Positions 1 to 64,000 of a stretch of DNA of 64,000 nt are shown piece after piece; within the stretch, counting starts at the first letter, position 1; each line of letters begins with the position of its first letter. The stretch comes from a virus. Lineage: Duplodnaviria > Caudoviricetes. The position numbers were made by a program, and so were the translations under genes. The notes under the pieces are model-generated. The model was not told the origin of the DNA, did not search any database, and worked only from the letters and a program-made list of their open reading frames with translations. The DNA is taken from positions 19,143-83,142 of the IMG/VR virus record IMGVR_UViG_3300013281_000008; one strand, written 5' to 3'.

Positions 1-18
1 AGTTTCAATTGCTCTAAG

Positions 19-411
19 TTAATCATTCTTTATACTCCCAAATCTCTCTTCGAGATCCATTACGATCTCTTCCATGAGTTCATGAAAGTCTTTAGTTGTT
101 ACTACTCCCATTTCTTTCATTTCAAGTGAAGCGGAAAGAAGAAAGTTTATTACGTTACCTTGATTCTGAATTAGTTGATCACCATACTCAATAATATTCA
201 TCTCTTCCTTGTCGATGTCGCCATAACAAGCATCAGACATATACGCAACTGAAATAACTTTAGCAACTATTTCTAATCCCTTTTTAGTAATAGTATATGC
301 TTTTTCACCATCTAAAACGGTCGGCTCTAGCCAACCCTCATCAATTGTAAATCCTACTTCTTGACGAACCTTTCGATCCATGAAATCATTCATGTCGGTT
401 ACTTTAGTCAT
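19..411 (-). CDS. hypothetical protein
   Basis: 130-aa ORF that overlaps the stop of the upstream gene; no recognised motif. Confidence 0.7.
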   Translation of the reverse strand: MTKVTDMNDFMDRKVRQEVGFTIDEGWLEPTVLDGEKAYTITKKGLEIVAKVISVAYMSDACYGDIDKEEMNIIEYGDQLIQNQGNVINFLLSASLEMKEMGVVTTKDFHELMEEIVMDLEERFGSIKND

Positions 412-1138
412 CTTTCTTCTTATCCAATTCTTCTTTAACTTCTTTGATTGCTTCGTCTAATTCCGCCACACGACTGTTACGTTGAGAAGGTGTACCATGC
501 CAAGATAATTCCCAAAACACGCCATAAAGAATGTGGAAAAGGGAATAATGAACTTCATCATATTCTAGTAGAACTTTACCCGGAGTTACTTCCACTTTAT
601 GGTGTTCTTCATCGTAAACCGTTCCCTTTTGACCGAGCTTTAAGGGTAAATTAATCAATTCGTTAGCCGGAGTCAATGAAATGGCATAACCGCCTTTGGT
701 TCCTTCTTTGATAAATTCATCAGCAAGCCAAGTTCCCCAGCCATGAAACTGAGGAAAGAGACCTCCAGAAAGAATTCTAGGAACTTCTAAGAACTTATCT
801 TCCTTTTCACTGAACTCTTGGGTAATTCGAAGATCCCAATATAGTTCTAGATGATCAATCTCGGAAGCTTTCTTCTCCGTTGGAACATGAAGACCTTCGT
901 GAACAAGCTCATTGAATCCTCTCGGCATAATAAGAGAAAGGAAAGCTTCGTGTTTTTCTGCCAGAAGAAACAAATCTCGTAGGATTACATCATTATCAAG
1001 ATAACAGTTACTAGTGAGAAGCTTGGAAAGCTTAGACGTTTTATTCTCAGTGTAGAATTCACCAGCTTCAGAATTCCAGACGGTCATCATTATTTCACCA
1101 CCTTTGGTTATCTTGATATCTCCATCACCCAAGTTCAC
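404..1138 (-). CDS. hypothetical protein
   Basis: 244-aa ORF; GTG start overlaps the stop of mini-gene 1 (GTGA); SD AAGGAG is supplied by the mini-gene 3' cap. Confidence 0.75.
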   Translation of the reverse strand: MNLGDGDIKITKGGEIMMTVWNSEAGEFYTENKTSKLSKLLTSNCYLDNDVILRDLFLLAEKHEAFLSLIMPRGFNELVHEGLHVPTEKKASEIDHLELYWDLRITQEFSEKEDKFLEVPRILSGGLFPQFHGWGTWLADEFIKEGTKGGYAISLTPANELINLPLKLGQKGTVYDEEHHKVEVTPGKVLLEYDEVHYSLFHILYGVFWELSWHGTPSQRNSRVAELDEAIKEVKEELDKKKDD

Positions 1139-1254
1139 TTATTACTCTCCTTCAAATCCTCAGTAAGCTGATTCCCAAGCTGACTCATAAGCTGACTCTC
1201 AAGCTGACTCCTAAGCTGACCCTTCAACTCTTCACCTAGGAAATCAGAGTTCAT
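1135..1254 (-). CDS. QLxS tetrapeptide-repeat mini-gene, copy 1 (39 aa; not in the ORF track)
   Basis: Hand translation: MNSDFLGEELKGQLRSQLESQLMSQLGNQLTEDLKESNK*; overlaps the helicase stop and the next GTG. Confidence 0.75.
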   Translation of the reverse strand: MNSDFLGEELKGQLRSQLESQLMSQLGNQLTEDLKESNK

Positions 1255-2725
1255 ATTCTCTAACTTCTCCCGCAAAATGATCTTTGTATATCATAACACG
1301 TTTTCTAAGATGTTGTCCAAGAAATCTAGTATTTAGGAAATCAAAATCATAAATATAAGCCTTTTCCTTACCCGGATATAGTCTTACTGCGCGGCCTACA
1401 GATTGGACGAGCTTAATCTCCGACTTTCCGCCTCCTCCAATAATCAAGTGCTTTGTGGAGCGTATGTCTATACCTTCCCCGATGACAGTCGTGCCTATAA
1501 GTATATTATACTTCAATTCATTAAACCCGTCAATGGCCTCTTTAATGGCTTCTTTCTTATCATCTCCAGAAATATATTTGTTAGCATAACCCATATCAGT
1601 AAGCCAATCACTGATAAGATTACCAGCTTTATCTTTTCTGTCAACTAAAATAAGTATTTGTTCTCCCATTGGAATTGTTTTTACAATATCGGCTATTGTG
1701 TTTAAAAGCACCATGCCGCCGCAATAATTTAAATCATACTCTCTTTGATAATTTGGATGGGCTCTACCTGGAACTTTACAAATAATGTATTCTGTTGGAG
1801 TTATAAAACCGTCTTCAACTGCTTTTTTTGGAGGATACTCATATATTACATTTGATATAAAGCCATGTAACTCTAAAATTCTGGAATCATTTCTTAAAAA
1901 GGTCCCACTAAAGCCATACTTGTAGTATATATTATTAAAATCTTTGGCCAATTCAGTTGCTGTAAAAGCTCCCCAATGGTGGATTTCGTCCGCAATAACC
2001 ATATCTACATCGCTAATAAGTTTATCTAAATGACCCTTTTTTTGAAGGGATACCAAAGTCTGAATGTTTACAATTCTTATTGGGGGTAACTTGTTCTTAG
2101 TCTTTAAACCGGCTGTCCTAACCATTTTAACTTTTGGTCCAAATGCCAAAAACAATTCATCGTAAATCTGCTGTAAAAGGGCTAAAGAAGGCACTATAAC
2201 CAACGTATTCACTTCTTTTTGCTTTATAAGCTCAACAATACACCTGGTCTTACCAGATGCCACGGAAGCTGATATAACTCCCTTGGAATACTTATCAGTT
2301 TGCTCTAGAATTTCCTCTTGGTAATAGCGTAAAGCAGGAGGCTTATTACGCCATTTTAGTGTCAAGTAAGGGTTGGGCCTCACCCTAGTGTTGATCTCTT
2401 CATATAAGTCAAATTTGTGCGTTTTAAGGGTATTCTTAACACGGTATAACAACCCGGCCATGAAAGTATTGTTTTCGTTGAGTAAACAGACTACATCTTG
2501 GGGTAGTTCCGATAGCCTTTTTTTCAAAGCAAAGAAATACTTATGGTTCTTATACCGCTTAGCCCTCTCCATTTCGGAGTATATACGCTTACGTTCAAAC
2601 TGGGTTTCTTCATTCCTATAGGATAAATCCTTGGAAATGGCATCCATGATGTCTTTTGGGAACCCCTTAAGTTCACAAAAGGAATTGCCGATAATTATCT
2701 TGGCTTTAGTTGAAGGTTGGATCAT
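1244..2725 (-). CDS. Superfamily 2 DNA helicase (UvsW/XPB/type III Res-like)
   Basis: Walker A ASVASGKT, DEIHH, SGT, GEGIDI and QSVGRAVR motifs. Confidence 0.92.
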   Translation of the reverse strand: MIQPSTKAKIIIGNSFCELKGFPKDIMDAISKDLSYRNEETQFERKRIYSEMERAKRYKNHKYFFALKKRLSELPQDVVCLLNENNTFMAGLLYRVKNTLKTHKFDLYEEINTRVRPNPYLTLKWRNKPPALRYYQEEILEQTDKYSKGVISASVASGKTRCIVELIKQKEVNTLVIVPSLALLQQIYDELFLAFGPKVKMVRTAGLKTKNKLPPIRIVNIQTLVSLQKKGHLDKLISDVDMVIADEIHHWGAFTATELAKDFNNIYYKYGFSGTFLRNDSRILELHGFISNVIYEYPPKKAVEDGFITPTEYIICKVPGRAHPNYQREYDLNYCGGMVLLNTIADIVKTIPMGEQILILVDRKDKAGNLISDWLTDMGYANKYISGDDKKEAIKEAIDGFNELKYNILIGTTVIGEGIDIRSTKHLIIGGGGKSEIKLVQSVGRAVRLYPGKEKAYIYDFDFLNTRFLGQHLRKRVMIYKDHFAGEVREYEL

Positions 2726-3167
2726 CGCCTTTAGGTTTCTTAGGGAAAGGAACTAACTGACCTTTTGGTTTATTATCTTCAATAAGCTGATCTAAATCGT
2801 TCAAAAAGGATTCAGGCTCCATTTGAACAACGCCTTGGATTAGCTCAAAGTATTCTTCTTTAGCTTGCTCCCCATACAGGATCTCTCCGGTTTTATGGCT
2901 ATGGTGGAAATAAGAGCCAACTAGGAAGTCTGGGAACTGTTTACGCACAGTATCGATAAACTCCATAACTTCAATTCCTTTGGAAAGGAATGAACAACTA
3001 ACCACAACTCTATCTTCTTGAGCTTCTATGATAAAATCTACGCCACCCAAAGGAGGAGTTTTAATACAAATAGCGTAATGAGGGTTTTCTTTGGCTTCTG
3101 ACTGGTCTTCAACCATCAAAAGATTATCTGGAACGAATTCTTTTAGTTCTTTAAGAATTGTTTCCAT
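2706..3167 (-). CDS. hypothetical protein (start probably ATG 3167 rather than 3224)
   Basis: ORF track 2706..3224; the first 19 codons run into the repeat-rich non-coding tract. Confidence 0.65.
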   Translation of the reverse strand: METILKELKEFVPDNLLMVEDQSEAKENPHYAICIKTPPLGGVDFIIEAQEDRVVVSCSFLSKGIEVMEFIDTVRKQFPDFLVGSYFHHSHKTGEILYGEQAKEEYFELIQGVVQMEPESFLNDLDQLIEDNKPKGQLVPFPKKPKGDDPTFN

Positions 3168-3199
3168 TTTAAAAACTAAGCTTTTTGAAAGCATGAATA

Positions 3200-3500
3200 C
3201 AGCATAGCCTACTGGAGTCTTCATGTCAATAGCTAATAAGTAAAGCTTTTCAATAGCCTATAGCCTACTGGACTAGCAGTACATAGCTATATTTATTCTC
3301 TAGAACCCTAAGCCTACTGTAGTCTTTCCAATACAGACCCTTCTCTCCATGTTCTATATGAAAGCTATCTGTAGGACTTATTAGCTTATAGTAATAGCAG
3401 TATATTGAGTAGCTATTACGTAGGCTAAGACTTACAGTAAGCTATAAGCTAATGTATTGCTTAATAGCTATAATAAATCCTACTTATTACAAACTGAGCT
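3200..3500. other. Non-coding AGCT/TAGC-rich tract with direct and inverted repeats (origin-like)
   Basis: 10 AGCT in 3231-3500; direct repeat TAGCCTACTGGA at 3205 and 3261; inverted repeats 3381-3391/3442-3452 and 3391-3398/3412-3419. Confidence 0.55.
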
Positions 3501-4042
3501 TATTACACTGTTCTTGTCCCAAAACAATTAAGGAACATGGAGTCGGGAAGTGAACTACCTAACCGAACCGGGGTCTTGCAACAGTGCTTTTACCCATATG
3601 TTACAAAGTCATAGAATAACTGAAGGTTGGTCGTCTGACTAGGGTAGTTCAACCGGAGGGCCTCCCAATACCGCGACATAAGCTACTAGCTATCTAGAGC
3701 TAGGACTTTACATACTGAAAAGAAGAAAATAGGAATAGAACTCCTAAGATCGTGCTTTTGTTTTTTTCAGTTAGGCTTATGGTTTGGTACCTTACGCCCG
3801 CAGTTTCAGCTATCTTAATTACTATGTGGCTATAACCGCCGTTTTGTTGATTTGGCAGCAAACTCCAATTGCGGCATAAACGCTGCCCCTTAGAAAGAGT
3901 GTTTGGTGTAACTACTCCCAAGTTCCTGCGCTCTAAGAGAGTATTTCATCCCGTCGATACGATTAGGTCAAGTAGTCCACTCAGACTTCGGTAACTTAAA
4001 TTTTCCAATCCATCATGTGAAGCAAGCAAAAGACGTTCTGTT

Positions 4043-4058
4043 CTATAAATACTTATTA
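4043..4058 (-). promoter_or_regulatory. Late-promoter-like motif TAATAAGTATTTATAG pointing into the non-coding region
   Basis: Exact 16-nt match to the motifs at 18363, 21479 and 33730. Confidence 0.6.
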
Positions 4059-4085
4059 ACTTTTCGTTGTGAAAGACCTTTAATT

Positions 4086-4301
4086 TCATAAAACATTTGT
4101 TTCCTTTAAATCTTCAATAAGAAGATTTAGCTGACTCACAAGCTGATCCCTAAGCTGATCCCTAAGCTGACCCCTAAGCTGAATCCCAAGCTGATCATCA
4201 AGCTGACTCCAAAGCTGACTCCAAAGCTGATCCTCAAGCTGACTCCAAAGCGGTCTCCCAAGCTGACCTTTAATATCTTCTCCTAGAAAGTCTGCTTTCA
4301 T
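4086..4301 (-). CDS. QLxS repeat mini-gene, copy 2 (71 aa)
   Basis: MKADFLGEDIKG-(QLxx)n-LIEDLKE; ATGA overlap with the ATPase stop. Confidence 0.75.
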   Translation of the reverse strand: MKADFLGEDIKGQLGRPLWSQLEDQLWSQLWSQLDDQLGIQLRGQLRDQLRDQLVSQLNLLIEDLKETNVL

Positions 4302-5245
4302 TTGCGCTTCTTCCTAAACTTATTTAGCATAGACTTTTGGAAACCATATGGATCTTCATCGTCTTCACTATCTTCATATGGATCGTATTCATCATTTTCA
4401 GCGTCTAGATGAGCTTCCATCATTTGCCTAGCTTTCAGAATAGCATCTTCAAACTTAATACCAATACAAAGGACGCTAATAATAAGATCTTTAATATGGT
4501 CAATTGTAAAACCCTCGGTTTGCCGAACCCAGTATTCTACATCAATCTCATCTTTCACTTTAGCTTTAAGGAACTCCCTTCTAGCATTAGCATCTGGAGT
4601 AGGAACTTCAATCACAAGAGCAAATCTAGAAGGTCTATTTCGAATACGAGGAGGAATCCTATCTAAATAATTAGTTGTAGCGATGTAAAGAACATTCTGA
4701 ATCTGCATCTCACCATCTAGTAGGGAGAGGAAAGAGCCTTCGTCTCGCTCAAGCAACTTGTCCAGTTCTTCAAAGATAACTAGAATTCTTCTTTCTTGCT
4801 TCTCAATACTTCTGATAATATCCACAGCTTCAGTAAGTAGGCTGGGAGATGGACAGAAGAATACAATACTTCCGTTATTAACTTCTTTCTCAATTACTTT
4901 CGAAACTATACTAGTTTTTCCCGTCCCAGGTAAACCCCAAAGTAGAATTCCACGCTTGTAAACCATCCCATACTTAGCATAACGACTCTTAACATCTTCC
5001 GACCAAAACTGCTCAATCTCACTGATAATTGTAGAACCAACGAAACTGGGAAGTTCAACTAGGTCATCAGTCATACTGGACATATTCTTAAAGAACATCT
5101 CTCCAGACATATCTCGATGAATTTGATAAATACCAGCTGGGAACTCTTTTTTTCCAGGATAGTTCTTTCTTTTGAAATAGACTACTTCTCCGTTAGTGAG
5201 AAAGCCATCGTATTCCTTCTCAATTTTGTTTATAATTTTAGGCAT
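4298..5245 (-). CDS. AAA+ ATPase (BCS1/FtsH-type single module)
   Basis: GLPGTGKT Walker A, VIFEELD Walker B, TTNYLDRIPPRIRNRPSRF sensor-1/Arg-finger region. Confidence 0.9.
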   Translation of the reverse strand: MPKIINKIEKEYDGFLTNGEVVYFKRKNYPGKKEFPAGIYQIHRDMSGEMFFKNMSSMTDDLVELPSFVGSTIISEIEQFWSEDVKSRYAKYGMVYKRGILLWGLPGTGKTSIVSKVIEKEVNNGSIVFFCPSPSLLTEAVDIIRSIEKQERRILVIFEELDKLLERDEGSFLSLLDGEMQIQNVLYIATTNYLDRIPPRIRNRPSRFALVIEVPTPDANARREFLKAKVKDEIDVEYWVRQTEGFTIDHIKDLIISVLCIGIKFEDAILKARQMMEAHLDAENDEYDPYEDSEDDEDPYGFQKSMLNKFRKKRK

Positions 5246-5474
5246 TCTTCTTCTCCTTCAAATCCTCAATAAGCTGACTCCTAAGCTGATTCCCAAGCTG
5301 ATCCCTAAGCTGTCTCCAAAGCTGACTCATAAGCTGATCATAAAGCTGACTCCTAAGCTGATCCCAAAGCTGACTCATAAGCTGATCCCAAAGCTGACTC
5401 AAAAGCTGACTCCTAAGCTGACTCCTAAGCTGATAGTTCAAATCTTCACCTAGGAAATCCTGATTAGCTTTCAT
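5238..5474 (-). CDS. QLxS repeat mini-gene, copy 3 (78 aa)
   Basis: MKANQDFLGEDLNY-(QLxx)13-QLIEDLKEKKNA; ATGA overlap with the ung stop; supplies AAGGAG for the ATPase. Confidence 0.75.
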   Translation of the reverse strand: MKANQDFLGEDLNYQLRSQLRSQLLSQLWDQLMSQLWDQLRSQLYDQLMSQLWRQLRDQLGNQLRSQLIEDLKEKKNA

Positions 5475-6166
5475 GGAAGCCTCCAGTAGATAGTATCTTG
5501 TTTATTCTTTTTTAGAAATTCATTTACTTTAGAGAAGTGTTTACACCAAAAGAATCCCTTATGAGCAGACATCGGACTAGGATGTGCTGCTTCCAGTATT
5601 AAATGATTCGAATTGGTAATTAAATGCTTTTTCTGCTGAGCTAGTTTACCCCACAATACCCAGACAATAGGCTGTTTTAAATCATTTACAATACGAACAA
5701 CCTCGTCAGTGAATGTTTCCCATCCTAGATTCTTATGACTGAGAGGCTTTCCTTTCTCAACGGTTAGAATTGTATTAAGTAGGAATACTCCCTGAATGGC
5801 CCAGTAAGAAAGATCCCCACTTTTGTTTTCAATACCAGAATCAATCTTCAAGGCTCTAAAGATATTTGTTAAAGACTTAGGATGTTTTGCTGAATCTCTA
5901 ACGGAAAAAGCTAATCCGGTAGCCGATCCGTCGTGATAAGGATCTTGACCAAGAATAACAACCTTGATATTCCAGGGAGGACAAAGATCAAAAGCTTTAA
6001 ATACATCAAAGCTCATTGGATAGATTGTTGTCCCATTAAATCTCATTTCTTTAATCCTATTTTGCATTTCAATAAAGTAGGGTTTTTCAAACTCCACTCT
6101 AAGAAGATAATTCCAATTATTCTCCATCATTTTGTACATCTTGTAAACTTCTCTGTCTTTAACCAA
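5471..6166 (-). CDS. ung: Uracil-DNA glycosylase, family 1
   Basis: GQDPYH, GLAFSV, GVFLLNTILTV, LWG and HPSP motifs. Confidence 0.96.
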   Translation of the reverse strand: MVKDREVYKMYKMMENNWNYLLRVEFEKPYFIEMQNRIKEMRFNGTTIYPMSFDVFKAFDLCPPWNIKVVILGQDPYHDGSATGLAFSVRDSAKHPKSLTNIFRALKIDSGIENKSGDLSYWAIQGVFLLNTILTVEKGKPLSHKNLGWETFTDEVVRIVNDLKQPIVWVLWGKLAQQKKHLITNSNHLILEAAHPSPMSAHKGFFWCKHFSKVNEFLKKNKQDTIYWRLP

Positions 6167-6283
6167 TCAAGCTTTAAACTAATTACGTTTACCGTTCCAC
6201 CAATAAAATAGCCTAAAACTAAACAAAGTACAAACATGCAAATTACAGGCCAAGGAAACACTTTAAACATATTGCTTTAAAAA

Positions 6284-6391
6284 TTATATAGACCCAGACC
6301 AAGACCAAGACCTAGACCCAGACCCAGACCTAGACCCAGACCCAGACCAATATTCTTTTCTGTATTTATTCTTTTGACTTCTTGGTAACAT
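6284..6391 (-). CDS. 35-aa peptide with a (GS/RS/WS) 6-bp repeat tail
   Basis: Hand translation MLPRSQKNKYRKEYWSGSGSRSGSGSRSWSWSGSI*; repeat GACCCA/GACCTA/GACCAA at 6291-6349. Confidence 0.6.
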   Translation of the reverse strand: MLPRSQKNKYRKEYWSGSGSRSGSGSRSWSWSGSI

Positions 6392-6392
6392 A

Positions 6393-6668
6393 TTAAAGTT
6401 TTGCTTTCAATAAAGTAAAACTTTCAATAGTATTAATCATTACATAAACGTCATTTGGGAGCTTTTGAGCATCCTTAAAACTTGAATCATTAAATGACCC
6501 AGTTTCGTAAATAATTGCAGCATTGTTTAGCTTTACACATTTTTCATTTACTCCTTCAAGAGTTCCTGAGTAAATATAATTCAAGCAAAACAACGTCACT
6601 TGCTTCCCGAGTAATGCAATTAGTCCTTCGTTATCCACTTCAATTACTGCCGTTGGTAGTTTTTTCAT
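6393..6668 (-). CDS. Conserved small phage protein, beta-rich (Sm/LSm-like pattern)
   Basis: LLGKQVTLFCLNYIYSGTLEGVN...VKLNNA pattern; SD AAGG upstream. Confidence 0.65.
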   Translation of the reverse strand: MKKLPTAVIEVDNEGLIALLGKQVTLFCLNYIYSGTLEGVNEKCVKLNNAAIIYETGSFNDSSFKDAQKLPNDVYVMINTIESFTLLKAKL

Positions 6669-6686
6669 ACTTATTCCCTTTCTTAA

Positions 6687-6866
6687 TTAATTTAGATCGA
6701 TTTTATCGTAGTCATCCTCATCACAGTTTGGGCAAATTCCGTCATCATCATTTACATAGCCCAGATAGTGGCAGCATCGATCTCTAAACATATCAGCTAA
6801 CCACTCTCTATCGCAGCTTTGGCATTTATGGGCTACTTTCTCTGAATTTTGAATGTTATATTTCAT
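6687..6866 (-). CDS. Small Cys-rich protein (59 aa, possible Zn binder)
   Basis: Hand translation contains CQSC, CC and CPNC. Confidence 0.55.
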   Translation of the reverse strand: MKYNIQNSEKVAHKCQSCDREWLADMFRDRCCHYLGYVNDDDGICPNCDEDDYDKIDLN

Positions 6867-6924
6867 ACTTTTAGCTTACTTCAAATCCTCATAAGTTTCA
6901 ATTAGTCTATCTAAATTATTGAGA

Positions 6925-7221
6925 TTATTCATCTTTTAGTGCTTCATACCTAAGAGATAGAAGATTATGTTCCAGGCTTAGTCGTTTAGAATAGTTAATT
7001 CTGGCTATCCGTCTCAGAACATTCTTCGTAATATCCTCCCCAGTTTGATGTTCGATAACCTTAATTTGCATTCCTTCTTTTAAGAGATTGGTTATTTCAG
7101 TCAAGTTAATATAAGACCTTCGGTACTTTCGTTTGGCCGTTGGTGTCAAGTAAGTATCCTTCTCATAACCTTTTGCCCAATACTTTCGATTAGGATATCT
7201 CTTGATAACAATTGTATTCAT
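6925..7221 (-). CDS. PhaR/PHB-accumulation-regulator-like DNA-binding domain protein
   Basis: IKRYPNRK...YINLTEITNLLKEG..IKVIEHQTGEDITKNVL matches the PhaR N-terminal signature; ATG 7221 overlaps the upstream stop. Confidence 0.75.
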   Translation of the reverse strand: MNTIVIKRYPNRKYWAKGYEKDTYLTPTAKRKYRRSYINLTEITNLLKEGMQIKVIEHQTGEDITKNVLRRIARINYSKRLSLEHNLLSLRYEALKDE

Positions 7222-7418
7222 GATTTCTTTCCATGAACTAGGCAACCGAATTCACACTTAATAAAAGGTTGTTGTCTCATAGCAGCTTCTTCTCTTTTTC
7301 TAGCGAAGAACTTTTTCCAATCTTTATCTCGCATTTCTCGCTTAATCGTTAATAGCCCTTTTTTCTTCTTTAAAAAGCGTTTAGATCGTATTAGTTCCAT
7401 CGACTTTTCCTCCTTCAA
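7218..7418 (-). CDS. hypothetical basic protein
   Basis: 66-aa ORF in the coupled gene string. Confidence 0.5.
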   Translation of the reverse strand: MKEEKSMELIRSKRFLKKKKGLLTIKREMRDKDWKKFFARKREEAAMRQQPFIKCEFGCLVHGKKS

Positions 7419-7608
7419 TAACCTTAAGCATAGGCTCTACGATACACCATCCAAGTCTCGCCGTCTTATAAAAGGGCATCATAACTTCTTTTATTTCAAT
7501 TGAGAAAGAATAAGCTTCTCTTTCGTTTTTGAAAGTAAGACTTCTTTCTTCTTGGATATCTAAATCAACATAGAAGATTTTATATGTTACTCGCCAAATC
7601 TGATTCAT
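7381..7608 (-). CDS. hypothetical protein with LKVIEGGK motif
   Basis: ATGA-coupled to mini-gene 4, which supplies its SD. Confidence 0.65.
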   Translation of the reverse strand: MNQIWRVTYKIFYVDLDIQEERSLTFKNEREAYSFSIEIKEVMMPFYKTARLGWCIVEPMLKVIEGGKVDGTNTI

Positions 7609-7742
7609 TTATTTCTCTCCTTTAAATCTTCGTTAAGCTGACTCCAAAGCTGACTCATAAGCTGACCCCCAAGCTGATCCCTAAGCTGTCTCGCAAGCTG
7701 ATCCTTCAATTCTTCACCTAGGAAATCCTGATTAGCTTTCAT
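7605..7742 (-). CDS. QLxS repeat mini-gene, copy 4 (45 aa; not in the ORF track)
   Basis: MKANQDFLGEELKDQLARQLRDQLGGQLMSQLWSQLNEDLKERNK*; ATGA overlaps at both ends. Confidence 0.75.
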   Translation of the reverse strand: MKANQDFLGEELKDQLARQLRDQLGGQLMSQLWSQLNEDLKERNK

Positions 7743-7924
7743 AAAAACCTATAAATAAAGTGAATGATAGTTACAACTACTAGTAATTTAATAATGTCAT
7801 CGAGAATTTCATTAGTCGATTCCAATCGCTTAATTGAATTTCTAATTTCCTTGATTTTTTTATCAAACTTTCTTTGCTCGATCTTTTCTCGAAATTCATA
7901 ACAATCGACTTTAATATGTTCCAT
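7739..7924 (-). CDS. Small membrane-anchored coiled-coil protein
   Basis: C-terminal hydrophobic stretch IIKLLVVVTIIHFIYRFL. Confidence 0.6.
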   Translation of the reverse strand: MEHIKVDCYEFREKIEQRKFDKKIKEIRNSIKRLESTNEILDDIIKLLVVVTIIHFIYRFL

Positions 7925-8208
7925 TATAAATCCCTCTTTATAGTTTTTACGATCTCTTGAAACTTAACATATTGAATACGATTCATTAAATGCAGAGCAA
8001 TAAAATGAAGCTCATTTAATTCTTTAAGCATGTGTTTTTTAATGTTAGTACAAGCCTGTAGTCTTTCCATCGTTCTATGTAAACTACCAGTCTCTATTTC
8101 CTTTTCAGCTTCTTTTAGACGTTTAAAACGAGCGGTAAATGCTCTGAATCTATCAGCAAAGACTGCTTTCTGTTCATCATTAATTTGCATGTTAGATTTG
8201 GTTTTCAC
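7924..8208 (-). CDS. hypothetical protein
   Basis: GTG start with AAGGAG from mini-gene 5. Confidence 0.6.
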   Translation of the reverse strand: MKTKSNMQINDEQKAVFADRFRAFTARFKRLKEAEKEIETGSLHRTMERLQACTNIKKHMLKELNELHFIALHLMNRIQYVKFQEIVKTIKRDL

Positions 8209-8308
8209 TTTTCTCCTTCAAATCCTCAATAAGCTGACTCCTAAGCTGATTCCCAAGCTGATTACTAAGCTGACCCTTCAACTCTTCACCTAGAAAGTCA
8301 GAGTTCAT
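8192..8308 (-). CDS. QLxS repeat mini-gene, copy 5 (38 aa; not in the ORF track)
   Basis: MNSDFLGEELKGQLSNQLGNQLRSQLIEDLKEKSENQI*. Confidence 0.7.
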   Translation of the reverse strand: MNSDFLGEELKGQLSNQLGNQLRSQLIEDLKEKSENQI

Positions 8309-8595
8309 TTAATATCCTTCAAATCCTCAATAAGCTGATCCCAAAGCTGATCCCTAAGCTGACTCCCAAGCTCTTTCCCAAGCTGATCCTCAAGCTGACT
8401 CCCAAGCTCTTTCCCAAGCTGATCCTCAAGCTGACTCCAAAGCGGTCTCCCAAGCTGAATCTTAAGCGGACCCTCAAGCTGACTCCAAAGCTGACTCCAA
8501 AGCTGATCCTCAAGCTGACTCCAAAGCGGTCTCCCAAGCTGACTCCAAAGCTGATAGTTCAAATCTTCACCTAGGAAATCCTGATTAGCTTTCAT
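8305..8595 (-). CDS. QLxS repeat mini-gene, copy 6 (96 aa)
   Basis: 18 four-residue units between the caps; ATGA overlaps with the PilZ stop and copy 5. Confidence 0.75.
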   Translation of the reverse strand: MKANQDFLGEDLNYQLWSQLGRPLWSQLEDQLWSQLWSQLEGPLKIQLGRPLWSQLEDQLGKELGSQLEDQLGKELGSQLRDQLWDQLIEDLKDIK

Positions 8596-8990
8596 TTAAT
8601 ATCTCCGAAGAATTCTTCGATAATCCGCTTTGAAACTTTGATAATCTGACTATTTCTCATATAAACTAGATAAGCTTCATATATCTTTTGAGTATTTTGG
8701 CTCATATCACCAAGTATAACTGCAAACCCTCTTACTTTTGATTGCTTTCTAGAGTCTCTCCAGTGAACTCGACTTACAACTCCATCTAAAGCAAGCTTTC
8801 CAAGATCTCCTGGTAGTATAACGTCTACTCTACACCATTCTTTAGGTGTTGGTAACTCCCCATTTGTTTCAAAGAACATTCCTTTATTACTTAGATCTTT
8901 TAACTTCAAATCTCCAGATGATGTTTCCCAAGCAACTGACAGTCTATCATTCACAATTGGGATTCGAATGTCTGATCTCTTTTCTTTCAT
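8592..8990 (-). CDS. PilZ-domain protein (putative c-di-GMP binding)
   Basis: RxxxR (RSDIR) and DxSxxG (DLSNKG) motifs followed by a beta-barrel pattern. Confidence 0.85.
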   Translation of the reverse strand: MKEKRSDIRIPIVNDRLSVAWETSSGDLKLKDLSNKGMFFETNGELPTPKEWCRVDVILPGDLGKLALDGVVSRVHWRDSRKQSKVRGFAVILGDMSQNTQKIYEAYLVYMRNSQIIKVSKRIIEEFFGDIK

Positions 8991-8991
8991 T

Positions 8992-9384
8992 TTACTTCTC
9001 TAAGTAATAGTAGGTCTTCGAGTCTGGATCAAAAGTATAGTCCTTATCTATAATAGTCTCTTTACAATTAGTGCCTTTAAATTGGCCTGCATATTTGTAA
9101 GTCCCATCTTGAAACAAAAAATAAGCATTTCGAAAACCGTCTAATTTTAAAGCACATTCTTGGGTGAAATCTTTAAGGAATTGAATAATTTGATCGTCGC
9201 AACCGCCAATTGCAATTAAACTATCCTCATGGACGCCTTTAAAACAACCGGATACGTCCTTAACTTGAAATCCATCGTTAAGTAAGTATTTTCGGCCATT
9301 TTCATGGGCTTTTAGATTAGTAGCTTCACAATTCTGCGCGTTATATGCACTAATAATATAAGTAACTGGATAAAATGGTCTCAC
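8992..9384 (-). CDS. Probable S-adenosylmethionine lyase (T3 SAMase/Svi3-3-like)
   Basis: ISAY..NC...N...H...L......V..VSGCFKGVHEDS...F.QECAL...YTFD pattern parallels T3 SAMase (VSAF..LC...N...H, GCYRE..EEK, EQDCVL). Confidence 0.65.
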   Translation of the reverse strand: MRPFYPVTYIISAYNAQNCEATNLKAHENGRKYLLNDGFQVKDVSGCFKGVHEDSLIAIGGCDDQIIQFLKDFTQECALKLDGFRNAYFLFQDGTYKYAGQFKGTNCKETIIDKDYTFDPDSKTYYYLEK

Positions 9385-9409
9385 GTCGTACTCCTCCCAT
9401 CGTTTTAAT

Positions 9410-9799
9410 TTAGTCTACTACAGGACGGATCATCTCGTCAAACATGCCCTTCTCACGGACCTGTCCAATTCGATAATCTCCCACTGGAACTGGCACTTTA
9501 TCGTGTTCATTATGTACAAGGTTTGTTTCCTTGAACACTCGCAAATAGGTTACATTTGAAGTAGGATCTCGAAATACCATAAAATTCCGTGAATCCTTAT
9601 TCTTTTCAGGCGCTCCATGAACTTTAGCCATTTGGTCGACATTTTCACCTTCATCTACAAGTCGGTGTGCATGTCCCGTATGCTCACCATGAGCCAATAC
9701 ATAGTTCCTAGGATCTTCTACAACTCCGCTTGGGATTGCATCGATCTTATAGATTAGTACATCGCCTTGTTCTCTGATTTCTCGTGCTTCATCTGACAT
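9410..9799 (-). CDS. Conserved QGDV...GE.TGH.H protein (usual DUF6745 neighbour)
   Basis: EQGDVLI, LAHGEHTGHAHRL, HNEH motifs; ATG 9799 has SD AGGAG (the ORF track start at 9880 is probably too long). Confidence 0.75.
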   Translation of the reverse strand: MSDEAREIREQGDVLIYKIDAIPSGVVEDPRNYVLAHGEHTGHAHRLVDEGENVDQMAKVHGAPEKNKDSRNFMVFRDPTSNVTYLRVFKETNLVHNEHDKVPVPVGDYRIGQVREKGMFDEMIRPVVD

Positions 9800-9813
9800 T
9801 TTAGTTCTCCTTT

Positions 9814-10695
9814 TTAAGTTAAAATTATAGGTTCCAAATAGTTCGGCAGATTCATTCTCCACGCAAGCGCCGCCTTGCAAGTCTCAATTGTGTCTTCCAC
9901 TCTCTCATAATGATAGGTGTTAGTCAAGCTGGGATTCTTCATACATAAGACCTTCCTAACGACTCCATCTCCAAAGTCCATTGAATAGAGTTTGTAGTCG
10001 CACCAAGCTTTTCTATCGTCTTTCCATTCATCTAGTAACTTAGAATTAGTATCCTTTAAAAGCCGTTCTACTGGAATAAGCTTTAATGCTTCTCGTCTGA
10101 TATCGACATTCTGCTCACCAAGAATCTTCTTTACGTCGAGCTTTTCTTTAGGAGTTTCAATAACATAAGCTGGCACTCGAATACCATTTAAAGCATAGAT
10201 ACCCCAGCCATCACGGTATTTAATAGCCATCTTTCCCTCATTATGTAGCCGTCCGTCTTTCATTGAGACAAACTCCGGTCTATCGCAAATAATGGCAGCT
10301 TTTTCATAGAAATAGACCCAACCGCAACTTTTAGCTAGTTTGGACCATTGTTCTAGTAATTTACTTTGATCTTTGGTATACTTCACGCCAATTTGCTCGC
10401 AAAATTGATAGAAAGCAATCCAATAGTTATCTTGTTGACCCCAGAAATAAGTCCCATTGTAAACAGCGGCCTTATTTCCTTTGGCTTTATTTATCAATTT
10501 TTCAGCTTCTAGAGGCGATGAAACCTTGATAATTTCAGGCTCGGGTTTTTCTAACCGTCTATAGAATTCTTTGATAATTCTTTCAGCCACTTCGAAATTG
10601 GCGGGTTCTGTCGATAGACCAACTTCAAGTGCCTTTTGTCTGAATTCAATTAGATCTTGTTCCTGTTGTTTTGTTAATGATTCAATTTTCTTCAT
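9814..10695 (-). CDS. DUF6745-like conserved phage protein
   Basis: GQQDNYWIAFY, SCGWVYFYE..IICDRP, GRLHNEG.MAIKYRDGWGIYALNGIRVP, EQNVDIRRE motifs recalled for this family. Confidence 0.7.
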   Translation of the reverse strand: MKKIESLTKQQEQDLIEFRQKALEVGLSTEPANFEVAERIIKEFYRRLEKPEPEIIKVSSPLEAEKLINKAKGNKAAVYNGTYFWGQQDNYWIAFYQFCEQIGVKYTKDQSKLLEQWSKLAKSCGWVYFYEKAAIICDRPEFVSMKDGRLHNEGKMAIKYRDGWGIYALNGIRVPAYVIETPKEKLDVKKILGEQNVDIRREALKLIPVERLLKDTNSKLLDEWKDDRKAWCDYKLYSMDFGDGVVRKVLCMKNPSLTNTYHYERVEDTIETCKAALAWRMNLPNYLEPIILT

Positions 10696-10906
10696 TTTCT
10701 TTCTCCTTCAAATCTTCTTCAAACTGATTCCTAAGCTGCCACCCAAGCTGACTCCCAAGCTGATTCCCAAGCTGACTCCCAAGCTGATTCCCAAGCTGAC
10801 TCCCAAGCTCTTTCCCAAGCTGATTCACAAGCTGACTCCCAAGCTGAATCTTAAGCTGACTCACAAGCTGACCCTTCAATTCTCCACCTAGAAAGTCAGA
10901 GTTCAT
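10682..10906 (-). CDS. QLxS repeat mini-gene, copy 7 (74 aa)
   Basis: MNSDFLGGELKG-(QLxx)12-QFEEDLKE; supplies the SD for the DUF6745-like gene. Confidence 0.75.
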   Translation of the reverse strand: MNSDFLGGELKGQLVSQLKIQLGSQLVNQLGKELGSQLGNQLGSQLGNQLGSQLGWQLRNQFEEDLKEKENEEN

Positions 10907-11220
10907 TTAATATCCTTCAAATCCTCAATAAGCTGATTCCCAAGCTGACTCCCAAGTTGACTCCCAAGCTGATCCCTAAGCTGACTCCCAAGCTCTTTCC
11001 CAAGCTGATCCTCAAGCTGACTCCAAAGCTGATCCTCAATCTGACTCCAAAGCGGTCTCCCAAGCTGAATCTTAAGCGGACCCTCAAGCTGACTCCAAAG
11101 CTGACTCCAAAGCTGATCCTCAAGCTGACTCCAAAGCGGTCTCCCAAGCTGACTCCAAAGCTGACTCTTCAATTCTTCACCTAGGAAATCCTCTTTTTTC
11201 AATCGGCTTGCTTTCGGCAT
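10903..11220 (-). CDS. QLxS repeat mini-gene, copy 8 (105 aa, altered 5' cap)
   Basis: MPKASRLKKEDFLGEELKS-(xLxx)19-QLIEDLKDIK; near-duplicate of copy 6. Confidence 0.7.
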   Translation of the reverse strand: MPKASRLKKEDFLGEELKSQLWSQLGRPLWSQLEDQLWSQLWSQLEGPLKIQLGRPLWSQIEDQLWSQLEDQLGKELGSQLRDQLGSQLGSQLGNQLIEDLKDIK

Positions 11221-11426
11221 ATTTGAACCCTCACAATTCCGGGTGTGTTAAGAGCCTTCTTGATCGTATGTCTCATTATAACATCAAACGTGGCAGTCTC
11301 AGGATCAAAAAACAACGTAATGCTATTCTCCCGATCTACTTCACATGAGCTTACCACATGCACGCTCTTTCGATAAGCTACATCATAAATTTCAATTGGA
11401 GCAACTGGCGGCATATCAAATATCAT
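11199..11426 (-). CDS. hypothetical protein
   Basis: 75-aa ORF with SD GGAGG. Confidence 0.6.
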   Translation of the reverse strand: MIFDMPPVAPIEIYDVAYRKSVHVVSSCEVDRENSITLFFDPETATFDVIMRHTIKKALNTPGIVRVQICRKQAD

Positions 11427-11593
11427 TTTTCATTCCTCCATTTCATAGCTTCAATGTTATATTCCATTTGCCTAATCATATATTCAAAGTCTAGCATGAA
11501 TTCTTCTAAAGCGATAGAGGCCCTAATATGATTTTCTTTAACTCTGTCTTGATAATCCTTAATAAGTTCTGGATATTCTTTAATGATTTTCAT
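11423..11593 (-). CDS. hypothetical protein (56 aa; not in the ORF track)
   Basis: MKIIKEYPELIKDYQDRV...KWRNEK*; ATGA-coupled at both ends. Confidence 0.6.
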   Translation of the reverse strand: MKIIKEYPELIKDYQDRVKENHIRASIALEEFMLDFEYMIRQMEYNIEAMKWRNEK

Positions 11594-11883
11594 AGTTTAA
11601 TATCCTTCAAATCCTCAATAAGCTGATCCCTAAGCTGACTCCCAAGCTGACTCCCAAGCTGACTCACAAGCTGACTCCAAAGCTGACTCCTAAGCTGACT
11701 CACAAGCTGACTCCCAAGCTGATTCCCAAGCTGATCCCTAAGCTGTCTCCAAAGCTGACTCATAAGCTGATCATAAAGCTGACCTCTAAGCTGATTCCCA
11801 AGCTGACTCACAAGCTGACCTCTAAGCTGATCCCAAAGCTGACCCTTCAATTCTCCACCTAGGAAATCCTGATTAGTTTTCAT
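11590..11883 (-). CDS. QLxS repeat mini-gene, copy 9 (97 aa)
   Basis: MKTNQDFLGGELKG-(QLxx)18-QLIEDLKDIKL; abuts the upstream TAA. Confidence 0.75.
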   Translation of the reverse strand: MKTNQDFLGGELKGQLWDQLRGQLVSQLGNQLRGQLYDQLMSQLWRQLRDQLGNQLGSQLVSQLRSQLWSQLVSQLGSQLGSQLRDQLIEDLKDIKL

Positions 11884-12099
11884 TTAATCTCCCATAAAGT
11901 CAGCAGCCGAAATCTGCCGGTCCATCCAAGCTTCGTACAATACATCTTCGCAACTCTCTTGAAGCTCGTCCAGCTCTTCATCAGTCAAATCTACCATATT
12001 ATCAGTATAAAACCCACTGCTAAAGTAAATATCCTCCATCTCACGAGAATTACTATCGAATTCCACTTCAATCTCTCGACCTTTAAATTTCATTAGCAT
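11884..12099 (-). CDS. Small acidic early protein
   Basis: 71 aa, very acidic; strong SD AAGGAGG. Confidence 0.7.
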   Translation of the reverse strand: MLMKFKGREIEVEFDSNSREMEDIYFSSGFYTDNMVDLTDEELDELQESCEDVLYEAWMDRQISAADFMGD

Positions 12100-12124
12100 T
12101 AGATCCTCCTTGACTTACAACTCC

Positions 12125-12153
12125 ATTATAGATTGACTACAAATATCTAACAA
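12125..12153 (-). promoter_or_regulatory. Sigma70-type promoter TTGTTA-N17-TATAAT
   Basis: Perfect -10 with 17-nt spacing, upstream of the AAGGAGG-ATG at 12099. Confidence 0.65.
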
Positions 12154-12188
12154 CTACCACTAATAACTTTGTCTTTCATATAAATAAA

Positions 12189-12737
12189 TTATATAGCCGG
12201 TATATCAACTAAGGATACATCCCCATATATATTAACACACACTACCGGCGGATAAACACGGGATTCTCCAATATATGCATTGATAATTGCCGCCCGTTCT
12301 TCAATAGTACTATATTCAGTCCCACTAGCTATCGGTTCGATTTGATTATAATTATTTGACCAAAAAATATTGCCGGTGTCGGCGTCGATACCGATGAATT
12401 CCCCCATTAATACCACGAAGCGCTCATTTTTAACGTCAAGGGTAATAAAGCCTTCAGCGATTAAATAACGTTCTAATTGCTCAATATTACCATGACTTAA
12501 TAGCTTCACGTCAACGCAGGTCCATTTATATAATATACCCTGTTCGTTCAATCCATACTCTCTTGTATTTTCGAGTGATTCTAAAGCTTGAATTAAGTTT
12601 AAATCTTCTATGAATACCTTATTCCATTCATCTTCAAGTTTTTGTTGTATTGGCATCAGTTGGGTATTCTTTTCAACAACGGCCTTTCTCATTTCCATTT
12701 CCAACCCCTTAATTTTCATTTTCTGTAATGCCTTCAT
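12189..12737 (-). CDS. hypothetical protein
   Basis: 182-aa ORF, TAATG-coupled. Confidence 0.7.
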   Translation of the reverse strand: MKALQKMKIKGLEMEMRKAVVEKNTQLMPIQQKLEDEWNKVFIEDLNLIQALESLENTREYGLNEQGILYKWTCVDVKLLSHGNIEQLERYLIAEGFITLDVKNERFVVLMGEFIGIDADTGNIFWSNNYNQIEPIASGTEYSTIEERAAIINAYIGESRVYPPVVCVNIYGDVSLVDIPAI

Positions 12738-12940
12738 TATTTCTTGCCTCCTTCGATAACCTTCAATTTAAAGTCTACACCAGATTTATAAGAATTGTCT
12801 AGATCAGCCATAAGTTGTTGAATTTCCAGTCCTATTTTATCTAGCAAAAATACATTATCTTGCACTTCCCCGGCGAACATTAATAACATATTGATTTTGT
12901 TATTGATTTCGGTAACTTCCTTATTAGTTAAGATATTCAT
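12737..12940 (-). CDS. hypothetical protein ending LKVIEGGKK
   Basis: 67-aa ORF, TAATG-coupled. Confidence 0.65.
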   Translation of the reverse strand: MNILTNKEVTEINNKINMLLMFAGEVQDNVFLLDKIGLEIQQLMADLDNSYKSGVDFKLKVIEGGKK

Positions 12941-13134
12941 TACTTCTTTCCTTTCAGAAAGCGAACTCGGTAAGCCTTACTTTCCAAGGTTTTTCCATCT
13001 AAAACGTCATTACCAGCAACTTCTAAGTTATAGGTATTACTGATGATATCAGCCAATAATACAGCATCGTTAGCCCCAACTTCATCCATTCCAACCACTT
13101 CAGCATCTTTATATCTAATTAAAGCTTTATACAT
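12940..13134 (-). CDS. hypothetical protein
   Basis: 64-aa ORF with SD GGAGG. Confidence 0.65.
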   Translation of the reverse strand: MYKALIRYKDAEVVGMDEVGANDAVLLADIISNTYNLEVAGNDVLDGKTLESKAYRVRFLKGKK

Positions 13135-13145
13135 AATCCCTCCGA

Positions 13146-13301
13146 TTAAGCGAACATTCCGAAGCTAGCACCCACTCTAAATACGATACCAGCTTTTTCT
13201 AGCTTTAGGAACTGTTCCCAACCAACCAAAACGTCTTTAAATAAAGGAATCTTATAGTTCCCTTCCCGTTGATACATCTTAACTCTAACGTAACTTTCCA
13301 T
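13146..13301 (-). CDS. hypothetical protein (51 aa; not in the ORF track)
   Basis: MESYVRVKMYQREGNYKIPLF...GMFA*. Confidence 0.55.
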   Translation of the reverse strand: MESYVRVKMYQREGNYKIPLFKDVLVGWEQFLKLEKAGIVFRVGASFGMFA

Positions 13302-13302
13302 A

Positions 13303-13461
13303 TTATACTCCGTCCATCCAATCAACCAAAGCTTCCCCGATCCTAATCACCAGAATCACCGGCAGTGCAATCAATCCTATCACATAATCCATATTCAAAT
13401 ACTCTTGCAAATCCCATACCAACTCTCTTATTCCCTCCCCATTATAAACATTCCCAATCAT
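13303..13461 (-). CDS. Small membrane protein (52 aa; not in the ORF track)
   Basis: SD GAGG; hydrophobic VIGLIALPVILVIRI. Confidence 0.55.
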   Translation of the reverse strand: MIGNVYNGEGIRELVWDLQEYLNMDYVIGLIALPVILVIRIGEALVDWMDGV

Positions 13462-13469
13462 TCTAACCT

Positions 13470-14545
13470 CTTATGTATAAAATCCCTCTAATCCCAATAA
13501 ACATACCCCTTACAATAAATGCTCATATTAAACAATACATGTCTAATATAGACCAATAATTGCCGTACTACATAAGATTACATTGGTTTAGATCTAGGAT
13601 TGGTCATTGAATGATGGATTGGCTTTTGAAAAGCCCATACTTATAGTTTCCATAGCCTTCGAAATTGCATTCCCTAGCTATCGAAAAAGCCCATACTTAT
13701 AGCTTCCTAAACTACCGAAAAAGCATACTTTTCGAAGAAAAGCCCCATCTGCCACCTTCCCCGCTTCCACCCGACCTGCTCGGTAACGCTCTAATAGCCC
13801 CGCCATTCAACTTTGGCCGTTCCTTGCACCCAAGGTATCCCCCCGCTCCTAATCTTTCAATATAGGGCATCCTGCTGCGTTCTAATCCCGCTACAACTTG
13901 CATACCTATAGCCCACTATGCAATCCGGTCAAGCTTCCCTCGGCTCCCCCTGCAAGTTCTATGCCAACAAACCTGCTAATCCGCCCGCTTACTTTGGCAC
14001 ACTTCTTGCACCCCCCTGGTCAGCTAGACTTGGCACGAATCTTGCATCTCTCAACTGCTCCCCTACTCTGCATAAAATGCATACCCACGCCTTCTCTCTG
14101 CATTATATACATATTCGCATCCTAGCACGATTCTTGCACCCCCTGCAATTTCCATACCAAGAGACCCCCTTGCTGGGGACAAGCCACCTCCCATGTTGGC
14201 ACAGTTATTGCTATATATGAGAGCACACCAACTTACTTTCCTGTATAATTATTAAAACCTCCAGCCATCCATCTTTCCCCTAAACTACCCCCCTACCAAA
14301 TGGTCGATTTAACCCCTTATAAGCCACCTGGGAGCAAAATTATTTCCCTAATTTTCGATAATTATAGGCACCTAGAAAGCAGCCAACTGGTACTTTATAA
14401 TGTGCCACTCCTTGAATCCCTTACCTCCCGAAAATGTAGGTCTGGGGTGGCACCAGTTGGGCGGTTTCAAGGCTCTGGGCTAACCCTGCTTTAAACATTA
14501 TTTTTCCTTTTAATTTTCCTGCAATTATTACTCCATTGCCGATAA
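13470..14545. other. About 1.1-kb non-coding, C-rich/G-poor region with direct repeats (candidate genome end, pac site or origin)
   Basis: No credible ORF; AAAAGCCCATACTTATAG at 13629-13646 and 13685-13702; recurring CTTGCACCC; C-runs. Confidence 0.55.
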
Positions 14546-14561
14546 TATAAGATTTCTAGAT

Positions 14562-15119
14562 TTAGGCAACTTTTATTTTATCCAAAAGGTGGCAAAAGAA
14601 TAGGAAGGTATTTATAGCATCATCTTTCGAGCTATGTTTCTGACCTTGGAACTTCAGTCCCATCTTTTTCATGCTATTAGCCAGACCGCCTTTACCCATA
14701 AAGCCGTTGGTTAAGCAATAACCAATATAGATCGTTTTAACGTCAATCCAGCGGCGTCCAAAACACCACTTAAAATCAGCCCCAGATGCTTTAAGTTGCT
14801 CGCCTAGGAACTGAGTATCTCCGCCGCCCCAAGTGAGGCAATTAATAAAGCTACCAAATGCTATATGAGTAGATCTCAGCTTCTCATATTGAACCAATAA
14901 GGGTTGACCCTCGTTGGCTAACTTCTCGTCCGTTATACCAGTCAGCTCAATTATAGGCTCGGTAAGTGGTTCATCAATCAATACAAACAGATCATCGGAA
15001 GCTAGAATTTCCCGGGTTTTTATGTTCCCGATACAATAGCCAATACTTATGATTTTATTACTAGGTTGCGCTAGTTCTAGATCTATGGTCGTAAAGATCT
15101 CAGTCTGTTTAGGATTCAT
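14562..15119 (-). CDS. DEDDh 3'-5' exonuclease (DnaQ/ERI-1/KapD-like)
   Basis: TIDLEL (Exo I), WGGGD (Exo II), HSSKDDA (Exo III). Confidence 0.88.
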   Translation of the reverse strand: MNPKQTEIFTTIDLELAQPSNKIISIGYCIGNIKTREILASDDLFVLIDEPLTEPIIELTGITDEKLANEGQPLLVQYEKLRSTHIAFGSFINCLTWGGGDTQFLGEQLKASGADFKWCFGRRWIDVKTIYIGYCLTNGFMGKGGLANSMKKMGLKFQGQKHSSKDDAINTFLFFCHLLDKIKVA

Positions 15120-15125
15120 TATTTA

Positions 15126-15434
15126 TTATTCTTGATTCTTATTAATTTTTAAATTATTTGCCCAATTTGCTACCCAATTATCATAATCTTTAGGAACTGG
15201 ATAAAAATTGTCTTTAAAAGTATTATCTTCATTTTTGAACTCAAAATCTTCCATCCATCTTTCCGACCAATCACCAACATTAGTTGCGAACCATGGTTTA
15301 TTTTCCCAAGGATATTTAATCCAATCCCAAATAATAATTTTAGTTGGCTTCTCAAGAGTTCCATCTAAAAGCTGAAAAACTGATCCATTTTTACCTGATT
15401 TTAGGCTAGCAATTAATGCATCTTTTAAGTTCAT
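15126..15434 (-). CDS. hypothetical Trp-rich protein
   Basis: 102-aa ORF, TAATG-coupled. Confidence 0.65.
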   Translation of the reverse strand: MNLKDALIASLKSGKNGSVFQLLDGTLEKPTKIIIWDWIKYPWENKPWFATNVGDWSERWMEDFEFKNEDNTFKDNFYPVPKDYDNWVANWANNLKINKNQE

Positions 15435-15691
15435 TATTTAAGCTTTAACCCCCTCTTAAAGATATACTTTAGATCGTCCAGATCCTGCTCCATAGCCCCG
15501 ATTCTACCCTCCAAAGTATCCTGCAGGGCGTTGGTAGAGCCGTTACAGAATTCGATAGTTCGGGTATTAATTTCTAGAACGGAAGCAATGATCTCATTGT
15601 CCTTTTCCTTCATTTCCACGATTGTGACCCCTTGGCCGGTAACTATTCCACCAAGTACTAAGATAGCAATTAAGTATAGTGCGTCTTTCAT
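15434..15691 (-). CDS. Membrane-anchored coiled-coil protein
   Basis: N-terminal hydrophobic helix, SD GAGG. Confidence 0.65.
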   Translation of the reverse strand: MKDALYLIAILVLGGIVTGQGVTIVEMKEKDNEIIASVLEINTRTIEFCNGSTNALQDTLEGRIGAMEQDLDDLKYIFKRGLKLK

Positions 15692-15825
15692 AATTATCCT
15701 TTCCTCAGCAGGCTTTTCACAGCCGCTACGTTAATTACCAACATTGTTACAAAGATAAGCGGAATGTTAAGAAGTTGGATAATTTGCAAGGTTTCTACGT
15801 GTTCCAATAAGAATGCCATCATATG

Positions 15826-16281
15826 CTATTTTACCTCCAGTTCGTAAGTTATTTCCATATCGTCCATATTAGTTTCCAAGAATCCAAGTTTCTCATGAAG
15901 ATGTATGGATTTCACATTGTCGTGCTTTACGTAAGCTATAATTTTCTTGATGCCTAAATTTTTAGCCTCTTTTAAAGCTAAATCCAACATATCATTAGCT
16001 AAGCCTTTTCCTCTAAAATCTTTATCCAAGTGAAAGCCCCAGATCTTAACGTCTGGATCATCTGACTTAATATCGTTCCTAAACTCAACGAATCCTATAA
16101 TCTGATTAGATTCTCCGTCAATATAACAAAGCTTAGGATAATCAGTATGTTTAAAGATTCCCACATGCTCAGCCCAAGTAATAGGGGCTTTAGCCTGAGC
16201 GAAGTAGCAAACCTCCTGATCATTTCTAAGCCGAAATGTATCTTTCAGGTCGCCTTTAGCCATTTTTCTTAGATAATTCAT
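15826..16281 (-). CDS. GNAT N-acetyltransferase (RimJ/PseH-like)
   Basis: LRNDQEV...ITWAEH; FRGKGLA acetyl-CoA motif A; NVKSIHLHEKLGF motif B. Confidence 0.88.
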   Translation of the reverse strand: MNYLRKMAKGDLKDTFRLRNDQEVCYFAQAKAPITWAEHVGIFKHTDYPKLCYIDGESNQIIGFVEFRNDIKSDDPDVKIWGFHLDKDFRGKGLANDMLDLALKEAKNLGIKKIIAYVKHDNVKSIHLHEKLGFLETNMDDMEITYELEVK

Positions 16282-16433
16282 AGAATTTTATTAAAAATCC
16301 AAATAATTAATTCAACGGCTATATCGGCAAATAATATAGCTGTAAATAAGGATAGCCATTCTAATATGGCTTTTTTTCGTTTCTTGGAAGTTTTAACCAA
16401 TTTCTTGGGCTTAAATTTTAAAACAGTTGCCAT
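16278..16433 (-). CDS. Small basic membrane peptide (51 aa; not in the ORF track)
   Basis: MATVLKFKPKK...LFTAILFADIAVELIIWIF; ATGA-coupled to the GNAT. Confidence 0.55.
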   Translation of the reverse strand: MATVLKFKPKKLVKTSKKRKKAILEWLSLFTAILFADIAVELIIWIFNKIL

Positions 16434-16575
16434 ACTTTGCTATTCTTCCGGAAATAATAACCAATATAAAAGAGACCGTTCTAATACATATTCTATTGCT
16501 TCTTCGGAATAATTATAATATTCCAGAAAACTATTAGCCCACTTACAATAATTCACATTAATACCTTCGCACATA

Positions 16576-16941
16576 TTAAAAATGAATAAAAAAGCTTAGT
16601 TCGCTATTTAGGTGACTATAGATTTGCTTGCCCTTTTTCCCAAGAGATTTCGAGCGTTTTTTAGCCTCTTTAATAATATCTTCTAGTTCTTCAATATGAA
16701 CATCCACCGAGACGTGGGGTGTTCCGGTTTTCTTATTAATTTTAGTATAGGAAGTCCTAGAAATATTCTTCTTATCTTTTAGAATATATTCTGCGTCATT
16801 TGGAAGCTCTTTACCCCGCCTATCGTGCAGAATGTAGTACCCATCTTCCATGTCAAGAAACTTAAACTTTCCCAGTTTCTTCTTTCCAGACATTTTCCAA
16901 TAAATATTTTGGAATTGTTTTACTAGATCTTTCATTCCCAT
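16576..16941 (-). CDS. hypothetical basic protein
   Basis: 121-aa ORF. Confidence 0.6.
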   Translation of the reverse strand: MGMKDLVKQFQNIYWKMSGKKKLGKFKFLDMEDGYYILHDRRGKELPNDAEYILKDKKNISRTSYTKINKKTGTPHVSVDVHIEELEDIIKEAKKRSKSLGKKGKQIYSHLNSELSFFIHF

Positions 16942-17123
16942 TCCTTGAATTTCTTTAAAACTTTATCTTCATAGGGACGAATGGGAGTTGCTTTCTCGTA
17001 TTCTTCAAGCGCTTCTGCCATTTCCTTAATTAGTGATAAAGCTTGATCTATATCCATTCCGAGCTGTCCGCGAAAGGACTCTGTGTTCTTAGAAAGCCGT
17101 TCATATCCGTTAGGGAGTTTCAT
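16932..17123 (-). CDS. hypothetical protein
   Basis: 63-aa ORF, coupled. Confidence 0.55.
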   Translation of the reverse strand: MKLPNGYERLSKNTESFRGQLGMDIDQALSLIKEMAEALEEYEKATPIRPYEDKVLKKFKEWE

Positions 17124-17401
17124 TACATCATTCCTGCTTTTTGTGCTAAAGTCTTAACTATGTGGTTGATATCATTCTGATTTAGAACAAATCGTTCAAA
17201 TAATGTTCGAACTTCTTGTGATCTAAGAATCTCGTCTTGGATTCTTTTAGACATTAGATTGAAATCAGCATCAGATTGTTCATAACGCGCCAAATTACTT
17301 TCTAGTTTCTCAATCCGGGTCTTTAGATCCGCAACCAGATCTTGCAACTCTCCGAGTTTATTACAATGCATTATTATTCTCCGTATCTTCCGACTTAGCA
17401 T
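17123..17401 (-). CDS. hypothetical coiled-coil protein
   Basis: 92-aa ORF with a heptad pattern. Confidence 0.6.
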   Translation of the reverse strand: MLSRKIRRIIMHCNKLGELQDLVADLKTRIEKLESNLARYEQSDADFNLMSKRIQDEILRSQEVRTLFERFVLNQNDINHIVKTLAQKAGMM

Positions 17402-17546
17402 TAATAATTACTTGAGTTCTACCAGTATCGGGATTCTTAATTAGTTGAAATAACTGAACTTTCTCTTCAATCCAAAAACCTTGCGAGTCTTTATAACGAA
17501 GATAATCTTCATTATCTTTTCTCGTTACAATCATCTGATAGCTCAT
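17361..17546 (-). CDS. hypothetical protein
   Basis: 61-aa ORF. Confidence 0.55.
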   Translation of the reverse strand: MSYQMIVTRKDNEDYLRYKDSQGFWIEEKVQLFQLIKNPDTGRTQVIINAKSEDTENNNAL

Positions 17547-17547
17547 A

Positions 17548-17766
17548 TTAATTACCAGAAGCGGCTTGCAATTCAGAAGTCGTTGAGTTCAACGTAGCGA
17601 CATTGCCGACTAGACGGCCTTTAACAACAATCACGTTAAGACCTTTAGCCGTCAGATCTTGAACAGTAGTTGCCAATTCAGCTTCCCCGCGCACTTCTCG
17701 CGCAACTGGAGAATTACCATTAACCGTAACAACTGTGAAATAAATACTACCCTTCGTTCGTGCCAT
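17548..17766 (-). CDS. hypothetical protein
   Basis: 72-aa ORF with SD AGGAG. Confidence 0.7.
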   Translation of the reverse strand: MARTKGSIYFTVVTVNGNSPVAREVRGEAELATTVQDLTAKGLNVIVVKGRLVGNVATLNSTTSELQAASGN

Positions 17767-17836
17767 ATAAAAACTCCTATATAAAATTAATAATAAAATA
17801 CTATTAATTGGAGTTTATAATAATTATGAAATTAAG

Positions 17837-18151
17837 TCAAGCAGTCTTTTGCTTTTGTCTGGAAGATTTGACTTTTGGAAGCTTTTCAATCTTCTTCTCA
17901 AGGAAGTCGTAGCTAAGTCCTTGATCTGACAGCTCTTTTTGATGACGACGGATATGTTCTACAAAAGACTTATATTGAGGATCAGAAGTCTCAATAATGC
18001 CCTTGTTTAAACAATCCATCAGATGTAGAGTATGACTTTCGATATGAGATGCGTGATCATCCAAAGGACAATAGGAGACGTGATTACCGCGAACGGTGGT
18101 AATATTCTCCTTTCTAGCCCTAGCGAACGTTATTTGAATAATCTTTTGCAT
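17837..18151 (-). CDS. hypothetical protein
   Basis: 104-aa ORF. Confidence 0.55.
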   Translation of the reverse strand: MQKIIQITFARARKENITTVRGNHVSYCPLDDHASHIESHTLHLMDCLNKGIIETSDPQYKSFVEHIRRHQKELSDQGLSYDFLEKKIEKLPKVKSSRQKQKTA

Positions 18152-18317
18152 CTAAAATACTTATTAGATTTCCACTAGTTGAAGCAATCCGCTCTTCAAA
18201 ATAATGTCCATTATCACATTTATAAGAATGGAATATAATCTTTTGTTCTGGTATATTATCGACTTCCCAGCTAATAACTAAATGAACAGGTTTATCGCAA
18301 TGTCTACAACCATACAT
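18120..18317 (-). CDS. Small Zn-ribbon-like protein
   Basis: CRHC ... CDNGH. Confidence 0.6.
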   Translation of the reverse strand: MYGCRHCDKPVHLVISWEVDNIPEQKIIFHSYKCDNGHYFEERIASTSGNLISILDAKDYSNNVR

Positions 18318-18325
18318 ATATAACG

Positions 18326-18354
18326 AGTCTAGCAGAATCCTTTATTCTTAGCAA
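18326..18354 (-). promoter_or_regulatory. Sigma70-type promoter TTGCTA-N17-TAGACT driving the leftward block
   Basis: Correct spacing; lies at the strand switch, 8 nt before the ATG at 18317. Confidence 0.6.
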
Positions 18355-18362
18355 GTAATTAT

Positions 18363-18378
18363 TAATAAGTATTTATAG
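18363..18378 (+). promoter_or_regulatory. Late-promoter-like motif TAATAAGTATTTATAG
   Basis: At the start of the plus-strand structural block. Confidence 0.7.
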
Positions 18379-18395
18379 ACACTTAGAGAGGATTT

Positions 18396-18665
18396 ATGGC
18401 AGATTACGGAGATCAGTCAGATACACTTGACGAAGGGCAGATATTTAGGGCTATCTATGATAAGCCTAAAGTCGCCATTCGTACTCTAGCTTTTAATTCC
18501 CTAGTTCCTGAAGATTATGATGAAATTACTTTAGCGTATATAACGTCGGGTAACGGTACTGGAGAAATAGGAACTGTTTTATATAAAAAGGCTTCAGTAA
18601 CTGTTGCTGCCTTATCTTTAACCTATGATAGTTCAAATCGTCTAATCGATGTATTAAGAGTTTAA
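18396..18665 (+). CDS. Small virion-associated protein
   Basis: First gene of the late block; LTYDSSNRLIDV-type beta motif. Confidence 0.65.
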   Translation: MADYGDQSDTLDEGQIFRAIYDKPKVAIRTLAFNSLVPEDYDEITLAYITSGNGTGEIGTVLYKKASVTVAALSLTYDSSNRLIDVLRV

Positions 18666-18666
18666 T

Positions 18667-18879
18667 ATGGCATTAAAAATAGTATTTAATCCATTTACTA
18701 ATAATTTTGATTTCGTCGATGATACCGGAAGTGTAAGCTCTGATAATGTTTTAATTAAAAGAGCTATTACACAAGACTTTACCATTCCAAGTGGTTATAC
18801 AATGCTGGGGAGAGACACTGTTATTGATTCTGGAATTACTTTAACAATCGACACCGATGGTGAACTATTAGAATTATAA
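18667..18879 (+). CDS. Small virion-associated protein
   Basis: FNPFTNNFD and TIPSGYTML...TIDTDG patterns typical of fibre-associated proteins. Confidence 0.6.
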   Translation: MALKIVFNPFTNNFDFVDDTGSVSSDNVLIKRAITQDFTIPSGYTMLGRDTVIDSGITLTIDTDGELLEL

Positions 18880-18888
18880 GGATTTAAT

Positions 18889-20445
18889 ATGTCTAAAATT
18901 AATCTAAAAGAAGGAAATTCACCATCAACACCCCCAAGTGGCGAAGTCTCCGTGTATGTAAAAACTGATAAAGAACTTTATATTAAAAATGATTTAGGTG
19001 TTGAAACACCACTCACTAATGATAACGAAGTTAAGGTTTCGGCGACTGATACAACTTCTGATTTCTTAAATCCTAAAATTACAGCAGGAACGGGCATCAG
19101 TAAAACAATATTAAATCCAGCAGCTAATGAACAATTAGAATTAAGTGTAAACGAAGCAGCTCTCACATTAGATAATATTGGAGGCACTTTAAGTATTTCT
19201 AAAGGCGGTACTGGTCAAACGTCGGCGCTTGCTGCTTTTGACGCTCTTTCTCCTTTAACAACTAAAGGTGATATTTTATCTAGAGACAATACTAATAATG
19301 TTCGAGTTCCAGTTGGTACAGATGGGCAGATTTTAACAGCAGATAGCGGACAACCATCTGGACTTAATTGGACAACCGCAGGAGCCGGAAGCGTAACTTC
19401 TGTCGCAATGACTGTTCCTTCTTTTCTCTCAGTTGCTGGAAGTCCTATTACATCCAGTGGAACTTTAGCTGTTTCTCTCGTTTCTCAAACCCAAAATCTA
19501 GTATTTGCTTCCCCAGATGGCGCTCCTGGAAATCCAACATTTAGAGCCCTTCTTAATAATGATCTTCCTACTGTTTCAATAGCTAAGGGTGGTACTGGTC
19601 AGACGACTCAGACGGCTGCATTTAATGCGCTTTCACCAAACACAACAAAGGGAGATGTAATTGTTCATAATGGAACGAATAATGTTCGACAGGCCGTTGG
19701 TACAAATGGGCAAGTATTAGTTGCTGATAGTACTCAAACAACCGGAGTGAGATGGGGAAATTCTTTTGAACCAGCTAATGAAACTAGCTTTTTTGACGAA
19801 TTCATTGGTTCAGATCAAGTAAGTTTAGCAGCTGCTGCTAGAGAGATTTCTAGAGGATGGCGAGTAGACAATCCAGGTGGAGCGTCAACGACTAATTATT
19901 CCTCAGCAGTTTTAAGTGGAAATCATCCTGGTATAATTATTGTTACTAGTGGTTCTGCGGGTGGAAATTATTGTAATCTTTCTTTAGCAAGCAACGTTGC
20001 ATTGGTATTAGGTGGTGGTCAAATACAATTTGAATTTCTTATTCATATACCAGTTCTTTCTAACGCAACTAATGAATACATTCAACGTTGGGGGTTTGGC
20101 GATACATCAGGTGCAAATCAAGCAAATGGTGTTTATTTTTCATACGATAGAGCATCTAGTGGTAACTTCTTTAGAATTGTTACAGCAAATGCTAGCACTA
20201 GAACAACAACTGTTACAGGGACTGCGGTTGCTGCGGGGACTTGGTATAAATTAAGAGCAGTTATTAACGCAGCTGGAACTAGCGTTGAATATTTTATTAA
20301 TGGGATATCTGTTGGTACAATCGCGACAAATATTCCAACACTTCCAATAAGTCCATTTATGCATTCTATTAGAAGTGCTGGCGGTCCGAGTTCGTTTTAT
20401 ATTGATTATTTTTATATGCAACAAACATTTACAACTCCGAGATAA
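18889..20445 (+). CDS. Tail fibre/spike-like protein with a C-terminal lectin-like domain
   Basis: Duplicated ISKGGTGQT...AAFxALSPxTTKGD...RxxVGTxGQ module; Gly/Thr/Ser-rich; beta-rich C-terminus. Confidence 0.75.
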   Translation: MSKINLKEGNSPSTPPSGEVSVYVKTDKELYIKNDLGVETPLTNDNEVKVSATDTTSDFLNPKITAGTGISKTILNPAANEQLELSVNEAALTLDNIGGTLSISKGGTGQTSALAAFDALSPLTTKGDILSRDNTNNVRVPVGTDGQILTADSGQPSGLNWTTAGAGSVTSVAMTVPSFLSVAGSPITSSGTLAVSLVSQTQNLVFASPDGAPGNPTFRALLNNDLPTVSIAKGGTGQTTQTAAFNALSPNTTKGDVIVHNGTNNVRQAVGTNGQVLVADSTQTTGVRWGNSFEPANETSFFDEFIGSDQVSLAAAAREISRGWRVDNPGGASTTNYSSAVLSGNHPGIIIVTSGSAGGNYCNLSLASNVALVLGGGQIQFEFLIHIPVLSNATNEYIQRWGFGDTSGANQANGVYFSYDRASSGNFFRIVTANASTRTTTVTGTAVAAGTWYKLRAVINAAGTSVEYFINGISVGTIATNIPTLPISPFMHSIRSAGGPSSFYIDYFYMQQTFTTPR

Positions 20446-20448
20446 TCA

Positions 20449-20967
20449 ATGTACGCTGTTAGATTATATAAATCGGTTCTAGATAAACCGATTGGCATAC
20501 CAGACGAATGGCCTGCTGAAGTTGCAGATATAGGAGAAGCTTTAGAACTTCCTCCTGAATATTTAGCATCTAAAGGTTGGATGCTAATGTCTCAAGAGGA
20601 CCTTGATACCCAAAAGGCAACTAATAGAGCTAAGTATAATAATTGGTTTAATGACTATAAGAAATTATCTAATAAAACAGTTCCAATTCAAACTATTGTA
20701 GAGCGTAAAATAATTAATGCCCAAGTTTTTGGTAATTCTATTATATTAGAATTTGCAGCTGAGAATGTTCTACTTGGATATGATTTAACAGATATTAAAA
20801 ATATTATAGTCTTAACGTCTAAAGTTCTAGCTGCACTTCAAACCGGGAGTCTTTATGTCGCATTGGATGAATTAGAGTTGGTTGAAGAAAATGCTTATAT
20901 TTCCCAAGAACGAAAGACTAAATATCGTAACAAACTTCAATCTTATTTAGGAATTCCTTTAACATAA
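20449..20967 (+). CDS. Hypothetical late protein (possible fibre assembly chaperone)
   Basis: Directly downstream of a fibre gene. Confidence 0.6.
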   Translation: MYAVRLYKSVLDKPIGIPDEWPAEVADIGEALELPPEYLASKGWMLMSQEDLDTQKATNRAKYNNWFNDYKKLSNKTVPIQTIVERKIINAQVFGNSIILEFAAENVLLGYDLTDIKNIIVLTSKVLAALQTGSLYVALDELELVEENAYISQERKTKYRNKLQSYLGIPLT

Positions 20968-20968
20968 T

Positions 20969-21481
20969 ATGAAAACAATATATATTGGATTTTCTAAACC
21001 TAAATCGTGGTTTGTTCCACTTTCTTGGGCTATTCGTAAGATTGAAGGAGTCCCTTTCTCCCATGTATATATTCGATTTAAATCAGATTCGTTAGATCGG
21101 GATATTATTTATCATGCCAGTAAAACTATGGTCCATTTTATGGGCAAAGAACGGTTTGATAAAGAAGCTATAATTGTTGAAGAATATGAGTTTAAAATTC
21201 CAGATGCTATTTATAAACACATGTTACAATATGCTATAGATAAGGCCGGTATTTCATATGGGTCAATTGCATTAATTGGCTTAGGATTTGTTAAATTAGC
21301 CCGTTTTTTCGGGTTTAAAATAAGAAATCCCTTTAGTGATAAAGACGGATCTTATATATGCTTGGAACTTATAGGTAGCTTATTGTGGTATTCTGGTGCA
21401 ATAGATGAGATTCAAGAGCTTGAATCTATTGGTCTTTTAGAATTTAATGATATCATAAAAGACATCCAAATCGATTTTTAA
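20969..21481 (+). CDS. Permuted papain-like (NlpC/P60, YiiX-like) amidase
   Basis: FSHVYI His motif precedes YICLELIG Cys motif (circularly permuted order). Confidence 0.65.
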   Translation: MKTIYIGFSKPKSWFVPLSWAIRKIEGVPFSHVYIRFKSDSLDRDIIYHASKTMVHFMGKERFDKEAIIVEEYEFKIPDAIYKHMLQYAIDKAGISYGSIALIGLGFVKLARFFGFKIRNPFSDKDGSYICLELIGSLLWYSGAIDEIQELESIGLLEFNDIIKDIQIDF

Positions 21482-21494
21482 TAAGTATTTATAG
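21479..21494 (+). promoter_or_regulatory. Late-promoter-like motif TAATAAGTATTTATAG
   Basis: Exact repeat, upstream of the terminase operon. Confidence 0.7.
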
Positions 21495-21563
21495 AGACAG
21501 GTTTACCTAAAAAGATAACCTGACTAATAACTATCGCGTTGCGACGTTAGAAGGAGTACTTAA

Positions 21564-21827
21564 ATGTCCAATAAAATTGTCACCTATACTGCCGAAGAAC
21601 AACAAGATCTTACATCTCTAGCTGGAACTGAACGAGTACTTAAGAATACTCTTTCTCTTCTTCAAAATGGTATGTTTGTCGGAAATGCATCTTTGGCTGT
21701 TTTGGAATGTTCTCAATTTGTCGAATCGCTCGTCAAACAAACGACTGAGCAACGCGAGCGTATTGAAAAGGCAGCTAAAGCTCGTTCTGAAGCGTCAGAA
21801 GAGCCGAAGCTCGCTAAGGCTAATTAA
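21564..21827 (+). CDS. hypothetical protein
   Basis: SD AAGGAG; 87 aa. Confidence 0.7.
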   Translation: MSNKIVTYTAEEQQDLTSLAGTERVLKNTLSLLQNGMFVGNASLAVLECSQFVESLVKQTTEQRERIEKAAKARSEASEEPKLAKAN

Positions 21828-22030
21828 TGGAAACAATCGCTGATATATTTATAGCAATAGCTTTAATTATTGTTACTGCTTCTTGCGTTTTCTTTATTAT
21901 CGGCGATTTAAGGAGACCAACTAAATGGCAATCAAGAAACGCCCGACGAAACAAGAACAATCTAATTTACCTCAACAACCATCGAAAGAGCCAAAAGCCC
22001 CAGCAGAATCAAACTTTGAAGCCCCAGTAA
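21827..22030 (+). CDS. Possible small membrane protein (overlaps the next gene by about 100 nt)
   Basis: TAATG-coupled with an N-terminal TM helix; the long overlap lowers confidence. Confidence 0.4.
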   Translation: METIADIFIAIALIIVTASCVFFIIGDLRRPTKWQSRNARRNKNNLIYLNNHRKSQKPQQNQTLKPQ

Positions 22031-22197
22031 TCGAATCATATACTTTGGTTCGACGAGGTGGCGGATGGTCCGTTGCTGCGATTAAAACTCAAGGCGACAA
22101 AGTTCTTTCCACTGAGTATTCTGAGCCAGATCTTAAAAATGTTGCAAAAGAACGATTTGCTGTTACTTTTTCGCAAAAAGTATTGATGAAAGATTAA
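21925..22197 (+). CDS. hypothetical protein
   Basis: SD AGGAG; 90 aa. Confidence 0.7.
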   Translation: MAIKKRPTKQEQSNLPQQPSKEPKAPAESNFEAPVIESYTLVRRGGGWSVAAIKTQGDKVLSTEYSEPDLKNVAKERFAVTFSQKVLMKD

Positions 22198-22198
22198 C

Positions 22199-22510
22199 AT
22201 GAAAGCTTATCTTTTTAAGGCGGCAGACTTTTTCCGACTAATTGATGAAACCAATAAGGTTTCCATTACCAATGTAGCAGTTTGGGTTGTGCTCGTTAAG
22301 ATAGCTACCACCCAAGACTTCAATTTGGTAGACGCTGGAGCCCTTTTTGTGTCTCTTCTCAATTATTCCGGTAAAAAGCTCATGAGAAAGATCAAAGATC
22401 CTTCGGAAAAGAAAGAAGATGTTTCTAAGTATGAAGAAAAGCTGAAGGAGCTTCAAGATAAAGTTAATTCCGTTATGGTTACCTCTGGAATTAAACGCAC
22501 GGTCTTGTAA
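22199..22510 (+). CDS. Small two-TM membrane protein with coiled-coil tail (holin-like topology)
   Basis: Two hydrophobic segments, charged C-terminus. Confidence 0.5.
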   Translation: MKAYLFKAADFFRLIDETNKVSITNVAVWVVLVKIATTQDFNLVDAGALFVSLLNYSGKKLMRKIKDPSEKKEDVSKYEEKLKELQDKVNSVMVTSGIKRTVL

Positions 22511-22752
22511 TGTCTCAGCTTAAATCCATGATTGAGTCTATTCTTATAACCGAAATTAAGCGGTTATACGAAATGGCAGCAACTCCGACCGGACTTACTA
22601 ATGAAGAGACTAAGAAATTAGAAACGTTCTGTAAGATTCTTCATATTTTCGATGATCTTCACGACACGCCTAAAAAGTCTAAGCCAATACAAGCGTCAAT
22701 GGAAGAACTAATACGTTTAGCTAAGACGCCTACGGATAAAGATGTCAAATAA
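22510..22752 (+). CDS. Possible terminase small subunit
   Basis: Position directly before terL; helical; ends in SMEELIRLAK. Confidence 0.45.
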   Translation: MSQLKSMIESILITEIKRLYEMAATPTGLTNEETKKLETFCKILHIFDDLHDTPKKSKPIQASMEELIRLAKTPTDKDVK

Positions 22753-24265
22753 TGATGACATTGTATATCTTCAGCCGGAAGATAATGATGGGCAACCTGA
22801 AACGCCCATTCAATTAACTCCAGAAGGGGCTAGGGCTTATCTTTGGACAACTGGAAGCTTAGATTGGAAGCTTTATGATTCCCAAAAAGAGATATATAAC
22901 GTTTGGCGTGATTATACAGGGCAGAAGTTTATCCTTAACTGTTCAAGGCGTTTTGGCAAATCATTCATGTTGTGTTTAATCGCAATTGAATATGCACTTA
23001 AACACCCTAAAAGTCGTATTTGCTACGCAGCCCCCACGGCAAAGATGGTTAAGAAGATTATTGCTCCGATCTTCAAGGATATTCTTGAGGATTGTCCTAG
23101 AGAACTAAGACCGGTTTGGAAAGCTCAGGATCAAATCTACCTTTTTCATAACCAATCAGAAATCCATATAGCAGGTACTGACGCTGAACGCGCCGAAGCG
23201 CTTCGAGGTCAGTCTATGCATCTTGGTATTGTAGATGAAGCTGGGTTTATGAGCCAAATGGACTACGTGGTGTCTGACATTCTTATGCCCCAGACACTTA
23301 CAACGGATGGTAAAATCATTATCGCTTCCACTCCACCTAAAACACCGGCTCACGACTTCACCCAGTATGCCATTGACGCCGCCATACGTGGAAATTATAT
23401 CAAACGGACCATTTATGACAATCATACCTTGTCAAAAACACGTATAATTCGAACCATGATGGAAACTCAGCCTTCTTTAACTAAAGAACAGGCTGAAGAA
23501 TACTATATGCAACGCTCTGGGCCTAAAAACTCCACCTGGCTCAGAGAATATATGGCTGAATTTGTCACAGATGAAGCCTATTCTGTCATACCAGAGTTTA
23601 CTGAAGAATGGTCTAAGGAATTAGTCCAAGAATGTAATAAACCCCCATTTTTCGACTGTTATGTCAGTATGGACGTCGGATATAATGATTTTACCGCCGT
23701 TTTGTTTGGATATTGGGACTTTTTCGAAGCTAAGCTTATTATCGAAGACGAAATAGTCATGAATCGCATGACTTCTGCAACTTTAGCTAACGAAATTAAG
23801 AATAAAGAGCTATTCCTATGGAATGGTAAGAAACCATACGTTAGAGTCTCCGATACTGATCTAATTGTGCTCTCAGATCTCCAACGAACCCATGGAGTTA
23901 ATTTCGTCCCAACCCCCAAGGACAATAAAGAAGCGGCCATCAACAAAGTTCGTATGATGATTGCCGATAAGAAGATATTAATTAATCCACGATGTAAGAA
24001 TCTTATTAATCATCTTAAATTTGCAGTTTGGAATAAGCAAAAAACCCAGTTCGAACGGTCTGGAGACTATGGTCACTTTGACCTTGTGGATGCCCTTGTT
24101 TATATGGTGCGGAATATACAAACTAATAGAAATCCTGTCCCCCCTGGACATGGTTTAAATATAGCTACTCAGTTTGTTCCACCCCAAACCAAGAAATCTT
24201 ACTCAGAAATCCAGATGGGTAAGCTTTTAAATTTAAAGAAGTATTTCAAAGACTGGAATAAATAA
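22742..24265 (+). CDS. terL: Terminase large subunit
   Basis: SRRFGKS Walker A, LRGQSMHLGIVDEAG Walker B, ASTP coupling motif, MDVGYND and HFDLVDAL nuclease aspartates. Confidence 0.93.
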   Translation: MSNNDDIVYLQPEDNDGQPETPIQLTPEGARAYLWTTGSLDWKLYDSQKEIYNVWRDYTGQKFILNCSRRFGKSFMLCLIAIEYALKHPKSRICYAAPTAKMVKKIIAPIFKDILEDCPRELRPVWKAQDQIYLFHNQSEIHIAGTDAERAEALRGQSMHLGIVDEAGFMSQMDYVVSDILMPQTLTTDGKIIIASTPPKTPAHDFTQYAIDAAIRGNYIKRTIYDNHTLSKTRIIRTMMETQPSLTKEQAEEYYMQRSGPKNSTWLREYMAEFVTDEAYSVIPEFTEEWSKELVQECNKPPFFDCYVSMDVGYNDFTAVLFGYWDFFEAKLIIEDEIVMNRMTSATLANEIKNKELFLWNGKKPYVRVSDTDLIVLSDLQRTHGVNFVPTPKDNKEAAINKVRMMIADKKILINPRCKNLINHLKFAVWNKQKTQFERSGDYGHFDLVDALVYMVRNIQTNRNPVPPGHGLNIATQFVPPQTKKSYSEIQMGKLLNLKKYFKDWNK

Positions 24266-24266
24266 T

Positions 24267-24276
24267 TAATAAGTAT
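24267..24276 (+). promoter_or_regulatory. Late-promoter-like motif TAATAAGTAT
   Basis: Directly upstream of the portal SD/ATG. Confidence 0.6.
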
Positions 24277-24289
24277 ATTTGAGGTCAAT

Positions 24290-26320
24290 ATGTCATCAAA
24301 AGATACCTATTTCGCAGCTCTTCCGTCCGATGAGATCGGTCCAGAATTAATGCGAAAAGTCAATGATTGGTACACCCACATATCTGCTTCTGGCATATTT
24401 GGCCGGATGAAAAAGTCCTATTATTCTTATTATGGCTACAGCGATACCACTGGTGGTACTTCTGCCGATATTCTTAAAGGTGGCTCCCAAGGTGAATTAG
24501 CTTTAATGAAGGTTAATCACTTCCGCAACCTCATACAGCACATTCTCGTAATGACTACCAGTAATAGACCTGCCATGGAAGCCAGAGCGATTAACACAGA
24601 CCATCGGTCAATGGCTCAAACTATTCTGGCTAATGGTATTCTTGATTATTATATGCGCGAAAAGACGCTTGAAGAGTACCTCAAACAATCTGCTGAATTT
24701 GCTCTAGTATTTGGTGAAGGTTACGTAACTCTTGAATGGGATGCCTCTCAAGGTGATGAATATGCCGCCGATCCAGACACTGGTAGAATCATCCACAGCG
24801 GAGATCTTCGATTTAATGCATTAAATCCAATTGATGTTGTTAAAGATGTTTATGAATCTGAAGTGGATAATCCTAACTGGCGTATTGTACGGAAGTTCCT
24901 TAATAAATATGATTTAGCTGCTAAATATCCTGAGCTATCTGAAAAGATTATTTCAGCGCCTTCTAAATATGATGCTGAAAAAAGCATGATGTTTGAATTT
25001 ACTAATCCTTATAAGGAAAATAGCGACCTCGTTGCTGTTTATGAATTCTATCATCGAAGATCAGATTCACTTCCTTCTGGACGCTTGGTATCCTTCATCG
25101 ACGACGAGGTAGTACTTTATGATGGACCTCTCCCTTACAAGAATGTGCCTATTTATCGCATTGCGCCTGGTAATTTCATTGGCACTGTTTATGGGTATTC
25201 TCCTGCTTTTGACCTCCTAGGTCTTCAAGAAGCTGTAGACGCCCTCTATTCCGTTATTGTAACGAATCAGACTACATTTGGTGTCCAAAACATTCTTATT
25301 CCTTCTGGACACAATATTGCTGTTAGTCAACTTGCTGGCGGTATGAATGTTATCGAATATGATAGCCAGCTTGGTAAACCAGAAGCCCTTAACCTAACGG
25401 CTACTCCTCCCGAAATCTTTAATTTTATTGATAAGATCGAACGAACGATGGAAACTATCTCCGGTGTTAATCAAGTCGCTAGAGGTGATCCGGCTGCCAA
25501 TCTTCGTTCTGGTAACGCGTTGGCGCTTATTCAATCGATGGCCATCCAATTCAATAGTGGGCTTCAGAATTCGTATGCTCGCTTAATTGAAAATATTGGT
25601 ACTGGAATTATCAATACACTTAAAGAGTTCGCAGAAGCTCCGCGTATTATTATGATCACTGGTCGGCATAATATGTCTTATGCTAAGGAATTTAAAGGAT
25701 CTGATCTAGATAAGATCAATCGTGTTATTGTCGATATCGCAAACCCACTTAGTCGTACAATGGCGGGTAAGGTTGAAATCGCAGATAACCTACTTAAGAT
25801 GGGTCTGGTTAATCCTCAGCAATATATCAACCTAATTAAGACCGGAAATCTAGATGTAATGCTCGAAGGACAAGAATCTGAATTGATGCTTGTCAAACAA
25901 GAAAATGAAGAGCTTTCCGAAGGAAGAGATGTAATAGCAGTCGTCACAGATGCTCACGCTCTTCATATCCAAGAACATAAGTCAGTTTTGGCCTCTCCAG
26001 ATGTTCGCAAAGACCCCACGATAGTCCAGGCAGCTATCAAACATATCGAAGAACATATTGAACTTCTCCGTTCTACCGATCCTGGACTTCTCGCAGTACT
26101 GGGGCAGCAAGCAATACCTCCTGTCGGGCAACAGCCTGGGGCACCTGCCGAAGGCGGGCTACCACCAGGCGGAGAGTCACCTCTCGCTGGAGCAGGCCAA
26201 ACTATTCCAGAAACGTTAGAAGCACAAATGCAACCCGGTGAAGAAATGCCTTCGTTACCAAGTCCAGCTACTAATCCACTCAGTGGAAATAAGTGGAATC
26301 CCGAGACAGGCGGTTTATAA
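24290..26320 (+). CDS. Portal protein (P22/T7-like head-tail connector)
   Basis: 676 aa after terL; LGLQEAVDALYS...TN, ETISGVNQVARG motifs; Pro/Gly-rich tail. Confidence 0.85.
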   Translation: MSSKDTYFAALPSDEIGPELMRKVNDWYTHISASGIFGRMKKSYYSYYGYSDTTGGTSADILKGGSQGELALMKVNHFRNLIQHILVMTTSNRPAMEARAINTDHRSMAQTILANGILDYYMREKTLEEYLKQSAEFALVFGEGYVTLEWDASQGDEYAADPDTGRIIHSGDLRFNALNPIDVVKDVYESEVDNPNWRIVRKFLNKYDLAAKYPELSEKIISAPSKYDAEKSMMFEFTNPYKENSDLVAVYEFYHRRSDSLPSGRLVSFIDDEVVLYDGPLPYKNVPIYRIAPGNFIGTVYGYSPAFDLLGLQEAVDALYSVIVTNQTTFGVQNILIPSGHNIAVSQLAGGMNVIEYDSQLGKPEALNLTATPPEIFNFIDKIERTMETISGVNQVARGDPAANLRSGNALALIQSMAIQFNSGLQNSYARLIENIGTGIINTLKEFAEAPRIIMITGRHNMSYAKEFKGSDLDKINRVIVDIANPLSRTMAGKVEIADNLLKMGLVNPQQYINLIKTGNLDVMLEGQESELMLVKQENEELSEGRDVIAVVTDAHALHIQEHKSVLASPDVRKDPTIVQAAIKHIEEHIELLRSTDPGLLAVLGQQAIPPVGQQPGAPAEGGLPPGGESPLAGAGQTIPETLEAQMQPGEEMPSLPSPATNPLSGNKWNPETGGL

Positions 26321-26329
26321 GGAATAATT

Positions 26330-26665
26330 ATGAAAGAGAATCTATTTAACATTCTAGTTATTACAAACGGAGATATGTCCGGTAATTTGACCTCATCGAT
26401 TGTGGATGTATCTAAAATCAATGCCGTTGTATTCTACGCCAAATGGACAGGAACTCCAACTGGTTCTATTAAACTTCAAGTATCGATTGATGATGTAAAC
26501 TGGGTGGATCTACCTAGTTCTTCCCAAGCAACTGGTGGCGCCGCTGGTGATTTTATGTGGAACGTTACTGATACTAATTATGACAAAATTAAATTAGTTT
26601 ATACATTCTCATCTGGATCTGGGACATTAAATGTTCAAGCCAATGGTAAGGGTTCGAAGGTCTAA
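26330..26665 (+). CDS. 111-aa beta-sandwich virion protein, paralogue A
   Basis: Gap-free alignment, about half identical, to 35913..36248. Confidence 0.75.
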   Translation: MKENLFNILVITNGDMSGNLTSSIVDVSKINAVVFYAKWTGTPTGSIKLQVSIDDVNWVDLPSSSQATGGAAGDFMWNVTDTNYDKIKLVYTFSSGSGTLNVQANGKGSKV

Positions 26666-26667
26666 TT

Positions 26668-28641
26668 ATGACAAGTGGTTATATAAAATTACCGGTTTCT
26701 GGCGGCGGTGGTGGAGCAGTTGACTCTGTTAATGGGCAAACTGGCGTTGTTGTTCTCACAGCTAGTGATATCGGCGGCGGCACTGCCAATACTTTTGCCG
26801 GATTTGATGGAAGTGGAGATTTTCAATCTATCCCAGGATTTTCTCTATCGACGGATGTAAATGGATTTTTAATTGCTAAACCAATTCAGCCAGATAATGA
26901 TTCTGGATTTTTTAACGTTCATAGTTATAATGGCACGTTTAATCCTCTTCAAAATAGTCCAAACGAAACTTGGTCATATCACAATACTTTTTTAGAGCTA
27001 GATACTGGAGACTCTGGATTTACATTTGGCACATCAGGGAACGCACTAACTGCATACAATGTCACGATTAAACACTATGGTACCGGGGAATCTGGTTCAC
27101 TATCGTTGTTTAGTAATAATTTTGATATAGGAAATGGAACAGATCCTGTCGCCGTTAGAGGACTTGGTTATTCTTTTGGATTTGGGACAGTTAATGCTAA
27201 TGCGACTATTAAAAATGGAATTCAAGGTTATGGATTTCAATTAAATGTTAATGCCAGTGCTACACTAGATTCGGCTACCTCATATACGAATGCCTTTTAC
27301 GATTTTGCCAACTACGCAACAGCTAGTAATAGTTATGTTTCATATACAGCCAGTCCAATAATCGAAGAAATACGAAATAATAATGGGTATAGCGGTTTAA
27401 ATATAAATCCAACAATAGACACATTTACTGGAAATGCCGGTTTTACTGGCGTTGGTATTGCTGGGGATTTAGGCACATTTGGTACTGGAGGATTTAACGG
27501 ATTAAATGTAAACCCGAATATTGATTTAATTAATACCACCGCGTACGGCATATTTGTATCAATGGATAACGTTACTCTATATGCTGGCGCTCAATCATCT
27601 CTGGTTGAACAAGATATTACATATACTTGGATTCAAGCTGGTGATAATGATGTTTATACTTTGGAATATGTTGACGATACCACAGCCGGTAATGAATCTG
27701 TTACAATTGCAGGAACCGATGTAACAGTTCATATCGAATCTGGCGTATCAACTGCCACTCAAGTTAAAACGGCTTGGGATGCGTCTCAAGCGGCGTCGGC
27801 AGTTAATGCAGTTATTACTGGAACTGCTGGAGACGCGCAAGTTGCATTTGGTCCAACTAATTTTACTGGTGGTGAAAATCCCGGTACTAAAAAAGCAGCT
27901 TATCTGGATGGAGACGTAGAAATTACTGGGTCTTTACAATTCGGCGGTGCTTTATCAATTGGACAACTCAATGCTTTTTATTCGGCCCCACTTGTTAGTA
28001 GTCCTGGACAACCTACGTCTACTCATTTACTCATTTCTGCCCCAACAGTTGCTGCAAACGCTACGGTATCTAGTGCTGACTTTTTAGGCGTTAATACGGC
28101 ATGTTTGATGCAATTTGGAGATAATAGTACAGTAACAACTGATTTTCTTGGAGTTGCAGCTTTAGGTCTTCCAGCTGTCGCTAGTTTTGGCACAGGTGCA
28201 ACAGTGGACCGGGTATCCGGCGCAACATTTGCTTTAAGTTTAGATGCTTCTTCAACTGGCGGAACTATTGATCGATTAGCACTTTGCCGTGCAATATCGA
28301 TTCCAAACGGAATAACAGCTGTAACTCGTCAATATGGTTATGCTTTTGATCTTCCATTTGGAGATCCAGCAACAACTACTTGGGGTGTGTACATTTCTCC
28401 TGATTGTAATAACTTCTTAAAAGGAAGTTTAAAAATTGGCGGGATTGTTGATTCCACCGACGTTGTAACTAACGACAGCGTTGCGTTAGAAGTTGAATCC
28501 ACAACTAAAGCCGTTGTATTCTCTCGTATGACAACTACTGAACGGGATGCACTTACTGCCATAAACGGAATGGTTATTTATAATACCACAGATGACAAGC
28601 TCCAAGTTAGAGCAGCAGGCTCATGGGTAGATTTACATTAA
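26668..28641 (+). CDS. Fibre/spike-like virion protein
   Basis: VDSVNGQTGVVVL motif, Gly/Asn/Thr-rich beta repeats, C-terminal MTTTERDAL..GMVIYNTT motif. Confidence 0.75.
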   Translation: MTSGYIKLPVSGGGGGAVDSVNGQTGVVVLTASDIGGGTANTFAGFDGSGDFQSIPGFSLSTDVNGFLIAKPIQPDNDSGFFNVHSYNGTFNPLQNSPNETWSYHNTFLELDTGDSGFTFGTSGNALTAYNVTIKHYGTGESGSLSLFSNNFDIGNGTDPVAVRGLGYSFGFGTVNANATIKNGIQGYGFQLNVNASATLDSATSYTNAFYDFANYATASNSYVSYTASPIIEEIRNNNGYSGLNINPTIDTFTGNAGFTGVGIAGDLGTFGTGGFNGLNVNPNIDLINTTAYGIFVSMDNVTLYAGAQSSLVEQDITYTWIQAGDNDVYTLEYVDDTTAGNESVTIAGTDVTVHIESGVSTATQVKTAWDASQAASAVNAVITGTAGDAQVAFGPTNFTGGENPGTKKAAYLDGDVEITGSLQFGGALSIGQLNAFYSAPLVSSPGQPTSTHLLISAPTVAANATVSSADFLGVNTACLMQFGDNSTVTTDFLGVAALGLPAVASFGTGATVDRVSGATFALSLDASSTGGTIDRLALCRAISIPNGITAVTRQYGYAFDLPFGDPATTTWGVYISPDCNNFLKGSLKIGGIVDSTDVVTNDSVALEVESTTKAVVFSRMTTTERDALTAINGMVIYNTTDDKLQVRAAGSWVDLH

Positions 28642-28650
28642 GAGGATTTT

Positions 28651-28779
28651 ATGACTAGAGAACAAGCTAAAACAATTGTAGACGAACTTTCTGATAAAAA
28701 GAATTTATCATCTTTAGAACGTAAACAACTAATAGACGCACTTAAGATATTAGCCAACAAATGGTCAATGCCTAGTTAA
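28651..28779 (+). CDS. 42-aa hypothetical protein (not in the ORF track)
   Basis: SD GAGG; MTREQAKTIVDEL... Confidence 0.5.
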   Translation: MTREQAKTIVDELSDKKNLSSLERKQLIDALKILANKWSMPS

Positions 28780-28862
28780 ATGATTTTGATTACTACCCAA
28801 TAGTTGGGCGTAATAACCAAATAAACTATCCCTTAATTGGGACGTATTAAAGGAGATATAAA

Positions 28863-29819
28863 ATGTCAGACACTCAAACCCCCGCTCCACAGGAATCTGT
28901 TGGAGAAATTGCAAATCAACAAGCCAATGAAGGTTCTATTACAGAAGCCGTTTCCGAGGCGACAACCCCGGCGCAGAACGCTGTTTCCCAACTTCAAGAA
29001 AGTGGAGTTGATGTAAAAGAATCTGCAAACTCAACGCCTGAAAATAAGAAATACAAAGTTAAGATCGATGGTAAAGAAGTAGAAGTTACGGAAGATGAAC
29101 TTCTAAAGGGTTACCAAAGTTCTAAATCGGCAAGCAAACGCTTCAATGAAGCTGCTAAAATGCGTAAAGAAGCCGATCAGCTTATTGAGTTTATGAAGAC
29201 TCAACCTGTTCAAGTTATTGAACAACTTGGTCATAATTTCCGAGAAATCGCTGAACAATACTTAATTCAAAAGCTTGAAGAAGAAAGCATGGACCCTAAA
29301 GATCGCGAACTTCTAGATGCTAAGCGTAAGCTTCAAGAATATGAAGAACGAGAAAAACAACTTGCCCAACAACGTGAACAAGAAGAATACGCTAAAATGA
29401 AGTCTTCTTATGAAGAGCAAATTGATACTCAAATCTCTGATACTCTTCAAAAATCAGGCCTCCCCAAGACTCCCTACACAGTTAAAAGAATGGCTCAATA
29501 TCTTTCTCGTGCTCTTGAGAATAACCTAGAACTCGCACCAAACGATGTAGTTGAACTTGTTAGAAAAGACTACTACAACGATCTTACATCTTATCTTGGT
29601 GGATATGATGGAGATAAACTCCTGGAAGTAATGCCTAAAGACGTGGTTGAAAAGATCCGTAAGGCTGAACTAGCCAAGGTTAAAGCTAAAACTGCTCCTA
29701 CTCCTACGAAAGTAGAAGAAGTGGCTAAGCCTAAATCTGAAGATGCTGATAAGAAAAATAAGAAGAAAATGAGCATGGCTTCTTTTCGTGAATGGGCAGA
29801 TAAAGCGTCAAGAGAGTAG
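28863..29819 (+). CDS. Capsid scaffolding protein
   Basis: Acidic disordered N-terminus, KYKVKIDGKEVEVTEDELLKGYQ motif, coiled coil; lies before the capsid gene. Confidence 0.85.
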   Translation: MSDTQTPAPQESVGEIANQQANEGSITEAVSEATTPAQNAVSQLQESGVDVKESANSTPENKKYKVKIDGKEVEVTEDELLKGYQSSKSASKRFNEAAKMRKEADQLIEFMKTQPVQVIEQLGHNFREIAEQYLIQKLEEESMDPKDRELLDAKRKLQEYEEREKQLAQQREQEEYAKMKSSYEEQIDTQISDTLQKSGLPKTPYTVKRMAQYLSRALENNLELAPNDVVELVRKDYYNDLTSYLGGYDGDKLLEVMPKDVVEKIRKAELAKVKAKTAPTPTKVEEVAKPKSEDADKKNKKKMSMASFREWADKASRE

Positions 29820-29827
29820 TATTAAGA

Positions 29828-29857
29828 GGGGACAGATTAGTCTGTCCCCATTTTTTT
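29828..29857 (+). terminator. Rho-independent terminator
   Basis: GGGGACAGA-TTAG-TCTGTCCCC followed by a T7 run. Confidence 0.85.
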
Positions 29858-29859
29858 AT

Positions 29860-30428
29860 ATGAAACCATATGGAATTATCTATAAAGTTACTAATAAATC
29901 CAATGGAAAGGTCTACATCGGGCAGACTGTTCAAGGTCTGAAACAACGTAAAAACAAACATATTTATACTTCTAAACGACAGATAACAAATTTGCATTAC
30001 ATCATGCTATAAATAAATATGGAAAAGAAAGCTTTGATTTTGAGACTATTTGTTCTTGCTTTGACATTGATGAGCTAAATAAACAAGAACAACATTTTAT
30101 CGAACAATACAAATGTATCGCACCCAATGGCTATAACTTGAAAAATGGTGGCTATAATAAAAAGTATAGTGAAACGACCATTCGTAAAATGAAAGAAATA
30201 GCGAGTAAACGAGGCCCTAATCATCCATCGACTTTAGCTCTTTTAGATAGAAGTAAAAACTATCAAAAACAAAAAGGTTGTATTGGTAATGTTAGACGTT
30301 TTATTCAAGCCGAAGATGGGACGATTTATACAGGTGTTACTGAATTAGCTAAAAAGCTCGACACAACGGCTTCTTCAATACATAATTCTATTAAAAAAAG
30401 AGGCAAATATATTTGCCTATTATTTTAA
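29860..30428 (+). pseudogene. GIY-YIG homing endonuclease, frameshifted near 29970-29980
   Basis: YGIIYKVTNKSNGKVYIGQT in frame 1 stops at 30012; the domain continues in another frame (ALHHAINKYGKESF...ELNKQEQHFIEQY...GYNLKNGG). Confidence 0.8.
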
Positions 30429-30435
30429 TAAGTAT
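30426..30435 (+). promoter_or_regulatory. Late-promoter-like motif TAATAAGTAT upstream of the capsid leader
   Basis: About 190 nt before the capsid ATG. Confidence 0.6.
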
Positions 30436-30620
30436 ATATGGAAACATAGGTTTAGCTCCAAACGCTAAATCTTTTGAACGTTCAAAAGACTATTCAAAAG
30501 GTATTTAGGGTTAGGACACTAGATAAATGTTCTGTAGGGTTTATCCGTTCTGGACAACTCTAAATAATCATTAAAACTAGTATTTTAACATTTAACCTAA
30601 ATCAAAGGATATACAATAAT

Positions 30621-30776
30621 ATGTCAGGTGCAAATATTGTCAGCACGCTGTCTGGTCTGTTCAAAGAACAGTACAGTGACAAGCTCATGGATCTAGTTCC
30701 AGATGGCGTCAAGATGCTTCGAATGGTTCCATTCGTAGAATCTAGTAAAGAAATCGGTAATTTTTACCATCAGCCT
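30621..30776 (+). CDS. Major capsid protein, exon 1 (52 codons)
   Basis: SD AAGGA; MSGANIVSTLSGLFKEQYSDKLMDLVPDGVKMLRMVPF...GNFYHQP, then an in-frame TAA inside the intron. Confidence 0.85.
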
Positions 30777-31034
30777 TCTGTTTAAGCATAGGGCCCCTTA
30801 TTAGAAATGATAAGGTAAACACTCTTTGAATTGCTGGAAACTCCAAAATAGGGACAATCAGCAGCCAAGCTGTAGAAATACAGAAGGTTCAACGACTAGG
30901 TCATATGACCGTACCGTCAAGCGACGGGAAGTGGAGAGCATCCGAAAGGATGAAGAGATAGTCTAATCTTGCAGGTAACTGCAAGCTGCTCGAAAGAGCG
31001 GACAAGATGTAGCGAATCTTGTTGAATATAAATG
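30777..31034 (+). ncRNA. Group I self-splicing intron (258 nt, no internal ORF)
   Basis: Exon ends in U with a U.G wobble in P1; terminal G; P AATTGCTGGAAA (30829), Q AATCAGCAG (30856), R GTTCAACGACTA (30887), S AAGAGATAGTC (30953); P7 GACTA/TAGTC; IGS AAGCAT pairs with 3' exon GTGCTT; GNRA hairpins. Confidence 0.93.
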
Positions 31035-32168
31035 GTGCTTTTGGCACAAGAACACGGACTCACGTACGCCCCGGCGAACGGAACGGCCTTCTCCCTAGGA
31101 GATGCCATTGCTGCTCGTCTTCAAGATGCTCAAATCGCTGGCGCTCAACTTCTGTTGCGCTCCTCGATCAGCTATGAAGCCGCTGCCCGTGCGTCGAACG
31201 ATAAGAAAGCTTTCGTGAAAGCGACCAGCCTTCTTGTCGAAAACATGCTCAACTCAATCAGCAAGCGATTGGAAATCTCGCTTCTCTACGGACAATCAGG
31301 CCTTGCCTCGTCTGTAGCGACGACTAACCAATCTGCTACTTCTACCCGTCTGGAAGTTCCTGCGGCTTCTTGGGCCCCTGGAATCTGGTCTGGATCGGAA
31401 AACGCTGTTTTGGTTGCGTACAACGGTACAACCCGTCTGAACGCTGCGGATACCGCTGGTTACACGGTTACTTCGGTTGATCTTCTCAACCGATATGTAT
31501 TCGTGTCTGCATCTAGTGCTGATATTACGGCGATTGACGCTGCTTCTGGTAGCATCACGCTGTACTTCCTCAGTTCAGTGGTTGGTTCCGGTGGAGGTCA
31601 AACCTTTAACGAAATGGCCGGTCTTGATAAGATCATTACGAACACTGGCTCGCTCTTCAACATCAACGCTTCTACGTATGCGTTGTGGAAAGGTAACTCC
31701 TACAGCGCCGGATCTGCGTCACTTAGCTTGACAAAGATCTTGAACGCCGTGGCGTTTGCCGTGGAACGTGGTCTTGATGAAGATGTAGTTTGCATGATGT
31801 CTGCAAAGACGTGGGCAAACATTGCTTCTGATCAAGCTGCTCTTCGTATCTATGATCAAAGCTACAAGCCCTCGAAGCTTGAAAACGGTGCTTCTGAGTT
31901 CGTGTTCAACGGACAAAATGGTCGCATCGAAATCCACACTTCAATCTACGTCAAAGAAGGTGAAGCATTCGTGTTTCCTCTTAAGAGACTTAAGAGAATT
32001 GGAGCTATGGATGTTAGCTTTAAAATGCCTGGTCGTAGCCAACAAGAAGACTTCTTCTTGGAGCTATCTAATGCTGCTGGGTACGAGCTCAGATGTTATA
32101 CTGATCAAGCAATCTTCTGTGATTCGCCTGCGAAACTCGTGAAGATTACGAACATCGTTAATAGCTAA
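31035..32168 (+). CDS. Major capsid protein, exon 2 (spliced product 429 aa)
   Basis: Splicing gives ...YHQP|VLLAQEHGLTYA...; HK97-like layout after the scaffold; strong terminator downstream. Confidence 0.85.
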   Translation: MLLAQEHGLTYAPANGTAFSLGDAIAARLQDAQIAGAQLLLRSSISYEAAARASNDKKAFVKATSLLVENMLNSISKRLEISLLYGQSGLASSVATTNQSATSTRLEVPAASWAPGIWSGSENAVLVAYNGTTRLNAADTAGYTVTSVDLLNRYVFVSASSADITAIDAASGSITLYFLSSVVGSGGGQTFNEMAGLDKIITNTGSLFNINASTYALWKGNSYSAGSASLSLTKILNAVAFAVERGLDEDVVCMMSAKTWANIASDQAALRIYDQSYKPSKLENGASEFVFNGQNGRIEIHTSIYVKEGEAFVFPLKRLKRIGAMDVSFKMPGRSQQEDFFLELSNAAGYELRCYTDQAIFCDSPAKLVKITNIVNS

Positions 32169-32197
32169 TCAAAAGGCTACTTTTAGTGGCTTTTATT

Positions 32198-32224
32198 GGG
32201 GGTCCTTTTTGGACCCCCTTTTTT
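32198..32224 (+). terminator. Rho-independent terminator after the capsid gene
   Basis: GGGGGTCC-TTTTT-GGACCCCC followed by a T6 run. Confidence 0.88.
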
Positions 32225-32235
32225 ATTTATTTCAC

Positions 32236-32264
32236 TTGACGGTCTTTAACATAGATGATAATCT
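32236..32264 (+). promoter_or_regulatory. Sigma70-type promoter TTGACG-N17-TAATCT for the endonuclease gene
   Basis: Correct spacing; -10 ends 6 nt before the ATG at 32271. Confidence 0.5.
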
Positions 32265-32270
32265 ATGTGA

Positions 32271-33707
32271 ATGAAAGAATGTTCTAAATGCAAGCAGATT
32301 TTAGCTTTTGAAGAGTTTGCTAAATGTAAAGCCAATAGAGATGGTTATCAATATCAATGTCGAAAGTGTAAGAAACTTGCAGTTGAACAAATTAAACTCC
32401 TTCACGTAGATGGAAATTATAGTGACAATATAAGTAATAAGCAATGTTCTAGATGTCACAATCTTCTTCCTAAAGACGCTTTTACAAAGAATTCATGTCA
32501 GAAAGACGGCCTTCATAATGAATGTAAAGGATGTATGTCATTAAGGGCTAAATTACGTTATTCAAATAACAAGGATAAAATTAAAGCCCAACAGGCTAAT
32601 TATTATAAGAATAATAAACATGTTAAAAATACTTATTGGCAAAAACGAATAAAAACCGATGTACAATTTAAGATAAAAGTGGGATTAAGAAGACGTCTAA
32701 AATTAGCATTAACCAATAATTATAAGAAAGGGATGGTTATAAAGAATCTTGGCTGTAGTGTTGAGGAGTTTAAGTGCTATTTCGAGTCTAAGTTTCAACC
32801 CGGAATGACTTGGAAAGACTTTCTTAAAGGTAAAATACATGTTGACCATATTAAACCATTATCTGCTTTTAATTTGACAGATCCTGAACAAATTAAAGAA
32901 GCTTGTCATTATACTAATTTACAACCTCTTTGGTGTGAAGATAACATTAAAAAGGGTTCGAAGTATATTAATACATTCTATGAAGATGATAATTTAAAAG
33001 TAAATATTATACCCATATCTGTTTTAGTTGGGATGGATAGACATCATTTATCTAAAGAGGTTCAAAAAACGAATAAAAGGCTTGTACAATTCTTTGATTT
33101 TGAATTGGTAGAAAGAGGATTTCAAATAACAAGCTTTGTAAAATCGGCTAGTGGACAAAATAAAAATAAGGTATTTGCTAGAAAATGTGAAATTAAAGAA
33201 GTTTCCCAAGACGATGCTAAAGGCTTTTTAGATAAATATCATATTCTAGGTGGCTCATTAAATTTTAGATTAGCATTGGGTTTATTCCATAAAGATGATT
33301 TAATAGCTTTAGCGACATTTGGAGCACACCATAGGAATCATACTAAGAATGTATTAAGTCGTTTTGTGACTAAAATAGACTGGAATGTAATAGGTGGCTT
33401 GTCGCGACTTTCTAAAGCTGCTTATGATCAATTGGGTGAGATTTATACGTGGATTGATTTACGCATGTCAAATGGGGATAATTGGATTAAAGCCGGTTGG
33501 ATATTCGAAGAAAAGCTGAATCCCGACTATTTTTATTATAATTTCAAAGCCAATAAAGTAATTAAAAAGCAATCTCGACAAAAATCCCTGGTAAACACCC
33601 CAGACCATATGACTGAATTTGAACACGCCAAGCGAGATGGTCTAATCCGTATATTTGATTGTGGTAAGATACGGTTAAAGTTTGACCCCAAAAAAGAATC
33701 TAAATAA
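32271..33707 (+). CDS. Free-standing composite homing endonuclease: CxxC Zn modules + HNH + Hef-like C-terminal domain
   Basis: CSKC..CRKC and CSRC..CKGC; HVDHIKP...HYTNLQPLWCEDNIKKG; FARKCEIKE...FLDKYHILG...SRFVTK...GGLSRL...RIFDCG. Confidence 0.8.
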   Translation: MKECSKCKQILAFEEFAKCKANRDGYQYQCRKCKKLAVEQIKLLHVDGNYSDNISNKQCSRCHNLLPKDAFTKNSCQKDGLHNECKGCMSLRAKLRYSNNKDKIKAQQANYYKNNKHVKNTYWQKRIKTDVQFKIKVGLRRRLKLALTNNYKKGMVIKNLGCSVEEFKCYFESKFQPGMTWKDFLKGKIHVDHIKPLSAFNLTDPEQIKEACHYTNLQPLWCEDNIKKGSKYINTFYEDDNLKVNIIPISVLVGMDRHHLSKEVQKTNKRLVQFFDFELVERGFQITSFVKSASGQNKNKVFARKCEIKEVSQDDAKGFLDKYHILGGSLNFRLALGLFHKDDLIALATFGAHHRNHTKNVLSRFVTKIDWNVIGGLSRLSKAAYDQLGEIYTWIDLRMSNGDNWIKAGWIFEEKLNPDYFYYNFKANKVIKKQSRQKSLVNTPDHMTEFEHAKRDGLIRIFDCGKIRLKFDPKKESK

Positions 33708-33729
33708 TTCCTCAATCATTCCAATAATT

Positions 33730-33745
33730 TAATAAGTATTTATAG
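33730..33745 (+). promoter_or_regulatory. Late-promoter-like motif TAATAAGTATTTATAG
   Basis: Exact repeat before the 33831 gene. Confidence 0.7.
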
Positions 33746-33830
33746 AACAACATTCAACTTGTACTCCCTATACGGTATAGGGTTGCCTCTCTCCTTGAGG
33801 TCCTGTTGAATCAAAGGAGTGTAAATACTT

Positions 33831-34400
33831 ATGTCTTCACACACAATAATTATGTTTAAAACGGGCAACGATGTTGCTCAACAACGTCAATTGACTGAGT
33901 CTGTTGGTAACCCCAAAGTTTCTGGTCACAAGTTGGCCAACTTTGTTCGCGGATTACTTGGTGGTGCCAGATCTGCAGTTATGGAAATGGGTTCTGTTGA
34001 TAACAGTGCTGAGCCGGTAGCTGCTTCTAAAGTTGCTACGTTTTCAGCAGCCCCGGCTGCTTCTGAAACGATTTCGATCAATGGCGTTGCTATTACATTT
34101 GTAGACGGCGTTGCTGGTAACAATCAAGTTAAACGAGACGATTCTCCTTCTAACTCGACACTTGCCACACGATTGGCAGCTGCAATTAATAACAGTACGT
34201 CGGATGCCTTGGCCGGAGTTGTAAAAGCTGAAGCATCTAGTGCAAACGTGACGGTCTCTTGTTTGATTCCTGGTGTCATCGGAAACAGTATCGTTTTAGC
34301 AGACGCCGCTGCTGGTGTTGCTTGGGCAGGCGCAGCAACTGCACTTTCGGGTGGAGTTGGACGTTTACCTTCGTTGAATCAGTACAAATTTTCTCGCTAA
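33831..34400 (+). CDS. Virion structural protein (decoration-like)
   Basis: SD AAGGAG; ETISINGVAITF...LAAAINNS...VTVS..PGVIGNSIVL motif; Ala/Gly-rich. Confidence 0.7.
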   Translation: MSSHTIIMFKTGNDVAQQRQLTESVGNPKVSGHKLANFVRGLLGGARSAVMEMGSVDNSAEPVAASKVATFSAAPAASETISINGVAITFVDGVAGNNQVKRDDSPSNSTLATRLAAAINNSTSDALAGVVKAEASSANVTVSCLIPGVIGNSIVLADAAAGVAWAGAATALSGGVGRLPSLNQYKFSR

Positions 34401-34410
34401 TTGAATGTTG

Positions 34411-34433
34411 GGGCCGGTTTAAACCGGCCCTTT
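34411..34433 (+). terminator. Perfect 20-bp palindrome GGGCCGGTTTAAACCGGCCC followed by TTT (terminator or processing hairpin)
   Basis: Visible directly; short U-tail. Confidence 0.6.
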
Positions 34434-34470
34434 AACTCTCCAGGCAGGACGGAGAGATTGGAGAGTCCTA

Positions 34471-35913
34471 GTGTCAATTTCTTTGAATATCAATGGCATA
34501 GTTTATCCTTTTCCTGTCGAAGGTGAAGAAAACTGGGGCCCAGATGTAACTAATTGGGCTCAGGCAATCACACAAGGTGCCCTACTTAAAGGAACTGGAG
34601 TACTGGGTGCTACTCAAGTTTTCACATTAACTGGGGACGTGGACTTCGGGGCCACGTATGGTCTTCGAGTTGCTTACCTCAGATCTAGAACAGCAACTGC
34701 AGCAACTAGTGGATTAGTTAGGCTAGCCAATGCCGAAGAAATCAATTGGCGCAATCAAGCCAATAGCGCTAACCTTCCTTTAAGAGTCAGTACGGCTAAC
34801 TGGCTTCAATTTAATTCTATCGATCTAGTAGATGTATCTACTGCGCAAAACTTAAGTAATAAAGTGTTTGGATCACATTTACTTCCAACTGCGAGTAATA
34901 CATATGATTTAGGATCAACTGGAACTCGTTGGAAAGATGGATGGTTTCAAGGTAATTTAACAGTTGCAGGAAGTCTCAGTGCTGGATCTGTAACATTTGC
35001 AGATTTTACTGCTACTGGAAATATAACATTAGGTGATGCAACTTCTGACACCGTCAATGTTATTGCCAGATTTGTAAGTAATTTGATACCAAGCTCAAGT
35101 ACTACTTATGATTTAGGAAGTAGTTCTTTAGTTTGGAATAATAGTTACTCAAATAGAGTATTGGTTGGTAACGGATCGACGGCAACACCATCAATTGCGT
35201 TTATTAGTGAAACTGGATTAGGCACATATAGAGATGCAAGTGGTTCAATCACTTTAGGTGCAAACACTGGCTCTCTTGCCCGATTAATTATTCGTTCGAA
35301 CGATTTAAACGCAGCAACGGTTGTTCTATTAAATTCAAATGGCGGCGGTTCTGGGGATCAATTGATCTCTTTTTGTGAAGCATCATCTTCAACTGGAGCA
35401 TGGTCTGTTGGACGACACGATAGTGATTCAAGTGCTTTTAAAATTTCACAGGGATTAGTTACTTTAGGTACAAATGATTATTTTAGAGTGACTACTTCTG
35501 GTGAATTGACGCTTGGCGCAATAAGTAGTGTTCAAACACACACTATTATTGGCAATGCAGTTGCAAGACAGAATTCTTTGGGCGTTACAGTTACTGAGGA
35601 TTCTTTATCAACAGTCACATTGAATGATAACCAGGCTTCTGCGACCAATGCCTTTACTTATACCGCAGCTGGTAATGAACATATTGTTCTAGATTATTCT
35701 ATTTCACGAAGCACGGCTAGAGAAACTGGAACCATTCTTATTGGACAAAATGGCACCGATGTTGAATTTAATCGCGTACACGGTGGTACTGGTGATACAG
35801 GAATCACCTTTAGTGTGGATATTAGTGGTGGTTTAGTGCGATTACGTTATACCAGTACGAGTACTGGCTCCAGTGCAACAATGCGAGCCATTGCTCGTCG
35901 TTGGGGTTCATAA
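34471..35913 (+). CDS. Fibre-like virion protein with shared C-terminal domain (1 of 3)
   Basis: SD GGAG + GTG; G/S/T-rich repeats; C-terminal domain like those of 36248 and 36914. Confidence 0.75.
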   Translation: MSISLNINGIVYPFPVEGEENWGPDVTNWAQAITQGALLKGTGVLGATQVFTLTGDVDFGATYGLRVAYLRSRTATAATSGLVRLANAEEINWRNQANSANLPLRVSTANWLQFNSIDLVDVSTAQNLSNKVFGSHLLPTASNTYDLGSTGTRWKDGWFQGNLTVAGSLSAGSVTFADFTATGNITLGDATSDTVNVIARFVSNLIPSSSTTYDLGSSSLVWNNSYSNRVLVGNGSTATPSIAFISETGLGTYRDASGSITLGANTGSLARLIIRSNDLNAATVVLLNSNGGGSGDQLISFCEASSSTGAWSVGRHDSDSSAFKISQGLVTLGTNDYFRVTTSGELTLGAISSVQTHTIIGNAVARQNSLGVTVTEDSLSTVTLNDNQASATNAFTYTAAGNEHIVLDYSISRSTARETGTILIGQNGTDVEFNRVHGGTGDTGITFSVDISGGLVRLRYTSTSTGSSATMRAIARRWGS

Positions 35914-36248
35914 TGGCACAGAATTTATTCAATATTAAGATTATTACCAATGGTGATATGTCTGGTAATATTACTTCAGATGAAATCGATCTTTCCAAAG
36001 TCGATGGATATGCAATTCAAGCTGATTATACCGGATCTCCAACTGGAGATATTAAAATTCAATGTTCAGTAAATGGATCGACTTGGGCAGATTATCCGTC
36101 TTCTGAAGTTGCAATTCCAACTGCGACTAGTCCTATTCTTTGGGAAATAACTACAGCTTTTTACGATAAGGTCAGAGTAATTTATACCGCGTCTTCTGGC
36201 TCTGGAACTCTCAATGTCCAAATTAATGTAAAAGGAACTGAGGATTAA
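35913..36248 (+). CDS. 111-aa beta-sandwich virion protein, paralogue B
   Basis: TAATG-coupled start at 35913; paralogue of 26330..26665. Confidence 0.75.
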   Translation: MAQNLFNIKIITNGDMSGNITSDEIDLSKVDGYAIQADYTGSPTGDIKIQCSVNGSTWADYPSSEVAIPTATSPILWEITTAFYDKVRVIYTASSGSGTLNVQINVKGTED

Positions 36249-36862
36249 TGTCCTATTTCGTTAAATTAGGCGATGGCGGAGCGGTCACTTGGAAAGAACC
36301 CTCGGCAACGGTTGGAGATTTACCCCCAACTGGAAATCAAGTTGGTGATGCTAGAATTGTTATTAGCCCAGCCTCTGTCTATGTTTGGGATGGAAGTTCC
36401 TGGCAGAATGTATCTTCTGGCGGCGGAGGATCTCCTGGGGGTGTTTCAGGAACCGTCCAATTTAATGATTCTGGGAACTTTGACGGCGATAGCCAATTTC
36501 AATGGAATGAGACCAATAAATTCATTAATTTGAATGGATTGGCAATTAAAGCACTTAGTGCCTCAACCAGTTTAGTTGACGCCCAAGCTTCACCTGTAAC
36601 TGCTTTTTCATATAGTGCTACTAGTTATAATTTTACGATTATCGAATACTCAATAACAAGAAATACATCCAAACAGGTTGGGATGTTGTTTGTTTCAAAT
36701 GACGCGTCTTCTGCCGCTTTAAGTAATGGATTTGCAAATTTATCAGATGTTGGGGTTGAACTATCAGCCAGCGTTTCAGCTGGAAATGTAAATATTCAGT
36801 ATACAACTACTGCTACTGGATTTAATGCATTTCTTAAATATGCAATAAGACAATGGATCTAG
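36248..36862 (+). CDS. Virion protein with shared C-terminal domain (2 of 3)
   Basis: DLPPTGNQVGDARI, GTVQFND motifs; shared C-terminal domain. Confidence 0.75.
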   Translation: MSYFVKLGDGGAVTWKEPSATVGDLPPTGNQVGDARIVISPASVYVWDGSSWQNVSSGGGGSPGGVSGTVQFNDSGNFDGDSQFQWNETNKFINLNGLAIKALSASTSLVDAQASPVTAFSYSATSYNFTIIEYSITRNTSKQVGMLFVSNDASSAALSNGFANLSDVGVELSASVSAGNVNIQYTTTATGFNAFLKYAIRQWI

Positions 36863-36866
36863 AAAT

Positions 36867-36877
36867 TAATAAGTATT
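36867..36877 (+). promoter_or_regulatory. Late-promoter-like motif TAATAAGTATT
   Basis: Intergenic, before 36914. Confidence 0.6.
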
Positions 36878-36913
36878 AATGGTATTAACACAGAGTATTA
36901 AAAGGGGTACATA

Positions 36914-39205
36914 ATGGGAAATAATCAATGGAAACTTCAGGGCGCGCTTCGGTTTGGTAACCTTTCTGGTGACCCAACGCCGACATCAGCTGGCCTTTCT
37001 TACTTTTCAACATCGGTTAATAAGCTTCGCCTTTACAACGGCTCGGCTTGGGTTAGTTTGGCTAACCTTTCCGAATTAGCCTCTACTACAGACGGGTCTG
37101 CTGGTGCTGATTTAGTTGGTGGTGAGAATAAGTCGTATACCAATATTTCTGGCCTTACGACCTATACCGTCCAAGATTTCATTGATCGAATCGATGTAGC
37201 CCTCGGTGTCTCTGGTGGAAGTACCTTTAACGATAACGTATTTCGTATTTATGACAACGGCGATAATACTAAACAAATCGCTTTTCAAGCTTCTGGTATT
37301 TCTACGGCAACGACTCGTACGATTACAATGCCGGATGCCGACGTTGATCTTGGAAACCTTACGAATTCTAATATTTCAGCGTCTGCCGCCATTGTGTATA
37401 GCAAACTTAATTTAACGGGAAGTATTGTAAATGCGGATATTAATGCCTCTGCTGCTATCGCTTATAGTAAGCTAAGCTTAACCAATAGCATTGTTAATGC
37501 TGATATCAACGCTTCTGCGGCTATTGCTTATAGCAAATTAAACCTTGCTAATAGTATTGTTAATGCAGACATAGCTACTGGAGCAGCCATTGATGCTGCT
37601 AAAATCCACGATGGATCGGTAAGTAACACAGAATTTGGTTACTTAGATGGTGTCACTTCTTCGATTCAAACCCAATTGGACGCTAAAGCCGATGATGCTG
37701 ATGTTATTAAGAAAGATGGATCGGTTGCGTTCACTGGTGACCAATCGATGGGTGGATTTAAACTCACATCTCTTGGTGCCCCAACATCTGGAACAGATGC
37801 TGCAACAAAACAATATGTTGATAACGTAGCTGAAGGACTTAAACCCAAAGCCGCCGTTAGAGCAGCCACAACTGCTGATATTACACTGGCTAATGAGCAA
37901 ACTATCGATGATGTTGCTCTAGTTGCCGGTGACCGAGTTCTTGTTAAAGATCAAACCGATGACGAAGACAACGGTATTTATAACGTTGTGGACGCGGGTG
38001 CATGGACTAGATCTTCTGATTTTGACTCACTTACTCCTATTGATGAAGTCAATGGTGCATATGTTGCAGTTCAAGAAGGTACAGTTAATGCCGGTAAAAT
38101 CTATGTTCAACAAGGTGAAGTAACCGCGATTGGTACAGATCCAATTATCTTTGTATTCTTCAACTCCTCAGCCTCTCTTGTTGGTGGAGATGGTATCACT
38201 GTTTCTGGTAATAATATCAGTGTTGATCACGACGGTGAAGGTCTTACGTTTGTTGCCACACAGTTGGCACTTGAACTTGACGGATCTACACTTTCTAAAT
38301 CAGCTTCTGGTCTTAAAGTTGCAGATGGTGGTATTACCAATACTCAAGTTAATGCTTCTGCGGCTATTGCTTATAGCAAGTTAAATCTATCAAATAGTAT
38401 TGTTAATGCAGATATTAACGCGTCTGCAGCTATCGCATATAGTAAGCTAAGCTTAACCAATAGCATTGTCAATGCTGATATTAACTCAGCAGCCGCCATT
38501 GCTTATAGCAAGTTAAACTTGTCAGCAAGTATTGTGAATGCTGATATAGCAGCAGCTGCAGCGATTGCTCTTAATAAACTTGCCGCAGTGACAGCTAACC
38601 GAGCGTTGGCTTCAGATGGATCTGGCTTTATTGTAGCTACTTCTGTCACGGATACTGAACTTGGATATCTCTCGGGTGTTACATCTGCCATCCAAACTCA
38701 ACTGGACGCTAAAGTAACTGGACCGGCTTCTGCAACGGACGAAGCACTTGCTCGATTCGATGGAACAACCGGCAAGCTTGTTCAAAACAGCTCAACCAAC
38801 CTGTCGGATTCTGGAGCACTCACTATCGCCGATGTATTCAAACGCGGTGATGGTGGTTTAACAAACTTTATTGAAGAAGAGTACATTTACAACCAGAGCT
38901 TAACTGCTTCCACTACGGCAGTTTTGGCGGCTCTTACTTTCGATAGTAAGGTTTATAAGGCGATCCATGTTGAATATCAAGTTCGAAATGGTAATAACCG
39001 CCGAACTGGTAAACTCTATGTCGTATGTGACAACGCCGATGGCGTTGCCGCAACTAACGTATCCATTGTAGACAACTCTACAGAAACGGCAGAAATCAAC
39101 CTTTCTTGGTCTGCCGCAATGAACGGGGATAACGTAGAAATCAGTTATACGACGAGTTCTGGAACTTATTCAATAAACATGGATACTAAACGTTTTAAGA
39201 GCTAA
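36914..39205 (+). CDS. Long fibre protein with two clusters of 22-aa repeats and the shared C-terminal domain (3 of 3)
   Basis: SIVNADINASAAIAYSKLxLxN repeats with a 66-bp period; DAATKQYVD and GDRVLVKDQ fibre motifs. Confidence 0.8.
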   Translation: MGNNQWKLQGALRFGNLSGDPTPTSAGLSYFSTSVNKLRLYNGSAWVSLANLSELASTTDGSAGADLVGGENKSYTNISGLTTYTVQDFIDRIDVALGVSGGSTFNDNVFRIYDNGDNTKQIAFQASGISTATTRTITMPDADVDLGNLTNSNISASAAIVYSKLNLTGSIVNADINASAAIAYSKLSLTNSIVNADINASAAIAYSKLNLANSIVNADIATGAAIDAAKIHDGSVSNTEFGYLDGVTSSIQTQLDAKADDADVIKKDGSVAFTGDQSMGGFKLTSLGAPTSGTDAATKQYVDNVAEGLKPKAAVRAATTADITLANEQTIDDVALVAGDRVLVKDQTDDEDNGIYNVVDAGAWTRSSDFDSLTPIDEVNGAYVAVQEGTVNAGKIYVQQGEVTAIGTDPIIFVFFNSSASLVGGDGITVSGNNISVDHDGEGLTFVATQLALELDGSTLSKSASGLKVADGGITNTQVNASAAIAYSKLNLSNSIVNADINASAAIAYSKLSLTNSIVNADINSAAAIAYSKLNLSASIVNADIAAAAAIALNKLAAVTANRALASDGSGFIVATSVTDTELGYLSGVTSAIQTQLDAKVTGPASATDEALARFDGTTGKLVQNSSTNLSDSGALTIADVFKRGDGGLTNFIEEEYIYNQSLTASTTAVLAALTFDSKVYKAIHVEYQVRNGNNRRTGKLYVVCDNADGVAATNVSIVDNSTETAEINLSWSAAMNGDNVEISYTTSSGTYSINMDTKRFKS

Positions 39206-39207
39206 TT

Positions 39208-39218
39208 TAATAAGTATT
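39208..39218 (+). promoter_or_regulatory. Late-promoter-like motif TAATAAGTATT, followed by hairpin ATGGGGTC-TATTAT-GACCCCAT (39230-39251)
   Basis: Intergenic, before 39296. Confidence 0.6.
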
Positions 39219-39295
39219 ATGTAAGGTATATGGGGTCTATTATGACCCCATCTGCCTCTTTAAATGGATAGTTTGGAAAGTTAAAGAGGATATTA

Positions 39296-40699
39296 ATGTC
39301 GTTGGACTTCTTCAGGATCTCAAAAGGGATTAGATTAACACCCCAGTCGGGAGCGCCTTCTTCTCCACAAGAAGGTGATTTATACTTTGACAACTCCCTT
39401 GTAAAACTCAGGGTGTATCAAAATGGAACTTGGGTTAATATCACCGATTCTGACGGAACTGTACTTCTAGCTGACGGATCGGCTGCTTCCCCATCTTTAG
39501 CTTTTGCTTCTTCCGGGAATGAAAATACTGGTCTTTATTTATTTGGAACTGATAGTCTTGGTTTTTCCGCCAACGGAACTTCTGTTGGTAACTATTCAGC
39601 AGCTGGTCTTTGGACCATTGGAGCAACTAGCGGCACGCAAACCCATGCAGTAAATGGTCAGATGGCTATTACTAGCCGTCTCGCAGTAGGAACGACTGAT
39701 TCTTCAGCTACGGCACTAAACGGTGCCGGCTCTGTCACAAGCGGTGCTTCTCAATCTGGTATATCGTCAGATTGGACTTATAGCTCTGCGGCCACCACAC
39801 AAGCGTTGGGTATTGTTTCAAGAATTAATACTCAAGCTGCTTCATTTACTTTACCATTTGGTGCTGCTTTTAATGCGACAGCGCCTATTATTGGAGCAGG
39901 TTCAACTATTACTAGGAGTATTGGTTTACGTTTTAGTGGTACTTGGACAGGTGGTACTAATAATGCTTATATTGCTGATAATACTTCGTTCACCGGCAAC
40001 TACTTTATTAACTCGACAAGTACAAATCCATCGGTTTTAAGTGGAAGATTAGATATTAATTCAGGCGGAACCACCTCCACATCTATTTTAAGAGTTGGTG
40101 GAACAGCAACTATTTTAACTGGTACTGATCAACAAGGTATTTATACAAACTCGGCAATGTCATCTGCGGCAACAAGTTCTATTGCCGGTATTAGAATTCA
40201 AGTCGAAACACCTAATACAACATTTACAACAGCAATAGCTGCTTCTTTACGAACGACGAGCTTTGTAAAAGGCGCTTCTCATACAATTACAAGATACGCT
40301 CAATTACTCATTGATGGAACTATTCCAACTACGGCAACCGGATCAGCTTACATAGCTGACAACACAACATTCACCGGCAACTACTTCATCCATTCCACAA
40401 GCACTTCAGAATCTTTAATATCTGGTGATTTAAGAATTAATACGGCAGGTAAAGGCCTCCTTGTAAAAGAAGGATCTAATGCTAAAATGGGAGTTGCTAC
40501 GCTAGTTGCTGGTACTGTTACGGTTAATACGACGGCAGTTACTGCAAATAGCCGTATTTTTCTAACTCATCAAAATAATAGTGGAACTGTGGGATTTGTG
40601 ACAGTAAGTGCAAGAACCGCATCAACTAGTTTTACGATTCTCTCCAGCAATGCAGCAGACACTAGTAATATCGCTTGGATGATAGTAGAACCGGCATAA
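39296..40699 (+). CDS. Fibre-like protein with an internal tandem domain duplication
   Basis: AYIADNTxFTGNYFIxSTST occurs twice; GSAASPSLAF..NTGLY motif; C-terminal GVATLVAGTVTVNTTAVTANSRIFLT motif. Confidence 0.75.
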   Translation: MSLDFFRISKGIRLTPQSGAPSSPQEGDLYFDNSLVKLRVYQNGTWVNITDSDGTVLLADGSAASPSLAFASSGNENTGLYLFGTDSLGFSANGTSVGNYSAAGLWTIGATSGTQTHAVNGQMAITSRLAVGTTDSSATALNGAGSVTSGASQSGISSDWTYSSAATTQALGIVSRINTQAASFTLPFGAAFNATAPIIGAGSTITRSIGLRFSGTWTGGTNNAYIADNTSFTGNYFINSTSTNPSVLSGRLDINSGGTTSTSILRVGGTATILTGTDQQGIYTNSAMSSAATSSIAGIRIQVETPNTTFTTAIAASLRTTSFVKGASHTITRYAQLLIDGTIPTTATGSAYIADNTTFTGNYFIHSTSTSESLISGDLRINTAGKGLLVKEGSNAKMGVATLVAGTVTVNTTAVTANSRIFLTHQNNSGTVGFVTVSARTASTSFTILSSNAADTSNIAWMIVEPA

Positions 40700-40735
40700 T
40701 AAAGTTTAATATTAATTTAAGGAGCAAATAATAAC

Positions 40736-41059
40736 ATGGCAGATCAAATGAACGCAAAACAGCAAGCTAAGAAGGAACTCCTTCAAGAGCTTATCGATAT
40801 GATGAATCAAGAAATGGATTATTCTCTTCCCGGTATGGAACGTCCAGAAATGGATATGGAAATGCCCGAGGAAGTTGAATTGGAAGTAGACATGGAAGCA
40901 CCCAAGGCACCCAAAGTGGAAATGCCTGAAGAGGGTATGGAAGAGATTGAAATGTCTCAACCTCCGATGTCTGATGAAGATCAAATGGATCAAGATTTGA
41001 TGGAATTGGCCAGCAAGAAATCCATAAAGGACGAAGAAGAGGATAAAGAAGAGGCTTAA
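40736..41059 (+). CDS. Acidic Met/Glu/Pro-rich small protein
   Basis: SD AAGGAG; low complexity. Confidence 0.7.
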   Translation: MADQMNAKQQAKKELLQELIDMMNQEMDYSLPGMERPEMDMEMPEEVELEVDMEAPKAPKVEMPEEGMEEIEMSQPPMSDEDQMDQDLMELASKKSIKDEEEDKEEA

Positions 41060-41061
41060 TT

Positions 41062-41373
41062 ATGCCCTTTGATTATAAGCAAGAAGCTTTAAAAGATCTC
41101 ATGAGACAGATCGAGGAAGGACGTCTTCAAGAATCTGATCTTATGACTCAACTTGAACAGAAACCGTCTGATCAAGAAGCTTCTGATGCTATCTCTCGTT
41201 TTCTTGCTTCACAAGATCCAAAAGAAGCCGTTCCTCCAGTTCAACCAGGTCCTCCAATGGAACAACCTAGTGCTCAACGTGACCTTAACGTTTTAGAAAA
41301 GCCCTTTTATGAAGGCTTAGAAGAACGTAAGCGTCAAGAACGAGAATTGGAAGAATACTTCAAAAATAGATAA
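41062..41373 (+). CDS. hypothetical late protein
   Basis: 103-aa ORF. Confidence 0.65.
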   Translation: MPFDYKQEALKDLMRQIEEGRLQESDLMTQLEQKPSDQEASDAISRFLASQDPKEAVPPVQPGPPMEQPSAQRDLNVLEKPFYEGLEERKRQERELEEYFKNR

Positions 41374-41384
41374 AGGGGTTCCTA

Positions 41385-42317
41385 GTGCCCAGCTACACAA
41401 CCACCCAATTGGTTAATACGATTAAGACCAAAGGTCTTGTTCCTACTAACCAGTTAACATTTACAACGGATCAAATTCTTCAGATTGCAGATGAAGAAAT
41501 GCAGACTGGTGTTGTTCCACTCATTATGACTGCCAGAGAGGAATACTTTGTCAAGTTTGAAGACTTCACTATTAATTCTGGTCAATCTGAATATGAACTA
41601 CCTTATCGCTCAATTGGCTCCAAATTGCGCGAAATTACGGTTGTAAACGGCGAATCTGAGTATAAGATTCCTCTTTTTCAAGCTGATCAAATTGCCGATA
41701 GAAACGATCCATTTGGATTTAATGCCGGGACTGTTGCATATCTAAGAGCTAATAAGGTGGTTCTTAGTCCCGGCCCTGTACCTTCTCTCGGTCAAACCCT
41801 TCGAATGTATTATTTTAATCGAAGAAATACTTTGGTTCAAGAAACAGCAGCCGGGCGTATTGATGCGATAGATACCAATACCAATACTATTACTCTATCT
41901 AACGTTCCAACAACCTTTAGTATTTCTAGCCAATATGACTTCATTAAATCTAAGCCAGGTTTTGAGAATCTAGCAGAAGATCGCACACCTACTGCAATTA
42001 ATGGGACTTTATTTACTTTTGCAAGTCTTCCATCTGGTTTGGTGGTTGGTGATTATTTGGCGTTATCTGGAGAATCCCCGATTGTACAGATACCCGTAGA
42101 ATTCCAGCCAGTTTTAGCCCAGCGTGTAATTGTACGTATTTTAGAAGCAATTGGCGATACCACTGGGGTTCAAGTTGCTAGAACAAAGTTAGTTGAATTA
42201 GAAAAGAATACTTTGGATCTTATTTCTCCACGAGTTGATGGAAATCCAAAGAAGATTGTTAATATTTATGGTCCGCTTAATGCGGGAGGACGTTTTTCTA
42301 GATGGTGGCGTTCCTAG
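41385..42317 (+). CDS. Head-tail adaptor (T7 gp11/P22 gp4-like position)
   Basis: Helical N-terminus (ILQIADEEMQ), YELPYR, IPVEFQPVLAQRV; precedes the nozzle. Confidence 0.7.
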   Translation: MPSYTTTQLVNTIKTKGLVPTNQLTFTTDQILQIADEEMQTGVVPLIMTAREEYFVKFEDFTINSGQSEYELPYRSIGSKLREITVVNGESEYKIPLFQADQIADRNDPFGFNAGTVAYLRANKVVLSPGPVPSLGQTLRMYYFNRRNTLVQETAAGRIDAIDTNTNTITLSNVPTTFSISSQYDFIKSKPGFENLAEDRTPTAINGTLFTFASLPSGLVVGDYLALSGESPIVQIPVEFQPVLAQRVIVRILEAIGDTTGVQVARTKLVELEKNTLDLISPRVDGNPKKIVNIYGPLNAGGRFSRWWRS

Positions 42318-42341
42318 AACAAACGAATTGGTTAATTAAAA

Positions 42342-45300
42342 ATGAGTCAGCAATTAACAATTCGAACTCAAGGTCTTTATCGCAATACTAACGAACTCTC
42401 TGAAACACCAGAAGGTTCTTTACTTACTGCAGATAATATCGTAATTGATAAAGACAGCATTATTGAACCACGTCGTGGTTTAGATTCACTTGCCTATAAA
42501 TTTCGTGATGCTTCCGACCGTGCTATAAATCTATTCTTCTACAAAGATGCTTTATTGGCTCATAATAGCACGGACTTAATGAGCCGTTATGATTCAACCG
42601 GAGTTGCAGTTACTGGCGACTTTACATCTAGCACGAATATAATTACGTCCATTGCGCCAAATACCGATGATTTATCAGTCGGCCAAACTGTTGTCGGAAC
42701 CTACGTATTTGAATTAACAGCGGTTGCCGACGTAGCCGGAAGCTTAGCTGGTAAATACTTTCTATTTAATGCCGCTCAAAATAGTACTAGATACTATGGT
42801 TGGTTTCAAGTTTCTGGTTCTGGAATAAATCCAAACGTACCAAATAGAACCGGTGTTCAAATTAACATATCGACAAACGACACCGCAAATACTGTAGCCT
42901 CGGCAATTAACACGCAAGTGAACGCTTTGACCGATTTTAATTCTAGTGTTCTAGGTGCTATCGTAACTGTTACGAATGCAAATGTTGGAGATTCTGATAT
43001 TGCAAGAAACGCCCCGGGCGTAGACTCTCCAGGATTTACATTTAATAATATTGGTACTGGTGTTCCAGAGGGAACCGTTATTGACAGTATCGATAGCGCT
43101 TCCCAAGTAACTGTGTCCCAAAACTTCACCGAAACTCGAACTGGTGGTAATATAGCCTTTGCCGGATGGCGTAATTATAATGGAACTTATACCGCTCCCG
43201 GTGCCGCTTATACTAGAATTAGGGCATCTACCTCTAATCAGAACTTCTATTTTGTTTCCAATACTGGAGTTAAAAAGCTTGATAGCTTAGACGGTACTAT
43301 TATTAATTCCGGCGGAATAAAAGCCATTGATGGGGCTGGAACTACGACCGGATCTTCTGGTTTTTTAGCCAACAATTTTAAAGTCGCATATAGGATTGTT
43401 TGGGGTTATAAAGACACCAACAATAACTTAATTTTAGGAGTCCCAAGCGAGCGCATCGTTGTCAATAATACGAGCGGCGGAACCAGAGATGTAGAATTAA
43501 CTATTTATATTCCAGATGGTATTACTGTCGATTATTTCTATCAAATCTATCGTTCCGAACAAGCTGATGTAAATGGAGAAGGTCCTTCAGACGAGCTTAG
43601 GCTTGTATATGAGGATAATCCAACATCTGCTGAATTGACTGACGAAGAAATCGTATTAACTGAAAATACTCCAGAAGATCTTAGAGATGGAGCTCTCATT
43701 TACACAGCGCCGTCTCAAGAAACCATTCTTCAAGCGAATGAAATACCGCCATATGCGCAAGATATAGACGTATTTCAAAATTGCATGTTCTATGCGAATA
43801 CTCGAACACGTCAACAGCTTCCTTTGACATTGTTAGCCGTTGGGGCTCCAACTGGATTGAATTATATAGTTCAGGACGCAACCTATGTAAATGCTACAAC
43901 ATTCACGGTTGTATCGGCGTCTGGTATTGCAGTTGGAATGCTTATTACTGGTCCTGGGGCTAATATTCCATCTGGATTGAGTGTTTCAAACGTCAATGGT
44001 ACTACCATTACGGTGACTGGTGGGACTCTTACCGCTTGGGGTGGAACTATCTCTGTCCAATTTAGAGATGGTATAACAATCAATGGTGTGCAGTACATAT
44101 CTAATAATTTGACAGAATATGATAATACTGTTACGTTTACGGCGGCTTCTCCAGGTAAGGTTAATTGGACAGCTCACGGATTAACTGCTAATTCAACCAT
44201 TGTCTTTTCAACAACTGGGACACTTCCAACTGGATTAGTTGCAGGAACCACCTATTATGTAAATAATCCAGGCGCCAACGATTTTGAGATTGCAGCCACT
44301 CAAGAAGGCACAAGTATTAACTTAATTGATACTGGAACTGGTGTTCATACGGCAATTGCCAACCAAAGACGTTTTCAAGTCTATACTGGCGGATCTCCGG
44401 CCCAAAATGTTGACACCACAGCCAGACAAATAATTCGAGTCGTAAATACAACATCTTTGAATACTACGGTCTATGGATATTATTTATCAGGTCCAGAAGA
44501 TCTTCCAGGACAAATGTTAATAGAGGCGCGAACTGTTTCAGTTGCTCAATTTTTTACAACAGCAACTTCTCACGGAAGTGCATTTAATCCAGTTCTTCCA
44601 ACATCTGGTACTTCTGTTGCTTCCATTAATGATGAATTTAAAAATGGTCTTTATTTTAGTAAACCTCTTCAACCAGAAGCCGTTCCATCTGGAAACTTCT
44701 TAAGAATTGGTGATGCTGACGAAGAAATCCTTCGTATAAAACGACTTCGAGATGCTCTTTTCATATTTAAAAAGGATGGAATCTTTCGAGTAATCGGGGA
44801 TGATCCTACTACATTTAGGGCGGATCTTTTGGATAATACGGCAACTATCGTTGCTCCAGAATCAGTTGTAACCCTCAATAACCAGATCTTTATGCTTGCT
44901 GATCAGGGAGTTGTTGTTGTTTCTGATACTGGTGCAGAAGTTATCTCTCGGCAAATTGAAAATGACTTTCTAGAATTATATAGCCTAGATTTTGAAAAGG
45001 TAACTAATCTTTCCTTTGGTGTGGCTTATGAATCTGATCGAAAATATATGCTTGGAATTATATCATCTGATCTAGACACATATCCAACCCAACTGTATGT
45101 TTATAATAATTTCACTAGAGCTTGGACTAAATGGACTATATCTAAACAAGCCGGAATTGTGGACCTGGAAACAGACCGACTTTATTTCGCAGATGCTGTA
45201 AGTAATAAAGTTAATGTTGAGCGTAAAGCTCGCGATTATAGCGATTATATTGACGATGAATTTAATGTAGAGCTACTCGCACAATCTGATAAAGTGCTAA

Positions 45301-45836
45301 CGCTCAGTAGCGTGTCTAACATTGTTTCTGGAGACCTTTTATTCCAAGGCAATACTTTTACCACCAAGATCTTGAGTGTGGACGGTTCAACGTCACAGGT
45401 TACTATTCAAGATGAGATCGATTTTGTCATTAACGAAGATGTAACCATTCTTAAAGCAATCGATGTAGAATTTGAATATATTCCTGAAGATGCTCGTAAT
45501 CCAGGTATTACTAAACAGTTTAGAGAAATTAGCCTATTCTTTAAGGAAGGCTTTTTCGATACTCTCACTTTATCCTTCTCAAGCGACTTGAGTGGAGATT
45601 ATGAAGAAGTTGAATTGAGTGGTTATTTGATTGGATTCTGGGGCTTATTTCCTTGGGGTTCTTTACCTTGGGGTGGAGCGACTAGAGCTATTAATACTAG
45701 AACTTATGTTCCAGCTAATAAACAAAGATGCTCACAACTCAGCGTTCGGGTCAACCATAGAGAAGGTTATTCATACTTCCTACTTAACGGTTTAAGTTTG
45801 ATCTTTAACCAAATGAGCGAAAGATTGAGGAGATAA
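42342..45836 (+). CDS. Tail nozzle/tubular protein B-like with inserted beta domains
   Basis: N-terminal GL...N.L...PEGSLLTADN; LYFSKPLQPEAVP; C-terminal WGLFPWGSLPWGG; 1164 aa. Confidence 0.72.
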   Translation: MSQQLTIRTQGLYRNTNELSETPEGSLLTADNIVIDKDSIIEPRRGLDSLAYKFRDASDRAINLFFYKDALLAHNSTDLMSRYDSTGVAVTGDFTSSTNIITSIAPNTDDLSVGQTVVGTYVFELTAVADVAGSLAGKYFLFNAAQNSTRYYGWFQVSGSGINPNVPNRTGVQINISTNDTANTVASAINTQVNALTDFNSSVLGAIVTVTNANVGDSDIARNAPGVDSPGFTFNNIGTGVPEGTVIDSIDSASQVTVSQNFTETRTGGNIAFAGWRNYNGTYTAPGAAYTRIRASTSNQNFYFVSNTGVKKLDSLDGTIINSGGIKAIDGAGTTTGSSGFLANNFKVAYRIVWGYKDTNNNLILGVPSERIVVNNTSGGTRDVELTIYIPDGITVDYFYQIYRSEQADVNGEGPSDELRLVYEDNPTSAELTDEEIVLTENTPEDLRDGALIYTAPSQETILQANEIPPYAQDIDVFQNCMFYANTRTRQQLPLTLLAVGAPTGLNYIVQDATYVNATTFTVVSASGIAVGMLITGPGANIPSGLSVSNVNGTTITVTGGTLTAWGGTISVQFRDGITINGVQYISNNLTEYDNTVTFTAASPGKVNWTAHGLTANSTIVFSTTGTLPTGLVAGTTYYVNNPGANDFEIAATQEGTSINLIDTGTGVHTAIANQRRFQVYTGGSPAQNVDTTARQIIRVVNTTSLNTTVYGYYLSGPEDLPGQMLIEARTVSVAQFFTTATSHGSAFNPVLPTSGTSVASINDEFKNGLYFSKPLQPEAVPSGNFLRIGDADEEILRIKRLRDALFIFKKDGIFRVIGDDPTTFRADLLDNTATIVAPESVVTLNNQIFMLADQGVVVVSDTGAEVISRQIENDFLELYSLDFEKVTNLSFGVAYESDRKYMLGIISSDLDTYPTQLYVYNNFTRAWTKWTISKQAGIVDLETDRLYFADAVSNKVNVERKARDYSDYIDDEFNVELLAQSDKVLTLSSVSNIVSGDLLFQGNTFTTKILSVDGSTSQVTIQDEIDFVINEDVTILKAIDVEFEYIPEDARNPGITKQFREISLFFKEGFFDTLTLSFSSDLSGDYEEVELSGYLIGFWGLFPWGSLPWGGATRAINTRTYVPANKQRCSQLSVRVNHREGYSYFLLNGLSLIFNQMSERLRR

Positions 45837-45849
45837 TTGGAGGTGTACC

Positions 45850-46452
45850 ATCGCTAAAGCACCATCAAAACGTAGACTCCTTGTAGAAGACTTTCCTAGG
45901 GAACAAAGGGATTGGATAGGAAGTCTTTTGCAAATTCTCAACCAATTTATGGATGAGACCATTTTCGCTTTGTCTAAGAATGTTTCATTACGTGAGAATT
46001 CATTGGTACAAATTAAAGAACTTACTTTTAATGGTAATGCCAACGTTTATGGTGATATTACAAGTGCGTCTAATAGCATGACCAATGTATCTTCTACATA
46101 TGGATTTGTCGCCGGAATGACCATATCAGGCCCTGGAATCCCAGTAAATACAACTATTTCGGCAGTAGCTGGGTCTACAATAACTATGTCAGCTAACGCG
46201 ACTGCTACTATAACTGGCGTTCCAGTTATTGTTGGGAATAACTTCCCATTAACCTTTAGATATGATTTAGCCGTTAAACCGATTGGAATTCAGGTTCTAG
46301 ATCTCTACGAAGACGTAGACAACGCTCAACCTATTCATGAAGCTCCATTTGTAAGCTGGTCGCAAAGTGCGGATCAGATAATTATTAGCAATATAACGGG
46401 CCTTAAGGTCAATGTTCCATATTCAATTCGTTTTGCTGTATATGGGGAATAA
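45850..46452 (+). CDS. Virion protein; probable ATC start at 45850
   Basis: Perfect SD GGAGGT 5 nt before ATC; frame open from a TGA at 45826 with no ATG/GTG/TTG before 45928. Confidence 0.6.
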   Translation: MAKAPSKRRLLVEDFPREQRDWIGSLLQILNQFMDETIFALSKNVSLRENSLVQIKELTFNGNANVYGDITSASNSMTNVSSTYGFVAGMTISGPGIPVNTTISAVAGSTITMSANATATITGVPVIVGNNFPLTFRYDLAVKPIGIQVLDLYEDVDNAQPIHEAPFVSWSQSADQIIISNITGLKVNVPYSIRFAVYGE

Positions 46453-46453
46453 T

Positions 46454-46463
46454 TAATAAGTAT
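46454..46463 (+). promoter_or_regulatory. Late-promoter-like motif TAATAAGTAT
   Basis: Before the 46478 gene. Confidence 0.6.
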
Positions 46464-46477
46464 ATAAGAGGACAGAG

Positions 46478-49400
46478 ATGGCATTTATTCGAGATTCAAA
46501 AAGAGGCGGAAAGGACGATATTTTACGTTCTGGGGCTGTTTCTGCGCCTTCATCCACAGCACCGGCTCCTGGAACTCAAGCACCGTCTACTCCGGCAACC
46601 CCCGAATCTAGACGTACGTCCGGTCAGGCCCCGACTGTCCAAAAATACCTCCAAGCTGGTAAGGGAGTTGGTCTTGGAAAAACTTTAGCCACAGATGTAA
46701 CTCAGAAACTTCAAAAGGCTAAAGAAGATGTCCAAACTGCAGCTGGTGAAACATATGGTCAAATTAAAGCCCAAACTGCTCAATATAAACCTGAATTAAT
46801 TCAAGCCGGATTACTCGCAGCTGGGAAAACCGACCAGCCTTCACAAGAGCTTTATAAAGAATATCAAGATTACGAAAAAAGTATTCAAGAAGGGTATAAA
46901 GGACCAGCCGGGTTTACACAGGATCAACAAACCGCTCTAAACAAGTTGTACGAAGATCTTCGTAAAAAAGCAGAAGCTACCAAAACCGAAGAAGGTCGTT
47001 TTCAACTTCTTGGTGAAAAATATGCTTCACCAACTTATAGTAAAGGTCAATCAAAACTTGATCAATTGTTACTTCAAACCGATCCAGAAGCCAGAAAACA
47101 ATTTGAAGCTCTCCAACTTGGTGTATCAGAAGCGCCAAAAGCTTATGAAAGTGCGCAAGAAAAGCTTCAAAAAGCAGCAGAACAACAACGTTTAGGATAC
47201 CAATACGCTCAGCAAGAAATTGAACGTGCTAAAGGTAAGCAGATTACTAATGAAATTCAGAAACCTGCTGAACTAAATGAGGTTATTGGTAAATCTCAAG
47301 CTCAATTAAATCTTGAGAAATATCTAAGAGATCAACAAGCTGCAAAAGAGGCAGCAATTAAAGCCGCTGAAGAACAACGTAAAGCCGCAGAACAAGCTGA
47401 ATTACGACGTATTCAAGAAGAAACGGAACGTGCGGCGGCTGCTAAAACGACACAAGAGGAAGCGGCTCGTCAAGCCGAACTCCAAAAGCAATATGAAGCA
47501 GCGCTTTCTCAACAACAAGAAGAAGCGCGTAAAAAGGCTGAAGAACAAGCTAAACTTCTAGCAGATCAAGAACAAGCCAGACTGTATCAAGAAGCACAAA
47601 CTAGAGCACAAGCTGAAGCTGCAGCAAAAGCTGCTCAAGAAAAAGCAGCTGCAGAAGCTCAACGTAAAGCGCTTGAAGAACAAGTTGCTTCTGAAAAGGC
47701 GGCAGCTGATCAAAAAGCAGCTCAAGAAGCTGAACTTGCTAAACAAGCTGAAATCGCTCGTATGCAAGAAGTTGCACGTCAAGAAGCTGCTAAACAAGCT
47801 GAAGAAGCCGCACAGCGCAAAGCCGCCGAAGAAGCCGCAGCTAAAGCACAAGCTGAAGCTGCAGCAAAAGCTGCTCAAGAAAAAGCAGCTGCAGAAGAAA
47901 AAGCAGAACTCGAACGGGCTGCTCAAGAAAAAGCAGCAGCTGAAGAAGCAGCACGTCAAGCTAAATCTGAACAAGAACGACTTGCCGCAGAACAAGCCGC
48001 AAAAGACGCAGCGGCTAGAGAAGCTCAATTAAAACAAGAAGCAGAAGCTAAGGCCGCAGAACAAGCTAGGCTTGCTCAAGAAAAAGCAGCCGCAGATGCT
48101 AAAGCTGCTGAAGATAAACGTATCGCAGATGAGCAATATGCCCAATCTGTAAAGCAATACGATGATAAGATTAAATCTGATTTAAGTCAAATCAAAACAG
48201 AAGATGAACTTAATAAATATCTTGCAACTCTAGATACTAGAGGAGTTGCTCGTCCTGGAGAAATCCGAACTGAAGATCTTAAAGCGCTTACAGACGTGCA
48301 AAAGAAAACTCTAACAGATCAATGGAAACAAATTCAATCTGATTCAAAAAAACAAGAACAACAAGTAGCTATAGATCAAGCTAAATTACAATTGGAAGAA
48401 TCAGCAAAAGCAGTTCAACAACAAAAAGATGAATTAAAATCTTTGCAAGATAAGTTAGCTAAAGTCAATGATCAAATAAATATGGTAAATCAAGCTGCTA
48501 AATCTATTGTTGATACTAATAGCTGGATTACATTGCCTGCTAATTTTAATTTTGAGTCAATATATACTCCACAAGAACTTCAACAAATTAAAGGTCTATA
48601 TTCTAAGAATCCAGATGGATCTACTAGAATTCATCAAGGTATACTTAATTCGGCTAATGTTGGATTACTTTGGGCTAAATTACAGCCATTACAAAAACAA
48701 TTACCAAGTCAAATTGCTTCAATGCAGCAAAACATAGTTAATGCTGAAAACCAATCTAAAGAATTAAATACCAAATTAGATCAATTGTATAAAGAATCTC
48801 TTTCTACTGAAGATTATAAGAAATATGAAACTCAGAAGCAGGTTGATAAATATAATCAATATATTGCTGAAAACTTTCCTAAAGTAAATGAACAAGAAAA
48901 ATTAACTGAATTATCTGATCTTCAAAAGTCTTTAGATGCTGGATTTAATAGTCTCAAAGATCATTTTAAAAATACTTATGGTATCTCTGGTGATGCTGCT
49001 CAAGTTGCTGAACAACTTAAAGCTCTTGCCCAACAGAATCCTGAAATGAAGAAGAAAATGGATAGTGATCATTTTGTTCAGGAATTTGCATTACAGAGAG
49101 ATGTTGCCAACATGGCTGCTTCTCAAATTAAAGCACTCCAAAGTGGTCAATTTAAACAACCACAAACGTTGCAAGATTTGTACGACTATAATGTAAATAA
49201 GATTAAACAACAATCAGTAATGCAACAAATGCAGGACTATAAAGATCTAGCTCAAATTAAAAGTGATTTAGCAGCTGGAAAAGTCAGTAGTGCTTTAACC
49301 AAGATGTATCCAGATCTTATTCCTTCATATGTCTTGCAAAATTCTACGTTTGGAATTGATCCGTCTAAATATATTAAAGTTAATGAAAAAGCTTATACTG

Positions 49401-50029
49401 ATTTAGCTAGTTATGCGACTCCTGAGCAAATAAGTCAACTTAGTGAAGTTTCTAAGATATTGGGACTTGACTTTAATATTAGTACTAAAAATGTCGGCCA
49501 ATATTTAGATAATAAAGTTGCTCCTTTTACCTTTGATGAAAAGGCTTATAAAGTCGCAGTTGAAGATGTTAAAACTAAATTAACAGATAATTTAAATACA
49601 GCTCAAAAGAAGTATACAGACGCTGCTAATGCTATAGAATCGTCTTTAAGCACTGAAAAGAATATTGCAAATGGTGCTGCACAGAAAATGAGCACTTATT
49701 CATCCTCTATGTCCGGACTCGTTAATACCATGTATAATGAAGCCGTTTCTAAAGGATATAAAGGTTCTAAAGACTTTAACCAAATATCTCAATGGGTTAA
49801 ATCTAAATGGCCTTCTTCTACATATACGGCTGGTAAACAACTTTATGCCAGAATAAATGATTATAATACATTGGCCGGACAGTACTCTACAGCTCAACAA
49901 CAATATAATTCTGTAACTAATAGTATTAATTCTAAGAGAGATTCATATTTAAGTTCGTACAAAACGGCTTTAACTAATGCTCAAAATCAATACAATGCTG
50001 TAGCTAATAAAAAGGTTACAGCTTATTAA
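46478..50029 (+). CDS. Large internal virion/ejection protein with a TolA-like A/E/K/Q helix
   Basis: 1183 aa, coiled-coil throughout; AEAAAKAAQEKAAAE repeats (53-bp direct repeat at 47605 and 47845). Confidence 0.7.
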   Translation: MAFIRDSKRGGKDDILRSGAVSAPSSTAPAPGTQAPSTPATPESRRTSGQAPTVQKYLQAGKGVGLGKTLATDVTQKLQKAKEDVQTAAGETYGQIKAQTAQYKPELIQAGLLAAGKTDQPSQELYKEYQDYEKSIQEGYKGPAGFTQDQQTALNKLYEDLRKKAEATKTEEGRFQLLGEKYASPTYSKGQSKLDQLLLQTDPEARKQFEALQLGVSEAPKAYESAQEKLQKAAEQQRLGYQYAQQEIERAKGKQITNEIQKPAELNEVIGKSQAQLNLEKYLRDQQAAKEAAIKAAEEQRKAAEQAELRRIQEETERAAAAKTTQEEAARQAELQKQYEAALSQQQEEARKKAEEQAKLLADQEQARLYQEAQTRAQAEAAAKAAQEKAAAEAQRKALEEQVASEKAAADQKAAQEAELAKQAEIARMQEVARQEAAKQAEEAAQRKAAEEAAAKAQAEAAAKAAQEKAAAEEKAELERAAQEKAAAEEAARQAKSEQERLAAEQAAKDAAAREAQLKQEAEAKAAEQARLAQEKAAADAKAAEDKRIADEQYAQSVKQYDDKIKSDLSQIKTEDELNKYLATLDTRGVARPGEIRTEDLKALTDVQKKTLTDQWKQIQSDSKKQEQQVAIDQAKLQLEESAKAVQQQKDELKSLQDKLAKVNDQINMVNQAAKSIVDTNSWITLPANFNFESIYTPQELQQIKGLYSKNPDGSTRIHQGILNSANVGLLWAKLQPLQKQLPSQIASMQQNIVNAENQSKELNTKLDQLYKESLSTEDYKKYETQKQVDKYNQYIAENFPKVNEQEKLTELSDLQKSLDAGFNSLKDHFKNTYGISGDAAQVAEQLKALAQQNPEMKKKMDSDHFVQEFALQRDVANMAASQIKALQSGQFKQPQTLQDLYDYNVNKIKQQSVMQQMQDYKDLAQIKSDLAAGKVSSALTKMYPDLIPSYVLQNSTFGIDPSKYIKVNEKAYTDLASYATPEQISQLSEVSKILGLDFNISTKNVGQYLDNKVAPFTFDEKAYKVAVEDVKTKLTDNLNTAQKKYTDAANAIESSLSTEKNIANGAAQKMSTYSSSMSGLVNTMYNEAVSKGYKGSKDFNQISQWVKSKWPSSTYTAGKQLYARINDYNTLAGQYSTAQQQYNSVTNSINSKRDSYLSSYKTALTNAQNQYNAVANKKVTAY

Positions 50030-50076
50030 TAAGTTTATTATATGAAGATCATTATAAGAAAGTGTAGGGGATAATA

Positions 50077-51192
50077 ATGGCTGGAGTCACAAGCGCAGTT
50101 GTTGGCGGAGCTGTTGCTGCCGGAAGTGCCGTAGCCGGTGGTATTCAAGCTCATAAAGCAGGTAAAGCGACCAAGGGTGCCCAACGTAAAGCCGAAGAAC
50201 TTCAAGCTGAGCAGATGGAACAATGGGATCAGCTTAAACAAAAAATCCCATCTATTTCGGATCGCCTATACGAACTTGAACGTTTTAAACAAGTTGGCGA
50301 GCTTACTCCTGAAATGGAAGAAGCTATTAAACAAGAAGAAACTGAGCTTAAAAAGATTCAACTCGACCCAACGTATAAACAAGCCCAATTAGACGCTTTG
50401 GCTCAATTGCAAGAAATTGCAGATGCTAAGGGTATTACCCCAATTGAAAGAGCCCAACTGGCTCGCATTCAAAATGAACTTGGTAATATTGAGAAGGCTT
50501 CTAGACAAGCCATCTTGCAACGTGCCGCACAAATGGGCACTCTTACTGGTGGTCAAACCGTCCAAGCTCAATTACTTGCTTCTCAAGAAGCAGCTAACCG
50601 AGGTGCTTTAGCTGGAACCGAAATTGCTTCTCAAGCTTATAAACGAGCTATGGATGCAATTGCACAGCGTGGTGAATTGGCTGGTGGTCTTCGTGAACAA
50701 GAGTATGGTGAGCAACGAGACGTAGCTTCTGCGCAAGATATTATTAATCAAGCTAACGTACGTCAGCAAGCCGATGTGCAAACTCGCAACGTGGCGGCTA
50801 GAAATATAGCCCAACAAGAGAATCTTGCTCAGCAACAAAGAGTTGCAGATCTTAATGTTCAAGCTGGACAAGAAGAAGCTAGACGTCAAGCTCAAGCTAA
50901 AGAAGACTATTATCAAGACTTATATAGAGTTGAAGCTGGTAAATCTGGTTTACTTGGTCAACAAGCTGCCGATCAAGCTGCGATTGCTGATCGAAAGCGC
51001 CAAGAGGCAGCCGCTGGAACATCTGGAATGCTTGGTGGAATTGGAAAGATTGGTGGATCTCTGCTAGATTATGGTGTAAAGAATTGGCCTACGCAATCGA
51101 TTGCTGGTGGTTCTCAATTCACTACATCGGGGAGTGATTTGGTTAAACAACCTTCTCTTGGAACTTATCAGTTTGACCCATATAAGAAATAA
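50077..51192 (+). CDS. Ejection/pilot protein
   Basis: Gly/Ala-rich hydrophobic N-terminus, Gln/Ala coiled coil, GMLGGIGKIGG end. Confidence 0.7.
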   Translation: MAGVTSAVVGGAVAAGSAVAGGIQAHKAGKATKGAQRKAEELQAEQMEQWDQLKQKIPSISDRLYELERFKQVGELTPEMEEAIKQEETELKKIQLDPTYKQAQLDALAQLQEIADAKGITPIERAQLARIQNELGNIEKASRQAILQRAAQMGTLTGGQTVQAQLLASQEAANRGALAGTEIASQAYKRAMDAIAQRGELAGGLREQEYGEQRDVASAQDIINQANVRQQADVQTRNVAARNIAQQENLAQQQRVADLNVQAGQEEARRQAQAKEDYYQDLYRVEAGKSGLLGQQAADQAAIADRKRQEAAAGTSGMLGGIGKIGGSLLDYGVKNWPTQSIAGGSQFTTSGSDLVKQPSLGTYQFDPYKK

Positions 51193-52851
51193 TTGGAGAT
51201 AATAATGGCACCTAGATTAACAGATGAACAAATCGATTATTATGCTCGTTTGGGTATTGTTCCTGATTGGATGAAAAAACGCCCAGGTGCTGAACGACTT
51301 CCTATGGAAGATCTTCGTTCTTCCAATGAGCCAGTGCCGGAATTAATTCAATCAGAAGCTCAAGTAATGGAGCCAATGGCTTCTCCAGAACTAGAAGTGC
51401 CTCGTTCCAATCTGCAGACCATGACTCCTTCTGAATTCGATGCTGAACTGCAGTTTAAAAAGCCCGGATTGTTTGAATCTAAATACGCTGAGATGTCTCC
51501 AGAAGAAGCAGATGCTGCAATTATGGCCGAAGAACCGGCTAAAGAAGAATCCGATGTTTTAAAAGAATTGGACTTGTCTGCTTTGATGCCTCAAGCTCCG
51601 AAGGAAATAGCCCCAGAGGCTAAACCCGAAGAACCAATGGCTGAAGCTCCGACTGATATGCCACCCCCTGCTGAATCTCCTAAAGTGCCTTCTCGCGAAG
51701 AGTTGTATGAGCAACTTAAAAAGAAGTATTCTTTCGAAGGTACTGATGTTGGACCAGAAGCGTTAAGAGATGCTCAATCTAAACGAGATGTTGGTGTTTT
51801 AGCTGGTGGTATCACTGAAGGATTAGCCGATATAGCAACTGGTGGAAAAGCTGATTCTGGGTTCTACAAGGAACTTCGATCACGTGCAGATCAACCAGTT
51901 AAGAATATCGAAGAACGTCGTAAAGAGATTGCTGAACGTTTAGGCTTAGATGAGAAGCTCGTAGCTGCCACTGAAAGAATGGCAGCTCAAGCCAGAGATG
52001 CCCAGTTAGATGATCCTAATGATCCTCGCATTAAATCGTGGAAAGCTCTTATTGAAACTCAAAATCCCGATCTTGTCAAGATGTATAAGGGACAAGGTAT
52101 TTGGGATGCTATGACTTGGCGACAAGTTCAAGATGGTCTTGGTAAGATTCAAGAAGCTTTCTTAGATCGAGAAGCTAAGAAAGAAGAATCTGAAATTCGT
52201 AGACAAGAAGCAGCTACAAAATCCGCTGAAACTAGTGATTATAGACAGCAAATTGCCAGCCAAAAACAACAAGAAGAAGGTCGTCGAGTTGGAAAAACAA
52301 TTGCGGATGAAGCTCAACGGTTGGGTCGTGGTGATAAAATCATTCAAGAACAACGTAAACAAATGGCCGCTTTTGAAGAAGTAGATAATCTTCTTAATCA
52401 ATCTAAGGCTGGTAATGAACAAGCCATTTCGGCACTCGGTACACGTTTAGCAAGAGCAATGGGTGAAGTCGGTGTTTTGACCGATGCGGACGTTACTCGA
52501 TATATAGCTGGCCAATCTTGGGGACGTAAATTCATGGATTGGGCCACCAGAGGATTAAAAGGAGAACTACCAAAATCTTCTGTAGAAGACCTGGAAGAGC
52601 TAACTAAACAGTTACGAGATGTTTATAACCATCGTATAAACCGAAATTATGACGAAGCCGCTAAGATATTAATGGAACGAACTCCACAATACGTTGATCA
52701 ATTTTCTGGTGAACGAGAACCAATGACTATTGAAAAAGCTAAAAGATTAGTAGGTCATCCTAACGCGTTTGAAGAACAAAAACAATCTGAAGATTCAGAT
52801 GCTAAGCGTAAAAGACTTGAAGAATTAAGAGCTAAAAAGGCCCAGAAATAA
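51193..52851 (+). CDS. Internal virion/ejection protein (start probably ATG 51205)
   Basis: Helical; ALGTRLARAMGEVGVLTDADV motif seen in phage ejection proteins. Confidence 0.65.
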   Translation: MEIIMAPRLTDEQIDYYARLGIVPDWMKKRPGAERLPMEDLRSSNEPVPELIQSEAQVMEPMASPELEVPRSNLQTMTPSEFDAELQFKKPGLFESKYAEMSPEEADAAIMAEEPAKEESDVLKELDLSALMPQAPKEIAPEAKPEEPMAEAPTDMPPPAESPKVPSREELYEQLKKKYSFEGTDVGPEALRDAQSKRDVGVLAGGITEGLADIATGGKADSGFYKELRSRADQPVKNIEERRKEIAERLGLDEKLVAATERMAAQARDAQLDDPNDPRIKSWKALIETQNPDLVKMYKGQGIWDAMTWRQVQDGLGKIQEAFLDREAKKEESEIRRQEAATKSAETSDYRQQIASQKQQEEGRRVGKTIADEAQRLGRGDKIIQEQRKQMAAFEEVDNLLNQSKAGNEQAISALGTRLARAMGEVGVLTDADVTRYIAGQSWGRKFMDWATRGLKGELPKSSVEDLEELTKQLRDVYNHRINRNYDEAAKILMERTPQYVDQFSGEREPMTIEKAKRLVGHPNAFEEQKQSEDSDAKRKRLEELRAKKAQK

Positions 52852-52862
52852 AAGGATTTATA

Positions 52863-54560
52863 ATGCCTCTTACTCCTGAAGAAGAAAGAGAACTCGCTGA
52901 ACTGGAAAAAGAATACGGGGAATCTCCGTCTACTCCAGTTGGATTGTCTCCTGAAGAAGAAGCCGAGCTTGCTTCTTTAGAGCAAGAATTTGCAGCGCCT
53001 TCCGTTCTCTCTCAACCAAGTGAATCAACTATTGGAGATAAAGCAGCCGCTTTGGGATATGGGACAGCTCAAGGTATTACTTCTGGTTTTGGCGAAGAAG
53101 CAAGCGCTCTTGTTGGGGCGACATTACCCACACAAACCGATGTAGAAGCAGGAAGAAGCTACTGGGATAGGTATTCCACCATCCGAGATCAACTCCGCGC
53201 TAAGCAAAAGGAAGCTGAAGAAAAGGCTCCTGGTTATTATATGGGTGGAACTTTAGCCGGAAGTGCGGCCCAAACTTTAGTTCCCGGCCTTGGTGCTCTA
53301 GGTAAAGGAGCTGCCACTGGAAAATTAGCAACACAAGGAGCTATTTCTGGATTAGGCTATTCTGAAGGAGATTTAACAAAGGGTGAAGTTGGAGAAGCAG
53401 CTAAAGATGTGGCACTAGGTGCGACAATAGATGTCGCAACTGGAAAAGCATTTAGTGCCGCCGAAAAGGGTGTTTCTAAGTTACTCAAAGGAAAAGAATT
53501 AGCACCGGAATTGGCAGCTGCTGCAGAACAAAAAGCAGTTCAGGCTCTAAAGCCAACTCCCTCAGAATATGCTAAATTGGAAAGAACTGACCAAGTTCAA
53601 AAGCTCGGACGGGAATTACTCGATCAAAAGGTCACTGGTCCATTTTCTTCTGTTAAAAAGATGGCGGAACGACTTGATGAAATTAAAGAAAAGGCCGGTT
53701 CTAAAATCGGTGAATTTGTTGATACGTTTGATGAATTATCTAAATCATCTCCCGATACTATATCTAAAGTAGATTACGATAAGATAATTAATGAAACTCG
53801 TGAACAAATTGCTCAATTAGAAAGAACCAATAAACAAGCAGCTAAAGCGGTCCAAGAAAAGCTAGATGAGCTTTTAGAATATGGACCAAAACAAACTGAT
53901 TTTGTCGGTGGAACTAAGACGGCTGATTTAGCTAAAGTTCCAGAACCTAGAACTTTAAATGAATTAAAATCATTTAAACAAGGTATTGCAGATAAAGCGT
54001 ACGTTGAGGGCAATATAAGCGGTCGTGATGTTAAGAACGCTTTAAGAGATTTCGAACGTCGAATTGACGATGAAATAGTTAGCACTATTGAAAGAAGTAA
54101 TATCGGCACTCGTCCAGAATTCCAAGAAGCTAAGCGTAATTATACATTTGCTAAAAGATTAGAGAAGATTGCGGATCGTGCTTCTGCTAAAGATGAGCTT
54201 TCTGCCGCCATTAGCGTTCCAGAGGCTCAAGCCATCGCCGCCGGAATGGTAACCGGATCTCCGAGTATTCCACTTGTATTTGCAGCTAAACGCGGTGTAA
54301 AAGAATTCGGAAAACAAATTCAAGCCACGACTTTAGATAAGCTATCTCGATTGGCTTCTAAAACGCCAGAACGTCTCGGTAGATGGGCAGATACGTTGTC
54401 TAAAGCGACCGAAAGAGGCCCGACTTCATTGGCTGCCACTAACTTTATTCTATCCCAAAAAGATGCTGAATATCGAGAATTCCTTAAACAACTGGAAGAA
54501 GAAAAGGACGAAATAGAGTTTACTGAACCTTCCGTTATTACGCCAAGGGAGAAACCCTAA
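52863..54560 (+). CDS. Internal virion/ejection protein
   Basis: GTAQGITSGFGEEASA, Gly/Ala-rich TM-like segments, then coiled coil. Confidence 0.65.
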   Translation: MPLTPEEERELAELEKEYGESPSTPVGLSPEEEAELASLEQEFAAPSVLSQPSESTIGDKAAALGYGTAQGITSGFGEEASALVGATLPTQTDVEAGRSYWDRYSTIRDQLRAKQKEAEEKAPGYYMGGTLAGSAAQTLVPGLGALGKGAATGKLATQGAISGLGYSEGDLTKGEVGEAAKDVALGATIDVATGKAFSAAEKGVSKLLKGKELAPELAAAAEQKAVQALKPTPSEYAKLERTDQVQKLGRELLDQKVTGPFSSVKKMAERLDEIKEKAGSKIGEFVDTFDELSKSSPDTISKVDYDKIINETREQIAQLERTNKQAAKAVQEKLDELLEYGPKQTDFVGGTKTADLAKVPEPRTLNELKSFKQGIADKAYVEGNISGRDVKNALRDFERRIDDEIVSTIERSNIGTRPEFQEAKRNYTFAKRLEKIADRASAKDELSAAISVPEAQAIAAGMVTGSPSIPLVFAAKRGVKEFGKQIQATTLDKLSRLASKTPERLGRWADTLSKATERGPTSLAATNFILSQKDAEYREFLKQLEEEKDEIEFTEPSVITPREKP

Positions 54561-55024
54561 TGAAAACTCATTTAGTCAAATTGGTTTCCTTTGGTGAAGA
54601 ATTATCTATGAATTCATTAAATGCTTATTTATTGAAATGTGCCGGGGTTATAGGGGTATTCCTCGCTCCCATTAAAATGGTATTATTTGCCGTTGGGTTC
54701 CTTATTGTGGCAGATTTCATTTCTGGGGTTTGGGCCGCTAAACGACGCGGTGAGAAGATTACATCTAATGGGTTTAGACATACCGTCACTAAGATGTTTG
54801 CATACCAAGGTACTATAATTACCGCGTTCGTTGTAGAATCTTTCTTACTTCCTGACGTGCCTTTTGTTAAGATAGTATCAGCGATGATCGGTTTAACTGA
54901 AGTCAAGTCTTTCTTTGAAAACATGAATTCCATTGTCGGACTAGATGTATGGTCCGAACTTCTCAAAAAAGTTCACGGTAATAAAACCTTTATTCGAAAA
55001 AAGAGTAGAAGGAGATCTAAATAA
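54560..55024 (+). CDS. Holin (phage holin family 4-like)
   Basis: FLIVADFISGVWAAKRRGEKITSNGFRHTVTK...E.KS..EN motif, TM segments, basic tail. Confidence 0.8.
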   Translation: MKTHLVKLVSFGEELSMNSLNAYLLKCAGVIGVFLAPIKMVLFAVGFLIVADFISGVWAAKRRGEKITSNGFRHTVTKMFAYQGTIITAFVVESFLLPDVPFVKIVSAMIGLTEVKSFFENMNSIVGLDVWSELLKKVHGNKTFIRKKSRRRSK

Positions 55025-55230
55025 TGCTTCCTAAACAACCAGTTAAAATGGGCATGATGAAGATCAAGCCTATCAAAAAAGATGATAAAGTCAAGGGTGT
55101 ACAAATTCAACAAGCTGAAATTGGTATTCAACCAGTTGGGGCTATAAAAGAACTTCCTGAAATGGCTAAGGCCATGCCAAAGCCAATGAAGCGTTTTGGT
55201 AAGGTTTTAAAGGTACTTAAGGGTAAGTAA
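55024..55230 (+). CDS. Small basic protein with C-terminal F-x-x-V-x-K-x-L helix (1)
   Basis: Ends KRFGKVLKVLKGK; TAATG-coupled. Confidence 0.7.
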   Translation: MLPKQPVKMGMMKIKPIKKDDKVKGVQIQQAEIGIQPVGAIKELPEMAKAMPKPMKRFGKVLKVLKGK

Positions 55231-55415
55231 TGAAACGTAAACGCCCAGGAATGGGCACTTCTCAAGGCGGTAAGACCGACGTGATTTCACCTGAAAGGGT
55301 GCAACCGCTTTCTTATCGTCCAAAGCCGGTGGATTCGGCCAGTAAAGGTCTTTTTGAGAAGAAAGGCCCAAAATGTCGCTTTAAGCAAATACTTAAGGCT
55401 TTAACTAAGGAATAA
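55230..55415 (+). CDS. Small basic protein with C-terminal F-x-x-I-x-K-x-L helix (2)
   Basis: Ends CRFKQILKALTKE; TAATG-coupled. Confidence 0.7.
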   Translation: MKRKRPGMGTSQGGKTDVISPERVQPLSYRPKPVDSASKGLFEKKGPKCRFKQILKALTKE

Positions 55416-55417
55416 TT

Positions 55418-55828
55418 ATGCTTATGATAAGTATCCCTGGGACAATTGAGCAACTGAATGATAATAGCTATAAAATTAATATAAAAGCTCTTCGACTTCA
55501 GGCGACAGTGAATAACTTAGATAACGTTGCTAAAACACTAGCTAAAACGCTCAAGAATGCCCTAGGTGAAGACTTTGGAGGTCTCCTGGTATCATACCGT
55601 CAACCTCGTGGTTTTCACGAAATAGAGGGCAATTTAAAGCATTTCTTTCTGGAATCTAGCAAGCATGAGATCCTTCTTAAGGAAGTTTTTAAAAATGAAC
55701 GTTTAATCGACGATAAAGACAAGGAAGATAAGAAAAAGAAGCTGGAAAACAGCCATTTGCATATGGCCTCATCCGAGGAAGTACTTGATTACGGCTATAT
55801 GCAAGATCCATCGGAATGGGGAGTATAA
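55418..55828 (+). CDS. hypothetical protein
   Basis: 136-aa ORF in the coupled string. Confidence 0.6.
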   Translation: MLMISIPGTIEQLNDNSYKINIKALRLQATVNNLDNVAKTLAKTLKNALGEDFGGLLVSYRQPRGFHEIEGNLKHFFLESSKHEILLKEVFKNERLIDDKDKEDKKKKLENSHLHMASSEEVLDYGYMQDPSEWGV

Positions 55829-56673
55829 TGAAAAAGCACTGGAAACGAATCGTTAAACAATATCATAAGAAAGCCAAAGAATGGCTTAATGCCCAAAAGT
55901 ACTATGCTTTGGCGTTTATAAAGCGTTCTATTAGTATGTTTACAGCATTGGTGACAGTGTTTAGTTTGGGCATCTTTGTAGTGGTTACTGCCTTAATGGC
56001 TGAGAATGTCCATACGACCTATATAGAATATAAAGTAGGTTCTAACACACTCTACATTAGATCGCCTGAAGATGCTAAAAAAAGAGGGTCTGGAACTGCT
56101 TTTGCGATGAAGACCCCCAGTGGTAAAGTGGTCACAGTAACAAACGCCCATATCTGTGAACTTGCTAATGATCAAGGGATAATTATGATCCAGGATAAAA
56201 AGCACACTGGACGACTTATTCCTAAGCGAGTAGTGGAAGTTTATCCAGATAATGACCTTTGTATTGTAGAAGGCATGGTTGGATATGATGGGTTAGAATT
56301 GGGAGATGAAGTTAAAATAGGCCAAAGAGTCTGGGCACTTGGCTATCCTCTTGGAGAAGGACTTAATGTCGCAAGGGGAAGAGTAAAGGGCTTCGCTACG
56401 ATTAAAATGATGGACGACACGCCTTTGGATAAATGCGAAGGGAAAAGATTTAAGAAAGAAAAGATCAATTTCTTCTTTATGGAAATCCAAGTTTGTACTA
56501 AACTATATGAAACGACCGCCACAGACTTAGAAATATACCCAGGAAATTCTGGAAGTGCTTTAGTTAATAATATGGGCAATGTAGTTGGCGTTGTATTTGC
56601 AGCTAATAGTTTAACTCATTGGGGCCATGCTGTAGTTTTAAAGGATCTCAAACAACTCTTAAGTGCATATTAA
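55828..56673 (+). CDS. Membrane-anchored trypsin-like (S1) serine protease
   Basis: Triad motifs VTNAHIC, DNDLC and PGNSGS; N-terminal TM helix; TAATG start at 55828. Confidence 0.88.
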   Translation: MKKHWKRIVKQYHKKAKEWLNAQKYYALAFIKRSISMFTALVTVFSLGIFVVVTALMAENVHTTYIEYKVGSNTLYIRSPEDAKKRGSGTAFAMKTPSGKVVTVTNAHICELANDQGIIMIQDKKHTGRLIPKRVVEVYPDNDLCIVEGMVGYDGLELGDEVKIGQRVWALGYPLGEGLNVARGRVKGFATIKMMDDTPLDKCEGKRFKKEKINFFFMEIQVCTKLYETTATDLEIYPGNSGSALVNNMGNVVGVVFAANSLTHWGHAVVLKDLKQLLSAY

Positions 56674-56684
56674 ATAGGTGTAAT

Positions 56685-56828
56685 ATGGAAAAGAAGAAAG
56701 ACAAAAAACAAAACGTAGAAGCGGTAAGAGTCGGTGAAGGTGCTCTTCCTTATCTTCCTAGAGAAGAATCTAAGGAAAGCAAGAAAAGCCGATTTGCTCG
56801 TATTCGTAAACATCTCAGCGAGAAATAA
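56685..56828 (+). CDS. Small basic protein with C-terminal helix motif (3), 47 aa
   Basis: SD AGGTG + ATG 56685; ends SRFARIRKHLSEK. Confidence 0.7.
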   Translation: MEKKKDKKQNVEAVRVGEGALPYLPREESKESKKSRFARIRKHLSEK

Positions 56829-56830
56829 TC

Positions 56831-57025
56831 ATGGCGGATAAAGACAAAAAGAAAGATAAGAAGTTCCTTCGACCGGATTATGCAGTCATCGAACCTGTTG
56901 ATATTTTTGATGAAGTTGATTATCAAAAGGATAAGAAAGAATACGAAAAGCATAAAAATAAGCGGGACAAACAAAAGTCTCTGTTTAAGAATATTATGAA
57001 AAGCATTTCTGGAGACGATGAATAA
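56831..57025 (+). CDS. Small charged protein with C-terminal helix motif (4)
   Basis: Ends SLFKNIMKSISGDDE. Confidence 0.7.
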   Translation: MADKDKKKDKKFLRPDYAVIEPVDIFDEVDYQKDKKEYEKHKNKRDKQKSLFKNIMKSISGDDE

Positions 57026-57198
57026 TGCCGTACGTTTCGGACGCCCAGCGAAGGTTTTTCAATAGTAAAGGTGCTAAAAAAGCTGGCATTTCTCTTCCTA
57101 CCGTTAAAGAGTTTAACGAGGCGTCTAAAGGAATGGATCTTCCTGAACGTAAAAGCAAGAAGTTTAGCAAAATTAAGAAAACAATAAGCAAGAGCTAA
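57025..57198 (+). CDS. Small basic protein with C-terminal helix motif (5), 57 aa (not in the ORF track)
   Basis: MPYVSDAQRRFFNSKG...LPERKSKKFSKIKKTISKS*; TAATG-coupled. Confidence 0.7.
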   Translation: MPYVSDAQRRFFNSKGAKKAGISLPTVKEFNEASKGMDLPERKSKKFSKIKKTISKS

Positions 57199-57199
57199 T

Positions 57200-57355
57200 A
57201 TGGACGCCCCTGTTTCAACAATGGATGTCACACCTATTCTGAAGGAAATTTATGCTGGACGTTCTATTAAGCATCCTAAAAAAGTTGCTGGGAAACAATT
57301 CAAACGTATCCGAAAACAACTCAAAGGAAGTAAGTCTTCCTATTCAAAAGAGTAA
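57200..57355 (+). CDS. Small basic protein with helix motif (6), 51 aa (not in the ORF track)
   Basis: MDAPVSTMDVTPILKEIYAGRSIKHPKKVAGKQFKRIRKQLKGSKSSYSKE*; starts 1 nt after the previous stop. Confidence 0.6.
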   Translation: MDAPVSTMDVTPILKEIYAGRSIKHPKKVAGKQFKRIRKQLKGSKSSYSKE

Positions 57356-57359
57356 TCCT

Positions 57360-57767
57360 GTGGCTATTTCAATTGAGGCATATTTCGCAGATCCTAATAC
57401 TGGAAAAGATCGAAGAGATCAATATCCCGAAGATTATAATAATGGCATTTTAGCCAATGCTAACGTTCTTCTTTCTAAAGTTAATGCACTTCTAACTGAT
57501 TTGGGTATAATTGCAGTTCAAGTAAGCTCGGGGTGGAGACCGCCATCAGTAAATGTAGCAGCAGGTGGTGCTAAAAAGTCAGCTCATTGTACTGGAGAAG
57601 CTTGTGATTTGTCGGATAGATCTGGTCAATTAAAGAAACAGTTACAAGAGAAGCTACATTTGCTTGAGAAACATGATCTTTATATGGAAGACCCCCAATT
57701 TTGTCCAACCTGGGTTCATCTTCAATCAAGAAAGACCAAATCAGGCAATCGCGTTTTTAAACCGTAG
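57360..57767 (+). CDS. Endolysin, peptidase M15 (Zn L-Ala-D-Glu/D-Ala-D-Ala type); start GTG 57360 or ATG 57252
   Basis: SSGWRP, SAHCTGEACDL and WVHLQ Zn-binding motifs. Confidence 0.85.
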   Translation: MAISIEAYFADPNTGKDRRDQYPEDYNNGILANANVLLSKVNALLTDLGIIAVQVSSGWRPPSVNVAAGGAKKSAHCTGEACDLSDRSGQLKKQLQEKLHLLEKHDLYMEDPQFCPTWVHLQSRKTKSGNRVFKP

Positions 57768-58248
57768 CTTTAACCAATATCTTACTAACTGTTTGTTGAC
57801 AAACCCCAAATATTTTTCCAATCTTTCTTTGACTATACCCCAACTCTGCCAACTTTTTTAATTCTGGTATTTGGTCCAACTTAATTTTCCCTAAACCAGT
57901 TTTTCTAGTCGCATGTAATCCGGTTTTAACCGCATGATCTCTATTTTCTTGATTTGTTACCCATTCTAAATTGGAAACATTATTATTCAATTTATTACCA
58001 TCTTTATGATTAATTTGAGGTTTATTTTCAAAATTATCTAAATAAGTCCAAGCAACTATTTGGTGTATGAAAACAGTTTTTTTCTTATTTGTTTTTGGGC
58101 ATTTCAAATTTGTTCTATAGTAGCCCTTCTTATTTTTATTAAAAGATCTTTTAATTGTTTTTTTAAGTAAACTTTGTAATGCGCCATAATTAGAAATTAA
58201 ATAATAATCTTCGTAGTCTTTTACTGGTTTAAAATATTCATCATCCAT
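57757..58248 (-). CDS. NUMOD4-HNH homing endonuclease with C-terminal HTH
   Basis: FKPVKDYEDYYLISNYG; IHQIVA...INHKDGNKLNNNVSNLEWVT..N..H; YSQRKIGKIFGV. Confidence 0.9.
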   Translation of the reverse strand: MDDEYFKPVKDYEDYYLISNYGALQSLLKKTIKRSFNKNKKGYYRTNLKCPKTNKKKTVFIHQIVAWTYLDNFENKPQINHKDGNKLNNNVSNLEWVTNQENRDHAVKTGLHATRKTGLGKIKLDQIPELKKLAELGYSQRKIGKIFGVCQQTVSKILVKATV

Positions 58249-58258
58249 ATGATATTAT

Positions 58259-58507
58259 TTAAACCTTATCGAAAATATTACCGTTTTGTTCGGCTTTAAG
58301 ATCCTCATATTTAGAGAGATCTTTCCTCCATTCATCCAATGTAGAAGTAAGTCCCGCTAAGACTTCAGCTCGTTGTTTAAACCCTTTACCATTCAACTTA
58401 AGATATTCCACACACTGGATTGCTATCCAAGCTGCAAACTCTCCAGCATTAGTTGCATATCCTCGCTCTTTTAATATAGCTAATGCATTGTCTGTAATAT
58501 GTGGCAT
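58259..58507 (-). CDS. Conserved phage protein (DUF6899-like)
   Basis: MPHI...AGE......YEDLKAEQNGNI pattern. Confidence 0.6.
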   Translation of the reverse strand: MPHITDNALAILKERGYATNAGEFAAWIAIQCVEYLKLNGKGFKQRAEVLAGLTSTLDEWRKDLSKYEDLKAEQNGNIFDKV

Positions 58508-58726
58508 TTAAGCACCATTCCCTTCCGCAATGTATAATGAACCTCTCACTACCTGTATAATATCATTAGGGTCAATATCGTTAGCCCAACCATATCTTAG
58601 ATAATCAGTTCCGCCGTCCACCGAGACCTTACCACACTTACAAAATTGCTCATGATGTCGAGACGTGCTAAAAATAATGTCTTGACATCGGGGGCATTTT
58701 ATCCCGTATTGGGGATTGCTATTCAT
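58508..58726 (-). CDS. Conserved small Zn-binding phage protein
   Basis: CPRCQDIIFS..RH....CKCGKVSVDGG.DYLR. Confidence 0.75.
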   Translation of the reverse strand: MNSNPQYGIKCPRCQDIIFSTSRHHEQFCKCGKVSVDGGTDYLRYGWANDIDPNDIIQVVRGSLYIAEGNGA

Positions 58727-59180
58727 CTTTCTTCCCTTTAAAGACTGTCTTTACAAGATCATTTTTATGATCTATTACATCGATTAAATGATCTTCTATA
58801 ACATACGTTCCAAGTGCCGGTTCATAATGCTCAGAATCATTTGACATATCTTGAATACTATACTTAATACGTTGATTATACATATCACGATAACGAGAGT
58901 TTGTCAATCCATATAGCTCACGTTTTTTGTTCTTGTACTTCTTATGAACAACTGGGCCTTCTTTTCTGAAGGTATTGCCATAATATTCTTCGTTAAATTT
59001 CGATAACCATTCCTTATCCTTTTCAGATAAATTCTTGGCGTAATCCTGATCTGCATAATATCTAGAGTATTTAGGGAAGGTAAGCGGTTCTAATCCCCAG
59101 AGCTTTTTAGCTTTCTTGGGCTTCGATCTCTTTGACTTCTTTTTTGGTATCTCTAGCTTCTTTCTTTTCTTTCGTTTCAC
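58719..59180 (-). CDS. hypothetical basic protein
   Basis: DYAKNLSEKDKEWLSKFNEEYY conserved-looking core. Confidence 0.7.
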   Translation of the reverse strand: MKRKKRKKLEIPKKKSKRSKPKKAKKLWGLEPLTFPKYSRYYADQDYAKNLSEKDKEWLSKFNEEYYGNTFRKEGPVVHKKYKNKKRELYGLTNSRYRDMYNQRIKYSIQDMSNDSEHYEPALGTYVIEDHLIDVIDHKNDLVKTVFKGKKDE

Positions 59181-59511
59181 GGAGTGCTTTTAATTCCTCT
59201 AAGGTATAGTTTATATAATACACTGTTTTACCCCTAACCACCCGTGATTGAATTACCTTTTTAAATGATTTAGCAAAAACTGAAATACTTGGTATATTAG
59301 TAACGCGCTTATCCTTACACCACTTGACAAACTCCTCATAAATAGGAGTAGCATAAATCTTATTTACACCGACCATTATTTGGTATTCGGCGATCCATTC
59401 AAAAGCCAATGTTTGGTAATCTTTCTTGGCGTAATAAGAATCAACAGCGGTTGACTGTGATTTAGCCAACCGCTTAAGGTCTTGTAAAGTGACGTACTTC
59501 TTACCCTTCAT
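59107..59511 (-). CDS. Winged-helix protein resembling the D5/primase C-terminal domain
   Basis: IYEEFVKWCKD...PSISVFAKSFKK pattern. Confidence 0.55.
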   Translation of the reverse strand: MKGKKYVTLQDLKRLAKSQSTAVDSYYAKKDYQTLAFEWIAEYQIMVGVNKIYATPIYEEFVKWCKDKRVTNIPSISVFAKSFKKVIQSRVVRGKTVYYINYTLEELKALRETKEKKEARDTKKEVKEIEAQES

Positions 59512-59792
59512 TATTTGATAACATCTACTTTCTTAAATACTTCACCGAGTTCTTTAGGATATGAAGCATTCAAATTAGTATGGGTTAGCTTTTGAAGCTG
59601 TTGATGAAGCTTCTTAGCTGCATCCAATTCATCAACCCATTTAATTTGATTCAAGGCACTGGAGAATACCATAAAATGATTACCAAACGCGGGAGATACG
59701 TAGTTGATAATACCGCTGTAATGCGCTTCTACTGTTTGATTATTAATTTTGCGAATATATCCAACTTCCTTAATTCTTTCTACTTTAACCAT
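59511..59792 (-). CDS. hypothetical protein
   Basis: SD AGGAGG; 93 aa. Confidence 0.65.
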   Translation of the reverse strand: MVKVERIKEVGYIRKINNQTVEAHYSGIINYVSPAFGNHFMVFSSALNQIKWVDELDAAKKLHQQLQKLTHTNLNASYPKELGEVFKKVDVIK

Positions 59793-59808
59793 AACTCCTC
59801 CTTAATAA

Positions 59809-60354
59809 TTAATTAGTTGTAGCTGCTTCTTCCGTTTTAACTTTTCTAGAAACCCTAGCAACCTTGATATTATACTTAAATTCTTGGTCGCCAATCTTAA
59901 GATCGATATTCTTAGATTCTCCAGTAGTCATACCGATAAGAGCGGCTTCAACGTCCTTAAACATATGATTATCATTATATGGTCCAAAGCCGACATTATC
60001 GAGCATAAGTTGTCGAGTAACATCTAGCTTATCTTGCTCGGCAACTTCAAAGCGAACTCGATCTCCAGTCGCAATAGCTTCAGTTGTGACTTCCAAACCA
60101 ACTAGCTTATCTTCTAAATTAAGCATTCGATCTTGGAACTCTTCAGAAGAAACACCAAGCTTTTCCTTGACGATTTCAATCAATGCACCAATTTCGATAT
60201 CCAAAGCTGAAAGGGTGTGCTTTACATCGGCCCGTACTTGGGAAAGAACTTGCTGTTGCATAACTTGCATATCGTTATTAAGTGCTTTTTGAACGTTAGT
60301 TGTGACCAATCGTTCAAAGCTGTTTTGTGGTTGAATACGACGTTTTTTCTTCAT
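59809..60354 (-). CDS. Coiled-coil protein with a C-terminal trigger-factor/FKBP-like domain
   Basis: AIATGDRVRF...FKDVEAALIGMTTGESKNIDL...FKYNIKVARV resembles the TF PPIase domain (GDxV, EEaLiGmkaGE.k.i). Confidence 0.6.
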   Translation of the reverse strand: MKKKRRIQPQNSFERLVTTNVQKALNNDMQVMQQQVLSQVRADVKHTLSALDIEIGALIEIVKEKLGVSSEEFQDRMLNLEDKLVGLEVTTEAIATGDRVRFEVAEQDKLDVTRQLMLDNVGFGPYNDNHMFKDVEAALIGMTTGESKNIDLKIGDQEFKYNIKVARVSRKVKTEEAATTN

Positions 60355-60377
60355 TAATATTAACTCCTTATCTAATT

Positions 60378-60578
60378 CTACATTAGCTGTCCAATTTTTG
60401 TCAACTTAAAAAACAACATAAAGAACAAATAAGTATGAAGCCAGATAAATACTATATGGGTAGTTGGGCCAAATCCGGTATCCTTCCCCCTATAGAGGAT
60501 AGAATAGACCATAAAGCAATTGTATAAAAATGCTATAACATTAATAGAAAGTGCTAAAATCAGCCATTCGTCAAGCAT
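60378..60578 (-). CDS. Two-TM membrane protein
   Basis: Two hydrophobic helices. Confidence 0.6.
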   Translation of the reverse strand: MLDEWLILALSINVIAFLYNCFMVYSILYRGKDTGFGPTTHIVFIWLHTYLFFMLFFKLTKIGQLM

Positions 60579-60849
60579 TCTTTTTCTCCTGACATACCTT
60601 ACAGTATTGGAAGGTCTCCTGGAGCCCTGTATAATTTACCCATTCATGATGACATGTTTTTGGCGGAATAGGATAATAATCCCAGGGATCTTTCGAAATA
60701 GGAGGATATTTAATAGCGTCTCCAAAGATTTCCTTGGCTTCCTGTTCACTAATAAGCGGTTTATAGTAGGGAATGGTCAATTCATCGTCATCATCGTTAG
60801 GATTAAAGAAGTAAGTTCCTTTAAGAATATCTCCAAAACCACTACCCAT
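60571..60849 (-). CDS. hypothetical protein with C-terminal CHHEW...CKVC motif
   Basis: SD AAGGAGG. Confidence 0.65.
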   Translation of the reverse strand: MGSGFGDILKGTYFFNPNDDDDELTIPYYKPLISEQEAKEIFGDAIKYPPISKDPWDYYPIPPKTCHHEWVNYTGLQETFQYCKVCQEKKNA

Positions 60850-61350
60850 TTATTTCTCCTCCTTAAGGATCGCTTCGATCTCGGTTAGGGCTTGTTCATT
60901 AAGATCCCTAGGAAGCCCGCAACAACTATAAAAATCATCCTCTGATATTGTGATCGTGTGAGACCTGTTTTCTGATCTTGAATATCCTTTGTCACATAAT
61001 TCAGCAGAATATTTTAAAGCCCCCATCGCCTTTTTGAGTGCGGCTCTCGTTCGCTCAACCTCAGAGATGAGCCACTCCACATCTTCGGGTGTAATGACTG
61101 AGCCAGAATGAAGTTTGCTGTGGTATGCCTTCTCGGCGATCTCCGCCAAGCGGTCTTCGGGTGGGGTGGTCATTTCCTCGCTCTCTTTCTTCATAAAACC
61201 AAATGTTCTGCGTCCAGAATCACAATGTGTCGTCGAATTTACCTTGATAAGAAAATGAACCTCAGCAAGCCACAACGTTTCAAAAACGCTTTCGGGTTCA
61301 AGAACAATGATGGGCTTACGGTCTGAAGATTCTACAATCTCTAGCTTCAC
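60850..61350 (-). CDS. hypothetical protein(s); possibly two genes, second start at 61174 region
   Basis: 166-aa ORF with an internal SD-like GAGGAA before MTTPPED. Confidence 0.5.
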   Translation of the reverse strand: MKLEIVESSDRKPIIVLEPESVFETLWLAEVHFLIKVNSTTHCDSGRRTFGFMKKESEEMTTPPEDRLAEIAEKAYHSKLHSGSVITPEDVEWLISEVERTRAALKKAMGALKYSAELCDKGYSRSENRSHTITISEDDFYSCCGLPRDLNEQALTEIEAILKEEK

Positions 61351-61469
61351 TCACCGCCTCATGCTCTGCCGAGACTTCGTAAGTCGCTTCGAAGATGTCG
61401 GGATTCATAATGGTCCTTTCGTGGTACAGTTTGCAGTACAAATAACGTGAGTTGGTACAAAAACATAAT

Positions 61470-61985
61470 TCATAATAATCCCTTCTTGATTAACTTCTTT
61501 TCCCACATATGCTTTTTCATAGGAGATACCAAATTATGAATTGGTTGACCAATCATGTGTTCCAATTCGTGAATTAAACATCTCGCTTCTAATCCGTAAA
61601 ATACTGCTCGTACTTTTTGCCAATTCTCCTCCATAAATTCAGCAGTTACTTCCAAGGGTCGTTCTATACTTTCCCAAAATAACGGTAAACTCAAACAACC
61701 TTCCTCACCTTTAATCATTTCAGAATCTTGATTTAGTATAACAGGATTAATGATTAAGTCAATACCCTGAGTTGACTGATTATACATTATGCAAAAAGTC
61801 TTTAGTATACCAACCTGTACCCCGGCTAATCCTATCCCATTGTTATCCTTCATGATTTTAGCCATATCAGGAACAATGGATTTAATGTATTCTAATTCCG
61901 TCTCCAAGATGGGTTCTGACTGTATATCTAGAATAGGATCTGGATACTTAATCAATTTCATGGTAGATTCTTTGGGAGTATCCAC
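61470..61985 (-). CDS. def: Peptide deformylase
   Basis: GIGLAGVQVG, EGCLSL and HELEH signature motifs. Confidence 0.95.
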   Translation of the reverse strand: MDTPKESTMKLIKYPDPILDIQSEPILETELEYIKSIVPDMAKIMKDNNGIGLAGVQVGILKTFCIMYNQSTQGIDLIINPVILNQDSEMIKGEEGCLSLPLFWESIERPLEVTAEFMEENWQKVRAVFYGLEARCLIHELEHMIGQPIHNLVSPMKKHMWEKKLIKKGLL

Positions 61986-62218
61986 TGCTTAACTTCAAAG
62001 TCTTTTAGTTTATGTTCCTTGGTAACTTCACAATTATAATAGGTAGTTCTTAAAAGATATCCAGAAGAGACTTCAGCTTTACTAACCACGTAGCCGCTTT
62101 CTACGCAATTTTCACCCTTCATATTGTAAAATCGATTATCTTCCTCTTTAAGGAAAATAGTTACGGTTCCTTTGGGTGCACATCCTGATAAAAATAAAGC
62201 TAAAAATAAGTATTTCAT
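61958..62218 (-). CDS. Lipoprotein
   Basis: Signal peptide with lipobox LSGC. Confidence 0.7.
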   Translation of the reverse strand: MKYLFLALFLSGCAPKGTVTIFLKEEDNRFYNMKGENCVESGYVVSKAEVSSGYLLRTTYYNCEVTKEHKLKDFEVKQWILPKNLP

Positions 62219-62354
62219 TCTATTCTTTTTCTGGTCGAATTATAATTTGTTCACCATCTGTACTAATGATTATATTACGATGGCTAGAATTCCCGCAATA
62301 TATATATCAACATCACGAAACCGACTGCCAACCGGATAATTAGCCCCAACGACA

Positions 62355-62700
62355 CTAAAGCTTTCTCCTGGTTTTAGAACCATTTCTGTTTGCTTGTTTT
62401 TTATATCTTCCATTTTTACCTGGCTTATAAGTCACTAAGTTTTTGGGATTAAATAGATCTTGAGGAACTACTTCCTCTACATCTAGAATCTTTACTTTAA
62501 ACTTTACTACCCCACAATACTTCCAACATTTAGACTTAGCATAATTCTCTATTCGCCAAAGTGAGTCATAAACAGTAGTTTCACAATTGCCTAATTCATG
62601 GTCAAAGTCCACTGTGTCCATGAACAACTCGAAATACTTCTTTCCAAAGAAAGCGTCACTCGGACCCAGAACTTGATAAACGTTCTTCTTTACGACGTTT
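62355..62700 (-). CDS. hypothetical protein (3' part of ORF 62355..62930; start uncertain)
   Basis: The 5' part lies under the 62656..62961 gene in another frame. Confidence 0.45.
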
Positions 62701-62961
62701 AGCTTTACTGGCTTTGGCGAAAGCTTTATTGAGAGCCTGTCTAAGAAGTTCGCGAGCTCCCAAATTACGTTTGAAGCCTTTAATTGATACTTCAGGCGTA
62801 GGACGATCAGCTTTATCCAAACCAGCTGGGTCCTTTTTGAACCAAACGTCGTAATTACCTTTGAAACGATCCCCGCCAACATTTGCGATAAAGACCTCAT
62901 CGATTGTGAACCTATCTTCATATTGACCATGTGGAATAACCTCTATTGTAATCTTAAGCAT
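62656..62961 (-). CDS. hypothetical protein
   Basis: TAATATG-coupled; MLKITIEVIPHG...IANVGG...YDV pattern. Confidence 0.65.
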   Translation of the reverse strand: MLKITIEVIPHGQYEDRFTIDEVFIANVGGDRFKGNYDVWFKKDPAGLDKADRPTPEVSIKGFKRNLGARELLRQALNKAFAKASKAKRRKEERLSSSGSE

Positions 62962-62962
62962 A

Positions 62963-63247
62963 TTAATCCGAATGTTTAGAAATAAATTTAGTAGCTTTAA
63001 CTGCGTCTCTTGTTTCCAACACGGATTGGAATTCTTCCCAATCTGAATAGTCTTTTATTGGAATGGTAATCACTTCTTTACAAGCTCGAATCATCCCATA
63101 TTTACTTTGAGCTATAGGAAATGGTTCAGGAAAAGCAATATTCCACCAAAGACCAAACAACACAACTTCATCTGAATTATGCACCGTTCGATCTTCTATA
63201 ATCTCGAAAGCAACGTCCCGATTGTCTTTATGTTTAATAAATGCCAT
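62963..63247 (-). CDS. hypothetical protein
   Basis: 94-aa ORF. Confidence 0.65.
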   Translation of the reverse strand: MAFIKHKDNRDVAFEIIEDRTVHNSDEVVLFGLWWNIAFPEPFPIAQSKYGMIRACKEVITIPIKDYSDWEEFQSVLETRDAVKATKFISKHSD

Positions 63248-63417
63248 ATTCGTCTTTTCTACTCAATTCCAAAACAAGTTTCTTGGAAAGAACTTCCACA
63301 TAATTCAAATCACCAAAGTCTAAAGCTTGACCTATTTCATCAACTAATGTGTAGAGTGACTCCATATAGTTTTCTTGAATTCCATTAAGATCTGGCTCCA
63401 TATATCCTCCTGCTACA

Positions 63418-63978
63418 TCATACTATATTTTTATTTAAATAGTCAATAGATCGTTTAAATAATGAAATATCGTCTTTTAAAAGTCCCAATGCTGTATTAC
63501 AACTATTACAAAGTAATCCTCTTATTTTACCAGTTTTATGACAGTGATCGACATATAAACGTTTTGGTAAATTCATTACATGTTTTCTACATATTGCACA
63601 TCTGTTATATTGTAGTTTAAGTAATGTCTCATAATCATGTAAAGTTATATTATAATTCTCTTTTAATTGTTCTTCTAAATATTTTAATGGATTGTTTTTT
63701 CTCCATTTCCGTCTAGCAGCATTCTGTTTTTCTTTTCCACCATTTTTATAGTATATTTTTGCACGTTTTTGATTATATATTTTTCTATAAGGAAGATTAT
63801 TATATTTTCGACTTTTTTCGTTATATTTATCACGATGCCGACGACGACTTTCTCTATTCTTTATAACTTTACAGGGAGTGCAATAACAAAAATATCCGTC
63901 TTTTGATTGGTTATTTTTAAAAAATTGTGTAATCTCTCTTCTTTTTTTGCAATTGGTGCAAGTTTTTGTTTGGATCAT
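63418..63978 (-). CDS. Endonuclease VII-domain (HNH-superfamily) protein, probably a free-standing homing endonuclease
   Basis: CTNC..CTPC N-terminus; QYNRCAIC...VDHCHKTGKIRGLLCNSCNTALG..KD....RSIDYL. Confidence 0.88.
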   Translation of the reverse strand: MIQTKTCTNCKKRREITQFFKNNQSKDGYFCYCTPCKVIKNRESRRRHRDKYNEKSRKYNNLPYRKIYNQKRAKIYYKNGGKEKQNAARRKWRKNNPLKYLEEQLKENYNITLHDYETLLKLQYNRCAICRKHVMNLPKRLYVDHCHKTGKIRGLLCNSCNTALGLLKDDISLFKRSIDYLNKNIV

Positions 63979-64000
63979 AGAATATCAGAGAATGAGATTA

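Follow-up and report, generated by a model that had tools for sequence, protein, structure and literature searches.

A period-four tract of DUF6745 phage proteins also occurs as a family of separate mini-genes

Introduction

A DUF6745 gene without a tetrapeptide repeat, directly preceded by small genes that encode such a repeat, raises the question of whether the gene and the free repeats belong together, and if so, what a detached repeat would do. The sequence that raises it, referred to here as the window, is a 64,000-nt part of the 83-kb genome of an uncultured bioreactor-sludge phage (Caudoviricetes). According to the original prediction, a repeat module that usually lies within DUF6745 proteins has here been externalised into genes of its own, the products of which may act in trans, fuse to the protein by frameshifting or serve as donor cassettes. 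A literature search for DUF6745 found no paper in which the family is mentioned.

Results

The DUF6745 core and its partner

The assignment of the gene at 9814-10695 to DUF6745 was confirmed by Pfam, where PF20530 matches residues 86-284 (E = 8e-20, 71.4 bits against a cut-off of 27). The protein, hereafter the core, also matches phrog_31813, and a genome-wide search found one DUF6745 copy in the 83-kb genome. The N-terminal helical domain of the core ends at an SP motif (S60 P61), and past the insertion site there follows the pattern G-x-x-x-x-x-W...F, here within the motif FWGQQDNYW..FY (G86, W92, F98); these five residues are invariant across an alignment of 18 homologues. The approximately 25 residues between the two motifs carry no period-four repeat, i.e. 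the tract is absent from the site at which it had been predicted to be missing. The AF2 model of the core has a pLDDT of 88.6 and only one low-confidence segment, residues 83-86, which is the tract site of the homologues.

The partner, a protein with the signature QGDV...GE.TGH.H that had been named as the usual neighbour of DUF6745, is present as well. Its gene follows the DUF6745 gene on the same strand, with an AAGGAG-like ribosome-binding site 7 nt ahead of the ATG at 9790, and the AF2 model of its product is all-beta (pLDDT 84.2). The partner adjoins DUF6745 in 44 of 80 viral loci. The surroundings of the module are early, non-structural minus-strand genes, and its neighbours include genes for a SAM lyase (8992-9384) and a PilZ-domain protein (Pfam). 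The coordinates of the module are collected in Table 1.

Table 1. Genes of the DUF6745 module in the window, with positions counted from the first nucleotide of the window.
Position	Strand	Feature	Evidence
9814..10695	-	DUF6745 core protein, 293 aa, without internal tetrapeptide tract	Pfam PF20530, AF2 model
9410..9790	-	partner protein, 126 aa, QGDV...GEHTGHAH...HNEH, beta-rich	phrog_27831
10682..10906	-	xxQL mini-gene, 74 aa, 14 units; stop overlaps the DUF6745 start by 14 nt (10682-10695)	
10903..11220	-	xxQL mini-gene, 105 aa, 21 units; ATGA chains it to the next mini-gene	
11590..11883	-	xxQL mini-gene, 97 aa, 20 units; ATGA couples it to ORF 11423-11593	
8305..8595	-	xxQL mini-gene, 96 aa, 19 units; paralogue of 10903-11220 (88% identical)	
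8192..8308	-	xxQL mini-gene, 38 aa, 6 units	
7605..7742	-	xxQL mini-gene, 45 aa, 7 units; ATGA couples it to ORF 7381-7608	
5238..5474	-	xxQL mini-gene, 78 aa, 14 units; tail contains ribosome-binding site and start of AAA ATPase gene 4298-5245	
4086..4301	-	xxQL mini-gene, 71 aa, 12 units	
1135..1254	-	xxQL mini-gene, 39 aa, 6 units; GTGA couples it to ORF 404-1138	

Structure comparisons gave no convincing fold for either protein. Foldseek searches of the PDB had a best E of 0.17 for the core and 0.36 for the partner; VIA-align gave a best Z of 4.7 for the core in its wide search (rmsd 3.3 Å over 73 residues) and of 3.3 for the partner (rmsd 4.2 Å over 90 residues). PADLOC returned zero matches for the core, the partner and one mini-protein, and a blastn search of window positions 7000-14000 against the phage collection was likewise without a match.

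Ten mini-genes and their repeat units

The two mini-genes said to lie directly upstream of DUF6745 are there, the nearer one overlapping its start as described (Table 1). They belong to a set of ten xxQL mini-genes, all on the minus strand, that are scattered over about 28 kb of the genome; nine are inside the window, between 1135 and 11883, and the tenth is outside it, at genome positions 2861-3070. Since there are ten genome-wide, a neighbouring DUF6745 gene is true of only two of them. The other eight are away from the core, and translational coupling links every one of them to a different gene downstream.

The mini-proteins (38-105 amino acids) share one layout, namely Met..DFLGE[ED]LK, 6-21 xxQL units and [IE]EDLK[ED]. 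Frame, start codon, N-terminal cap and C-terminal cap are kept in all ten mini-genes, and the 12-nt units are present in whole numbers. All ten end in GAGGATTTGAAGGAG/T, i.e. EDLKE/D together with a GAGGA or AAGGAG ribosome-binding site, and in most of them the start codon of the next gene (ATG or GTG) overlaps the stop region or falls within it. What lies downstream varies: an AAA ATPase, DUF6745, other mini-genes and unknown genes.

The variability is unevenly distributed along the repeat unit. Its core is exactly CAGCTT in 109 of the 131 units. At third codon positions, 83-95% of units have the commonest base; at nucleotides 1, 2, 4 and 5, which are positions one and two of the x1 and x2 codons, only 46-66% do. 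The variation shows no adenine specificity, position 4 of the unit stays hydrophobic, and all six reading frames are open across the arrays. Other phages have mini-genes with the cores QV, SL, AL, NV and RV in which the period of four is retained, and these are chained mostly to one another.

The window stretch is present in four bioreactor-sludge DNA runs of one study, and no RNA run is listed with it. The contigs of these runs end wherever an array is reached and are cross-linked through paralogous caps; they showed no reliable difference in repeat number.

Homology to the internal tract of DUF6745 proteins

The expectation that DUF6745 relatives often carry a tetrapeptide tract between the SP and GQxD..W..FY motifs was borne out by the alignment of homologues. 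A period-four tract (xxQV, xxSV, xxQL, xxSL or xxNL) is found at exactly this site in 31 of 64, i.e. in about half, which makes it a typical feature of the family and not a defining one; UOF77368 of Caudoviricetes sp. MW202476 is an example of such an internal tract, as opposed to the detached one of the window. An HMM built from the nine mini-proteins of the window only was searched against 1.84 billion protein representatives and gave 1021 matches at E <= 0.001, the best of them nearly all DUF6745 proteins. Among the newly returned top matches, 147 of 149 also fit an independent profile of repeat-less DUF6745 cores. Pfam found DUF6745 in all six long matches that were scanned, and four short ones were without a DUF6745 match. 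A DUF6745 cluster ranks first among the structural neighbours of the 105-aa mini-protein in the ESM Atlas (TM 0.54 by query). Judged by sequence, the homology of the mini-proteins is specific to the tract inside DUF6745 proteins, of which they are the detached form.

The phage differs from those with tract-bearing DUF6745 proteins in that it has ten separate genes with starts of their own and with the caps DFLGE[ED]LK and EDLK[ED]. Of 149 tract-bearing proteins, none has an N-cap-like motif and 5 have a C-cap-like one, and the conservation of caps peculiar to the free mini-proteins suggests an added docking or expression role. A search for related loci with the mini-protein alignment gave 54 pattern matches, of which 0 were confirmed by tblastn, low-complexity masking being the probable cause.

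Internal and detached tracts across phages

Co-occurrence was examined in 69 de-duplicated viral loci by counting same-strand mini-genes within +/-10 kb of the DUF6745 core. Mini-genes lie beside 12 of 21 repeat-less cores and beside 0 of 48 tract-bearing cores (Fisher p = 3.3e-8), so the predicted association of repeat-less DUF6745 with free mini-genes holds. In other words, the tract is found inside the gene or as separate genes, and never as both in this sample. Two further "bare" records show tract-like ORFs elsewhere on the contig, and the contigs of the closest homologues (L085 and L087) also bear mini-genes. In some phages a repeat-less DUF6745 gene occurs with no detectable mini-gene, among them a record with terminal repeats that is rated 100% complete; a core need not, therefore, be accompanied by a tract.

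In an unrooted tree of the C-terminal domain, the starred branches force at least five changes to or from the split state, and switching between the internal and split states is recurrent. The nearest relative of the window core, L012, has an internal xxQL tract in which, as in the mini-genes of the window, x1 is W, G or R (codons NGG). The predicted externalisation is thus upheld in one respect, i.e. the module is outside the gene, as is indicated by homology, by mutual exclusivity and by the tract of L012. The tree, being unrooted, is compatible with a move outwards as well as with a fusion inwards.

The association was also approached from the DNA side, with CAGCTT at 12-nt spacing, five times, as the pattern. 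The 80 loci found in this way include 30 internal DUF6745 tracts and 36 "free" repeats, which are mostly unrelated simple repeats in the QL frame. Only two of the latter (L091 and L127) resemble genuine mini-genes; their contigs are 42% and 10% complete, and the available parts contain no DUF6745.

Discussion

A proposed module and the alternatives to it

We think it somewhat likely that the locus is a three-part accessory module, made up of the DUF6745 core, the beta-rich histidine-motif partner and ten mini-proteins that are the detached tract and act in trans. The mini-proteins would bind the repeat-less core, or the complex of core and partner, and would thereby supply in trans the tract that other family members have between the N-terminal helical domain and the DUF6745 domain, so that ten different tracts would be available to a single core. 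Unit turnover would come from slippage or recombination, with variety maintained at the two x positions, and during early infection the module may address a host target, possibly to provide a tunable counter-defence like that of Tweety gp54 (see below). The chain of the core is continuous, therefore this is not an ordinary gene fission with pieces that need reassembly. A more far-reaching version can be put forward only tentatively, and we regard it as rather doubtful: one core and its partner would form combinatorial complexes with any of ten exchangeable mini-proteins, a cassette system for host takeover or counter-defence that is quickly retuned by slippage and that arose by at least five independent detachments of the internal repeat.

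It is conceivable, though in our view unlikely, that the mini-proteins share the pathway of DUF6745 but never bind the core, acting instead as free decoys, sponges or amphipathic peptides on the host target, the tract being active whether tethered or free and a scaffold in the form of the core being dispensable. The wide spread of the mini-genes, only two of which adjoin the core, is consistent with this, as are the phages that retain a repeat-less core and no mini-genes, and the two incomplete contigs with genuine xxQL mini-genes and no DUF6745 in the available part. The co-folding result can be read either way. For the core with the 74-aa mini-protein the median score was 0.50, above all three controls (the best of which had 0.00), at least 83% of contacts are shared between runs and the pLDDT of the partner chain is at least 67; the verdict of the tool is "weak support". 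In its calibration 58 of 80 solved complexes came up to the mark, as did 2 of 110 mismatched pairs; scores of 0.60 or less comprise only 7 of those 80 solved complexes plus both passing mismatches, and a pass at such a score is more often wrong than right unless binding is already likely. The model thus lends weak support to binding in trans, and the same holds for the original suggestion that the mini-proteins act on the core. What speaks against purely stand-alone peptides is, besides this score, that strict mutual exclusivity and co-location with repeat-less cores fit one functional unit, and that the caps are conserved in the free forms and wanting in the tract-bearing proteins.

The remaining explanations do without a tract acting as a protein in trans. 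The ribosome-binding site at the end of every mini-gene, the frequent overlap with the next start and the diversity of the downstream genes would suit leader cistrons that bring ribosomes to the gene behind them, the number of units tuning expression and the peptide mattering little. We hold this to be quite improbable, given that about half of the DUF6745 homologues have this tract within the protein chain, that x1 and x2 differ at the first two positions of their codons, silent sites being frozen and position 4 hydrophobic, that other phages switch the core of the unit and keep the period, and that mini-genes elsewhere are chained mainly to each other. It is scarcely credible that the repeats act as DNA or RNA, e.g. 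as binding sites or recombination hot spots, with ORFs as a by-product of stop-free 12-nt repeats. The six open frames and the assembly breaks at each array would be expected in that case; however, one frame has the start codon, both caps and whole units in 10 of 10 copies, the variation tracks codon positions, and the profile matches are confined to one protein family. It is also very improbable that programmed frameshifting joins the adjacent mini-gene to DUF6745, or that the mini-genes are silent donor cassettes used by recombination or a retroelement. The 14-nt overlap of mini-gene and core in different frames points in this direction, and so do contigs of two samples in which 10871 is connected to 11619 through 4 extra letters, a junction that could stem from recombination between arrays but may be an assembly artefact caused by the repeats. 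A fusion would need a +1 shift within 15 nt, a stretch bounded by a TGA in the DUF6745 frame and devoid of a recognisable shift site; it would place the tract at the N terminus and not at residue ~75-85, and it would leave out the eight mini-genes that are not adjacent. These two parts of the original prediction were therefore dropped, the donor cassettes because evidence for them was not found and the window core has no acceptor tract to receive them.

Comparison with known systems

A close likeness to our proposed module is seen in prophiGD102-1, a prophage of M. abscessus, in which gp38 is a DUF6745 protein with the partner gp37 next door and the same xxQL unit type; unlike the window core, gp38 contains an internal tract of dozens of xxQL units. 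Microcystis phage Ma-LMM01 has the same pair in gp174 (DUF6745, core 27% identical) and gp175 (the partner, with the same motifs), but here the tract site of gp174 holds a non-repetitive insert and the gene order is reversed. In the phage collection, Ma-LMM01 and its Microcystis-phage relatives are the only isolated lytic phages with the core-partner pair.

In mycobacteriophage Tweety gp54 (with Che8 gp57 and PMC gp51), a protein with tetrapeptide repeats, the number of repeats tunes counter-defence against Phrann gp29/gp30, a function demonstrated through escape mutants (PMC2884959, PMC9262239). Its repeat, which varies in number among phages, resembles the units of the window in having two constant and two variable residues (G/W at one of them), and also in that variation falls on first and second codon positions, the third being invariant in gp54 (PMC2884959). 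It differs in that it is non-homologous and its tract is internal. Membership of gp54 in DUF6745 was considered and rejected: it has no Pfam family, and its hhalign probability against the core profile is 0.07%. A counter-defence role of the present module is suggested only by analogy with this non-homologous protein. Diversity-generating retroelements and VR2 of Bordetella phage BMP-1 are likewise cases of localised hypervariability in a phage accessory gene, but the window has neither a pair of template and variable repeats nor adenine-specific variation. A search for reverse transcriptase (RVT_1) had no match in the 83-kb genome, although control genomes did match; on these two grounds, i.e. 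no reverse transcriptase and no adenine specificity, such a retroelement was excluded.

Significance

DUF6745 is widespread in phages and prophages. Its hypervariable tract constitutes a separable module, which is encoded either in cis or by a gene family of several copies, and it is probably the specificity element of the family, the core and the histidine-motif partner probably being the constant machinery. The split arrangement has appeared repeatedly in phages unrelated to one another, and through it a single core may have many exchangeable inserts at its disposal. The detached tract also accounts for many "orphan" low-complexity micro-ORFs in phage genomes and for the assembly breaks that occur there. 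Cultured models are at hand in gp37/gp38 of prophiGD102-1 and gp174/gp175 of Ma-LMM01. If the analogy with Tweety gp54 holds, the family would be a second and far more widespread class of repeat-tuned phage counter-defence, with the library built in.

Genomic setting and the DUF6745 core

The window covers the final 64 kb of an 83,142-bp IMG/VR virus record with a completeness of 100% (CheckV), and positions 1 to ~18,000 carry non-structural genes on the minus strand. The features discussed here are collected in the table below. In the plus-strand late-gene block, a group I catalytic intron lies between the ORFs 30138-30428 and 31032-32168. A 763-aa plus-strand ORF that looks tail-fibre-like contains two arrays of 66-nt (22-aa) repeats (37424-37566 and 38349-38569).

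Features of the window (positions in the window)
Feature	Position	Strand	Remarks
Helicase	1244-2725	-	non-structural block
AAA ATPase	4298-5245	-	non-structural block
Uracil-DNA glycosylase	5471-6166	-	non-structural block
35-aa ORF	6284-6391	-	dipeptide repeat
PilZ-domain protein, borderline	8592-8990	-	21.7 bits, cut-off 22.5
SAM lyase family protein	8992-9384	-	Pfam PF23780, E = 7e-12
Partner, 126 aa	9410-9790	-	QGDV...GEHTGHAH...HNEH; phrog_27831
DUF6745 core, 293 aa	9814-10695	-	Pfam DUF6745, 71.4 bits (cut-off 27), residues 86-284; phrog_31813
Mini-gene, 74 aa	10682-10906	-	last 14 nt overlap DUF6745 start
Mini-gene, 105 aa	10903-11220	-	upstream of core; ATGA-chained to 10682-10906
Group I intron	30767-30985	+	Rfam RF00028, 94.8 bits (gathering score 50)
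763-aa ORF	36914-39205	+	

A sequence search found a tetrapeptide (period-4) tract in 31 of 64 DUF6745 homologues, with cores of the types xxQV, xxSV, xxQL, xxSL and xxNL. It sits without exception after the SP motif and before the GQxD..W..FY motif, i.e. at the site named in the original prediction. The tract is absent in 13 of the 14 closest homologues, which are 38-51% identical to the window core. The AF2 prediction for the window core (pLDDT 88.6) is of low confidence at residues 83-86 only; they belong to the loop that joins helix 61-72 to helix 86-101, where the relatives hold their tract.

The partner gene starts 24 bases past the DUF6745 stop and is preceded by an AAAGGAG ribosome-binding site. 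In 44 of 80 viral loci it directly adjoins DUF6745 and shares its strand, independently of the tract (28 of 52 tract-bearing and 16 of 28 tract-less cores), and the pair also occurs in the Microcystis phage Ma-LMM01 (gp175/gp174) and in the M. abscessus prophage prophiGD102-1 (gp37/gp38). The sequence checks of the core, the partner and the upstream mini-genes thus bear out the description first given of this locus, except that the mini-gene family has ten members, not two.

The free-standing mini-genes

A genome scan found ten mini-genes of 38-105 aa, all on the minus strand and all of a single architecture: Met and a few residues, an N-cap DFLGE[ED]LK, 6-21 xxQL units, and a C-cap [IE]EDLK[ED] with a short tail. 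The window contains nine of them, spread from 1135 to 11883, and the tenth is at genome positions 2861-3070. The 3' end of all ten is GAGGATTTGAAGGAG/T, i.e. the conserved C-cap codons contain a ribosome-binding site for the gene that follows, whose start codon (ATG or GTG) in most cases overlaps the stop region or falls inside it. Translational coupling thus ties the mini-genes into operons; downstream of them come DUF6745, the AAA ATPase, a further mini-gene and several unknown ORFs. A nucleotide-level constraint may account for part of the C-cap conservation.

The tandem pairs 8192-8595 and 10682-11220 are paralogous: their long members are 88% identical and the sequence around their ATGA junction is the same, suggesting that a mini-gene pair recently underwent segmental duplication. 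A Logan contig in 2 of 4 bioreactor-sludge runs links 10871 to 11619 through four additional bases (TCCC) and so bypasses the 105-aa mini-gene together with two small ORFs; either two arrays have recombined or the repeats have led to a faulty assembly.

The mini-genes are coding. The unit core is exactly CAGCTT in 109 of 131 units. Across all units the commonest base has a share of 83-95% at third codon positions, as against only 46-66% at unit nucleotides 1, 2, 4 and 5, i.e. codon positions 1 and 2 of both x residues. At x1 the usual residues are G, W, R, E and K (codons NGG, NAG), at x2 S, D, G, N and R. The pattern is consistent with young units that were copied through slippage or recombination while both x positions kept their variety. 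Tracts and mini-genes of other phages vary in a like manner, the frozen codons being phage-specific. A diversity-generating retroelement is excluded, since the genome lacks a reverse transcriptase and the variation shows no specificity for adenine. We also note the 35-aa ORF, which ends in WSGSGSRSGSGSRSWSWSGS and has a 6-nt unit NGG TCT (TRF 6290-6348, 9.8 copies); its first-base NGG variation gives W/G/R, as at x1 of the mini-genes, yet its repeat is a dipeptide.

The mini-proteins correspond to the DUF6745 tract

A profile HMM of the nine window mini-proteins alone gave 1021 matches at E <= 0.001 among 1.84 billion representative proteins. Of its newly returned top hits, 147 of 149 were also matched by a profile of the DUF6745 core, and the test is not circular because this second profile was built from repeat-less cores. 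Pfam found DUF6745 in all six long hits scanned, and the stretch matched by the mini-protein HMM, residues ~70-300, is the tract position. The first-ranked ESM Atlas structural neighbour of the 105-aa mini-protein is likewise a DUF6745 cluster (TM 0.54 by query). The two caps set the free form apart: among the 149 tract-bearing proteins an N-cap-like motif was found in none and a C-cap-like motif in 5.

Association across phages

We classified by script 80 viral loci, each taken with its DUF6745 relative and flanks of at most 10 kb per side; 69 of them remained after merging near-identical cores. Same-strand mini-genes accompany 12 of the 21 repeat-less cores (9 lack them) and none of the 48 tract-bearing ones (Fisher p = 3.3e-8), in agreement with the predicted co-occurrence. 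Arrays initially flagged near tract-bearing cores were of three kinds: glycine-rich GYG/GDG genes, stretches of poly-Asp, and a further DUF6745 with its own tract. In other phages the mini-genes have QV, SL, AL, NV or RV cores, an unchanged plan and usually an acidic ...EDL-like end. Among the contigs of the closest homologues, one has an uncalled xxSL mini-gene between core and partner (L085), and in another a mini-gene begins at the contig end (L087).

Eight records with a repeat-less core and no mini-genes nearby were searched over the whole contig. Two of them had tract-like ORFs at a distance from the core and four, which are 79-100% complete, had none, the other two being small fragments (6% and 18% complete). 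It seems, then, that a core without any tract exists, or that the QL-based profile misses its tract type. In one complete-rated record (L056/G010; 38,234 bp, 100%) DUF6745 is at the first bases and a tract-like ORF in the last 250, which makes them neighbours if the genome is circularly permuted.

Glycine-rich GYG/GDG/GSG repeat genes are a second low-complexity gene kind in DUF6745 neighbourhoods; they recur within 10 kb of it in several unrelated viral contigs (L015, L019, L023, L029, L071, L072, L078), mostly beside tract-bearing cores.

Recurrence of the split arrangement

A maximum-likelihood tree was built from the last 210 residues of 65 rows (quick method, LG+G4). The split state, i.e. 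a repeat-less core with free mini-genes, requires 8 changes by parsimony, at least 5 of them forced by starred branches, and the state labels are more clustered than in shuffles. The window core falls in a starred clade of 11 rows, 7 of which have a tract. The closest relative of this core (L012) carries its xxQL tract internally, with G/W/R at x1, so that the split in the window phage is an independent event within an xxQL lineage. As the tree is unrooted, tract loss from the core with gain of free genes is indistinguishable from the reverse; the internal-tract state is the commoner and more widely spread.

Possible modes of action

The original prediction offered action in trans, fusion by frameshifting, or a supply of donor cassettes. 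Co-folding of the core alignment with that of the adjacent 74-aa mini-protein in one job scored 0.64, 0.33 and 0.50 (median 0.50) against 0.00 in all three controls, with at least 83% of contacts agreeing between runs and a partner pLDDT of at least 67. In the calibration 58 of 80 solved complexes and 2 of 110 mismatched pairs reached the mark, and at scores of 0.60 or below stood only 7 of those 80 complexes, plus both mismatches that passed. The scores are graded as weak support, and binding of the mini-protein to the core is thus plausible. Fusion by frameshifting would call for a +1 shift within the 15 nt between a TGA in the DUF6745 frame and the mini-gene stop, and would place the tract at the N-terminus, not at the internal site; as for donor cassettes, the window core has no acceptor tract. 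Both are unlikely.

The only studied phage protein of a design similar to the DUF6745 tract proteins is gp54 of mycobacteriophage Tweety, for whose gene a like pattern of unit variation was described in 2007 (PMC2884959). It has no Pfam match and an hhalign probability of 0.07% against DUF6745, which rules it out as a homologue; the comparison therefore concerns a possible mode of action, not membership.

Neither the core model nor the all-beta partner model had a convincing PDB fold match, PADLOC gave no match for the core, the partner or a mini-protein, and a literature search found no mention of DUF6745. The family itself is known but uncharacterised, and the split arrangement is undescribed in the literature. 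The SAM lyase and borderline PilZ genes lie directly downstream of the partner gene, and SAM lyase is an enzyme of the anti-restriction type. This early-gene setting beside a SAM lyase would fit a role of the module in host takeover or counter-defence.

Follow-up and report, generated by a model that had tools for sequence, protein, structure and literature searches.

Phage group I introns of subgroup IA are found in T4 td, nrdB and nrdD, in Twort orf142 and in the RNA polymerase beta-subunit genes of Bacillus phages AR9 and PBS1. Group I introns in capsid genes have already been published for Tuc2009, LittleE and crAss-like phages, as the sources named here describe them. The capsid gene of mycobacteriophage LittleE contains an 819-bp group I-type intron with a homing endonuclease gene, and both RT-PCR and N-terminal sequencing of the protein demonstrated its splicing (2013, PMC3706429), in a paper that also refers to a capsid-gene group I intron in lactococcal phage Tuc2009. 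Yutin et al. 2021 (PMC7886860) describe Delta- and Zeta-group crAss-like phages whose capsid gene contains between one and four group I introns. An ORF-less intron beside a free-standing endonuclease is described for cyanophage S-PM2 (psbA and F-CphI), in a source that also describes Aeh1 mobE (PMC3984707). We analysed a window of 64,000 nt, the whole stretch of DNA under study, from IMG/VR record IMGVR_UViG_3300013281_000008. Positions 30777-31034 very probably constitute a functional ORF-less group I self-splicing intron, of IA type, in the major capsid gene of a tailed phage that is uncultured and has an 83-kb genome. Sequence analysis confirmed the predicted capsid-gene intron and supports the need for splicing.

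The covariance model RF00028 (Intron_gpI) matches 30767-30985 with 94.8 bits (E 3.7e-23; curated cut-off 50 bits) over model positions 1-253 of 253, its sole match in the window and in the entire 83,142-bp record. This search had been proposed in a preliminary description of the locus, which called the P, Q, R and S elements canonical; the full-length match, with a core above threshold, agrees. The intron (258 nt; all features given here lie on the plus strand) is of subgroup IA type with P7.1 and P7.2. It had been described as lacking an ORF, and none of at least 60 aa was found inside the 258 nt; in particular the ORF list (at least 60 aa) contains no intron-encoded homing endonuclease there. 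Shorter frames (at least 30 aa) at this position are chance ORFs of 30-63 aa that cross the intron or lie inside it. By blastn the intron falls among known phage introns; its closest cultured matches are the AR9/PBS1 beta-subunit introns, 76% identical over 81% of the intron length. Extra introns of a second family present in relatives (family 2, below) were considered for the window and rejected; the family 2 core motif has no match, and RF00028 finds one intron genome-wide.

Exon 1 (30621-30776) comprises 52 codons, reads ...KEIGNFYHQP and ends in CAG CCU with U30776 as its last base; exon 2 (31035-32168) adds 377 codons and the stop. The ORF from ATG 30621 meets a TAA at 30783-30785, 7 nt beyond the 5′ splice site, and joining the exons gives 429 aa, ...GNFYHQP|VLLAQEHGLTY.... 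The preliminary description had held that reading of exon 1 stops unless the intron is removed and that removal gives an in-frame 429-aa product (...YHQP|VLLAQEHG...); the in-frame TAA, the joined frame and the uninterrupted homologues agree with both points. The alignment to intron-less capsids that it proposed was run, and P0002 (86% identical) and P0003 (84%) read ...FYHQPVLLAQEHG... unbroken, reproducing the junction exactly. Exon 1 is 67% identical to residues 1-52 of a third intron-less homologue, P0020, and the 52 N-terminal residues are present in all full-length homologues. The tryptic peptide predicted from the spliced capsid protein is EIGNFYHQPVLLAQEHGLTYAPANGTAFSLGDAIAAR, with ...EIGNFYHQPVLLAQEHG... 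expected across the spliced junction.

Gene callers chose a start at 31032 (P0001, 378 aa, 5 members). The AUG at 31032-31034 consists of the final three intron bases, in frame with exon 2 and just behind the P9.2 hairpin. By inspection, no Shine-Dalgarno sequence was seen in the bases preceding it. Since the AUG belongs to the intron end, no Shine-Dalgarno sequence was seen and homologues carry the 52 N-terminal residues, the 378-aa call is best read as an artefact, as had been proposed before. Independent translation of exon 2 from this AUG was considered and rejected, no ribosome-binding site being seen and exon 1 being conserved.

The interrupted gene is predicted to be an HK97-fold major capsid gene from the model of P0003 and the order of the head genes. 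The AlphaFold model of this intron-less homologue (pTM 0.68; pLDDT 85-93 in the core and below 50 around the junction) matches the PhiTE, VP1, HK97 and SU10 capsids with a Foldseek probability of 1.00. The exon 2 protein matches phrog_14242, major head protein (E 3.7e-6), and gives a weak match, below cut-off, to Pfam SU10_MCP; a sequence-profile search of the PDB with the capsid gave no match. The family is large, with 1377 homologues found. Among 50,697 phage records, Megablast with 30400-32300 as the query returned nothing, and tblastn found a sole match, the 26% identical capsid of a Silvanigrella phage; there is no close relative in culture. Upstream lie TerL (22742-24265) and portal (24290-26320), both assigned from phrogs, then the head scaffolding gene (28863-29819; phrog_3927, E 9e-06), followed by the capsid gene.

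The unconstrained MFE fold of the intron recovers P1, P2, P3, P4-P6, P7.1, P7.2, P8, P9, P9.1 and P9.2, with z = -4.59 relative to shuffled sequences. Together with the junction matched in uninterrupted homologues, this places the evidence for an intron well beyond chance. P1 (30773-30794; sequence, MFE fold and script) pairs GCCU|U.UGU with GCA.AGGGC, its 3′ strand being the internal guide sequence. At the 5′ splice site, U30776 and G30791 form a wobble pair that is flanked by GCC/GGC pairs and is present in the MFE fold. Two features of P1 speak against the model: its exon side has only four pairs, and its intron-side extension contains a C-U mismatch. The guide AAGCAU (30784-30789) is complementary to the start of exon 2, GUGCUU (31035-31040), forming a putative P10. 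Three predictions made earlier were reproduced here: the pairing of the splice-site U with G in P1, seen both in sequence and in the fold; the P10 complementarity, which covers the first six exon 2 bases; and the terminal G, which is G31034. The in-frame UAA at 30783-30785 lies inside the P1 loop of the unspliced RNA, where it ends translation of exon 1; the relatives' introns likewise open with, or nearly with, an in-frame stop. The P7 pseudoknot (30894-30963) is formed by GACUA (30894-30898) and UAGUC (30959-30963), located by the Rfam alignment, motif positions and fold. Its strands enclose P7.1 (30899-30910), P7.2 (30914-30927), the 3′ strand of P3 (30933-30938), P8 (30939-30952) and J8/7. 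In the MFE fold the P7.1 and P7.2 hairpins lie between P7 and the P3 3′ strand, the arrangement of subgroup IA. The peripheral hairpins (30968-31022, from the MFE fold) are P9 (30968-30985), P9.1 (about 30986-31001) and P9.2 (31003-31021), after which a single-stranded tail closes with G31034.

A homologous intron occupies the identical site in one relative, L006 (109.6 bits with RF00028), whose capsid protein is only 59% identical. The two introns are 80% identical and the flanking exons 65-66%. Compared with this single homologue, 50 of the 82 predicted pairs of the window intron are unchanged, 17 show compensatory changes, 4 are kept with a one-sided change and 3 are broken. The compensatory changes, some of them in P7.1, P7.2, P9 and P9.2, point to selection on RNA structure. 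P10 also covaries, the L006 guide GAAC pairing with exon GUUC, and a U-ended 5′ exon paired to a guide G is again present. An exact-pattern search of IMG/VR for the intron 3′ end returned the L006 contig only.

From the family match, the anatomy, the exact junction and the covariation, each observed directly, we infer that the ribozyme would be catalytically active in vivo. The capsid pre-mRNA would fold into the ribozyme, and free guanosine would attack the phosphate after U30776, held in the P1 U-G wobble. The guide sequence would align exon 2 via P10. G31034 would then enter the G-binding site and the exons would be joined, giving the 429-aa capsid protein ...YHQP-VLLAQEHG.... Ribosomes on unspliced RNA would halt at UAA 30783-85, so that full-length capsid protein could come only from spliced RNA. 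A very improbable alternative is a decayed ribozyme that does not splice, the capsid being made as 52 aa plus 378 aa or solely as the 378 aa from AUG 31032. Such insertions are on record in phage genes, for example Aeh1 nrdA split by mobE, as described in PMC7344957, and an in-frame AUG sits exactly at the intron 3′ end, where gene callers picked it. Against decay, however, the core scores 45 bits over the Rfam cut-off with every helix intact, and the 17 compensatory changes relative to L006 speak for a maintained structure. Nor does a split product accord with an exon 1 that is an intact ORF conserved in sequence in every relative, or with a 31032 start before which no ribosome-binding site was seen. 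In addition, relatives contain exons of 8-20 nt that are sensible only if spliced. A spliced capsid message is thus the reading that we retain.

The interrupted gene lies between two free-standing homing endonuclease genes, a broken one upstream and an intact one downstream. The former is a GIY-YIG remnant (29788-30428) whose ORFs, 29788-30012 and 30138-30428, are in different frames. It matches phrog_20015 and phrog_314 (homing endonuclease; E 2e-10 and 9e-8) and Pfam GIY-YIG with E 2.5e-4, short of the curated cut-off. The remnant forms an AT-rich island, with 29-34% GC against 47-54% in capsid exon 2. Homologous GIY-YIG genes adjoin the 3′ side of the capsid gene in L003-L006, L013 and L097. 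Downstream, an intrinsic terminator (32198-32228; an 8-bp G+C-rich stem, then a T run) is followed by the intact gene of HNH/endonuclease VII type (32271-33707, 478 aa), also AT-rich (28-33% GC). Its protein matches phrog_3339 homing endonuclease (E 3e-39), phrog_559 HNH (E 2.5e-31) and phrog_1035 endonuclease VII (E 1e-23). In more than 10 relatives this position behind the capsid gene is likewise taken by an HNH-type homologue.

Codons 14-57 of the capsid gene contain at least nine intron sites across the clade, after CDS nt 40, 42, 57, 138, 145, 150, 156, 158 and 171; the window intron uses the site after nt 156. The clade is made up of uncultured phages, known from metagenomes of sludge, sediment and freshwater, whose genomes measure about 84 kb. 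Their capsid introns fall into three sequence families, with up to three introns per gene (three in L004), and those at other sites carry LAGLIDADG, GIY-YIG or HNH endonuclease ORFs; L002 has a GIY-YIG intron endonuclease, and L004 both an HNH and a LAGLIDADG one. Micro-exons of 20, 17, 13 and 8 nt separate some of the relatives' introns, the 8-nt exon lying between two introns in L103. RF00028 missed the family 2 and family 3 introns of the relatives in narrow searches at E up to 10. Family 2 was classed as group I from its boundaries (exon U, intron G), P1, R and S motifs and fold; family 3, with boundaries and P1 as the sole criteria, was classed as group I-like. Across the clade, mobile introns may be competing for this segment.

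As to origin, the window intron most likely represents either a relic of homing or a passenger: it shares its ribozyme family with the relatives' LAGLIDADG intron 114 nt upstream, has no endonuclease of its own and sits at a hot-spot site. In its core it is 90% identical to the intron that L004 carries after nt 42. We also entertain, tentatively, that the intron is kept as protection. It splits ...CAUCAGCCU|GUGCUU..., the putative target of the GIY-YIG and HNH endonucleases at neighbouring sites, and would make its bearer immune to cleavage in co-infection; the targets of the adjacent free-standing endonucleases would perhaps be destroyed too, with collaborative homing as a possible route of spread for the intron. 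The endonuclease-less intron would then persist by occupying a shared target, as an immunity allele and not a decaying relic, which we consider possible but rather doubtful. Its location between the broken GIY-YIG and intact HNH-type genes is consistent with protection, as are the endonuclease-bearing introns that relatives have 6 nt upstream (after nt 150) and 2 nt downstream (after nt 158). In other phages, according to PMC3984707, it is established that ORF-less introns home collaboratively with free-standing endonucleases. Among loci with DNA, nt 156 is never co-occupied with nt 150 or nt 158, while the pairs 150 + 158, 138 + 158 and 145 + 158 do co-occur; this apparent mutual exclusion rests, however, on small numbers, with two independent copies of the intron with DNA. 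The distribution is patchy, as protection would allow: the closest relatives, P0002 and P0003, are intron-less, and P0004 (80% identical) seems to carry an intron after nt 150 instead of nt 156. Against protection, HNH-type homologues also lie downstream of the capsid genes of many intron-less relatives, so the association is not intron-specific. Descent from homing remains our preferred account of the origin.

All statements of the preliminary description about the sequence were borne out. It had presented splicing-dependent capsid output as a departure from known phage introns; the dependence stands, as it follows from the anatomy, but the novelty was overstated given Tuc2009, LittleE and the crAss-like phages. 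Dependence of capsid output on splicing is not a new principle, and it is already established that self-splicing introns are tolerated in phage structural genes that are essential and highly expressed. For biology, the locus contributes one more capsid-gene intron, in a lineage that has no cultured members. What is gained beyond that comes from the relatives and their hot spot at codons 14-57. They offer a compact natural system for studying how one conserved 130-nt target is shared among several mobile introns and endonucleases, and how two neighbouring ribozymes handle exons of 8-20 nt. For annotation, the capsid gene was mis-called as 378 aa, and about a third of the best-matching 120 capsid-family protein clusters are N-terminally truncated calls starting at the hot spot; capsid phylogenies and protein clusterings of the group consequently inherit truncated sequences.

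Compared with the known systems, the IA introns of T4, Twort and AR9/PBS1 share with the window intron P7.1, P7.2 and the R and S core elements GUUCAACGACUA and AAGAGAUAGUC. Those introns sit in nucleotide-metabolism, polymerase or unknown genes, whereas the present one is in a capsid gene. Twort orf142 is interrupted by three introns, as is the capsid gene of L004. As in S-PM2, an ORF-less intron adjoins free-standing homing endonuclease genes; here, in contrast, one of the two neighbouring genes is broken, and any targeting of the insertion site by either would be putative. LittleE is alike as a tailed phage with the intron in its most strongly expressed virion gene, a 5′ exon U, an intron-final G and a junction deduced from intron-less relatives. 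It differs in host phage and capsid family, and its 819-bp, endonuclease-bearing intron is known from experiments, whereas ours has 258 nt, no ORF and is predicted from sequence. The crAss-like phages are likewise metagenomic, their capsid introns also produce gene-call artefacts, and their multiple insertions have a counterpart in the up to three introns of the window's relatives. Unlike them, the present phages are of an unrelated lineage with an SU10-like HK97-fold capsid, and their insertions are packed into codons 14-57 with micro-exons down to 8 nt.

The reading frame that opens at ATG 30621 terminates at a TAA codon (30783-30785), and the next long frame, in the same register, runs from ATG 31032 to 32168 (378 aa). 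Rfam yields a single hit in the window, a match to the group I intron model RF00028 on the + strand (30767-30985), which covers the full model length and scores 94.8 bits (E 3.7e-23; gathering score 50 bits). There is no second RF00028 hit anywhere in the 83,142-bp IMG/VR record, in which the window spans positions 19143-83142. All on the + strand, U30776 closes exon 1 (...CAG CCU) and opposes G30791 in the P1 hairpin, AAGCAU (30784-30789) can pair with GUGCUU (31035-31040) as P10, and the intron ends in G31034. The intron-less capsid clusters P0002 (427 aa, 86% identity to the window capsid) and P0003 (426 aa, 84%) are the closest full-length homologues of exon 2 and contain ...ELGRFYHQPVLLAQEHGVTYA... 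uninterrupted; in the window ...EIGNFYHQP closes exon 1 and VLLAQEHGLTYA opens exon 2. Because both homologues run unbroken where the window exons meet, the predicted splice junction is fixed to the exact base, and the predicted spliced product is an in-frame protein of 429 aa. The preliminary description had proposed this stop, these pairings and this product, and all of them were reproduced. It had also called the ORF start at 31032 an artefact, and we likewise reject that start: its ATG consists of the intron's final three bases, and no Shine-Dalgarno sequence is seen upstream. The 378-aa database entry for the window gene, P0001, corresponds to this mis-called ORF from 31032.

An unconstrained minimum free energy fold of 30765-31045 recovered the group I helices P1, P2, P3, P4-P6, P7.1, P7.2, P8, P9, P9.1 and P9.2, with an energy of -90.9 kcal/mol (z = -4.59; none of 200 shuffles was equally stable). 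The presence of P7.1 and P7.2 in the predicted fold places the intron in subgroup IA, the usual type in phages. A homologous ORF-less intron of 248 nt occupies the identical insertion site in IMGVR_UViG_3300048587_000514 (fetched loci L006, L014 and L088); it scores 109.6 bits against RF00028, and its capsid protein is 59% identical to that of the window. The 82 predicted pairs of the window were transferred to a pairwise alignment with this single homologue: 50 are unchanged, 17 are compensatory (both sides changed, pairing kept), four keep pairing after a one-sided change, eight fall in alignment gaps and three are broken, two of these in a spurious exon-exon helix. The compensatory changes are located in P2, P3, P6, P7.1, P7.2, P9 and P9.2. 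P10 covaries with the exon, pairing AAGCAU with GUGCUU in the window and GAAC with GUUC in L006. Identity is 80% in the intron against 65-66% in the flanking exons, which is compatible with structural constraint, lateral movement or both.

Read from sequence, the element has the anatomy of a standard group I intron, and from this we infer splicing in vivo. Guanosine would attack after U30776, P10 would align exon 2, and G31034 would then take the G-binding site, leading to exon ligation. Since UAA 30783-30785 sits in the P1 loop, translation of unspliced RNA would give only a 54-residue peptide; an early in-frame stop is common to all the relatives' introns.

The split gene is preceded by genes for the large terminase (22742-24265), the portal (24290-26320) and a head scaffolding protein (28863-29819); an intrinsic terminator (32198-32228) lies 3′ of it. 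The metagenomic protein collection contains 1377 homologues of exon 2. Matches to known capsid families are weak (Pfam SU10_MCP, E 7e-4, below cut-off; phrog_14242 major head protein, E 3.7e-6), and a structure was therefore predicted for intron-less P0003 with its alignment. The model (pTM 0.68; parts of the core at pLDDT 85-93) matches the solved HK97-fold capsids of PhiTE, ICP1/PLE, VP1, HK97 and SU10 with a Foldseek probability of 1.00. The split gene is the major capsid gene. [quoted passage not shown]

DNA of relatives encoding the same capsid family (80 IMG/VR and 64 metagenome loci, L handles) was used to map insertions, requiring that joined exons restore the conserved protein sequence. 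Relatives no more than 50% identical to cluster P0020 are intron-less, with L147 the sole exception. Within the clade closest to the window, most contigs have between one and three insertions, none of them beyond codon 57. U is the last base of the 5′ exon at every mapped insertion, and this exon can form a helix with a guide near the intron 5′ end, closed by a U-G wobble. The window intron belongs to family 1 and shares 90% identity across the P3-P7 core with the L004 intron inserted after nt 42. Family 1 introns lie after nt 42 of the coding sequence (after F14; LAGLIDADG; L004, L006, L089, L104, L142) and after nt 156 (after P52; no endonuclease ORF; the window and L006). Family 3 introns, which appear group I-like from their boundaries and P1 only, lie after nt 57 (after codon 19; L144) and nt 138 (after G46; L003, L004, L013, L097), without an endonuclease ORF at either site. 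The site after nt 145 (codon 48 + 1 nt) holds a GIY-YIG intron, of family 3 in L005 and family 2 in L147. Family 2 also occupies the sites after nt 150 (after H50; GIY-YIG in L002; 218 nt with no endonuclease ORF in L103 and L125), nt 158 (codon 52 + 2 nt; HNH; L003, L004, L005, L013, L097, L103, L113, L125, L140, L152) and nt 171 (after H57; 239 nt, no endonuclease ORF; L104). L144 has a further site after nt 40 (codon 13 + 1 nt). Of the five LAGLIDADG introns at nt 42, two have a terminal A in place of G (L104:1463, L142:3188), the sole in-frame solution keeping U at the 5′ exon end; these copies may either have an unusual 3′ splice site or be non-splicing.

RF00028 did not detect the family 2 introns in the relatives' loci. 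Sequence and fold (z = -5.44) show P1, P3, P4-P6, P7 (GACUA/UAGUC), P8 and P9-P9.2, with J8/7 reading AUGCGAUAGUC. The conserved ribozyme core includes a -35-like TTGACT in every family 2 copy. A loop insert of about 19 nt, confined to copies that have an endonuclease ORF downstream, adds TATAAT at 17-nt spacing (L002:2211-2239, L004:2155-2185, L103:2525-2556); the copies without an ORF, at nt 150 in L103 and nt 171 in L104, do not have it. Together, insert and TTGACT make a perfect predicted sigma-70 promoter inside the ribozyme. The GIY-YIG ORFs L005:1335-1889 and L002:2372-2938 are clearly homologous, both starting MKNYKVYLI..., and lie 5′ of the core in L005 (family 3, nt 145) and 3′ of it in L002 (family 2, nt 150). 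Homologous ORFs placed differently in two ribozyme families suggest independent movement of endonuclease gene and intron.

Two or three introns per gene leave micro-exons between them, of 20 nt (L004 2085-2104), 17 nt (L144 1516-1532), 13 nt (L005 2099-2111) and 8 nt (CAACCCGU; L103, Ga0099848_1001715, 2474-2481; also L125 and L113). Each border of the 8-nt exon is backed by a single-intron allele, L002 for nt 150 and L140 for nt 158. Its neighbours in L103 are two introns of one family, an ORF-less one of 218 nt and an HNH-carrying one of 874 nt; on the predicted pairings it must both act as P10 partner for the ribozyme upstream and supply the P1 strand (CCGU) of the one downstream. L004:660-3056 (IMGVR_UViG_3300020596_000265) has three introns within the first 53 capsid codons (LAGLIDADG 702-1652, ORF-less 1749-2084, HNH 2105-2996), a layout also given for L003, L013 and L097, where the mapped sites are nt 138 and nt 158.

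The insertions leave a mark on gene calling. N-terminally truncated calls account for 37 of the 120 best-matching capsid clusters (P0004, P0009-P0013, P0018-P0021, P0034-P0037, P0040-P0055 and others), and their starts group around reference residues 50-57 or fall on the first Met past the nt 158 site. Such starts, which match intron sites, make up a systematic annotation artefact that affects this capsid family in public protein collections. Those of P0037, P0040 and P0053 hint that additional sites exist. P0004 shares 80% identity with the window capsid, begins MQPVLL and probably carries an intron after nt 150 instead of the window's, so that occupancy would vary even among the closest relatives.

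Two AT-rich islands (GC 28-34%, against 47-54% in exon 2) bracket the capsid gene. In the upstream island a GIY-YIG homing endonuclease gene is disrupted, its parts lying in two frames (29788-30012 and 30138-30428); the downstream island holds an intact HNH/endonuclease VII-type homing endonuclease gene of 478 aa (32271-33707; phrog_3339, E 3e-39). Homologous endonuclease genes, of both types, fill the slot directly 3′ of the capsid gene in over 10 relatives, intron-less ones included. A thin case can be made that the ORF-less intron is kept as a shield, occupying target sequence shared with the endonucleases of neighbouring-site introns. Endonuclease genes on both sides of the capsid gene and the patchy intron distribution would fit this, as would the nt 156 site never being co-occupied with nt 150 or nt 158 among loci with DNA, but that support comes from two independent copies of the intron.

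Collaborative homing, in which ORF-less introns are paired with free-standing endonucleases, has been reviewed (PMC3984707). That phage capsid genes can contain group I introns is already established. Splicing of the LittleE intron was shown by RT-PCR and protein sequencing, Tuc2009 provides another case (PMC3706429), and capsid genes of the crAss-like Delta and Zeta groups have up to four insertions (PMC7886860). The window intron therefore belongs to a known kind and its novelty is modest. Jumbo gut phages have a mean of 18.5 group I introns per genome (PMC12880540). The site density and 8-nt exon of the relatives involve no new principle and lie at the extreme end of the phage descriptions found.

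Follow-up and report, generated by a model that had tools for sequence, protein, structure and literature searches.

The window analysed here is a 64-kb stretch of DNA from an uncultured phage with a genome of 83 kb. It contains a tight block of genes in the order holin, W1, W2, a 136-aa protein, an exported trypsin-like protease, W3 to W6 and an M15 endolysin, the last being the final gene in the late operon (Table 1; W1 to W6 are six mini-proteins). The start of W1 overlaps the stop codon of the holin gene (TAATG), and the same overlap was found at the W1/W2 and W4/W5 junctions. The gene of the 136-aa protein overlaps the start of the protease gene by 13 nt, and the last 104 nt of W6 overlap the beginning of the endolysin gene in another frame, an arrangement also present in the orthologues of loci L002, L006/L007 and L010. 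The other junctions have gaps of 1-11 nt. The TAATG overlaps at three junctions and the short gaps elsewhere agree with the translational coupling claimed in the original prediction. Judged from the sequence, the genes of the block are co-translated with the holin, the exported protease and the endolysin. The identification of the flanking genes as holin, serine protease and endolysin was confirmed by the matches listed in Table 1.

Table 1. Genes of the holin-endolysin block, with positions in the 64-kb window
Feature	Position	Strand	Length	Net charge	Position of terminal motif	Remarks
Holin	54560-55024	+	154 aa			2 hydrophobic (TM) segments; PF05105, E 5.3e-8; phrog_199 holin
W1	55024-55230	+	68 aa	+12	55195-55218	motif 2 residues before stop
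W2	55230-55415	+	61 aa	+11	55380-55403	
136-aa protein	55418-55828	+	136 aa			conserved (alignment A2); untagged; AF2 mean pLDDT 70.6
Trypsin-like serine protease	55816-56673	+	285 aa			PF13365, E 5e-15; 58 homologues, alignment A1
W3	56685-56828	+	47 aa	+7	56793-56816	ATG start
W4	56831-57025	+	64 aa	+2	56984-57007	
W5	57025-57198	+	57 aa	+10	57163-57186	
W6	57200-57355	+	51 aa	+9	57299-57322	
Endolysin, Peptidase_M15_3	57252-57767	+				PF08291, E 1.8e-9; phrog_894; start-site and RBS check

The protease begins with a long Lys-rich N-terminal tail followed by one hydrophobic signal-anchor, and contains the catalytic residues H112/D147/S245 and four invariant cysteines. In one relative (L027) the signal-anchor is replaced by a lipobox (lipoprotein signal). 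The 136-aa protein consists of an N-terminal alpha/beta domain, a Lys-rich linker and a C-terminal aromatic-Gly-aromatic motif; comparison of its fold gave only a weak HicB-N-like similarity. The endolysin carries a hydrophobic/amphipathic N-terminal extension, which is kept in relatives.

None of the six mini-proteins has a hydrophobic segment or an export signal. They had been described as small, basic and disordered-looking. Five are indeed strongly basic (+7 to +12), but W4 is nearly neutral, and W5 is not wholly disordered: structure prediction gave a confident folded three-helix domain (phrog_16759 type) at its N-terminus, whereas residues 40-55 form a C-terminal helix of low confidence in the AF2 model. 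A PDB sequence search with W5 and L022 family queries did not find relatives. The literature on DUF3008 was also searched, with no result. W2 is an orphan, with zero homologues in a search of 1.84 billion representative proteins. No match was found among cultured phages for the 3.3-kb region, W5 or the protease, nor for the L022 mini-protein and two longer fused relatives.

A common motif at the protein termini

All six mini-ORFs (47-68 aa) were found where they had been reported, and each ends in the motif F-x-x-[IV]-x-K-x-[LI] (the tag), located 2-9 residues ahead of the stop codon. A search of all six reading frames of the 64-kb window gave 17 matches to the strict pattern F..[IV].K.[LI], of which 6 are the tags of W1-W6. 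When the complete proteins were shuffled (20,000 times each), 99.4% of the trials yielded no C-terminal match in any of the six sequences, and the maximum was one. When shuffling was confined to the 20 C-terminal residues, so that the local Lys-richness was retained, no more than two matches arose. Among small basic ORFs of 80 unrelated phage loci the tag was present at chance level only. The occurrence of the motif in the six proteins is far beyond chance. With the motif masked, BLAST detected no similarity among W1-W6, in accord with the view that the ORFs are otherwise unrelated.

In metagenomic relatives the tag was kept on orthologues at about 50% protease identity, and it was also present on further mini-protein families. 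At least seven tagged families, plus orphans, have no mutual sequence similarity. The consensus of the relatives is [KR]-[FWY]-x-K-[ILV]-x-K-aromatic-[LIV], and that of 22 tag instances is basic, aromatic, x, K, I/L, K/R, K, aromatic, L/I/V. In the relatives a C-terminal tag lies 0-12 residues before the end of the protein, and an N-terminal one is found at residues 7-15; the C-terminal position, which had been thought characteristic, applies to all six proteins of the window but not to all relatives. In some members of the W5 family the tag is exchanged for other tails. The comparisons support a shared, modular terminal element, as opposed to a product of common descent.

A similar motif might arise in the absence of any common destination, as a leftover of tandem duplication, as a favourable helix cap or as a nucleotide-level by-product at coupled junctions (RBS, nascent-chain pause). 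The genes follow one another in tandem with tight coupling, and their final 3-4 codons often double as the Shine-Dalgarno sequence of the next gene (AAGG, GGAG), which favours K, G and E. In addition, F-x-x-L-x-x-x-L is invariant in the very large protein family to which the L022 mini-protein belongs, where it forms part of the folded core and is not a free tag. However, the masked sequences are dissimilar, synonymous codons vary freely among the six tag copies, the codons of the hydrophobic positions are 15-40 nt ahead of the following start, outside any ribosome-binding site, and the controls and shuffles did not have such a motif above chance. An origin of this kind is very improbable. Recent duplication was rejected on the grounds that neither nucleotide nor masked-protein similarity was detectable. 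A Shine-Dalgarno by-product would account for the last 3-4 codons only, and a ribosome arrest peptide was rejected in view of the N-terminal copies and the 0-12-residue distance to the stop codon.

Some other known motifs were also rejected. The tag does not correspond to a Tat signal: the order of residues is wrong, the hydrophobic region is absent and the location is C-terminal. The patterns of clamp-binding, FtsZ-tail-like and ClpX-degron motifs do not fit either. The C-terminal helix of the protease and the core helix of the L022 protein resemble a relaxed form of the pattern, yet they are structural elements of folded proteins.

Possible membrane binding and other destinations

In each of the six mini-proteins the 11-residue segment with the strongest hydrophobic moment is the tag (0.57-0.78). 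The HeliQuest discriminants of the tags range from 1.5 to 2.7, all above the threshold for lipid-binding helices (1.34, quoted in PMC5322399). Terminal amphipathicity of 29 module mini-proteins exceeded that of 103 control small basic phage ORFs (median 0.63 vs 0.46, Mann-Whitney p = 5e-8). By these comparisons the tag was shown to be modular, conserved, lineage-specific and, as a predicted helix, strongly amphipathic.

The reading that we favour, with a probability of roughly 0.45, is that the tag is a cationic in-plane amphipathic membrane anchor, which would hold the partly disordered lysis-cassette mini-proteins at the inner membrane and perhaps aid envelope disruption. A membrane-binding helix was among the options of the original prediction, and of these it fits best with the amphipathicity, the consensus and the likeness to the MinD anchor. 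The extreme-terminus position and the predicted amphipathic helix are features of in-plane membrane-targeting sequences. The consensus resembles the validated anchor of B. subtilis MinD (KGMMAKIKSFFG), with which the tag has a common register, hydrophobic-x-K-I-K-x-aromatic-hydrophobic, and the location at either terminus followed by a variable spacer is as described for Noc and MinD. With the anchors of MinD, FtsA, MreB and Noc the tag shares a terminal helix of 8-12 residues, a narrow, aromatic-bearing hydrophobic face, Lys/Arg flanks and the variable spacer. It differs from them in being common to many unrelated mini-proteins of one cluster, in that its membrane binding is only predicted, and in that the mini-proteins have no known oligomerisation to strengthen weak binding. 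The context also favours membrane anchoring: the C-terminal tail of the holin contains a tag-like W-x-x-L-x-K-x-V (at about 54950-54973), the juxtamembrane tail of the protease is Lys-rich and the N-terminal extension of the endolysin is amphipathic. On the other hand, with its three or four hydrophobic residues a lone helix of this kind has a weak affinity for membranes, and the helical part of each mini-protein is short.

As a membrane anchor, the tag would be a peripheral membrane-targeting sequence of the kind found at the termini of the four bacterial proteins, and either end of many unrelated, fast-evolving lysis-cassette mini-proteins would have received it. It would park the mini-proteins on the anionic inner leaflet beside the holin and the protease anchor. 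Because the binding of such helices is dependent on membrane potential, triggering of the holin would release the mini-proteins or allow their passage to the periplasm, where the more strongly cationic among them may contribute to rupture of the outer membrane.

A protein-docking motif could likewise account for the residue-specific conservation, with an aromatic residue at position 1 and Lys at 3 and 6. The tag could dock to another common partner, such as the holin or protease tail on the cytoplasmic side, the 136-aa protein, the endolysin, a host chaperone or a membrane protease, in which case the mini-proteins would act as clients or as regulators, of lysis timing for instance. Short linear motifs in disordered proteins typically show such position-specific conservation, each family also conserves the parts outside the tag, which suggests adaptor-like proteins, and translational coupling would fix the stoichiometry with the cassette proteins. 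However, pairing of the basic tag with the holin and protease tails would be electrostatically unfavourable because those tails are also basic, and the 136-aa protein was not seen beside the protease in L010 and L023, where the upstream flanks are short. The protease domain is in a different compartment: docking to it, which had been suggested earlier, is disfavoured because the catalytic domain is exported, lying behind a signal-anchor or lipoprotein signal, while the mini-proteins have no export signal. Docking to a common partner appears rather unlikely.

The proposal of a shared targeting tag was borne out in so far as the tag is a modular terminal element (at least seven unrelated families, swaps in the W5 family, chance level in controls), but the procapsid as its destination gained no positive evidence. 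According to this proposal the mini-proteins, docked through the helix to portal, coat or scaffold, are packaged as internal or ejected proteins. A modular tag at either end of unrelated small proteins would suit such a role, the mini-genes are late and lie downstream of putative internal virion proteins, and W5 gave a weak match (E 0.002) to the N-terminus of phrog_25121, which is annotated as 'virion structural protein'. The large terminase has a tag-like, basic amphipathic tail (L-x-x-L-K-K-Y-F), and in lambda and T3 the C-terminal tail of the terminase docks to the portal. The terminase match is background, however, since the wide terminal pattern was present in 10 of 123 other ORFs, and the tail of the scaffold does not match the tag. 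Moreover, the mini-genes are located in the lysis cassette, between holin and endolysin and away from the head genes, and the late proteins that were scanned include no head-maturation protease, the sole protease being exported. We regard procapsid loading as unlikely. A search of IMG/VR with the terminase gave one distant match, and no terminase, portal or coat matches were obtained in record G001, which has no head module.

In T4 the capsid targeting sequence lies at the N-terminus and is cleaved off by the prohead maturation protease, whereas the tags in the 64-kb window are C-terminal. The T4 sequence and the cargo-loading peptides of encapsulins, which are sufficient for a common destination, resemble the tag in being short terminal peptides on otherwise unrelated proteins. 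They differ in that their genes and cargoes are tied to shell genes, while the genes studied here belong to a lysis cassette and the tags are mostly C-terminal.

Lysis genes and spanins

A simple lipobox and hydrophobicity screen detected no lipobox/spanin-like ORFs in the cassette or in the mini-protein-bearing relatives, a result that speaks for membrane anchoring of the mini-proteins. A crude lipobox scan of the whole 83-kb genome found only a 190-aa lipoprotein, encoded far away and without a C-terminal TM. Conversely, lipoprotein ORFs are present and tagged mini-proteins are absent in the protease-bearing loci L003/L017/L025, L019 and L015; those of L003/L017/L025 and L019 contain an overlapped spanin-like pair. 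This complementarity may merely mirror separate phage lineages. The switch between spanins and mini-proteins corresponds to few events on the protease tree, and record G002, which has spanins, comes from an unrelated phage of 43 kb.

Disruptin candidates have been screened for by a length of <80 aa and a net charge of at least +4 (Holt et al., bioRxiv 10.1101/515445). Five of the six mini-proteins pass this screen and have no export signal, which again favours membrane anchoring; W4 falls below the charge threshold. Overall, W4 and its tagged orthologues (L009, L014 and L020) are close to neutral or acidic, which sets them apart from antimicrobial-peptide-like disruptins. The genes lie, as expected for disruptins, in the lysis cassette of a phage in which the crude screen found no spanin. 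The disruptin gp28 of phiKT (Holt et al., bioRxiv 10.1101/515445) is comparable in length (56 aa vs 47-68 aa) and charge (+7 vs +7 to +12 for five of six), likewise has no export signal, and has its gene next to those of the holin and the endolysin, in a phage that lacks spanins. In contrast, gp28 is a single protein, helical over most of its length, whereas at least six proteins are present here, with one short terminal amphipathic helix identified in each and the remainder disordered or, as in W5, separately folded, and one of them is nearly neutral.

A more far-reaching interpretation, which we consider rather doubtful, is a lineage-private sorting code: one helix of 9-12 residues on at least 10 unrelated, fast-turnover families would lead to a single site (a holin/protease membrane patch or the procapsid portal), with release on holin-induced loss of potential and joint replacement of the spanins. 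To our knowledge, the disruptin is the sole known spanin substitute. Spanins are lacking in about 15% of the phages that infect Gram-negative bacteria (Holt et al., bioRxiv 10.1101/515445). If such a code existed, a whole set of tagged mini-proteins next to an exported protease would represent a new lysis-cassette architecture, and the portable destination peptide would provide a handle on the function of many unannotated late-operon mini-genes and could serve as a compact localisation tag. The tag is easily testable because it is only 12-15 residues long.

Some endolysins of phages of Gram-negative hosts have a C-terminal cationic amphipathic helix, which is thought to be membrane-active. The likeness consists in a Lys-rich amphipathic terminal helix in a lysis protein. 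In those endolysins the helix is within the enzyme, whereas here it is on separate mini-proteins, and the endolysin of this phage has an N-terminal amphipathic extension of its own.

Holin-to-endolysin block

The source record is an 83,142-bp uncultured phage, complete by CheckV rating, of which the window covers 64 kb. The late genes form one operon on the plus strand, from about 18.9 to 57.8 kb. Its products include terminase, portal, scaffold, coat, tail and fibre proteins, together with several very large proteins, among them a match to an internal-virion-protein family. The operon ends with the block from holin to endolysin, which includes the six mini-proteins W1-W6 (see the table). As originally noted, the mini-genes are coupled and cluster around the protease: neighbouring genes of the block either overlap (TAATG in three cases) or lie 1-11 nt apart. 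Sites resembling promoters or terminators were not in excess in this stretch and occurred at the rate of shuffled sequence.

W6 shares 83-107 nt with the endolysin gene, which is read in another frame, and four divergent phages conserve both frames. The constrained segments of the two proteins interleave, the N-terminal helix of the endolysin lying over the W6 linker and the C-terminal motif of W6 over the Asn/Ser-rich linker of the endolysin. The conserved protein coupled translationally to the protease (105-136 aa across the members of its alignment, A2) combines a Lys-rich linker and an aromatic-Gly-aromatic motif near the terminus with an alpha/beta domain that gave weak HicB-N-like fold matches; it could be a partner of the protease. 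Homing-endonuclease-type genes were found around the structural genes.

Features of the window, of the whole genome (G000) and of related loci (L-numbers)
Feature	Position	Strand	Remark
Large terminase tail	24200-24265
GIY-YIG-like remnant	29788-30428		between scaffold and coat
HNH/endonuclease VII protein, 478 aa	32271-33707		downstream of coat gene
Holin	54560-55024	+	PF05105, two hydrophobic segments
W1, W2	directly after holin	+
Conserved 136-aa protein	55418-55828	+	between W2 and protease
Trypsin-like protease, 285 aa	55816-56673	+	PF13365
W3, W4, W5, W6	between protease and endolysin	+
Endolysin	57252-57767	+	Peptidase_M15_3
W6/endolysin overlap	57252-57355; L002:7157-7263; L007:2031-2113; L010:2689-2783
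HNH gene	57757-58248	-	just past endolysin, opposite strand
190-aa lipoprotein	G000:C1 about 1122-1694	-	18 kb before window
Same-phage-type loci	L002, L005-L007/L031, L008, L009, L010, L012-L014, L020/L021, L022
Upstream basic mini-ORF	L008:419-547; L013:3770-3889; L021:422-556; L024:1459-1587
phrog_2423 mini-protein	L009:5818-5973		second tail type
L022 mini-protein	L022:565-738 (loci L035-L114)

The terminal tag in the window and in relatives

Six-frame translation of the window contains 17 matches to the motif F-x-x-[IV]-x-K-x-[LI], and six of these matches are the C-termini of W1-W6, 2-9 residues ahead of the stop. When whole proteins were shuffled (20,000 times each), 99.4% of the trials were without any C-terminal match and the maximum was one; shuffling only the last 20 residues, the control that had been called for at the outset, gave at most two matches against the six real ones. 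The mini-proteins had been described as otherwise unrelated, and BLAST with the tag masked indeed detected no similarity among them, which disfavours common descent. No homologue of W2 was found among 1.84 billion representative proteins. Amphipathicity over 11-residue windows peaks at the tag in all six W proteins (hydrophobic moment 0.57-0.78). Synonymous codon usage differs among the six DNA copies, indicating selection on the peptide and disfavouring ribosome-binding-site constraints.

The protease has 58 metagenomic homologues; 24 were aligned (A1), and this alignment was used to recover 2 viral loci, 27 metagenomic loci and one relevant genome-bin locus. Loci of the same phage type encode the 136-aa protein, the protease, two to six mini-genes in an array, then the endolysin. 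The expected conservation in orthologues was found for W4, W5 and W6. Further mini-protein families in relatives carry the tag N-terminally, within the first 7-15 residues, which disfavours nascent-chain arrest. A relaxed terminal motif was present in 14 of 23 mini-ORFs of relatives versus 0.46 +/- 0.67 in shuffles. The consensus of 22 instances reads basic, aromatic (20/22), x, K/R (19/22), I/L/V (22/22), K/R, K (14/22), aromatic or His (15/22), L/I/V (21/22). Masked clustering left at least seven unrelated tag-bearing families plus singletons. Among 103 small basic control ORFs from 80 unrelated phage late regions the motif occurred in 1.9%, exactly the shuffle expectation, and the termini were much less amphipathic. 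By shuffles, masked clustering, orthologues and controls, the tag is real, modular, conserved and lineage-specific.

In the W5 family (26 proteins) the first 42 residues are conserved and form a three-helix domain in the AlphaFold model (pLDDT 82-90), from which the tail helix is detached, with low confidence. The tails vary: some are of the tag type, some belong to a second shared type ending in R-G-K, and some are neither. The second tail (K-R-A-L-x-K-I-R-G-K type, alignment A4) is also found on the unrelated phrog_2423 mini-protein, and its presence on two unrelated families suggests tail exchange between mini-genes.

The L022 mini-protein belongs to a very large and widespread family without a name, counting 634 proteins and, in IMG/VR, at least 471 loci; neither Pfam nor PHROG gave a match. 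Its proteins of 55-65 aa open with an invariant G-G-G-G-R-F and share a conserved I-G-R-K-K-Y-G core. Here F-x-x-L-x-x-x-L is an invariant core element, probably structural and no free tag. The genes usually lie among other small basic late genes and are sometimes fused into larger proteins (L055, L091). Relatives also have a conserved basic mini-ORF of 39-44 aa just upstream of a holin-like tail-anchored gene; the window lacks such an ORF.

The protease and its compartment

The protease retains H112, D147, S245 and four invariant cysteines. Its N-terminus is a Lys-rich tail of 35-40 residues followed by one strongly hydrophobic segment; the distant homologue in L027 starts with a lipoprotein signal instead. 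In other phages, one of them an unrelated 43-kb phage (G002), the gene lies between overlapped spanin-like genes and the endolysin. Export of the catalytic domain is inferred, as is membership of the gene in the lysis module. W1-W6 have no hydrophobic segment or signal, so they could not meet an exported catalytic domain before the holin fires; the suggested protease-docking role of the tag and a head-maturation role are thereby disfavoured. The family, with its four cysteines and long Lys-rich N-tail, recurs in lysis cassettes of unrelated phages (L003, L015, L019, L027); no published account of its part in lysis was found.

Possible function of the tag

Of the roles first proposed, a membrane-binding helix, as predicted from the sequence, is the likeliest. 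All sequence features of a peripheral membrane-targeting helix are present in the tag: a terminal position, a narrow hydrophobic face with aromatics, flanking lysines and a variable spacer after it. The HeliQuest discriminants of the W1-W6 tags (1.5-2.7) exceed the lipid-binding cut-off of 1.34. Noc and MinD anchors likewise combine a terminal amphipathic helix, flanking lysines and a variable spacer, and they depend on membrane potential to bind. The register of the 22-instance consensus is also that of the validated B. subtilis MinD anchor KGMMAKIKSFFG. Other proteins of the cassette follow a similar plan: part of the holin tail resembles the tag, the tail of the protease is a long amphipathic helix rich in Lys, and the endolysin has a conserved amphipathic N-terminal extension.

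The tag may alternatively direct the mini-proteins to the procapsid or portal. The mini-genes are downstream of internal-virion-protein genes, W5 has weak similarity to the beginning of a PHROG with a virion-protein annotation, and the large terminase finishes with a basic amphipathic tail that fits the relaxed tag (L-x-x-L-K-K-Y-F, five residues from the end), a lead towards portal docking. However, the wide terminal pattern occurs in 10 of 123 other ORFs, so the terminase match lies within background, and the scaffold tail is unlike the tag. Docking to another partner is possible and would suit the residue-specific conservation equally well, but no partner stands out.

In a lipobox scan of the genome, no spanin-like lipoprotein turned up inside the cassette or close to it, and five of the six mini-proteins passed the disruptin (phiKT gp28 class) screen of under 80 aa and at least +4 charge. 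Because of these results, the helix properties and the build of the cassette, we infer for this uncultured phage that the tag might tether the mini-proteins to the inner membrane; they would be freed when the holin triggers, and at least the strongly cationic ones would then contribute to envelope breakdown. W4-type proteins, however, are non-cationic. Protease-bearing loci with lipoprotein or spanin-like ORFs had no tagged mini-proteins, but on the protease tree this complementarity corresponds to few events, and it may just mirror different phage lineages.

Terminal amphipathic anchors, the disruptin, the capsid targeting sequence of T4 and the loading peptides of encapsulins are all partial analogues; in none of them does one tag mark a battery of unrelated mini-proteins within a lysis cassette that also has a predicted exported protease. 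No paper or database family describing this combination was found. The genome's sole lipobox ORF lies well away from the lysis genes and encodes a Gly/Ser-rich lipoprotein of 190 aa without a C-terminal TM, perhaps a surface or exclusion protein and not a spanin.
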